DNA of 63,943 nucleotides, the filler included, from Kipferlia bialata (taxonomy: Eukaryota): NCBI GenBank assembly GCA_003568945.1. It is 3 parts of 3 records of this genome, joined end to end, with 100 filler letters (N's around TTAATTAATTAA, not from the genome) between each part and the next. Parts side by side here need not be neighbours in the genome. Positions count along the whole stretch, not along the records: positions 1 to 25,833 come from BDIP01000207.1; 2 more parts are not named here. One strand, given 5' to 3'. The notes below the pieces were generated by a model. The model made no database searches. It saw only the letters and a list, made by a program, of their open reading frames with translations, and had not been told where the DNA came from. Made by a program: the position numbers and the translations under genes. Positions 1-63,943 of this stretch are shown here, piece after piece (positions within the stretch are counted from its first letter, which is position 1; each line of letters opens with the position of its first letter).

Positions 1-87
<87 letters not shown>

Positions 88-88
88 G
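1..88. repeat. (GA)n and (TA)n microsatellites, representative of very many intronic runs in the window
   Basis: Directly visible. Similar runs occur at 6330-6372, 10306-10348, 14321-14384, 42861-42899 and 50300-50485. Confidence 0.95.
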
Positions 89-3000
89 CTGCCTTGAGCA
101 GGGACAGGAACACGCCTGGATGTTAATGTATATATACATAATATATATAGTTATATAATAAAATGTATATATATAATATACAGTATACAGAGTGACTTGT
201 ATATATAGATATATCTGGGTCTGCTGCTTTGAGCAGGGACAGGAACACGCCTATATGTTAGTAACACATACATATAGTAATAATGTACTGCGACATGAAT
301 AATGTATACATGTGCTAAATTACACAAGCATTCTTCGTACCGCATAGCATGGGTAATGCCCCATACTCTGATGACAGCCGGTGCAGCCTGCTGAAGTATC
401 TCACGTAGAGCTCCTTCAGGACACTGAAACACGCACTCTCCTGTGGATAAGTGATGTACTAGTATATAGTACATATAGTATCCAAATGCAAAGTACATGT
501 ATATACGTATATATACATACTGACGAAGGGCTCCTTCAGTCCACTGTAACGGGCTCTCATATGGGTTAGAGTTACAACCGCTATCTCTTTACAACTCTCT
601 CTATTTACAGAATACTAAGACTCCCCGTCCGCTCAGGCCCATAAATCATACATACACACTATGAATCCATATATACCTGTATATATATGTGCGTATATAT
701 GTGTGTCATACCTGTTCGTACAGGAAGCACAGAGGGGCACCATAGAGGGCAATGCCTGGGGTGAGATAGGAATATCAATCACCGCAAGTAGAGACACATA
801 CGTGAATGAGAATGTGTACGTGGTACCAATATCTATCAATACCTACGAAGAAAGAAGTACTATTTGGTCCCTTTGATGACGTTCATGGATGTATATGTGT
901 AAAATTAACATATGTATAAATATATATTATTAATATATATATGTATGTATATATAGTATGAGTAGAAGGCCGTACCCCTCAATGGCACTATGCCGCTCTC
1001 TGGGAATGGCTGCAGTATAGTATATCCATATACATATCATATATGTATAGATAATATGTATATATTCTATACTGTATATACCCTTGAATGGCACTATGCC
1101 ACTCTCTGGGTATGGCAGGAGACGCGTGGCCTTGAAGGTATCCCCCTCTCCATCTCCCTCTCCCTCTCCATCTCCCTCTCCGTCACTCTCTGGTCTCTCC
1201 TCCTGCTGCCTTGTCCTGGAATTAGGGGTGCAGAGAGAGAGAGAGAGAACAGTCAGAGTATGTACCTCTTCCTACATACACACACACACACATACATACA
1301 TATATGTAATATAACTATATGAATATGTATCATATGCACCCATACCCCATGGCCGTGGCTGACAGGACCCACGGGTGGTCAGACTGGTCGGGGTGGTCCC
1401 TGAGGATCAGAATATACTCTCTCTCTCTATATATATTATATGATATGATATATACACATGTATATCATGAATCAAGGTGGGGGTGGTCAGACTGGTCGGG
1501 GTGGTCCCTAATGATGTTAGAAAATAATAATAATACATATTCATATATATAAATATATCAGTATCATGTGGTCAGACTGGCCGGGGTGGTCCCTGATGAT
1601 GTTAGATAGATGTTAGATAGATGTTAGATAGGACACGCTATAGTTTATGTGTATATAATGAATGAATGCATACACACATATATAATAATATACATAGTCA
1701 GACTGGTCGGGGTGGTCCCTGATGATCAGAACACACTATATATAGAATATATAATATGACATGTAAATATGAATATATATATATGTAATGATCAGGATGG
1801 TCCCTATGGAGTTAGATAGCCTATGGAATATAAAGATACACAATATACACATTATGATTTCTCACATATTGTATCCAAAGAGAGTCAGAATGAGAATACA
1901 TAATGGTGACTATACATATAGTATATAGTGGTTCCCGACTAAGTGGTATATATATACAGTAGTTAAAAGAAAATCCATATACATATATAGAATTTCCATA
2001 TACATATAGCACCTGAGTGCCTTGAGCTGGTCACTCATCTGACAGGTATACAGGTATTAATACCCATACTCTATATATAGACCATTCATTTACAAAACCA
2101 ATATAAATATATGACATATAATACCGTTATTACCTCAGAGCCTTGAGCTGGTCACTCATCTGACATGTGTCAAGGGTCTCAGTCACAGACCTTGAATAAG
2201 GGTGTAGAGAGAGAGAGAGAGAGAGTAAGAGAATTTAAGGTCTCAGTAGAGGGAAGAACAGAGAGACACAGAGAGTAAATGAGCAGTAAATACAGAAGGA
2301 TATCGAAGGACATCCATCATACCTAGAGTGTCTCTCCCTGATCCTCTCTCTCTCTCAATACCCCCCCCCCCCACAGATATGTAAATATAATGCAGTACAA
2401 TATAACCTACCTGGAGTGTCTCTCCCTGATCCTGTCCCTGATGGTCTCATCCCTGAAGGTGAGGATATCATACACCTATGTACATGTATACATACATATC
2501 ACAAACGCATACAACTAGTATAGATATGTTCATGTCCCTGATGGTCTCATCCCTGGGGGTGAGGATATAGATACCTGAAATGAAATGTGTGTAGACATAT
2601 TTAGGTATTCACTAGTAAACAATCACGTGACCAGTGCACACATGATACCATCCAGAGATAGTTATGTAACACTATTCTTAGAGAAAGAACCACATACATA
2701 TGTACACACTTATGAAACATTAGATATACTTGTATATATACTTATATGATATAATAGTATACTTATAGTATCCTAATATATACACATACATGGTACCTGA
2801 CCAGTGCACATGATGCCGTCCATATATACAAGCATAACAGTGTATATATATAATATACTATACATAGTATAATTAATTAATATATATATATCTATATCAA
2901 TGTATGACCCACCTGACCAGAGCACACATGATGCCGTCCAGAGTGGTCTCAAACACAAAGTGGTGCTGGGAATAAGGGGTGTAGAGAGAGAGAGAGAAAT

Positions 3001-5862
3001 TGGTCTCAAATACAAAGTGGTGCTGGATATTAGGGGTGTAGAGAGAGAAGAGAGAGTGGTCTCAAACACAAAGTGGTGCTGGAATGAGGGGAGTAGAGAG
3101 AGAGAGAAGTTGTAACGAACCCAGTATCAGTATATAATACATATATATATAGAGAGAGAGAAAGAGAGACAGAGAGACAAGGAGAGAGGGAGAGAGGGAG
3201 AGAGAGAGGGTCTGTACATACCTCGTCCAGACAGCTGAGTCTGACGTCCATCCTGACAAGCACATCCACTGGGGGTGAGAGAATGGAGTATATATATAAT
3301 CATGAAAAGAATGTATACATGATCTCTTGTCCATCCTGACAAGCACATCCACTGGGGGTGAGGGCATAGGATAGAGCACAATAATAAAACCATTACAAAA
3401 TATGTACTTTATCACATGCCAGTAGTGCAGAATATACACACATACATATAGGATTAACACCTAACACACGTCTTCTTTAAACACAACACCCTTCTATATC
3501 TTACACTTGCTCATTTGCAGTACAAAACTGTTCACTCACCTAGCCCTGGCTGGTTGGCAATCTTGTCTGTCAGGCCCTGCCAGTGCTTCTCAGACGCAGC
3601 GGACTGGGAGACGCCTGTATGGTAAGGTATATACGTAGGAGAGAGAGAGAGAAAGAGACAGAGAGGATATGGAGGGAGGAAGAGAAAGAAATGCCACATA
3701 TACACACACTCCCCACGAGTCCTTGAAACACACAAATAGATTAATGAAACACATGTGCTTACTTATACACTCATTTCATTAAATAACTAAAGCTAAAATT
3801 ACGCTACATACATATAAACTAACCCAGTATGAGCCCCCAGACCCTTGGCATACACTACAACTAGTATGTACTCAAAGTATATCCTTACATACTCATACAT
3901 ACATATATAGATACACTAAATATACTATATATACTATATATATATACCCACCCAGTATGAGCCCCCACACCCTTGGTCTGAGAGATGATGGGATGCCCCT
4001 CTTGGCGGCATCGAGCAGGGCAGACAGGGAGGGCCTAGGGTAAGGCATAGATATATATCATAGGAGTCATATATATATAGAGAGAGAGGGAGAATATATA
4101 TATATACAATCTATATACATGATGGGATGCCCCTCTTGGCGGCATCGAGGAGNNNNNNNNNCAATCTATATACATGATGGGATGCCCCTCTTGGCGGCAT
4201 CGAGGAGGGCAGACAGGGAGGGTCTAGGGTTAGATATATATATATATATATATACATATTATATAGGAGTCATATATATAAAAATGAGGAGAGAAGGAGA
4301 GTATTGGCAGCATCGAGGAGGGCAGACAGGGAGGGTCTAGGTTTAAGTGGCAACACTGCAAGTAGACAGACATAGTTAGATATTGATAGATACAGTAGGA
4401 ACACACCAAGAAGATGACGCCACCAACCGCACACACACCTATGTATATATATATATCAATATACACACATAGAGAGAGAGAAAAAGACCTGAGACAGATA
4501 CAAAGACCTAGACGAATATATATAATTGTTGTCTTTAGCACCATAGAGAGAGAGAGAGAGAGAAAGTACCTGGACGACGATGCCACCAGTCTCCGTGTCT
4601 GTCTGAATATACATATATATATATACGTATACATTGTATACACATGAACTAATATAGTACATATACAGTATATATATATATATATATATATGTATATGTA
4701 CTTAGTACCTAGAGGATGATGCCACCAGCCGCCGTGTCTGTCGGAAGCTCTTCTCAGAGAACCATCCCAGCACAGTGTCATCAAGACCGACCTAGAGAGG
4801 TTAGGAATAGTCAACGAGAGTCTCTTATAGTCAATAAACAGACTAGAGAGGTCAGCAATAGTCAACGAGAGTCTCTTATAGTCAATTCATAGAGCATGAG
4901 AGCACCTAGCGCACATAAGTATGTCAGAATGAATACCCACTCATACATGTCAACCCATATAAATACCCATACCTGTCTGGAGTCTGGGCTGAGCTCCTTG
5001 AATACTATATAATGATATATGTATATATACATTAAAAATAAATATGGATATATGATTGTAATCCTATCATACATATGTCTGCTAGCGTACATATAATACC
5101 AGAGGTATATATACCTGTCTGGAGTCTGGGCTGAGTTCCTTGAACTCTCATTTATATTTGCATATCTACTATTCATATAGACACATGTAGTCTATTGTGA
5201 TTATATATACTAATATATATATATACATATATATATCACTGTGCCATTACCTGTCTGGAGTCTGGGCTGAGCTCCTTGAACCTGGTCACCAGGAAGGAGG
5301 GGTCCACGCACTGGTATAAGAGTGTATAAACAATATATACAATATATACATATATAATACAATGTAGTATATCTACATATGATTGTCTGGTCACCAGGAA
5401 GGAGGGGTCCACACACTGAGGAGTGAGACATGTATGGCACTTTGTATTAAATATACATATATATATATATAGTACATTGTAGTATATCTACATATGATTG
5501 TCTGGTCACCAGGAAGGAGGGGTTCACGCACTGGTGTGAGTATGATATATAGCGGGATCGAAATACTGAGGAGATATAGACATTTACCGAGCCTCATTCC
5601 AAAATTCTATAGAACTGTGCACATGAATATATATGAATATATATGAATATATATGAATATATATGAATATAGAACTGTGCACATGAATATATATTAACAC
5701 AATGAATACATATACACTCACGTGAGGTGGGACCCAGAGCTGCAAGGTGTATGATGTATATAAATATATCTCTCCCAAGAAAAATATAACTTCAGATGAT
5801 GAATATATATACAATACTCACGTGAGGTGGCACCCAGAGCTCCAGGGGAGAGGGTTTACTCC

Positions 5863-5893
<31 letters not shown>

Positions 5894-6323
5894 CAATACT
5901 CACTATATACTCATATATATATATATATATACACTCACGTGAGGTGGCACCCAGAGCTCCAAGGGAGAGGGTATACTCCCTCTCTCTCTATATATGTATA
6001 TATATACAATACTCACTATATATACATACATATACATATATACATATCTGCACATACATGTGGTGGCACCCAGAGCTCCAAGGGGGAGGGTGTGTCAACG
6101 CATGGTACCCTGGGGGTGAGACAACATAGAGAGAGAGAGAGAGACAGAGAATGGGAACATCAACTGTGGGCCCGACCTGTCGGGCCTAACTAATCACACA
6201 TATTATATACCCTATACAACTATATTTACAAATATACCTGACTGTGGGGTCTGACCCAGGTGCATATGCAGTGGGAGGGGTCACATGCCGCAGGAGACGC
6301 CTGGTATGAATATACATATATAT

Positions 6324-6375
<52 letters not shown>

Positions 6376-7544
6376 CATATGCAGTGGGAGGTGTCACGTG
6401 TCTAAGGAGACGCCTGGGGTAAGATATGTACATTGATGTTAAACTCCATGAATGTATGGATTGCTATACATGTATATTACCCTACCTCAGGTCCTCACAG
6501 TCATACACAAAGGTCTCGGTGATGCCCTCGCCTGGGGTTGGTATCTATCAATATATATATATATATATGTATATACACACATATATACATATATACACTC
6601 ATATATATAAATACATAAACTAATAAGAATACTAATATATTTAGGGTCTCAGTGATGCCCTCTGGGGTTGGCATGGTTAAAAACTATATCTATGACTGTC
6701 AATACAATCTGAATGGTGCTACATTAGAATACATTCGAGCATGTCCGTACATCTACCTATATATATATACAAATATGTAATATATATCAATATATAGTGT
6801 ATTTCATATATTACACTATATGTATATCAATATATAATACTACCTTCGAGCATGTCCCTCTGGAAGTCCTCTGGGATACAACATCAATCTATGACCCCAT
6901 AATAAATGTATTACCTTCGAGCATGTCCCTCTGGAAGTCCTCTGGGGTACCCACCAGGGGCAGGCCCAGCTGTCTCTTGACACGGTCCAGACGCTTACTA
7001 AAGGATTAGTACGGTCCAGACGCTTGCCTAGATATATTTATATATACTACATTAATATTTAGGCCCAGCTGTCTCTTGACACAGTCCACACGCTTACTAG
7101 AGGGTTAATAATAGTAGTATTATTATATACATACATACATCTGCTCACCTGATGTGTGACACATACTGACTGTGCACATCAACAAGGGCAGGGGGGCCTG
7201 AGATTAGATAAGTATAATATGTGTATATAAATGAAGTATGTATATGCCTATACACATACATATTCATTAATATATGAATACATAGAATTATATATATGCT
7301 GACTGTGCACCTCGACAAGGGCAGGGGGGCCTGATTGTAAGAGAAACATAGTATATATACATCAAGAGTGTATGTATATGTCTATACATTTATATGCTGA
7401 CTGTGCACCTCAACAAGGGGGGCCTGGTATGAGATACGACCGTATTACACAATGGAGCGTATGCGCACAAATAGTCAGATACGTGGACTAGTGATACACG
7501 AAATCTCCAGTATATGTGTCACTCTATCTCTCTCACTCATATAC

Positions 7545-7586
<42 letters not shown>

Positions 7587-8955
7587 TATCTCCCATACCT
7601 AGGTGTGGTGGATGTGGGAAGAAGTCGGCCAGCTCCTGGGGGTCAGAGATCCAATACATATGTACAATATGTATGCAGTGATAGAGAGAGAGAGAGAGAG
7701 AGAGAGATAGTGATTCATGGGGGTCAGAGGCACAAGAGTATACAGCAATGTACACGATCTACGTCTATATGTATAATACACACTACATCTAGTATATACA
7801 CTCCTATACCTCCGGCACAGCCAATTGTTTCCTGAGTGATGGGCACTTGTCAGCCACACCCAGCTGGACATCGGTGGTAAATAGACTAGGGGTTAGGGTA
7901 TACTCTATTCCAATGTTAAACAAATAGGGAAGGGGAAAGCTTGAGTTCGCAATTCTATCTCGTATCTGGTACCTTGTATTAAACAATTATTCTTTCACAA
8001 AAAGAAATCTTGTCCCTATACTATACACATCCATACCCTGGCAGGTTGACCTGTGCCACCAGACTGGGCAACCGTCTCTTGACAGTGAAGACCTACTTGT
8101 TAGAACTTTAACACATATATATTAGCTAATACAGATATGCAAGCATATATAAACACTGAGACACACATTCAACAGCCGTCTCTTGACGGTGAAGACCTAT
8201 CAGTTAGTTACATATATATATATAGGGAGAACAATCCTATCTATATACATGGTTCAATATAAATGTATAAGTCATCGGAGTAGGTCCTCATTTGACGGTA
8301 AAGACCTGATAGTGAGTATGTATATACAAAGAAACAGAGAGAAGGATTGAGAGATAGACAAGTAGCACAAAGAGACAGAACAATGGAGAGAGAGCAATCG
8401 CTACCGTCTCTTGACAGTGAAGACCTATTTGCCAGTATCATAACACAGATATATATACACATTTATAAGGGGACCTATCAGTTAGCATAGTAACACAGAT
8501 TACTGTATAGATATACAAGGGGAGAGATACTTTTGTGAGTCTCTTGACGGTGAAGACATATTATTCAGTATGTATAGGATAACCAAAATAGTGACATACC
8601 AAATAGTATATATGACGGGCTATGAAATATCAAGACACATTGAAACAGGAGAGGGCTTGTGTGTGTATGTGTCTTGTATGTGTGTGTGAGAGAGAGTGTG
8701 TGAGATAGGGAGATGTTGGTTGTGGGAGAGAGACAGATGAGTGAGAGGGAGAGAGAGATGGGACAACTGACAAGGTAGCCTGGCATACCTTCTGGTTCTG
8801 GCTCTGGACCTCGTCCTGGGGGTGAGAGGACATAGGGGTAGATAGGTATACATGTGTATGTATATATGTACAGAGAGAGAGACACTAGGGTTATTAAGAC
8901 GAAGGTTCTGGCTCTGGACCTCGTCCTGGGGGTGAGAGGAATATGAATACATTTG

Positions 8956-9005
<50 letters not shown>

Positions 9006-9389
9006 ACACATATATGTATTTACCTGGACCTCGTCCTGGGGGTGAGAGGATATAGGGGTAGATAGGTATCCATATATATATGCGGAGAGGGATAGAGAGA
9101 GAGAGAGACACTAGGGGTATGAAGAAGCTTCTGGCTCTGGACCTCGTCCTGGGGGTGAGAAGAATATATAGAAATGAGAGAGAGAGAGAATATAAACAAA
9201 AGCCTTTGGGTAGGGGAGAGAGAGACTAATAGATAAAGGCTGGGGGTGAGACTGGACAGGAAAGGTTGTATTCCCGAACCCCGAGTAATCACCACAAGCT
9301 CATATATAGGATATGTACATATACTATATACCTTGAGACTGGCCCTTATGGCCCAAAGGGTCCTGAACTCCCCGGCCTCATAGTAGTTG

Positions 9390-9394
<5 letters not shown>
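88..9394 (-). CDS. TBC1D19: TBC1D19-like Rab-GAP (TBC domain) protein, multi-exon, 3' end runs off the window
   Basis: ATG at 9394 (MDNYYEAGEFRTLWAIRASLK|gt). Hand-spliced exons give AAKRGIPSSLRPRVWGLIL (TBC GIPxxLRxxVW motif, ~3955-4035), VDVLVRMDVRLSCLDE, QHHFVFETTLDGIMCALV, YPESGIVPFKG (~1082-1115), IALYGAPLCFLYEQ (~711-755) and RVFSVLKELYVRYFSRLHRLSSE (~367-440). These follow the remembered TBC1D19 motifs (YFVFED, YPPSGVIPFHG, APLCFLY, MYVRFFFRLH) in order. Confidence 0.85.
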
Positions 9395-9431
<37 letters not shown>

Positions 9432-9864
9432 AGCTCTCAGTAAGCTCTCAGTGAGCTCTCAGAAACGCAGTTTCCCTGGCTCTCTCTCTCTCTCTGTATC
9501 ACAAAGTCTCTGAAGCAGTCAGTCTCTCTCTCCCTCTCTCTCTCTCTACTCCCTTGCCCTTCTGCCGCCCCGACCCAACCACGATACTAATACACTACAC
9601 TAAACTCTCACCACTCTCCAATGGGCCCGATACTCCACTTCTCGCCCGTTACTGTTAAGACAAGGGATAATAGAGGTAAGCGGAGGGATCACTCAAACAA
9701 GCGTTTCAGCCGTACGTTACTGAATCAAGCATTCAAAGGGTGTAGACATCCTACTCTGCTTGTCGATCCAGTGCTCTCTACTCAGTGCTCTCTACTCAGT
9801 GCTATCTACAAAAGAGCCAGTATAGAGGGAGAGGGAGACTGGGTTACAGAGAGGACAGGAACAT
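9395..9864. promoter_or_regulatory. Short divergent (head-to-head) intergenic region, putative bidirectional promoter
   Basis: About 470 bp lie between the minus-strand ATG at 9394 and a plus-strand ATG at 9865. No specific promoter motif was identified. Confidence 0.4.
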
Positions 9865-9943
9865 ATGGAGTCCCAGATCCAGGTATGAGCAAGTATATGC
9901 TGTAGCACCCTTGTAATAAGAGTATATATGCATGTCATTGCAG

Positions 9944-9982
<39 letters not shown>

Positions 9983-10303
9983 CACACACATGCAATGCTA
10001 GTAATGTGAGGGACCATACTACGTTGTTGTGTTCCTGTACACTCCACTCTCCTCTCTCCGTTTGGTATATTGTCTCTCATAATTGTTACCTGGTGACACC
10101 CCAGCATAGATCTCTCTTCATCTCTCTCTCTCTCTCTCTCTTAGGTGAAGGAGATCCCCGTATATGACCTTGCCTCCCCCGATGTGGCTGGTTCTCTCTC
10201 TCTCTTCATCTCTCTCTGTCCCTCTCTCCTACTTTCTATGTCTCACAGCTCTTTTCCTCTGTTAGGTCTCTCTCTCCCTCTCTTTCTGTCTTTTTCTCTT
10301 TCC

Positions 10304-10350
<47 letters not shown>

Positions 10351-11073
10351 CCTCTCTGCACCCTTACTCCTAGGTTCTGAGTGTTCTCCACCTGTGTCCC
10401 TCGCATGACACAGGGGATGGGAGGGAAAGGGAGAGGGAGAGAGAGAGGGAGAGAGAGAGACTGGTCAGTGGGGATGACAACACATTGGTCCACACGAATG
10501 GGGAAGGTACTTCTATTCGTGAATAATAATTGTAATATTATAGTGTGTTTATCTCCTTATCCACATGTGTTGAGACTCGTGTCCCCCACTCTCTAGTTAA
10601 TATCATATATATAAGTCCTATTCCCCAATATAGTATCCTCAATACCCAGGTATAGAGACCCGTGTCCCCCACTCCTTCTTCGAGCAATTCACGTTTAGTC
10701 ACTATTACTACGAGACATATGCATAAGATATATCATACCTGACATATAGGTACAGTGACCCGTGTCCCCCACTCCTTCTTCGAGGTTGTGACAGACCCTG
10801 AGGGTGACAGAGATGGGGATAGGGAGAGAGAGAGAGGGAGAGAGAGAGACAGACATGGGTCCAGGGCAGTGCTTGCGTCGAGTCCAGACTCACTCACAAT
10901 GCAGGTATGGGGTATGCTCATATCTCCTGTAGAGGGTGCCTAGGATTGTTCTCTCCGTCTCAATGCTACTTCCTTTACTCCTCAGATTACTGTCATTCCC
11001 GAACCATCTCTCAATTAAGCTACATATGTTATATAGTTGCAGATACTCATGTCAGAGTGCCGTCATTGCCCAG

Positions 11074-11104
<31 letters not shown>

Positions 11105-13843
11105 GTCTCTCTCTCTCTCTCATCCCTGGCTAACCCCCCAGAGTGCCGTCATTGCCCAGCTGATGCTGACCAGTACACAGCAGACAAAGAGAAGGTATAC
11201 ATATATATACATTGAATATGATTAATATGTACAAAATCATGTACATATATATATATAGTGTGTATTACTATATATGTGTGTGTGTGTGTATTATATATAG
11301 TATATATAGTATTTGATGCTGACCAGTACACAGCAGACAAAGAGAAGGTATGGGTATATAGTATATATATGCCTGTATCTAATGACATAAGGACGCGGCA
11401 GTCAAGGAGGAGGTATATACATATATCTATGACAGAGTATATTTTACTATTCAAATACTTTTACATCCCCGTCCTCAGAGACTATATATATATATATATA
11501 TATATGTAGATGAGAACGCATATATATATATATATCATTAATTCTAATATCTTCTGATACCAGCCACATTCCAGTCATCTGCCAGTTGGCCATAATACAT
11601 ACATACATACACCTATATATGTATTATATACTGTATGCTGTAGTAGTATGTATACATACAAATACTGTTCTCATACCAGTCACATCCCCGTCCTCTGCCA
11701 GTTGGCCAGAGAGGCCAAGGGGGACCAGGGGTCACTACCTATGGAGAGGTATTATGTACTATGTATACATATTGTGTACTATAATGTATATCATAGTTGT
11801 TAAATGTATGGACATCCACCGTATTCAGCCCACCTTGACAGCGCAAGGTGTATATGCATGTATATATATATGTATATATATATATATATATATTTAAGAG
11901 TATCTGCACATATGTGTGTATATGTAGATACTTTGTATTCTGATAACCACCCAACACCCTAGGCAACCCCTGTCCCACCTTGACAGGGCCAGGTGCATCG
12001 GGTGGATGTTTGGGGACATGTCCACACAGTCAGGGTATGGCTATATGTATATTATATATCTATCTGCATGTATAAATATGTATGTATGTATTGAGGGAGA
12101 GAGTAGTAGTAGTAGTAGGTATCGACTCTATGTTTGGGGACATGTCGACACAGTCAGGGTATGGAGCTATGTATGTATTCTGTATATATATGTATATAGT
12201 GAGGGCATCACATAGAACACCGCATAATTGTGTAGGAGTGTATCAGTATCAGTAGATACATTTTTCTCTTTACATATGTCTGTATATAGATTATATATAG
12301 TAGTATTGAGACGGCAGTTATTTATATGTATTTTGTGCAATATTACTAATATCCAGGTGTGGCTTCCTGCCCCGTGTTGCCAAGGCAATTAGTGTATATG
12401 TACATGTATATACATATGCCAATGTAGATCCGATGTATCATACCATTTGTATACTCAGAGTCTAGGTGTGGCTTCCTGCCTCGTGTTGCCAAGGCACTGC
12501 TACAGCTGGTATCAGAGACACAGGTATGGATGGATATATAACATGAAAGAGAGAGAGAGAGAGAGATCCTAGGTGTCAGAGACACAGGTGTGGAGACGTG
12601 GATTGATATACAGAGAGATCCACATACTGCTTGTGTGTCATTATATGCAATCTGTCCAGCTCCCATCTGTCAGGACATATACATAAATATATATACATAT
12701 GTACATATATACATACATATATATATTTGACACTGATGTCAGGACAGCAATGCCCGAGACTTCATCCACATATATATGGAATATTAATGAATAGTACATT
12801 TATACATAAATAGTGTATGAATAGAACTGAATACATACATGTGAGCTGTATACTCATTGTCAGGACAGCAATGCCCGAGACTTCATCCACATATCAGCCA
12901 TGGAGCACACAACGACAGGTATGGTTATGTAGTGTATGAGCTGAGCATTTCCCCCTATCCCTATAACATTACTGTATATGTAAATTTCATTCTATACCAA
13001 CAGTTTGTGTAAGTGCTGAACCCAGGCGTTAGGGATGTGCTGAGCATTGCCCCCTCCCCCTCCATCAGCACAGTGGCCATGGATGAGTTACAACATAGGT
13101 GGATATGGTATATATGGTATACATATGTATGCTAGTATAGGTAGTGTATGTATACCTAGTATACTACGTCCCCATCCATCAGCACAGTGGGCATGGATGA
13201 ACTGCAGCACAGGTATATAGTGTATATATACGTATATGAATATTAGGAGATGTGATGCAGCATAGGTACCATGCCTATTATATACATGTATTAGTGTTGT
13301 GTGTATAGTAATTATACTAATATTATACTAATTATACTGTACATACATACCCATCAGCACAGTGGGCATGGAGGAACTGCAGCACAGGTATGTAAGATAG
13401 TATAGGTAGTATGTATATAGATTGATAGACACATGCATGTGTAAATGCATATACCCCTCTATCTATCTATCAGCACAGTGGTCAGTGATGAGTTACAGCA
13501 CAGGTAATGTATTCTGTGAGCAAACAGAGAGTATATTTTTCATTTCATATTTATGTCTATACTCTGTCTAAGTCTGTCCGTACTGAGAGTGAGGGCATTA
13601 CATATTATAGTAATGCAATAACTATATCGAAGTACACTCAAGTATATAGTGAATAGAAATGAATATATATGTGTGTGTTCTCTTATCTGAAGGTCTGTCC
13701 GCACTGAGAGTGTGGTATATACACACATATATATATATATATGTAGCACTACTAACCTATAGGTCTGTCCGCACTGAGAGTGAGGCCATTGTGACACTCA
13801 AGTTCCTGGCACAGACACTGGCAGTCACCTGCCACGCTGCTAG
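9865..13843 (+). CDS. Multi-exon coding region resembling a degenerate N-terminal half of a kinesin motor domain (no intact P-loop); may continue in frame into the nitroreductase
   Basis: Exons: MESQIQ/VKEIPVYDLASPD/VLSVLHLCP...LVSGDDNTLVHTNGE/GTVTRVPHSFFEVV.../...ARCIGWMFGDMSTQS/GCGFLPRVAKALLQLVSETQ/DSNARDFIHISAMEHTTT/GVRDVLS...MDELQHR/SVRTESEAIVTLKFLAQTLAVTCHAAR. Phases are consistent from 10374 onward; the exon-2 donor is uncertain. The coding status is well supported, while the kinesin resemblance is by eye. Confidence 0.6.
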
Positions 13844-14318
13844 GTGTGTATCATGCAAAATAATGAGGACTTATGCACTTATTGAATATATATAAGTATA
13901 GTATACTTTACTGGCACAGACACTGGCAGTGACATGCCATGCCACAAGGTATATACCGTAGAGTATATATAGTATAATATGGATATGAGATACTAATTTA
14001 GTAGTGTAGTAGTGTATGTATTAGTAGTAGCAGCGCTATGCTGTGTTTCATTATATACACTACTGACACAGACACTGGCAGTGACATACCATGCCACTAG
14101 GAATGGGTGTATATGATGTATACAGACATAGTGTGTGTGTATGTAGTATGTATTGTAGTATAATATGTTTTATAGCATCGGCACAGACACTGGCGGTGAC
14201 ATGCCATGCCACAAGGTATATCACAGTAGTAAGTATACATATATATATATGAATGTGTGTGTACCCTCTACACCCATAATATCAGCTGCATAGAGGTCCA
14301 CCTGGGTCACCAGTGTCA

Positions 14319-14372
<54 letters not shown>

Positions 14373-14601
14373 ATCTCTCTCTCTGTATATATATGTACCA
14401 TCCAGGACGTGGGCAGGACTAGGTCAGTGATACACACACATACACACACTCTCCCTCTGTATATGTGTACATTCCATACTGACACAGGGTCAGTGATATA
14501 TTAATATGCTCTCTCCCTCTCTTTCTCCTCATATGTATATTAATGTGTTATTGTATCAATTTTATGAAATATATTTATGTACATATTTCCACTGACCCCA
14601 G

Positions 14602-14820
14602 GTCCTGTGCCACAGCAGAGGAGGTCGACGCCGTCAAGGTACAGTTGCCCCCCTCCCCTTCCAACACACACATTCTTCCGCCTTCCCATTTTCTCTCACA
14701 CCCTACCCCCATGTTCCCTCTGTCAACCGACATTTCTCTCTCTCATTTATAACCTCACTATCTCTCTTTCTCTGTCTCTTATTGCCTCAGGCCACTGCCC
14801 CTGCCATGACTGTGACTGTG

Positions 14821-14860
<40 letters not shown>

Positions 14861-16639
14861 CTCTTACCCTAGGTCACCCCTGCCATGACTGTGGCAGTGC
14901 TCACATCTCGCTTCTCATGCCGCAAGTTCAAGGTACTGTATTGATTGTAGATACATACACCCATAAATACGAAGGCCTAGTATGGGTGCGACCATTACAT
15001 GTGTCTATAATCTCACACATTCCCTGACCCCAGCCCACCCCTCCCCCCCTGGCCCTTCTCAAGGACGTGTGTGCCCTGGCCAGCTGTGCCCCGTCAGGTA
15101 TATATCATAGTATATACATAGTTATATATATACTATGTGAATAGTTTGGGTGTATATGTATATGTGTATATATATATACTACGCTGTGTGTACAATCAAT
15201 GTATATATGGGGGTATATACTAGTGTGTGCCCTGTTCCCATACCCTCCCACCCCTAGGCGCTGCCTGTGACTCCAACCTTTCGCATTGGTATATATATTG
15301 TATCATTATAGTAACCCATCTCACCCTAGGCGCTGCCTGTGACTCCAACCTCTACACCATTGTGTCCTCCCCTGAAGCAGCTGCCAGGATATCTGAGTGG
15401 TCATTCCCACCTCCCCCGCCCATGGATGCACAGAAGGTGTGTATCGGTATATATGCATCGTCTATTTATATACGTCGTCTGTATACATCTGACTCCAGGC
15501 TGCTTGGAAGGCTGCCTGGTTCACTGGCCGCACCCCTGGGTCCACCATCAACGGAGCCCCAGCATGCATCATCATATCCACACCCCCGGTGTGCCAGATA
15601 GGCATGTGCTTTTTGATATGTATGCCTACCCATTCCCTGTGTTCAAACCCTCACCCGCCAGACCCTCTGGTCACAGGCCCTTGGCCCCTACAGGATGCCT
15701 CCCTGGCCAGTGCACACCTGCAGGTATAGGTGGTATATATATTTCACTTAGAATGTATACCCATCTATGTGGGTATATGTATATGAATATATATATACAG
15801 GATCCCTCCCTGGCTAGTGGCCATCTGCAGGTATAGATAGTATTGTGCGGTGTAATATACACATATTGTCATCCCACCCTCAGATTGCTGCCTCTGGTCT
15901 GGGTCTGGCCACCTGTGAGATGTCGAGACACGCCGCATTCAACAAGGTACTCATGAGTGTGAATATATATATTATATCTCTAGAGTAATAGCATGTATAT
16001 GTAGAGGTATGTCGAGACACGCAGCATTCAACAAGGTGGGTGTATTGATGAATAAGGTGTATGGTATATAATTTGAGTCTCTATATGTATAGTCTCTCTG
16101 ACTCTAGGAAATGGCTCTGCGTGCCATGTATGGTATCCCAGAGGACCACACGGTCAGATGCCTCATATCCATCGGGTACTCGGCTGAGAGGTATGCATGT
16201 TCTGTACAGTACGTGGACAATAGTATATACGTTTAGTGTATGTGCAGATTGACCCCATCCACAGAGGCATCCAACAGTCAATGCTAGTATTATATATTTA
16301 TGGACCTTCACTATATATGTACAAATCGAGAGTGTACACATCTATGATGTATATAGCTTCTTATACCAGGCCCATCCAGAGAGACACACAACTGTCAAGG
16401 CCAATAAATTATTCGTACATGTACTACGGTATATGTATATATATTGATATATGTATATATATTGATATATGTATATGTATTGATATATGTATATATATTG
16501 ATACATGTATATATATTGATATATGTGTATATGTAATATGTGTAAATGTATATCATCTTATGTCAGGCCCATCCACCGAGGAGTGCAGCGCCACCCGCCC
16601 CACCTCAACATAGTGACAGCAGTGCCAGAGCAGGAGTAG
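14602..16639 (+). CDS. Nitroreductase-family (FMN-dependent) domain, multi-exon
   Basis: Spliced exons: VAVLTSRFSCRKFK (RxSxRxF motif, 14873-14932), PPPLALLKDVCALASCAPS/G (APS motif), APACIII, QDASLASAHLQ/IAASGLGLATCEM (A-x-x-LGLGxC motif), ALRAMYGIPEDHTVRCLISIGY (GIPExxx...IGY), then stop TAG at 16637-16639. Confidence 0.85.
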
Positions 16640-16643
16640 TAGG

Positions 16644-16676
<33 letters not shown>

Positions 16677-17058
16677 ATGTGCTGAGGACTGAACCTGTCT
16701 CCTAGCTACTCATTGTACTTCCAACCACATCAGAGTTATGCTATTGTAGGTAGTATCGATACCAAGACCAATAGACATCTGTATGTCAATTCAATCAGTA
16801 GGAGAACGGTGTTCATGTGTCTATAACCCTGAAATGGACATCAAATCTATCCATCTATTCTATGTACTGTACTATATACTGTACTATCTATCCCCCTGTC
16901 ATCCCAGCAATCTAGGAGACTGTTATCCTAACTATCCTAAGACATGATAACAATCGAGTACTGCTGAAGACTGGCAGGCACACTAACTACTACTAACTAC
17001 ACCTAAACGCCTCCCATACCCCCTCGATACTTCTAAACTCCGTCCACCCCCACAAGCC

Positions 17059-17718
17059 TCACTTTGCGCTGGCCTCTGCGACTAGGGATGCGTACTGGAG
17101 TGTGTTGACTGTCTTCTTGAGATACTCTGCTGAGGGAGAGACGTTGGACACCATGACAGTCTGGGCGTCCTTGTCCTGAAATAAGGGTGCAGAGTGAGAG
17201 AAAAAGGGTGTAGAGGTAGAGAGGGAGTATTGCTTGACATATACAGTAGGATGTCTCACCTCGAGGTACTCCCTGAGTATCTGGGTCAGCATCCATAGTC
17301 ATATTAGCACTAATAGCACAGTTAGACATATGAAGTGTAATGTCTCATACTGCTCGGTCTCACCTCGAGGTACTCCCTGAGTATCTGGGTCAGCCTGCTG
17401 TTGCGGTAGGGCACGTGGCTGGCCCCACTGGGGGTGAGACATGGACTGGTACAGGACTAGACTCACTATAGCCTGGTTGTAGGTGATACCCTACTTCTCA
17501 TAGTCTCACCTGTGTCTCCTGCGTATGCACTCCTTGAGAGCCAGCAGGGTCTTGTTGATCTCCTGACCCTCCTTCCTCTGTTGGGGGGTGAGCTGGGGGT
17601 AAGCGATGTGTAGAGATAGGGGACTAAGATATACAGAACCAGTCAGTTGTTAAAAGTGAGCTAGGGGTGAGCCATAGGTGTATAGAGTGGTATGAAATCT
17701 GACGTCCCGATAAACCTG

Positions 17719-17760
<42 letters not shown>

Positions 17761-20358
17761 CATGTAAGTGTCTTGATACCTGTCTGTCAGCTGTTGCCCC
17801 ATACTCAGCCCCGGCCAGGTCACACAGCAACAGGGTACCACCCACACTGCATCCAGCGGCACGGGACTCCTGGGGTCAGATACCATACACTGTACATAGT
17901 TTATATACATTATACCACATATGTACTACACCCAGCGGCACGAGACTCCTGGGGTCAGATACCATACAGCATATACACGCAATTATGCAGTACCACGGGA
18001 CAAATGCATTCCCACCTTGATGAGAGCTGCCTCCTGCTCCAGAAGAGAGAGAGAGAGTGATTCGATGTTGATGTCATATACATGATGGGAGGCCCTTACT
18101 ATACATAGACCCACCTTGATGAGAGCTGCCTCCTGCTCCAGTAGGGCCTCCAGCTTGACATCCTCGGCCTGGCGGATGGCCTGTAGTAAGGGAAGGTGAT
18201 ACAAATACCAGAATATGGTGTATGTAGCAATATAGATATAAGTATTCTTTGCATCTGGTACACATATACTTACCAGCAGGTTGTTGATGATGGTATATAT
18301 ATATATATATATAAATAGAGAGAGAGAGAGAGAGAGGGGTACTCCCCCACTGGGCACATACCAGCAGGTTGTTGATGATGGTCTGGTCGCACTTGGGCAC
18401 CTCATGCAGGGGGATCTTGTACCACTGGGGGGTTAGGTATATGTATATAGAGAGAGAGACAGAGACCTTGTACACATTGTCCTCCATGTCCTACATGTAT
18501 GTGAATGTGTAAATGTGTATATGTACTGTGTATGCATACTCACGTTGCCCTCCTCGTCCTGCTGCCACATACTGGCAATGGCATCCTCCACCTCTGCGAT
18601 GGCCTTGGCGGCATGCACACGGCCTGGGAGTTAGGAATATATATATATGGATAGATATATATATATTTCATGATGGTATAATAATATATATTCAATGTAT
18701 ATTTAATAAGTATACATGTGTGTGTACAACTATGTACATGTCAGAGGACCCCCCACCTGTCCTGACCACCTCCCCCTCCTGTCTCATGATGGTCTCTCGC
18801 AGGGCAACCAACTCCTTGCTCACAATCTGAAGGTCAGTATGACTACTAATGAATACTGCCAAATAGCCCCGATGTTCATGTGGTGTTCTACTAAAAATTC
18901 TGTGTATAGAATTACCAAAATTAAATATATCAGGTAGAACAGGGCGTGCGAACTGGAGGTATGTATGTGGTCATATACAATGGAATATAGCACTATATAA
19001 ACGGACAAAAACAATACCATTCCCATTCCTCCAGGTAGAGCAGGCCCATCACTTAATGACTCGTCATGAAGTTATATGTGAATACATAGAGTATATATAG
19101 AGAATAACCATAATTCAATACCTCCAGGTAGAGCAGGGCGTGTATTGTCTTAACTATATGTAGAAATAGTATACATGATGTATGGTATACATATATATAT
19201 ATATAGTAATCCCACCTCCAGGTAGAGCAGTGCGTGTGACCTGCTCGACTCATCGTGTGTCTCTGAAGAACCAACCTTCCTGACACTCATGCCCAGAGAG
19301 ACGATGGCATCGAGGCCTGGGGTGGGACATATACCTAGTGGTGGTATATATATATATATACACTCCTAAAATATGGGACACGATGGCATCAAGTTCTGGG
19401 GTGGGAGAAGCATATATATAGTGGTGGACAAATATTTATGTATATATATGTGTATTTATCATACAATATGGGAGACAATGGCATCAAGACCTGGAATGGG
19501 ACACATACATTATTACGATTATATATCATATACAAATATCAAAACCATAAAGAGTCCACAATGGCGTCAAGGCCTGGGAGGTGGTATTAACAGTAAACGA
19601 ACCCACCCACCCTACGGTGTGTCTGTGTGCAGTGTCTTCAATATAAGTATATAATATACATAGTAGATATACAGTAGATATATATGACTTGTACGTTAAT
19701 AAGCAGAGTCACCACCCCGCGTGCGCGTCTGTGTGTACACTATCCATACATATACAACAAGACACCCACCCTCCTGCGTGTCTGTGTGGAGTGTCTTGAG
19801 GGGGTTGACCGTGACACCCCCGTCCTCATGGGTCACAGTGTCGGCACGCACATAGGTCTGGGGGGTGAGACTAATTCAGTATGGTATAGTGTACCCAATA
19901 TAGTACAGTACACCGATACTGATACTGGTAGTCATAGTGATATACAGTGATACGATTCACGGGGTCAGTACGCTCATAGGTCTGGGGGGTGAGAGAGAGG
20001 GACAGCGTTACTATATTACTCCGATATTGAGAGTCCAAGGTCATGCGGAAGAGGTTGACCACCATGTATAGATCCCCTAAATTGACTAGAACACCCTATA
20101 ACGACCTTCCCGTCCTCCCCTGTTGATACACATCCACTCATATACATATATGTATGAATACATATATATACCCACCTTCCCATCCTCGCCCTGTCTAGTA
20201 TAGTCGGAATTTTACAGTATAGGATTGATATACATCCAGTATAGTACTTATAGTATTTCTATATATATATATTTATGTGTGTGTATGTATACACCCACCT
20301 TGCCGTCCTCGCCCTGTCTGACCGAGCAGAGGTGCCTGTCGTCCAGAAGGTCATAGAC
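17059..20358 (-). CDS. Kinesin motor domain, C-terminal half (kinesin-13-like), 5' part missing
   Basis: Exons: VYDLLDDRHLCSVRQGEDGK, RKVGSSETHDESSRSHALLYLE (switch I), GGTLLLCDLAGAEY (switch II variant), KEGQEINKTLLALKECIR, HVPYRNSRLTQILREYLE, QTVMVSNVSPSAEYLKKTVNTLQYASLVAEASAK*. The LLALKECIR motif is typical of kinesin-13. No P-loop exon is found before the G-run at 20508. Confidence 0.9.
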
Positions 20359-20542
20359 CTGAGGGTTAGTATGACACACACACACACATATATATACAAT
20401 ATTATACATATATCAAATATGTATACACGTCAATATATACATATGTCATCCAGAAATTCATAGACCTGGCAAGCAGAAATCTTTTAGATACAGATATATG
20501 TGTGTGTGGGGGGGGGGGGGGGAAAGTTGGGGGGTTTATATC

Positions 20543-21619
20543 CCATCACGACGATGCCATCAACCGTATGAGGCGTGGACAGCAGATCAAGCAGGACAAG
20601 ACAGAGGCCTACAAGGCATTGGGTGGGTGGAGGTGTCATGTTACACCCAAATATGTAAGCCCTCTCCCCCCTCTCCCCCTTGACCCCCAGGTGCCATCAA
20701 GCAGAAGGGAGGCGTCTCCTCCCCATCCACTGTGGACCCCTTCTCCTTTGCCACAGAGAAGAGAGCAGAGGTACCACACGAGTGTCTATTCATACTTATT
20801 ACATTATTATTGTACTCATTGTTAATGTGTATTCATTTATTCTTTATAGTTGTTTCGTATTCATAAACGGGTATGCCACCTCTGTCTCCCATGCCTGTCC
20901 CTGACCCCTAGGAGAGACAGCAGAGGCACCCCGTGCTGTGTCTCGAGGTGGCCCTGGGCAATGGCAGGGTGGGTCTGCTAGGCCTGCACAGGGGGGACGA
21001 TCCAGCCGCCGTGGTGTCCCAGTTCAGTGATCTGTACAGCCTCGGGGTCAGGGACAGAGACACCCTGCTGCAGGTGCTGCTGCAGAAGATCGAGACCCAC
21101 GTGCCGGACCACGTTGTGAATGTGAGTGGGGCTACTAGGACAGGGCACTCCACCAGACAGATGAGACAGAGCAGGGGCACACCCAAGGCTGAGGCAGAGA
21201 GGGAGAGGAGGAGAGAGAGGGCTGCCGAGGAGGCCGAGGAGGCTGAGAGGGATGCCGAGAGGGATGCCGAGAGAGCAGAGGAGGAGGACCGTGAGGTTGT
21301 GACCCCCAGACACCCTGACCCCACCCCCATGCCCCACCACACAGAGGTGGCACTGGGACAGGGGGAGAGGGAGGAGGGGGTGAGCCCAACCGCCAGGCCC
21401 CACGCCTATGCCAGTGGCCCCTCTGTGGATGACCTCGAGAGACAGGTCGAGGAGTCCATCTCCCACCTGCTGCAGAGGAGGTCGTCCCCTTCCCTACCCG
21501 CCGAGGCCACTCTGCAGGGAGAGGCAGAGGCAGATGCAGAGAGAGAGGGAGCCTGGTCCCGTCTGATGGATGAGGGCGAGAGAGACGTAGGCTCCACCAT
21601 GGATCTCCCTCTGGACTAA
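20543..21619 (+). CDS. Hypothetical protein, 3 visible exons, probably 5'-truncated
   Basis: Phase-consistent exons: HHDDAINRMRRGQQIKQDKTEAYKAL/GAIKQKGGVSSPSTVDPFSFATEKRAE/ERQQRHPVLCLEVALGNGRVGLLGLHRGDDPAAVVSQFSDLYSL..., followed by a charged tail. Stop at 21619 (ORF 20933..21619). Confidence 0.7.
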
Positions 21620-22034
21620 GAGTGACAGGGGCCGCGGGTGCATGGTATGTGGGCAGAAGGGTATGCAGCTTGTGTAGGAAAGTAGGATAGTCGCAATATG
21701 TGTGTATGATGTGTAATTGCGTTGTGGTTTGCGACATCATGTTTTGTACGAATAGATCGAGTATTATTGGAAGTCAATACTAGTTCAAGTGACGATAGTC
21801 TATTACTAATGTAATTCGACACTGCTATAACAGTCTGGCTATTGAAGCACATTAGTGGTAATGTGTTTGGATAAGAGAAGTGGTTGGTGGGAATGGTATA
21901 ATGGGAGGTATAGAGCAAAGAGTGTGGGCCATGCCTTGGGACACACTCTGACACTGCGGGGTAGATAGGCTATGACGAATCCTGCTAGAGTATTTCGTCT
22001 TAACAGTTAACGAAGAGGCACCGGGTCATGGGGC

Positions 22035-25000
22035 CTACAGTGACCCATGCACCAGCCCCGAGTGCAGCTCCTGGCAGGCCCCCACCACAGCAGTGAGGGC
22101 ATGGGTCTGGCCTCTGTCCACAGACTGGGTGGCACCCTCAGCTGTATAGGCCATGAGCTGGCACCCCTCCCCCTCCACACTCACCCACACCTCCCCCTGT
22201 GCCTGGGCCACTCGCCACTCGCCATCTCCCTCTCCCTTTGTCTTTCGGGTGTCACCCGTATCCTCCACATCCTGTCCCACCCATGTCCCCCCCTGCTTAG
22301 TCCCCACACTAATGTCCTGGGCTACTGGCGCAGGTGACCCTAGACCCATGGGGGCAGTCAGGGGCACAGACCTGGGGTGGGGTAGGGGTAGGCTATCAGG
22401 GTATAGTAGTGGGAGAGACAATTGGTGATATATATATATAAATATATACACACTACACCGACCTAGCGTATGTAGTCACTGTCTCCTGCCGCCTTCTCCT
22501 GCCGTGTCCCTCTCTGGCAGAGGCCAGTACCGCACTACCGATCCCTGATGCCGCCCTACCCTTGTACACGCTACCCCACACAGCCCCCTTGAGGGGCCCT
22601 AGCCTGTCCTTCCTCTGGGCACTCCCACTCCTATTCCTGTGGGAGTGGCTGGCGAATGTGATGGTCTCGACCAGCTCACAGGACACGGGGGCAGGGGGGA
22701 CGCAGAAGAAGGGGCATACGTTGGGGTAGCTCTCCCGCAGGGTGTCTCTCAAGGAGTTAAGGGCCATACGTAGTCTCTCACTCTCGAGTAGCAGAAGGAT
22801 CTCGACCAGGCCGTCCTCATCAACGGCCAGAGAGGGAGGGGGGGAGGGAGGGGGGGTCAGGGCATCTGCTGACTCCTCGGTCTCTGGGAGAGCGATATTG
22901 TCCACATCTTCCGGGCCGTCTCCTACCGTCCCCTTATCTTCCCCATCTTCCTGCCCTTGTGATGCTATGGCACCCTTGCCATCAATAGTGTCATCACCCT
23001 TGTCACCAGTATCTCTCTCCCCCTCCCCCCCCCTCCCCTTGCCCTTGATGGGTTGGCACAGCAGCAGAAGGGCGGCCTGGGTGTCGAAGTCCGTGTCAGG
23101 CGATGGGTTGACGCATATCAGCATACACTCCTCGTGTCTCAGCACCCGTCTCAGCTGCCCATCCCCAGGGGGGGTCACACTGCCCCCCTCCCCCTCACCA
23201 CCAGAGGTTTGGACAGACCCTCCCATAGGCGCCCTTGGCCCACCAACCTGCCCGTCCCTCCCACCGACCTCTGCGTACACAGGTCTCCAGCACACCAGGG
23301 CCCGGTTGCCTCTGTTGGTAAGGGTATAATGCATGTGAAAGATGTAACTATATATATCCTCGTGTGTCACCAGCATTGTTCACACAATATCCGCGTCACA
23401 CCTTGTGTTGCTGCCCACCAACAGACAGAGCTGAGCCACGTGGGGGGGCATGTTGGACGACACCACACGGCCCCGATACACAACAGCGGCTTGCACCTGG
23501 GGTGAGGGATGGTGATGGGCCATTATACTCTATCACGTCACACCAATCCCGTCACAATTAGTGGGACGAAGAGTCTTGATTCAAAACTGACCTTGAGTCT
23601 AGAGCTGAGGCCTGACACATGACGCAGCAGGGCATCGGCCTGGAGGGTGAGAGAGAGAGAGTGTGTCAGATAGAGGGGGAGATGTCTGCCATATGCATAC
23701 AATTATACATATTCATACATATATATTGTTATATCACATATACCACGTCTACCCACCTGCAGGAATGGGTATGATGATGCCCCTGTTCTGAGGTAGGGGG
23801 TGGACCGGATGGCCAGAGCCCTCCCGCTGTTGTCGAGTAGGTACTTATCCACGAGGGGGACAACCTCGCCTGCAGGGTGAGAGGTGAGTCATCTGGAAAC
23901 ATACATATGTATGTATGATGACCGACTGAGTAACACAACTATGCCTATGGCACCACCCACCCGATATGCTCTTGTAGCACTTGTGGGCCTCCTCCAGACC
24001 CTCATCACTCAGACCCAGCCTGGCACGGAGATGCAGGTCGGAGCCTGGGGTGAGCAAGGGGGGGGGGAGTAAGAGAGAGGATACGGGTCAATCGCCAGGG
24101 GGATGTGGCACTCTACATATGTTCCACCCTGCATATCCCATGCTACTCCAACCCCAGCATGATGCCCCACCTACCAGGAACCTGACGGCCATCACGACTA
24201 GACCGGTCAGGGCTTGTGCCTCCTGTCTAGACACAGTGCCACCCCCCTGGGCAGAGGTGTGCCTCACAAACAGATACCCCAGCCTGCCGTCCTGAGGGTA
24301 AGGGAAGCAGGGCATTAGTGGGTGGAAGTAGCATATGAGCAACTGCATCCTGTGCCGTACACTCTGCTACGCTGTAAGCATCAACACCATTAGCCCCCAT
24401 TCCCTCTGTACCCCCACCACATCGTGTGGAACAGACCCACACTGACTATATATCCACATACCTCTGCCCCAAACACAGACACCGGCCTCCCCCTGAGGGT
24501 GGCCCTGACCAGCACCACTTGCTCCTGGGGGTGGGGCATGGAAGACATAGAAGGTAGAGACACAGGGTATGTACGTTTTTACACTCATTATGTAAGCATA
24601 CAGAAACAAACATGAATACCTTGTCGAAAGGGGTGCAATCCTCAAGGCCCGACACATCTCTGAGGATGAGGATACAGAAAGTCTAACAAATATACACCCA
24701 AGTCAATGTCGGTTCAGGATCCAATGAGAACTAAATAGTTAGGTATGGGTGATACATCAACAAGTGGGGCACCTGGACACCCTGAGCAGAGCACTCAGCC
24801 TCTTGAGGATGAGGGAGGGGTGGTCGAGGGGGTCTGCCCCTGAGGGAGGGCGGTGTCTGGCCATGTCCACAGCCACAGGGTCAGACATGTCGCTGGGTGA
24901 GACAAGCGGGGGGGGGGGGGGGGGGGGGGGGGAGGGGGAGGGATACCTGGGGGTGAGATACAGGGGACATACATATACATATACATATGACATCGCCCGG

Positions 25001-25039
25001 AAGGGTGGAGGGGGGCATGCGGTATCTGGAGGTGAGAGC

Positions 25040-25071
<32 letters not shown>

Positions 25072-25633
25072 AAGAGGAAGGAACCACTGCATCTGCCCTA
25101 CCTCAGCAGCTGGTGCGTCACACTCAACAGGAAGTACCCGTCCTGGGGTCAGAGAAGGGGAGAGGAATTGAGATACAACCAGAAGGATATATATTCATCA
25201 TTGGGGCGGTACTGAGTGGGACTGGACACAGTAACACATGTATAATTATGTACATATGTATAGCACACACCTGGTGCAGTGGAGGTGCCATGTATGGGAG
25301 GGATGTGGGGTGTGGTGTGCTCTCCCCTGCACCAAAGAAGGTGAGCAGTCTGAGGCCACCCTCTCTGATAGAGGGAGCATCACTGAGGAGCTGGGGTGAG
25401 AAAATGACATACTTTTGCATATCTGAAGAGAGAGTGTGTGTGGGTGTGTGTGAAGCCACTCTCTCTGATAGAAGGGGTATCACTAAGGAACAACAGTTAG
25501 CGACCAGAGTATATGGATATGAAACTGCATCGAAACACAGAGGGAGAGAGAGTACCTGCCCCATTGACACCATCAGGCGCCAGTATCAATTATTAATAAT
25601 ATCAGAGACAAGGGTATGTGAATACATATATGA

Positions 25634-25668
<35 letters not shown>

Positions 25669-25767
25669 CATATATATATATATACATTCATACTACCTGC
25701 CCCATTGACACCATGAGGTATCTCAGTGAGTGAAGCATCACATTCTCAGTCACACTCCGGTCAAGGC
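22035..25767 (-). CDS. Hypothetical multi-exon protein, 5' end lost in the gap
   Basis: GC-rich exons with canonical GT/AG, for example GLDRSVTENVMLHSLRYLMVSMGQ, LLSDAPSIREGGLRLLTFF, DGRLGYLFVRHTS, VQAAVVYRGRVVSSNMPPHVAQL. There is a long exon at ~22475-23310 and a last exon ending LVHGSL* at 22035. Confidence 0.7.
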
Positions 25768-25833
25768 CTGGGTATGAGTGATATACACACACACATATAC
25801 ATATATATATATATAGAGAGAGAGAGAGAGGGA

Positions 25834-25933
25834 NNNNNNNNNNNNNNNNNNNNNNNNNNNNNNNNNNNNNNNNNNNNTTAATTAATTAANNNNNNNNNNN
25901 NNNNNNNNNNNNNNNNNNNNNNNNNNNNNNNNN
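25834..25933. other. Assembly gap containing artificial TTAATTAATTAA linker (25878-25889)
   Basis: 44 N + TTAATTAATTAA + 44 N. The linker has stops in all six frames, which is a standard contig-joining spacer. Confidence 0.95.
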
Positions 25934-28058
25934 GCTTGCAAAGGTCTGAAGGCCACTTCTTCCCAGATGGTGGAAGGTATAGAACCATTGCGCACTTCTC
26001 TGGAACTGTACAAATTGGTGGTGGTGCCAGATCTCGGTAGCGGTGGTTGCAGAGGTATTCTTGTCTGACAGACTCCAGGTCGGGGCCCGACAGTACCCGA
26101 TGCCTAGACTGGATGCGCTGTGTAGCACGTCCCTGGTGCAAACACTTCGAAAGTGCTGCAGTGGCCTAAGGTTAGCACTGTACTGATCTTCGCAGACACA
26201 TATTCGCTCAGAGACAGAGTCAGAGTTCTATAAACATCGTAGATAATAGAATTGTCCAATACACAAAGGAGACAGGTGCTCATTGAGACAACCCCTCCCT
26301 ACCTGAACATAATCGGCCATGGTTTGCACGTTCTCCATTCCTGACTTTGTCTTTCCATACCTGTGGTATTAGCAGAGGCTTTCAATATTTTCATATATAT
26401 ATATACATTTCGGAAGGCAAGTCTAAATTGTCACTGAGGGTATGGAAAACCACATGTGTTATGCATACCTCTGGACACAATCGGGAATGTTGAATTCCTC
26501 TAGACGTGGATAGAGCTCGGCTGAGGTAGGACATTAAGATACAGTAGCAGAGAAGTCTAAAAGAGACACTGACGTACGTTCTGCCAATAGGGCCTCTAGT
26601 ATACCCATGATGACTCCCGGCGTCTCTCTGCTGTCCATGTGTAGGTTCATAGCAGCCAAGAGGGTACGCAGATTGACAGGCTCCATGAGAAACTCTACAA
26701 CAGTTGGCACCAAGTGGTCCTCATCGTCCACTGACTCTAAGGTAAGAGAATAGTATACATGAGGCTGGATAGCACGTATGATTGTATAGTCACCACCAGG
26801 AAGGTAAATGACATTGGACTACCCAAGTGCCACTCATACAGCTACGTACCATACATCATCCTGCGCACCAATGTGCCAGTACCGGTCACGATCCCATCAT
26901 CCTTTGTGTCAGATACTCTACTGACTGATACGCAATCCAGTAATAACCCTCTTGCCTGTATGTGTCTTGACATCGCCTCCAGTGCCCACACGTGACACCC
27001 ACTGGAGACAAGAGGGGGACGTGTAGATGCTGATACATGAGACAGCATGAGGCATGTATGATTATCAATAGCCCACGGGTTAGAGTAGCGCGTGTAGTAA
27101 ACAGACAGAGTACCACAAAAATAGATTTCTACCTGACTCGGCGATGTGTGCCAGAGTAAGAAAAACTGGGTTGACTACCAGCCGTTCAGAGGGGTGTGCA
27201 TCCAATGCAGTCCGAGAGGCAGGAATTACACCACTGTCTACAAACAACTGGCGGATGTCTTCACCCGCTCCTGAAGTATAAGATAGCAGAAGCGCTTCAC
27301 CAATATGATTGGTTGAAGCCAGTTACCTTGGCCAATTTTCCCCAGGAGCAACATCACCACCTCGCAGATAGAGCCAGAGCATATGTAGGTGGACAGAGCT
27401 GTCAAGGCAAGAGTTAGGACACTAAGAGAGATGCCCTTTTCAATGAGGTCTGGTATGAGTGGGATATAGGGACTACTACTTTACAGCGCAGGAAGATACA
27501 TCTCTCCCACCTATTCCTGAGAGGACTATATGCAAGCGCCGAAGCATTTGGCAAAGAGTGCTGTTGTCTCCCATGTGGGCCTTGATATACCCAAGTAAGG
27601 TCTGAATCACACTCTCCGGGAATGTCCAGGGTAGGTCAGACTTCACTGGTGTGAGTGGGGGAGGTGGTGACAGACACAGAAATAACTATGTCCGATATAC
27701 TGAAGAGATACTCACCCCTCTCACTGTGGGCTTTGACAGAAAGGCACAGTTTAAACGCATGATTCATGTAAGCAAAGGATGTGGCACCCTTGCGATTCAA
27801 CACAGTCAACACCAGGTCACGGACAGCAGGAGTACACAGAGCGGAGAGACAGGACTCTGGGGGGAGACATAGTGGAAGGTGACAACAATTCAGTGAAAAT
27901 TCAGCCTCACATGTCTCAGCTAGACTACTAAGAATAGTCATGGCATGGTTCTCAACGGCTTGGCTTGGGTATGTCTGTGCTGTCGCAAGGACAACAGGAA
28001 TGAGACCACTCTCCACTAGAGCCATGTGGGTATAATCATCTGGAGTCAGAGAGTATAC
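25934..28058 (-). CDS. Hypothetical alpha-helical (ARM/HEAT-like) protein, truncated at both ends
   Basis: Exons MALVESGLIPVVLATAQTYPSQAVENHAMTILSSLAE... (ORF 27636..28025) and DHLVPTVVEFLMEPVNLRTLLAAMNLHMDSRETPGVIMGILEALLAE resemble armadillo-type helices. The reading frame runs into the gap. Confidence 0.55.
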
Positions 28059-28312
28059 CTGAAGTACAAAGAGAACATAGTAGCCAAGAATACAGTATCA
28101 GTAAGTTAGAGGGTATGGTCATCTGGAGTCAGAGTCGACGTGGGAAGAGGCAACACTTGTGGTATTTGGGGGGTACTTGTAGCACAAGAAGAATGACACT
28201 GACCAACTAGATTTACCCTTTTACAAAGGGGGAGAGGAAGGATGGGAAGGAGACGGGGGGGGGGGGGGGGGGGGGGGGGAAATATGCATATATATATGAA
28301 GACTGGACTCAC

Positions 28313-31300
28313 TTGACTTCGATCTCGCCGCTGCCTGTCAGGGACACAGTCTCTATGAAGACACTGCCACCTGAGCCACCACCGGCACAGGTGTAGCCAA
28401 GGGCTAGTGGGTGAGAGAAAAAGGAGGTAGGGGTTGTTTGGAATACATGAATATGGATCCTACTACACAATACTTCATTAGACTCTTCAAATAATAATAC
28501 TTCATTCATATGCAGGTACACGTATATGTAGGTAGATGGCACTCACTTCCGTCGGCACAGGACCCGTAGTCACCGTTGGCAGTGACCTGGGGGTGGGGGG
28601 AGAGAAGAAGAGATATCTTGAATGCGGTACATACTGTACCTGCCCATCCAGCTGCACTGTGCTGCCAGTCTGACCACATACTTACAATATAGGATACTGA
28701 TACCTATATACATATATATGTGTGTATATTTATAAAACTACATTAGTTACCTGTCCATCCAGCTGCACAGTGCTGGCTGCCAGTCTGACTGACCCTCCCC
28801 CTAGGCCATACTCCCCAGTGCCAAAACCACCTCCGCCCACACCTACGGGTAAGAGAGAGTGGTATACAGAGGGGAATAGGAGGTATATGATTACATGTTG
28901 ATATGAACTGTCGTGTGTACCTGTGAATGGGAATGATGCGAGTGTGGCCAGTGGCAGGTGTATATACACTATATTATATATTCACTAGTACATAGTATGC
29001 TATATACCATGCCTGCGAATGGGAATGACGCCAGTATAACCAGGGGTAGGTGTATATACAGTTCACTGCCGTGTATATGTATGTAGTACAGCAATAATAC
29101 CTGTGAATGGGAATGATGCGAGTGTGGCCAGGGGCTGGTATGTGGACTCGGTACAGGAGAGACCGCCCTCGGTCAGCAGACCACCACCAGCACCTAGTGT
29201 GAGATAACATGATATTGCAACACAAAATACGAGATATAGCACAAATGTACAGTCCATACACATACTAGAGGGCGTTAAGTACCTGAGAACTGGTATATGG
29301 GCCCCCCTCCCTGTCCCGATGTGTCTATCAGGCCATTGGCACTGATGGTGATGTCACCGGAGGCAACCTCAATGGTGCCAGCAGATAGTGTTCTGAGGTG
29401 AGTCTACTGTATACTGTAGTTACAATTTGTCTAACATGATACTGACAATATAGTCCAAGAGGCAATATCAATGGCACCGGTAGAGAGGGTGCTGGAATGA
29501 GTCCATGTCACAGACAATACTGGCACAACAATGGTCTCAAAGAGATACACTGAGGGATACTCGTAATTCAATACTAAGATATACTGTACACAACAATGAA
29601 TCTTAGCACAGGCTGAACCGTACCCTGTGAGGGAGAATGAGGACACAGCCACGAATGACATGATGGCCAAGTCAGTCACACTGTACTTGGGGGCATAGGT
29701 GTCATCAAACATGGAGTCTGATGCTGCACCCTTAACAACATGTGACACTCCTACACCCTTAGTACCAGCTGTAGAGGATGATGTCTCAGTCTCTGCCACA
29801 GTCTTTGTCTCCAGATATGCTGGGCACGTGATGGAGCCATTGACGTTGATGTAGCTGGGTCAGACTGAATCTGTGCAACAATAGAAATATATGAATAGTG
29901 ATGTAGCTGGGTCAGACTGTATCAAGACATAAAAGAACTAGCGCAGGAGAAGAGTCAAATATAAATGTATATATATACATATATATATACTAATATACCA
30001 CCTTGCGTTGAATGTCATGTCACAGTCTGATGTCTGACTATATAGGAAACTTACCGATACTATATATATACACACACACACACACATATATATATATAAC
30101 GATCTGATACCCACCTTGCGTTGAATGTCATGTCACAGTCCGATGTGACTGACCCCCCACTCTCTATTGTGATGGAGGAGGAGGAGGCGGTGAGGGTGGC
30201 ACTGGTTAGATAGCTAGTAAGTGTCTGAAGGTGAGAGAGGTATATGTGTATCATACATATATATATCTATATGATATGTATATGTATGGAGGAGGAGGAG
30301 GCAGTGAGGGTGGCACTGGTGAGGTAGGAGGTAATGGTCTGGAAGTCAGAAGAGAGGATGACACATACTAATATATATTTATACTATTACTATTATATAA
30401 TCAGTATCAGTGAGGGTGGCACTGGTGAGGTAGGAGGTCAGGGTCTGAGGATCAGAGAGAGAGACATATATAGAAAGAGAAGGGAGAGGCACTGGTTCGG
30501 CTATGACGTGAGAGATAATATATATATATATATACATCAGGGTGTGTAAACGAGTGCCCCCCACCTCATCATTTGGCGACTGAGCATACAAGTCCCCACT
30601 GATGGTGACACCGGCAGAGGACCCAAAGGAGATGGAGACATCCGTGCAGTCGTCTGAGTATGAGAGAGGTGGGAAACACATGTACTCAGGATATATATAG
30701 ACATATTACAAATATTCTCCTTCATACCTGGCTGCATTGAGTTGACCAGGTACACCGATGCCCCAGCTGTGATGTATAAGGGCACAGTCAGTATGTACCC
30801 AGTACTACATGATGTGGACAGGGCATCCAGCACGATGTCATCACTCAGAGTCACTATGGAGGAGGTGTCCGTGGAGGAGGCAGTCTCCACGTCCTGGGGG
30901 GAGAGGGAGAGAGAGTATATGTATGTATACATATATACTATAGGTATACATACAATAGTATAAAGAGGAGGCAGTCTCAATGTCCTAAGGTGAGGGGGTG
31001 GAGAGGGGGTGTGCACATACAGTTACCCAATCATATACACAATCAGACTAGGCCTAGCATACCTTGATGTTGATGGTCTTGATGGTGTCTGCCTCATACC
31101 CAGAGTCGGGGGTCGGGATGGAGACATAGCCTGGGGTGAGGGTGTATATATATAGTTGCAGTGACATATACACAATTACTGACAATCACTCCCTTACTGC
31201 AGTTGGTGGGTATGGACATACAGCAGGACTATCAAGTATATAGATATTCATACCTGGGCTTCCCAGGTAGTCACTGCCCTGGGAGCTAGACCCACTCGAG

Positions 31301-34300
31301 ACAGAGCACCTGCAGTGAGAATACGCAACTTACAACATAATGTCGATATTCATTAGTTGTGAATAATACAGAACCCTCTACTCGTTTGATCACAAAAGCA
31401 AATAATATAGTTTTGTTAGTTCTAAACCACTCTGTACCTGTTCTTGAGTTCTGTGTAGTCGTCTGCGTCAATGTCAGAGCAGGTGGAACCAGACTGGGGT
31501 GAGGGATAATGAGATGCATATACATAGAGAACAGTATGTAGATATATAGTTGGTCAGTCATATATGATACAAACCTGAGTAACAGTAATGAGTCCGCCTG
31601 ACCCTGTGTAGTCACAGGCTGTGCCTATGCACTGACCACCTGGGGGTCAAAGGGATAGATGGTATATATATGTATATGTGGGGAAGGTGGGATAGATATA
31701 TGAGGAGAAGAGTGTATATATACACACACTCACCCTCTGCCTCTATGTAGACACTGCTCCCCGTCCACATGTTGTTGAGACAGGGTATGTCCAGGGACAC
31801 TGACCCCCCTGATCCTGTGCCCTGGCCATCCACACCACAGACAGAACCATTGGCTAGGAGAGTAGCCTAGAGTTAGAAGGTATAGTATATACATATATAT
31901 ATATATATATGTATATATATATGTACTGGCCATCCACTCCACAGACAGACCCATTGGCCAATAGTGTAGCCTAGAGAGTTAGTAGATACAAAGAACACAC
32001 ACAAGTTGTATACACATATCCCATACACCACAGGTGGAGCCATTTGCTAGGAGGGTGGTCTTGTGTAGTAGGTCGATATATACAGTGAATATAAATAGTG
32101 AATATAGACACAACAGGTGGAGTCATAGGAAAGATGATATACATACACAAATATATATACCCAACATGCATAGTACCTCCGTTATGTCCATAATGCTAGA
32201 CTCCGTCTCAGCCGATGCCCCCGCTGTGAGGTATATGACACCCCCTGCCATACAGGTCAGAGAGGAGTCAGAGGTGGAGGGCATCCAGCCTGGGCAGCCT
32301 AGGGGTGAGTATATATACATATATACACACACACACATATACAATATATAGGTCAGACAGGAGTCAGAGGTGGAGGGCATCCAGCCTGGGCAGCCTAGGG
32401 GTGAGTATTAGTATATCTATATATTTACATATATATATATATATATAATCAAACTTTAACCAATTACCTGGGTACAGGTCGATGCTGCCAGCCGATGCAC
32501 TAGTGGGCAGGGATAGCGACAGGGCAGAGGGGCCAGGCATGGAGGAGGGGTCACAGCTGGAGGAGTGGCCTGGGGTAAATTGGAGCTATTCATACATATA
32601 TAGAGGGAGATATACAGGTAGATATAAATAGAATAGTGGAGGAGTGTCCTGGGAATAAGACAGTGGTACTAATGTAAACATAAATGTAGACAAAGGCAGG
32701 TATACAAGGGAGTGGCGAGTTACACCGGATGGAATGTCCTGGGATAGAGTATAAGAGAACATACTATATACATACACATATTCTCCTTACCTCCGAGAGC
32801 TATACTGCTACACCCTCCGTGTCCGTTGCACGTGGTGTCTGTGGTCTCAGGGGTGCACAGGGTGGAGACAAGGCCTGGGGTGGGAAAGTATCCGTAGGAT
32901 CTCTGTCTATCCCTAGATATATACTAATAAGCTTAGTCCACAAAAGTGATTATATGATTTCAGGGGTCGAGACCTGGCCTGGTGTTATCGCACACACTGC
33001 AGTCATTATATCTCCTCTCTCATCTCTTAACCATATGTAAATGAGTAGATAGAAAACCATTGTGTACCTGATGCATCGACGAGTGCCTTCTCCATGTACA
33101 TCTGGGGAGCCTCCACATAGACCAGTGGGGCAGAGAGACTGGCCTGGCGGTGAGAAGGAAAGGTAATACCTCAAATTGTAATGTTTCATACACAAATATG
33201 AATATATGTGTAAGAAATATGTGTAAAACATACACACCTGTCTCAGGTTGATATCCCCGCTTGACACCAGGTACAGTGCAGTTCCAGCCTCTAACACAGA
33301 GTTGAAGAGAGAGGCAGAGGCTGTCTCAATGGAGGCAGTGTCTGGGGGTTAGACATGACAATTCGAAAGATAGTAGTCTGTGCGAGAATGAGTAAAGATA
33401 TACTAGAACACATTCATCCACTGTAGATACCTCCCACCACGAGAGATGCAATGTCGATGTCCTCATTACGACGTAGACATATATGGAGAAAATAATATAG
33501 AAGTCTGTAAGAGATTGAGGATGTGGAAATAGATGCTAGGGTATAATCACCGCACCTCCCACCACGAGTGATGCAATGTCGATGTCCTCATTGTCGTCAG
33601 AGACAGTCAGGTTGTCTGCATCAATCTCTGAGACAGAGACTGAGGCAGCGTTGAGGTACACATCGCCACCTGACGTGAGAACAAGGAATATACACAGTAA
33701 AGACAGTATCAAGAAGAATATATACACCCAATATGAATTCACATAACACATGTGCCATAGTACCTGCATAGAGTGACGTGACTGCCACAGTGTGTGCCCC
33801 TATGACGACATCTGTCTCTGAGTATATGGATGATACCCCGACACTGCCGGTGGAGGCATCCGAGGAGAGGGTCAGGCTGGACACAGATATCTGGGGGGTT
33901 AGTCAGTGCATACTCCGGAGACACGTCAATTACAATATACTCTTTACACTAGAGGGTGGACACAGTAATAGACGGGGATACGAAATAGGAAGAGACAGAA
34001 ACATGAAGAGCTGCTGAAGTATTGGCACTATACCTCAGTGAGATCGATGCTGGTAGGGCTGCTGAGAGTGACACTGGCCCCTGGGGCACTGATAGACAGC
34101 ACATCGAGCACATTACTCGATATGGCCACATCCCCAGTGCCACTCACAGATATGCTACTTACGCTGAGTAGGGTGGATACCGCGAGAGAGAGCGAGGCAG
34201 AGAGAGAAAGGGCCAGGCTCCTGAGGGTGTCACACACTACATCTAGGGCTGTGGCTGTGATGCTGGGGATGGATACTAGGGTACCGGCTGAGATTGTGAC

Positions 34301-37300
34301 TGAATTGTCTGTGACAAGGGGTGACGAGACACGGACAGAGAGGGTGGAGGAAAGGGAGAGGGGGCATGGGCTGTCGACCGTGTTATCTATCACTATGCTC
34401 TGACCGGTGATGCTGTCGCCAGAGTCACCGGAGGCACATAGGGAACGCTCAACCTAGAGGGTGAGTATCCAGAATAATAACTATAACTAAATACTATACA
34501 CATAATGTATACCCATTGGTGACTAGGTGATTGTAGCGCACTATACCTTGTAGAGCTGTACTGCCCCACTGCCTGATATGACCAGGTCTCCACTGTATAT
34601 GGACACAAGACCGCCAGATGTGACACTTGATCCAGTCAGAGTCACACCACCAGACCCAGTGGCACCAATCGAGTTGACCTGGATGGTAAGAGTACAAATG
34701 GTATGTAGTGAATGCAAAAGAGAAGTATCTAATAAGTGTCAGTGTGTATGAATTGTACTAACCTCAACCCCGCACAGAGTGTCGGCCGTGTCCTTGCATA
34801 CACAGGTGACACTGGCAGCAGAGCACTCGTCGACATTGAGTGAGTTAAATGCTGTGGCTGACAGGGCCCCTGTCACACTTGTCACAGACTTTGCAGATAG
34901 GGTGGAGCTGTTGATGGTGACCCCGGATGCTGCACTGACCGCGTTGAGAGTGACGGTGGGCTTAGTGGCAGGGGTGTCTGCATACCCAATAGTGAGGGAC
35001 GCCCCACCTGTCAGGGTGCCACCCACACCCACTGAGACTGGTGTGGATAGAGACACAGCCCCAGAGACAGAGATATCCCCTCCAAGGGTCACAGTATCAG
35101 CAGTGACTGTGAGAGACCCGTCTAGAACAGAGAGGGATCCGTCGATGTCCACACCCTCTGCCACTATAATGGCATCACCAGTAGAGGCACTGACATCACC
35201 CGAGACTGAGAGGGACGATGTGCACGTGGCCTGGCTACCCACTGTGAGGTGGCTGCCAGTGTACATGTCACCTAGAGACACCCCATTGCATGTAGACAGG
35301 GTCACGGCATCGGTGGAGGAGAGAGTGCCGCCAGAGAGGAAGTCCGCAGTGAGGGTGACAGCCCCTGCACAGGATGTGGTGTAGGGTGAGGCTGGGAGGG
35401 AGAGTGACCCAACTGCAGTCACAGTCATTGCACCCATGGATGATGCACCTGACACACTAGCAGAGCCAGTGCTGTCTATAGTGACAGGGCAGGAGGGTGT
35501 GGTCAGGGAGTCAATGGAGAGAGAGACATCAGAAGGAGCAGTCTCACTCTCAGCTGTGATGGCTAGTGCCGTGCATATACCCTCTGCCTGCACTGCACCC
35601 AGCTCCATATCGGCATGGGAGTGGATAGTGATACCCACACCCACACTGGTACTGACATTATCGACAGAGACTGACTCGATGTCCACACCTAGGCCTTCGA
35701 TGGTCATGTCCCCACCTGCAGACACAGCTCCAGTGGTGATGTCACAGTAGGTGGTATTTTCCACGCATGACAGGGATAGGTCTCCGTCTGTGGACACATC
35801 CCCCAGTGACATGGCAGAGAGAGAGGTCAGTGAGACATCACCAGATGCCACAACTCCAACTGCAGTGGATATGGATGCACAGGAGAGAGTGACGTCACCA
35901 GTGGATACCACAGTGTCAGCAGAGAAGACACATGCCGGGGAGGCACTCAGGGAGACACCCCCTGCCTTGAGGGAGGATAGCTCCACACTGTCTGTGACAG
36001 AGAGAGTGACACTGCCTGTCACACTCACTCTATCAGTGGAAAAGAGATCAGATGCAGCTGACACCACCATGTCTCCACCAACATCCAGAGAGGGAAGTGT
36101 CACCACACCCCCTGCAGATAGCACAACACCCCCACTGACTGTACCCTGCAGTACATCGATATCAGACGTGGCAGTGAAGGTGGAGGTGGCAGTCTCGTCA
36201 CTCCCAGTCAGAGTGGTGAGACTCACATTATCTGCTGTCACAGAGTTGGTGACACCGCCCATTGACATACTGTTGACACTCATGTTGCCGCTAACTGCTA
36301 CAAGAGTGTTTCCAGCGACAGACAGGGTGTCAACCAGAGATAGAGAGGCACCAGCTATGTCGACACCTCCACCTATAGTGCTGATGGAACCACCAGAGAT
36401 AGCTGCGGTACCAGACACAGTGAGGGCACTGGTACCCTGTGTCTCCAAGGTGTTGAAGACTACACTATCCACTGCAGAGAGGGTGAGGGTGGTGTATGCT
36501 GGGATGGTGACCTTGGCTGGCTCTAGGGATATACCTCCAGTGGCAGTAAGAGAGACAGATGTCTCTGTCCCAGAGTCAGTATCTGTGAATGACAGACTAT
36601 CACTCATAGTGATGTCAGTACCGGATACAGTTAGTGCCTGGGACACAGATACACTGTCCAGAGAGACATCTCCTCCAGTGACAGAGATATCAGCTGTATC
36701 GGATGTCACACTTGACACATCCACACCACACAGGGCACTGGTGGAGGGGTGTACACAGGTGAGGGTGACGTCGGTAGATGCAGATACGGTATCGAGTGAG
36801 ATGTCCTCAGTCACACTGTAGAGCGAGACACTCCCACCAGTGCTCACCACACTATCTCCAGTCACCCCAGCACCATACACTAGCACATCCCCTGATGCCT
36901 CTATGACAGGTAGAGATATACTGGCTGTGCTGAAGTGGGCGGGGTCGCCATCCAGGGCAGGGGGGTTGACCTCCAGGCTGAGGAGGGAGAGAGAGTATAC
37001 ACTGAGGGGGGCAGTGGTGAGTGCACCAACAGTGAAGACAGCTGGTACGTCACAGGACATGCTGCCCGTCACGCCAAATGTAACCGTGTTGCATGTCACA
37101 TCCACACTCTGTGTGGCTGGGTCTCCACCAGATATGGTGACATCAGCACCGTCTAGGGAGAGAGAGTCCGATGTGACCAGGAGGGACTGCCCTGTGAGGG
37201 TACCGGAGACATCCACAGCACCCGTGGCACTGAGAGTGATATCGGTAGTTGCCTTGATGATACTGGCATCGATAGAGTCAGCAGTCAGAGAGACTGATCC

Positions 37301-40300
37301 ACCGAAGGAAGTGTAGGCACCAGACACAGCCCCTAGGGCACTCACATCAATGTTACCAAAGATGTATGCACCATACTCACAGTCAAGACTCCTCAGGGAG
37401 ACAGATACATCACCACCGTTGGTGGTAACGGTGTCAACGGTCAGGTCTGCGAAGCCAGAGAGGGATATGGACCACGCAGATATGGAGTGCACTGACATCG
37501 CGTAGGTATCAGCGGAGTTGGTACCAACCACACCAGAAATGGCACCCACTAACAAGGAGCCGTTCTCGACGGATAGCGCCGACAATGCCAGAGTAAGGGC
37601 GGACGCGTAGACTGATTCATGGAAGGAGTACTCCCCACTGACACCGAGGAGGGAGATGTCAGATGCTGTGGATACCAGACCGTAGACAACAGCTGTCCCA
37701 GTTACAGTGAGTGTAGTGACACCATTAGTGTACACGTCACCTGTGATAGAGATATCCTCGCATGTCACGTCAGTCTGATGGGAGGTGTACAGGTCCCCTG
37801 TCACAGAGACGGATAGAGTGTTAAGGGTGCCGTCTAGAATGTCGTCTGCAAGGACCAGGGTATATGCACGGATGTCGCCAGATACGATCACACTGTCAGT
37901 GACATACATGGTCACGGCAGCGCTCTCACCGCGTAGATTCTCGCACTCAAACTGGGCAGCAGTGACCGCTATAGTGTGTCCGTCTGCGGTGTCTGATGCG
38001 TAGCTAGTGACATCTCCGTTGACGAGGATGGAGCCAGTGGCAGAGAGGGACATGTCTCCATCCGCACTGACTACGTCCCCACCAATAGTAACTCCATCAG
38101 CTGTGAGGGTGATGTCAGTGTCAGAGGTCAAGGCATCAGTTACTAAGGAGGTGGCTGTACCACCTGACTGAGCCAGGGTGATGGAGAGTACACCCCCACT
38201 GGTGAGAGGGCTCTCAAGAGTCACACTGGTACAGGTACCAGAGAGAGAGAGAGCACCCCCTGCAGCCAGGGCAGGTGCCACAGAGACAGTGTCACTCACA
38301 GTCAGACTGAGGTCACCAGCGCTGGACATACTGTTCAGTCTGCTGCCTGGGAGTTAGGGATTACATAGTAACAAAACATACTCAATTTAGAAGTGAAGAA
38401 GTAAAGGAATTCATGGTCGTGTACCTTCCACCACCAGTATGTCACAGGTGACTGCCAGAGCCTGTACACTGAGGCTGTCCACCTTGGACCAGTTCCATAT
38501 GAGGTTGGTGCCAGTCAGGGAGAGGGAGTCAGTGGCAATGACACCCTGGCGTGAGGGGGGGGGGGAGGACCCAGATGAAGCAGAGCAGAGTGGATTATAC
38601 AACAAATGGGTCATTATATATATGTGTATACGAATATAAATACCTTGATGTCGATGTTGTACTCTGGGTCGGCTGGGTCATAGTCCACAGCCAGTCCATC
38701 TACAGTCACAGAGGCTGCAGAGACATGGCTAGTGGGTGATGTCACAAGGTCAGAGCTTGTCACAACAAGACCATTGGTCACATCGGCAGTGTGGAGGGAG
38801 ACGGAGGTGGCAGACAGTGTGACAGCGTCTGAAACGCTCATGCTTGTCACAGAGACAGTGGTGGTAACGAGAGGGTCACTCATGTCTGTCGAGACAGAGA
38901 GAGTGGCGCAGGAGACATCCTCTATGCTGCAGGATAGGCACCCAGTGACAGAGAGACCGTGTGACTCTGCGTCCACAGTGCCTAGTGCCACTGCCCCTGT
39001 TGCTGTGACAGTCATGTCACCAGAGAGGGAGAGAGAGGAGACGGAGAGGCTGGCTGTGGATACAGTGTGGGCACTGAGGCCTGAGCAGTCGAGGGAGGAG
39101 AGAGAGAGGGTACCACTGTTGGAGAGGGTGCATACGGAGGCAGAGACAGCACCCGTGGAGACACCGTCACCAACCACCTGAGGAGTGAGGTATGACTCGA
39201 ATAATGTAGTGTTACAGTATGATGACAGAGCCCATACCTCCAAGGTCAGTGTACCCCCAGCAGTCACGTCAGCAGAGAGTGAGAGGTCGCTCTCGAGGTA
39301 CACAGTCAAGTCCCCAGTAACTGTAATAGATCCAGTGGATGTCAGGGTGGATGTGTACAGAGTCATGTCTGATGAGACTGACACAGAGGAGAGGAGAGAG
39401 GTCGAGACACCGGCTGCCTCGGCTGCATTGATGTACAGGTCGGTGGCTAGGAGACCGTCGCCCTGAAGATGAGAATAGAATATACATACATATACACATG
39501 GATCTCTTCTAGAGTGCACCGTACCTCCGTGTAGGTCGACATTGTGAGTGAGTGGGTGGGTGACAGAGTGATGGTACCCACAGCACTGATACGGGTGGCC
39601 TCGAGGTCATAGCTGAAAAGGTGAGCAGTCAGTAAAAGGGGAATGAACGTATTGGGTAGATATACATTGCATTATACATGAACTATGTTTCATACCCTGC
39701 TAATACTGTAGAAGTGCTTGTCACCCTTGTCACAGAGACAGTGGAGGCACTACCCGATGAGGACACATCCACATCAATGCCAGTCACACTGGTGAGGGAA
39801 ACAGCGCCACTGGGGGTTAGACACTCACAGTGGAAAACTATATACATAAACTAGTATGCTACCTCCCGGCCACTGTGACCCCACACCCTGTGCACGTGAC
39901 AATCTCTCTCTCTATATACACTAATACATCATATATATATATATATAAGAATACCACACCTCCCGGCCACTGTGACCCCACACCCTGTGCACGTGACAAT
40001 CTCTCTCTCTCTATATACACTAATACATATATATATATATCAATACAGTACCTTCCAGCCACTGTGACCCCACACCCTGTGCACGTGACAATCTCTCTCT
40101 CTCTCTATACACTAACACATCATATATATATATATATATATAAATACATTACCTCCCCGCCACTGTGACCCCACACCCTGTGCACGTGAGTGTGTCGGCA
40201 GAGACTGCACCCCCAGTCACAGACAGGGAGGAGGAGGAGTCCACATACGTGACCTGAGGGTGAGGCTAATTATTCACATATATACACACATAACCTATTG

Positions 40301-42856
40301 ATAGACAACGCTCAGAAGAAGAGAAGAAGGTGATCTGAGACTGAGAGATACAGCGTAGATACATATCCCCCACCTCAACGTCGTATATGTCTGCGCTAGA
40401 CCCAGCTGTGCATGTGTACTTGGATGCAGATACAGAGGCAGAGGGCAGGGTGACAGTGTCAGCAGAGAGTGCCACACTGACACCAGACACAGACAGGGAG
40501 GCAGACTGGGTGATGGCACCGCCTGGGGTGGGTGGGGAGATACACATCTACTCTAACAATAGTTAAATACATACACAACTACAATGTCAAAGTACAAGTA
40601 TGAGTGTGTATAGGTGCATATATGTATACCTGCTGCGCTTGTGAGTCCGATGACGCCACTGGCACTGGACAGGGCACCGCCTGGGGTGAGGATGGATATT
40701 ATATATACATTATGATTACATGAGTAATGATATATATTAATATATATATATATATATATATATGAACTGGCACTGGACAGGGCACCGCCTGGGGTTAAGA
40801 TGGATATGGAATATACAATATAAAAGCCTGGTATATACACTGGTATATATGTGTGTGCTAACACTTGACGATGTGCCGCAGAAGGGGGTCAGGGTGTCTG
40901 GAATACCCATAATCCAATCAGAGTACAATATAACATTGGCTTCAGTACCTAGTGACAGGGAGTCGAACCCACTGACGCTGATGCCGCAGTTTGTGTCTAT
41001 GGCAGAGACAGTGACAGATGCACTGTTGGCTATGGTGACACCCACGCAGGATGCAGCAATAGAGGTCTCAGAGAGAGTGGCCGAGGTGGTCACACTGGTG
41101 GTGCCTGGGGTGAGAGAAGAACAACAATCACCAGAAGTACTAGATTAGCATGGTAGCATACAAACCTTCCAATGTGATTGAGTGATCCACAGTCACTGCC
41201 CCAGTCAGTGTGACATCTGTTGCACTTGTGACACTCAGGGTGTCAGAGGCAATGGCCCCACTGATGGAGACAGCCCCAGCCGTGCTAGTCACTACAAGGT
41301 CATTGATCACAGTAAGGGACCCGGTGGAGGTGTCTCCAGCCTGGGGTTAGAACACACTTATGATAAATAACCATCACGGTTAGTAAAATACATGTCACGT
41401 ACCGAGTTGAGTGTGAGTGCCGTGGCGTCTATGGGCACTGATAGACCCAGTGTGGATGCACTGGTCAGGGTGGCTGTCAGAAGGTACAGGGAGGAGGTGT
41501 ACGCAGAGCCAGAGGGTCTGGGGGTGAGGAAGGTGTGTAAACAGACACTGTAATAGGGCTGAGCCATTATAAAGACTGTACCTTGCAATCTGGACCCCTG
41601 TATCCAGGTAGAGAGACCAATAAGTGTCGACGTGTGAGGAATACATGTATACATACATCGTAGAAGTATGACAGAGCAAGTCTTAAGACTGTACCTTGCG
41701 ATCTGGACCCCTGTTGTGTCACTGGTGACTGTGAGGGTGGAGCAGGAGATGACACTCTGGGTGAGATGACCTGGCATGGTATAATTATATATCTATCAAA
41801 AGTAGTAAATATATCATTCATGAAATGCTTATTGATACATGGGAATAGGTATACTTACCTGAATTGTTGGGTTTGGGTCCAGTTCCATGATAGTCAAAAT
41901 ATCCTGTATATAGATCTATTGATACATAAATACATACCTGTATTGTTGGGTTTGGGTCCAGTTCCATGCTGACTATGGATCCAGAGACAGACACAGTGGC
42001 AAGGGGGCCACCGCCAATCTGACGGTGAGAGAGTACGTAAACTGAATAGAACCTTAGAGTCACTCAGCACTGTCAGTATCAGGACTCATCATGTGAATGA
42101 ATAATGAACAGAGTACTATATACAAATGTATACAAATAGTACTGTTAACAATACCTTAGAGTCACTGGGCACTATCAGGCCTGGGTCTGCTGTGAGTCCC
42201 TCTATGACGACAGAGTCAGGGGTGACATAGACACCGGAGGACAAGGTGACAGAGGGGGCAGACAGCGTGATGGTGCTGGGGTTAGGAAGGGGGGGAGAGA
42301 GAGAGAGAGAGAGCACAGGGTGACAGAGGGGGCAGACAGCGTGATGGTGCTGGGGTGAGAGGGAGAGAGGGAAGGGGGGAGGGGGGAGGGGAGGGGGGTG
42401 ATGGTGCTGATATTCTGGGAACTCATCGTATATATATAGGGAATAGTGGTATCTTACCTCCCACTAGCGCTTGGCTGCAGACTGGTTGTGACCAGCATCT
42501 GCATGTCTGTCCCTGTCACACTGACATCGAGTAGGGTGACACCACTGTACACACCATTCAGGGAGAGGGAGAGAGAAGAAGACCTGAGGGTAAGTACTTT
42601 ATACATATACATATAAACAAATATGGGTATATATATATACAACATAGTTACACCACTGAGGAGGCCCTAGACATGAGAGGACGAAACATATGAACGAGAT
42701 ATATGTCTCTGACATGTAGAACCTGTGTGACATTGTGACCGAGTAGCACTTTGGCTGGAATGTGCTGTCCAGAGTAAGTGATGTGGCATGGAGAGAGATG
42801 GAGCCAGAGGCGGCATTAGCTGCAAAGGCTCCACTGGGAATGAGTGGAATGAGAAC

Positions 42857-42902
<46 letters not shown>

Positions 42903-63943: not shown

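What the first reader, a model, noticed from the sequence alone, without database searches (positions are those of the whole stretch)
13026..14215. Donor-side echoes in two consecutive exons, recoded next to the splice site and near-identical towards the exon interior
Seen: exon 13026-13098 ends GCC ATG GAT GAG TTA CAA CAT AG|gtgg. The echo at 13175-13212 ends GGC ATG GAT GAA CTG CAG CAC AG|gtat (4 synonymous codons, 1 A->G), with further echoes at 13351-13387 and 13469-13503. The next exon ends GTC ACC TGC CAC GCT GCT AG|gtgt (13843). Echoes at 13911-13948 and 14180-14215 end GTG ACA TGC CAT GCC ACA AG|gtat (4 synonymous, 1 A->T); the copy at 14063-14100 is more decayed. A 16-20 nt internal stretch is near-identical, the differences cluster at the donor, and the echoes carry the more common GTAT donor. 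Inference: the shared stretch could serve as a crossover or pointer that lets an alternative exon end replace the resident one.
Basis: partly seen in the sequence, partly recalled or inferred. Interest (0 to 1): 0.8.

Follow-up and report, generated by a model that had tools for sequence, protein, structure and literature searches.

The report
Exon-end echoes stacked in Kipferlia introns
In this stretch of the genome of the free-living flagellate Kipferlia bialata, about 40% of modelled introns hold short copies of the neighbouring exon end with its splice site, and the copies differ from the exon mainly by silent changes, so they are likely leftover working versions from diverged alleles, a possible record of gene exchange in this protist.

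Summary
The organism is Kipferlia bialata. In 188 modelled introns, 76 carry 'echoes': median 29-nt copies of the adjacent exon end plus splice site, about 104 nt apart. There are 131 echoes in 90 families, 45 donor-side and 45 acceptor-side. They are not plain decaying duplicates. Echo-versus-exon pN/pS is 0.24 (bootstrap 0.18-0.32) against 0.50 expected for a neutral copy. Echo splice signals differ in sequence yet still fit the consensus, and flanking intron DNA is mostly unalignable. Divergence doubles towards the splice site. Best reading (0.5, inferred): each echo is a formerly working exon-intron junction from a diverged allele, stacked by mis-repaired or unequal recombination confined to short exons. 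That echoes still replace the resident end in mRNA is untested: no reads were available. The 'GTAT donor' preference is local only. Nine literature searches found no description. The scan noted a similar junction-duplication pattern in a sea urchin gene (e1-7787398); that note, as listed, mentions no coding signature.

The parts
13026..13098 (+). Resident exon (73 nt) of a modelled ~24-exon gene at about 9865-16613; one late exon resembles nitroreductases only weakly
   Evidence: Gene model; PDB search of exon 16108-16188 E 0.25 and 1.4
12936..12962 (+). Decayed upstream (acceptor-side) echo of the 5' half of exon 13026-13098; dropped from the counts because it does not reach the splice site
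13099..13168 (+). Spacer after the resident donor (GTGG); contains an in-frame stop at 13133
13169..13212 (+). Donor echo 1 (SISTVGMDELQH, then AG|GTAT)
13351..13387 (+). Donor echo 2 (ISTVGMEELQH, then AG|GTAT)
13466..13503 (+). Donor echo 3 (SISTVVSDELQH, then AG|GTAA); shares GAG TTA with the resident and CAG CAC with echoes 1-2
13572..13599 (+). Acceptor echo of exon 13763-13843, acceptor damaged
13693..13715 (+). Acceptor echo of exon 13763-13843 with AG at 13691-13692
13763..13843 (+). Resident exon (81 nt)
13908..13948 (+). Donor echo (LAQTLAVTCHAT, then AG|GTAT)
14063..14100 (+). Donor echo, decayed: GT lost, two extra amino-acid changes
14180..14215 (+). Donor echo; related to the 13908 copy into the start of its spacer (87% over 79 nt)
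1..63943 (.). Window-wide set: 131 echoes in 90 families in 9 of 11 modelled genes, on both strands and in all three linker-separated pieces (47, 33 and 10 families)

Best explanation
The echoes are copies of exon ends with their splice sites lying in the adjacent introns, and they are likely formerly working exon-intron junctions from diverged alleles that were stacked in tandem by imprecise recombination. Inferred steps: (1) alleles of this species differ by about 0.2 per synonymous site and have introns too different to pair, so homologous repair and crossing-over can only use the short exons; (2) a break inside a short exon is repaired by copying about 100 nt (exon end, splice site, start of intron) from a sister or another allele, and the copy is joined back without full annealing, which leaves two exon ends in tandem; only products whose second breakpoint falls in the intron survive; (3) once an echo of 20 nt or more exists, unequal crossover between an echo and another allele's resident end adds or removes units, so the splice-side part of an echo comes from a working allele while the inner part matches the resident; (4) the spliceosome uses the outermost sites, and the echoes then decay neutrally.
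For: pN/pS 0.24, family bootstrap 0.18-0.32, 0 of 3000 resamples at or above 0.5; simulated neutral-echo null median 0.50 (95% 0.38-0.72) against 0.20 for nearest echoes only; 0.24 without the two families of the finding. It is 0.24 when stratified by 12 mutation types, and about 2.0 in the two wrong frames. The kinesin gene, whose frame Pfam supports in 4 of 11 exons tested, gives 12 synonymous to 3 non-synonymous changes. Changes private to an echo are also synonymous-biased (38 S, 37 N, 21 S expected). Echo codons are nearly as preferred as resident codons (mean log2 0.10 against 0.85 if only the echo mutated). In 50 acceptor echoes differing at 5 or more of 14 positions, a branch-point motif stands in 24 (residents 27, decay expectation 4.1); donors behave likewise, 43 of 50 above the decay expectation. 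Intron sides exceed background similarity in only 35 of 131 echoes and are clearly homologous in 11 of 90 families. Gradient P<1/600. Length mode 20-39 nt. No echo at 37 ends of exons of 140 nt or more, against 87 of 267 ends of 40-139 nt exons. Metamonads lack NHEJ and rely on HR and alternative end joining (PMC8516963). Crossovers favour exons in a hypervariable fungus (PMC4209137 abstract).
Against: No second allele or isolate was seen. The one gene checked gave a single Kipferlia hit in a cluster of one. My search on ploidy or sex in Kipferlia returned nothing on this species. In the 15 pairs with homologous spacers the intron side diverges no faster than the exon side, so unalignable spacers beside near-perfect echoes need abrupt intron turnover or much deeper alleles, neither shown. 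Breakpoints coincide within families (26 of 41 within 3 nt, 24% by chance), yet half of those pairs share no junction sequence. Echoes with an intact GT/AG have lower pN than broken ones (0.033 versus 0.080 after dropping 6 nt, P=0.001), which fits ageing but also ongoing use. Exon models are my own predictions without RNA support, and a few are visibly wrong.
Confidence: 0.5

Rival explanations
1. Echoes are live alternative exon ends. The shared inner stretch lets the cell jump from resident to echo, by frequent DNA pop-out or by an RNA-level template switch, so echo ends and splice sites are translated often enough to stay under selection.
For: Low pN/pS, valid splice signals, inner identity and the 20-nt length floor; intact echoes have pN/pS 0.14 and broken ones 0.47 before trimming.
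Against: After dropping the 6 splice-proximal bases the S:N contrast between intact and broken echoes is not significant (P=0.07) and pS rises with pN as ageing predicts. Non-synonymous divergence is not lower near the splice site, where a swap would expose it most (0.038, 0.032, 0.021 outwards to inwards). Inference: heritable collapse frequent enough to be selected on would erase single echoes (61 of 90 families) before they diverged. The annotated protein uses resident copies.
Confidence: 0.15
2. No alleles are needed: active splice junctions are rewritten within one lineage by error-prone repair, selection keeps silent rewrites, and the old junction is pushed into the intron.
For: Where all echoes differ from the resident, pN/pS is 0.11 (27 S, 8 N); divergence peaks on both sides of the junction in young pairs (0.12 and 0.16 against about 0.04-0.12).
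Against: The nearest echo is not closer to the resident than the farthest (10, 8, 10 ties). Changes private to a nearer echo while a farther echo keeps the resident state are still synonymous-biased (21 S, 18 N, 11.4 S expected). New valid branch points would have to arise de novo.
Confidence: 0.15
3. Plain neutral tandem duplicates of about 100 nt that survive because one breakpoint lies in the intron.
For: Geometry (donor echoes after, acceptor echoes before the exon; 45:45), sharp breakpoints (24.5% identity beyond them) and some young arrays with homologous spacers. This likely founds many arrays.
Against: Predicts pN/pS of 0.5 or more and decayed splice signals, both rejected. Intron-only repeats were found in 1 of 30 echo-free introns of 130 nt or more.
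Confidence: 0.08
4. Echoes are microexons or alternative splice sites used by ordinary splicing.
For: Echo sites often score as well as resident sites (33 of 63 donors, 28 of 69 acceptors). The three echoes at 13175-13503 could be read as in-frame 30-nt microexons.
Against: Only 32 of 131 have a usable partner site, 13 in frame, and the other 99 still show pN/pS 0.27. Direct use of the echo site keeps frame without a stop in only 11 of 131.
Confidence: 0.06
5. Assembly artefact: haplotypes or strains placed in tandem.
For: Two arrays contain Ns (4153-4161; 44883), so a few perfect copies may be artefacts. No reads could be checked.
Against: Spacer-to-echo junctions are unique sequence with no overlap that a graph could follow; up to six copies with private decay; found in all three pieces of the window.
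Confidence: 0.05

Closest known systems
Tandem or internal genomic duplication across exon-intron borders (intron gain by tandem genomic duplication, PMC3443670 passages; junction echoes in a sea urchin gene, scan note e1-7787398)
   Same: Short head-to-tail copies that include a splice site; survivors leave the coding sequence intact.
   Different: Here no new intron is created, 40% of modelled introns are affected, copies differ like coding sequence, and the intron parts are mostly unrelated yet carry valid signals.
Tandem duplications from aborted SDSA finished by polymerase-theta or alternative end joining (PMC8654963 abstract; PMC8951532 passages)
   Same: A copying tract joined back to the other break end gives a tandem duplication; fornicates lack NHEJ (PMC8516963).
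   Different: Shown in animal repair mutants or reporter assays; here the template would often be a diverged allele, and the enzymes were not checked in Kipferlia.
Exon-confined crossing-over in hypervariable Schizophyllum commune (PMC4209137 abstract)
   Same: Recombination between 14%-diverged genotypes uses conserved exons.
   Different: The abstract reports no stacked exon-end copies; hyperdiversity is not shown for Kipferlia.
Ciliate MDS pointers and IES excision (recalled, no call)
   Same: Direct repeats flank AT-rich spacers.
   Different: Repeats here are imperfect and end at spliceosomal sites, the spacers can leave as intron, and no germline-soma split is known to me in fornicates.
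Introners (PMC9860276, search listing and start of abstract only)
   Same: Mass change of intron content.
   Different: Spacers form no repeat family in the window and the duplicated part is the gene's own exon end.

Membership tests
Neutral junction-spanning tandem duplication | Head-to-tail local copy including exon end and splice site | tested here: met
Neutral junction-spanning tandem duplication | Intron part duplicated together with the exon part | tested here: not met
   Clearly homologous in 11 of 90 families; above background in 35 of 131 echoes
Neutral junction-spanning tandem duplication | Copy decays without regard to codon position (pN/pS of 0.5 or more) | tested here: not met
   0.24, bootstrap 0.18-0.32
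Intron gain by tandem genomic duplication | Duplicated AGGT used as donor and acceptor of a new intron | tested here: not met
   No AG or GT motif at the inner echo junctions
Mutually exclusive or tandem microexons | Each copy has both an acceptor and a donor and keeps frame | tested here: not met
   32 of 131 with both sites, 13 in frame
Mutually exclusive or tandem microexons | Inclusion in mRNA | not testable with these tools
Pointer-guided DNA elimination (ciliate type) | A second, rearranged DNA form lacking spacer and one repeat | not testable with these tools
   No reads and no whole genome
Introners | Families of similar intron sequences at unrelated sites | tested here: inconclusive
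   None in self-blastn of 64 kb; the rest of the genome was not available
Inter-allelic unequal recombination | Echo matches the resident junction of another allele | not testable with these tools
   No second allele or isolate; single hit

The most novel reading that the evidence does not exclude
Echoes are a reserve of swappable exon ends still in use: 20-40 nt of shared exon sequence guides a DNA pop-out or an RNA-level jump that brings the echo's splice site and codons into the message. This would be a pointer-like system in a non-ciliate protist acting on a large share of its introns.
Probability: 0.13. Interest if true: 0.92.

Novelty: new variant of a known kind. Interest (0 to 1): 0.68.

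Why it matters
If the best reading holds, one genome stores a record of former alleles in its introns, and that would be indirect evidence for gene exchange between strongly diverged lineages in a free-living fornicate. It would also show a route of intron growth: echo units make up 39% of modelled intron bases and occur in 66 of 82 introns of 170 nt or more. Whatever the origin, the spliceosome here must skip near-perfect decoy sites in their own exon context and take the first donor but the last acceptor. That points to exon definition in a short-intron protist with a reduced spliceosome (87 of 174 proteins, PMC6679479 passages). Gene finders read echoes as microexons (my first model did), so annotation of this species may be affected.

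Tried and rejected
No whole genome was held and no sequencing reads could be examined, so mRNA use and assembly are unchecked. Protein searches with the finding gene's exons found nothing, so its published model could not be compared. Pfam found nothing for its exons (two queries were in the wrong frame and were redone). The unmasked gene finder called echoes as exons; I masked non-resident copies by hand classification and reran, leaving 52000-54700 unmodelled. Rejected: the GTAT preference as a general rule; whole-exon insertion into its own middle, because donor and acceptor echoes do not co-occur on exons beyond chance (P=0.41), although they tile short exons (8 of 14 within 12 nt, P=0.009, probably because echo length scales with exon length); a single divergence class, since mismatch dispersion is 1.7, between binomial (1) and steady ageing (2.1-3.9); mutation-spectrum bias. 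Gene conversion between echo and resident alone would drive pN/pS towards 1, not down (my inference). Amino-acid changes are only slightly more conservative than random (BLOSUM -0.29 +/- 0.18 against -0.58), which is uninformative.

Full report
Observation. Both exons also have acceptor-side echoes upstream. A self-comparison showed the same pattern throughout the window. A long exon elsewhere in the window is 100% identical over 73% of the query to Kipferlia bialata KIPB_001484, which names the organism. No whole genome was held and no reads could be examined.

Catalogue. I built exon models with a self-trained gene finder after masking the non-resident copies, classified by hand (11 genes, 188 introns; 52000-54700 left out). 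I then aligned every exon end to its neighbouring intron. Of 153 hits, 21 were dropped as too short, too weak or not reaching the splice site, and one more at a 12-nt offset, leaving 131 echoes in 90 families; searches also drop three from a poly-GAG exon. Families are 45 donor-side (always after the exon) and 45 acceptor-side (always before it). Median length is 29 nt, median identity 93% and median period 104 nt. 76 of 188 introns carry an echo, as do 66 of 82 introns of 170 nt or more; echo units make up 39% of intron bases, while an intron-only repeat was found in 1 of 30 long echo-free introns.

Coding signature. A neutral copy beside a constrained exon should show pN/pS of about 0.5. The observed value is 0.24 (166 synonymous of 277 differences; bootstrap 0.18-0.32, simulated null 0.38-0.72). 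It is unchanged without the finding's two families or under 12-type and CpG stratification, and it inverts to about 2 in the wrong frames. It lies below 0.5 in 8 of 9 genes, including the kinesin gene whose frame Pfam supports in 4 exons; the ninth gave 0.53 on 9 changes. Changes private to one echo are also biased (0.36-0.40), and echo codons are nearly as preferred as resident ones.

Splicing signature. Echo splice signals have changed in sequence but still fit the consensus: a branch-point motif stands in 24 of 50 diverged acceptor echoes against 4.1 expected from decay. The intron DNA beyond is mostly unalignable, even beside perfect 30-38 nt echoes; it is clearly homologous in 11 of 90 families. 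In the finding, spacer pairs score 16-42 against a background 99th percentile of 45, and cross-family pairs score as high as within-family pairs, although blastn links the 13908 and 14180 copies into their spacers.

Geometry. Third-position divergence falls from 0.21 at the splice site to 0.11 inwards (0 of 600 simulations as extreme). Echoes of 20-39 nt are about three times as common per bin as those of 5-19 nt, though short ones are harder to detect. None occurs at 37 ends of exons of 140 nt or more; within one gene the counts are 0 of 18 against 24 of 94. Breakpoints are sharp and cluster within families.

Use. Direct splicing to an echo site would keep frame without a stop in 11 of 131 cases, and only 13 of 131 could be in-frame microexons. 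The one annotated protein retrieved uses the first donor copy and the last acceptor copy; that is a prediction from a pipeline with transcript hints (PMC5874029 passages), not a read-level test. The finding gene's own product was not found.

Mechanism. Shown: echo and resident carry the marks of having each evolved as a working exon end and splice site. Inferred: the simplest way for two such versions to evolve apart is on different alleles. Metamonads lack NHEJ and depend on HR and alternative end joining (PMC8516963 section 8). Aborted SDSA finished by end joining makes tandem duplications in worms (PMC8654963 abstract). Crossovers concentrate in exons when alleles are very divergent (PMC4209137 abstract). 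I therefore propose founding duplications from breaks in short exons, then unequal crossover in the shared stretch, which places another allele's splice-side end and intron start behind the echo. That gives the gradient, the unrelated but valid intron ends and the length floor. Intact echoes have pN near 0.03 and pS near 0.21, so most would be young deposits of older divergence. Against this: no allele was seen, young pairs do not show faster intron divergence, and lower pN in intact echoes also fits ongoing use.

Literature. Nine searches (listings and abstract starts) found no description of this pattern in Kipferlia or elsewhere; the library lacks most subscription journals. I saw passages of PMC5874029, PMC6679479, PMC8951532 and PMC3443670, passages and section 8 of PMC8516963, and the abstracts of PMC4209137 and PMC8654963. 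No supplements were read; those of PMC5874029 and PMC8516963 may bear on intron structure and repair genes in this species. Ciliate pointers and the TBC motif are recalled. The scan's note e1-7787398 reports junction duplications in one sea urchin gene; I did not check it.

Verdict. Real, pervasive in this window and not explained by neutral duplication; a new variant of junction-spanning duplication. Interest 0.68.

Noticed in passing
window 25834-25933 and 51643-51742: Two 100-nt N linkers with a central TTAATTAATTAA; the window may be three joined pieces. Echoes occur in all three.
   Followed up: partly
window 4153-4161 and 44883: Ns inside echo arrays flanked by near-identical copies; these few copies may be assembly artefacts.
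   Followed up: no
window-wide acceptors: A branch-point-like motif lies 1-6 nt before the terminal YAG in 27 of 50 resident acceptors tested; such fused 3' ends are recalled from Giardia and Trichomonas.
   Followed up: partly
window 17059-20358 (-): Kinesin motor gene; four exons match PF00225 in order, each below the curated cut-off.
   Followed up: partly
window 315-9394 (-): Multi-exon gene that looks like a TBC/Rab-GAP protein by a recalled motif only; Pfam gave no such hit on single exons. It has the densest echoes, 21 of 40 ends.
   Followed up: partly
window 28309-47068 (-): Very large Ser/Thr/Val-rich gene with a 3.6-kb open frame (34742-38353); only a weak FAP42_B2 match (E 0.04).
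   Followed up: no
window 25930-28100 (-) and 20568-21619 (+): Two modelled genes without any echo.
   Followed up: no
window 58579-59055: Five acceptor echoes with homologous spacers whose exon parts differ almost only at synonymous sites, some shared with the resident, which suggests conversion among copies.
   Followed up: partly
window 48953-49012 (-) and echo 48757-48791: Exon part differs at 7 of 33 bases while the intron part is nearly identical, the reverse of the usual pattern.
   Followed up: no
window 14791-14822 and 6645-6662: Acceptor echoes that appear to differ from the resident by a 3-nt, frame-keeping indel next to their own AG (read by eye).
   Followed up: no
window 51798-52098 and 54191-54501: Two segments 76% identical over 325 nt, probably paralogous coding sequence.
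   Followed up: no
window 4792-4886, 48265-48403, 58426-58574: Intron-only tandem repeats, rare compared with exon echoes.
   Followed up: partly

Follow-up and report, generated by a model that had tools for sequence, protein, structure and literature searches.

Introns of Kipferlia bialata contain partial copies of adjacent exon ends that were once protein-coding

More than half of the introns modelled in a 63,943-nt stretch of the Kipferlia bialata genome (the window) contain echoes, copies of the adjacent exon end together with its splice site. The echoes are real, unspliced and pervasive in the window, and they differ from the working exons mainly at silent sites: over 147 echoes, dN/dS between echo and exon was 0.21 (95% CI 0.17–0.27, bootstrap over families). 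Today they are untranslated; in the past they coded for protein, and the selection that they record belongs to that past, not to the present. We consider it probable that echoes are remnants of alleles that once worked, left behind by unequal repair between strongly diverged homologues whose introns can no longer be aligned.

The focal case is a working exon of 110 nt (30115–30224, minus strand, as are all features of this locus) in gene P0001/KIPB_001458, recognized by its match to P0001 and by a contig from a presumed RNA run (X2), which contains it with no other letters and with GT..AG joints on both sides. The flanking introns, 29855–30114 and 30225–30564, are RNA-confirmed and also GT..AG. 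A far 5' echo in the upstream intron (30409–30447) consists of an acceptor cag (30445–30447) and 36 nt (30409–30444) encoding the same 12 residues as the exon start. The first-pass annotation of this sequence had reported seven changed codons, including AGC to TCC, and no changed amino acid; alignment confirmed this, the seven codons differing at 8 nt, all synonymously. A near 5' echo (30286–30341) has its acceptor at 30339–30341 and 53 nt of exon start at 30286–30338, with six silent codon changes in common with the far echo plus the single L to I replacement noted earlier; alignment places its start at 30286. The 3' echo (29998–30033) joins the last 32 nt of the exon (30002–30033) to an adjoining donor and, as had been claimed, bears one synonymous change. 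By segment analysis and the RNA contig, the upstream intron also holds a donor-to-acceptor segment that resembles a complete intron and contains the used donor (30448–30564), and a 61-nt donor-less stub that ends at the used acceptor (30225–30285). A second donor-less stub, unlike the first, lies between the two 5' echoes (30342–30408, segment analysis). In the downstream intron, a stub of 81 nt (30034–30114) runs from the used donor to the 3' echo, and alignment found a fourth, smaller copy at 29899–29923, comprising 17 intron nt and 8 exon nt of the next acceptor. Identical stretches between the exon and its echoes measure 17–30 nt, and at most 17 nt for the near echo. When mutation was simulated in the echo alone, the eight changes in 12 codons of the far echo were all silent in 0 of 100,000 runs; when the live exon also drifted at silent sites, the probability was 0.00027. 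A second clear example is the 5' echo at 31926–31976 (minus) of exon 31734–31866, with five silent codon changes and no amino-acid change over 15 codons; an RNA piece covers this exon (31731–31865) with no other letters.

Echoes were counted in one window from one sample, on seven gene models, one of them the annotated P0001 and six predicted here by script and by hand, giving 140 exons, 133 introns and 266 exon sides. P0001 mapped as GT..AG exons to a model of 64 exons and 3514 aa (28016–51596, minus), which is Ser/Thr-rich and contains 57 of the 147 echoes; its longest exon is 100% identical to P0001, hypothetical protein KIPB_001458 of K. bialata. Pfam PF00225 matched four of five kinesin exons submitted, in the modelled frames. 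Each exon was aligned to its two adjoining introns with a score cut-off of 26, which was reached at 96 of 266 exon sides compared to 0.5% of pairings between exons and non-adjacent introns. Two of 149 matches were removed as C/T-only low complexity, leaving 147 echoes on 95 exon sides in 74 of the 133 introns, on both strands and in all seven gene models (341–60480). The window consists of three parts separated by N runs (25834–25933 and 51643–51742), and the echoes therefore lie on at least three separate contigs.

Their anatomy is strictly polar. Seventy-five echoes copy a 5' exon end and lie upstream, 69 copy a 3' end and lie downstream, and none is reversed (n = 147); the three others cover an entire exon of 27–30 nt, while 144 hold one end only. 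Within the 74 introns, 3' echoes always precede 5' echoes. Echoes have a median length of 29 nt (range 14–65), a median of 42% of the exon, and their alignments to exons contain three gaps in 4487 nt; the echo unit has a median length of 106 (5–95%, 64–159). Exons longer than 130 nt are seldom flanked by echoes (4 of 39 sides vs 91 of 227, P = 2e-4). Counts for the lack of a partner splice site in echoes (1/77 and 2/70) are weak, coming without a null and from short search spans.

The silent excess is a property of the true reading frame. Echo and exon differed at pS 0.225 (dS ~0.27) and pN 0.055, with 84, 79 and 258 differences at the three codon positions, and silent versus changing codons numbered 216/143 in the true frame but 36/326 and 38/321 in the shifted frames. 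When each family was represented by a single echo, dN/dS was 0.22; it was 0.23 for the annotated gene, 0.20 for the remaining six, and 0.16–0.42 across the seven genes singly. The focal example, for which cherry-picking had been raised as a concern, was thus not cherry-picked. In simulations through the same pipeline, a dead echo mutating alone gave 1.05, and a dead echo beside a live exon at equal rates gave 0.52–0.54, with a lowest value of 0.37 in 75 runs. The earlier proposal that these copies were filtered as protein-coding therefore holds even against the stricter null of a drifting live exon, for which dN/dS of about 0.5 is expected. Copies made in cis start identical, and by reasoning and simulation neither decay nor conversion would take them below about 0.5, which argues that both copies diverged while coding, as alleles or homeologues. 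Simple in-cis tandem duplication with neutral decay, which predicts at least about 0.5, was rejected.

Comparisons among the echoes fit the same history. Echo against echo, dN/dS was 0.24 (CI 0.15–0.40, 37 families); dead copies therefore differ mutually as working alleles would. Nine synonymous codon swaps need at least two changes each. Echoes with an intact splice core gave 0.16 and the 29 without one gave 0.44, a value partly inflated by forced extension to the exon edge, which adds some mismatches; pS was alike in the two classes (~0.22–0.23), suggesting that silent divergence was present from birth and that decay was added later. Amino-acid differences numbered 19 in the nearest echoes and 38 in the farthest, and they were barely more conservative than random (54% vs 49% with BLOSUM62 of at least 0), as expected from later decay. 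Silent changes concentrate at the splice-site end (47 of 235 vs 29 of 238 codons, P = 0.024), and codon preference did not differ between echo and exon (73 vs 92, P = 0.16).

Beyond the splice site the resemblance is mostly lost. Identity was 0.90 over the 15 exon bases at the splice site and 0.34–0.38 at 17–36 nt into the intron, compared to ~0.29 for random intron pairs. The splice cores themselves were kept, with GT in 60 of 67 donors and AG in 58 of 71 acceptors, and echo splice sites score like real ones although their letters differ. Intron segments beside echo and exon exceeded the 95th percentile of random pairs in 8 of 68 and 14 of 67 comparisons; there were nine strong cases with near-identical intron sides, and a few arrays are alike along the whole unit. 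Intron similarity did not track divergence of the exon part (rho 0.13 and −0.11), and echoes identical to their exon (10 donor-side, 15 acceptor-side) mostly had unrelated intron sides. Stubs, with medians of 68 and 77 nt compared to 105 for donor-to-acceptor segments, resemble introns short of one splice signal.

Two readings would deny that echoes are inert genomic DNA. The one to which we give almost no credence is an assembly artefact from merged haplotypes, although the published K. bialata genome is, from part of its report (PMC5874029), likely diploid and short-read assembled, and although our DNA evidence is itself short-read and comes from a run (X1) whose read-built contigs may be the source of the window sequence. 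Exon and echo nevertheless lie in tandem on one DNA path. An unbranched contig, 30105–30331 (depth 381), carries the exon, stub and near echo, and is not a merge of alleles, since the longest shared stretch is only 17 bases; contigs 30303–30437 (depth 435) and 30409–31879 (depth 453) carry the far echo, and all three have no other letters. Depth across the focal pieces (381–462) was like that of unique DNA (456 on a 7.5-kb unique contig) and so indicates single copies. The stretch 29953–30104 is repeat-masked in both read sets, and DNA continuity there is given by one 129-nt contig (depth 427) that holds the 3' echo variant. Hardly more credible is the idea that alternative splicing, non-canonical splicing or template switching lets the echoes be translated, a candidate of the first-pass annotation. 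Echo splice sites do look functional, and inclusion would leave an open frame in 10 of 118 cases, yet insertions are multiples of three in only 36 of 118, as by chance. The single X2 contig at the focal locus (joints 29854–30115, 30224–30565 and 30653–30728; no other letters) has the exon variant, with depth 0 on the 5' echoes. It skips every echo checked, the focal ones and the eight spanned between 29624 and 39461, over which the modelled exons sum to the RNA length of 6718 nt. Contigs drop rare forms, so that these comparisons concern the prevailing isoforms and DNA forms.

Other readings accept dead copies but derive the silent excess differently. Plain tandem copies might have arisen if silent sites in exons changed 4–5-fold faster than echoes, and low-complexity introns faster still. 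Simulation with such a rate in the exon does yield dN/dS of 0.19–0.22, and a second allele, none of which was seen, becomes unnecessary. But the cause of such a rate difference is not known, echoes would have to change least of all within the compartment that changes fastest, and swaps of the AGC/TCC type imply long coding histories, so that we hold this reading to be improbable. We rate only slightly higher, and still as unlikely, the idea that echoes are under present indirect selection, gene conversion or collapse with the exon purging harmful echo changes. The identical stretches of 17–30 nt at the focal exon, the low dN/dS among echoes too, and the smaller number of silent differences in the inner part all agree with it; exchange that frequent, however, should erase silent differences, yet pS is 0.22, and the focal contigs, which would drop rare forms, are all at single-copy depth with no deletion joint over an echo among those listed. 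In-cis swapping of exon ends, as the first-pass annotation had put it, would erase silent differences or leave dN/dS of at least 0.5, and does not by itself account for 0.21. A stronger competitor, though still a doubtful one, shares the allele pool of the allelic reading but differs in the birth of the copies: tandem duplications of ~100 nt over one splice site arose in cis, and the working exon end and its adjacent intron were later overwritten again and again from diverged alleles, the echo staying behind. The narrow unit length, the minority of units with near-identical intron sides, the youth of the nearest echo and the match of simulated dN/dS under faster exon change all speak for it. 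Against it, exon-identical echoes mostly have unrelated intron sides, and where the intron beyond the splice site is non-homologous, overwriting could hardly reach that site and still leave the echo in place. Several routes were tried and rejected. A single event making both echoes of an exon, by insertion of a whole exon into the old one, found no co-occurrence (odds ratio 1.16, P = 0.84), and an apparent complementarity (P = 0.0004) fell to P = 0.17 under a length-matched null. Whole-exon duplication followed by deletion predicts reversed echoes, of which there were 0 of 147; microsatellite enrichment at junctions, expected if they were seeded there, was not significant (P = 0.08). Introners or transposons with target-site duplication do not fit stubs that, in the window, are mostly unrelated to their neighbours, or duplications of 14–65 nt anchored at splice sites.

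Of the three candidates originally proposed, exchange between long-diverged haplotypes thus fits best, while non-canonical splicing or template switching gains no support from the RNA contig and in-cis swapping falls as a sole cause. Under the allelic reading, a break near one exon would allow the broken end to enter the homologue at the corresponding exon and to copy the homologue's entire intron plus ~30 nt of the next exon. That end would not anneal to the resident exon; microhomology-type end joining would instead attach it to the part of the resident intron that had escaped resection, giving intron–echo–stub–exon or, for 3' ends, the mirror form. Further rounds of unequal homologous exchange could use an existing echo as their landing pad, so that arrays would come to combine several alleles. 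Products would survive selection only if they carried a single spare splice site, passed over by the spliceosome as it takes the first donor and the last acceptor, and the echo would then decay neutrally; products with both sites would be spliced in and lost. A single junction from inside one allele's exon to inside the other's intron would yield exactly the observed polarity, and one-ended invasion with joining would account for the complete intron on one flank, for the long stub on the opposite flank and for the preference for short exons. Some of the traits expected of such a repair product are present in the echoes, one boundary following homology, the other illegitimate, and polarity fixed.

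Some observations weigh against an allelic origin. Most neighbouring introns resemble each other no more than random pairs do, and echoes with similar intron sides, the best in-cis candidates, show the same dN/dS as the rest (0.22 vs 0.20). The allelic reading would need intron turnover far faster than that of silent sites (dS ~0.27). The DNA run contained no second allele over 28000–39800 (no other letters), and we infer the donor; searches found no paralogue, and metagenome scans no close relative (one locus, L001, 26% identity). Repair genes speak for the allelic reading. According to sections of PMC8516963, Ku70/80-type end joining and Rad51A are missing from fornicates, which possess two Dmc1 paralogues, and metamonads differ in alternative end joining, some having the full pathway and some only part of it. 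In yeast assays, Dmc1 was more mismatch-tolerant than Rad51 (PMC7923544, in part). A bolder version, which we offer as speculation, is that Kipferlia routinely swaps introns and exon ends between hyper-diverged chromosomes, driven by Dmc1, with exons as the sole pairing sites and echoes as refreshed landing pads and a recombinable archive of coding alleles.

Echoes come closest to repeats that span a splice site, to intron gain by duplication and to duplicated exons, but lack a defining feature of each. In FGG, the exon 8–intron 8 junction is reportedly duplicated. Human F7 intron 7 has a 37-bp VNTR that spans the exon–intron boundary and carries silent 5' pseudo-sites (PMC1557585, in part). 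As in these boundary repeats, an exon end and splice site are repeated within the intron, the most upstream donor is used, and the extra copies are silent; F7 is thus a precedent for the skipping of spare donors. F7 and FGG are, however, single loci with near-identical units, whereas Kipferlia echoes occupy more than half of introns, on donor and acceptor sides, and their units differ mainly at silent sites, with intron parts mostly unrelated (0.90 vs 0.34–0.38). Exon-derived sequence also comes to lie inside introns when introns are gained through tandem duplication within exons (PMC2891723, in part), but here no new intron position arises; the existing intron grows, the copy bears the old splice site, and the RNA contig shows both echo and stub spliced out as part of a single intron whose position is unchanged. 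Tandem whole-exon duplicates with mutually exclusive splicing, such as SCN-alpha exons 5a/5b, are likewise adjacent copies diverged under purifying selection (dN/dS 0.21 for echoes). Echoes, unlike these, each comprise half an exon and a single splice site, keep to a strict polarity and do not occur in the RNA contig. Where homologous invasion is one-sided and end joining completes the repair, the resulting junction follows homology on one flank and is illegitimate on the opposite one, and sequence is locally duplicated. Such junctions have been described after induced breaks and in disease rearrangements, but are not known to make up a genome-wide intron architecture built from alleles; the SDSA, MMEJ and FoSTeS/MMBIR repair routes are described in PMC4888836 (in part). 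The feature is unmentioned in the examined sections of the K. bialata genome paper (PMC5874029), where 'duplicat' occurs 0 times, and of PMC6679479; literature searches, covering mostly open-access main texts, found no description. Echoes thus appear to be a so far undescribed variant of splice-junction duplication, here likely of allelic origin.

If echoes are allele relics, one genome is a record of past sex, in which no fewer than three to four diverged haplotypes took part in repeated exchange at each site; we would estimate silent diversity at ~0.2. To our knowledge, sex has not been observed in the group of Kipferlia, a free-living protist (fornicate), and sex or recombination in a free-living fornicate would become directly testable. 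Echoes also suggest how introns could lengthen and be replaced in a lineage that has no Ku-type end joining, and they provide natural tests, by the thousand, of how a spliceosome reduced to 87 of 174 proteins (PMC6679479, in part) chooses its splice sites (first donor, last acceptor). They can mislead gene prediction in the K. bialata genome.

Several further details of the echoes were seen. Their density varies strongly by gene, from 2 of 24 exon sides in a GC-rich gene (22035–25767, minus) to 22 of 42 (341–9394). Echo-plus-stub units are re-amplified as near-identical tandem arrays at 58579–58981 (plus) and 39839–40189 (minus), with periods of ~89 and ~95 nt. At 15801–15830 (plus), a complete copy of the 30-nt exon 15694–15723 has both AG and GT and could be included in mRNA or be an alternative. 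At 60189–60355 (plus), an echo has a canonical acceptor while that of the presumed working exon seems weakened and shifted, and the echo possibly preserves an older exon boundary. A 21-nt in-frame segment with AG and GT at 11394–11412 (plus) resembles the end of exon 11142–11194 and is either a diverged echo or a micro-exon. Across the 133 introns, acceptors carry a probable branch A at −8/−7, directly beside AG, and donors are GT followed by A or G.

The gene models raised points of their own. The RNA contig extends 1366 nt beyond 29624 compared to 445 in the P0001 model, and at 26300–28060 (minus) a gene finder extends the open frame through more exons; this could reflect an error in the annotated last exon of P0001 or a long 3' UTR. 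Upstream of 39461 the contig has 2926 nt compared to 3382 in the model, and the first ten P0001 exons (47559–51596, minus) are unlike the Ser/Thr-rich remainder; P0001 may be a fused prediction. Elsewhere the window holds a kinesin motor gene (PF00225; 17059–20358, minus) and a gene encoding five helicase-associated domains (PF03457; 60825–62048, plus). Two related coding-like stretches, at 51749–51900 and 53837–54364 (minus), one of them seemingly truncated, are separated by a 2-kb low-GC region without echoes. A short palindromic linker stands at the N-run joins 25834–25933 and 51643–51742.
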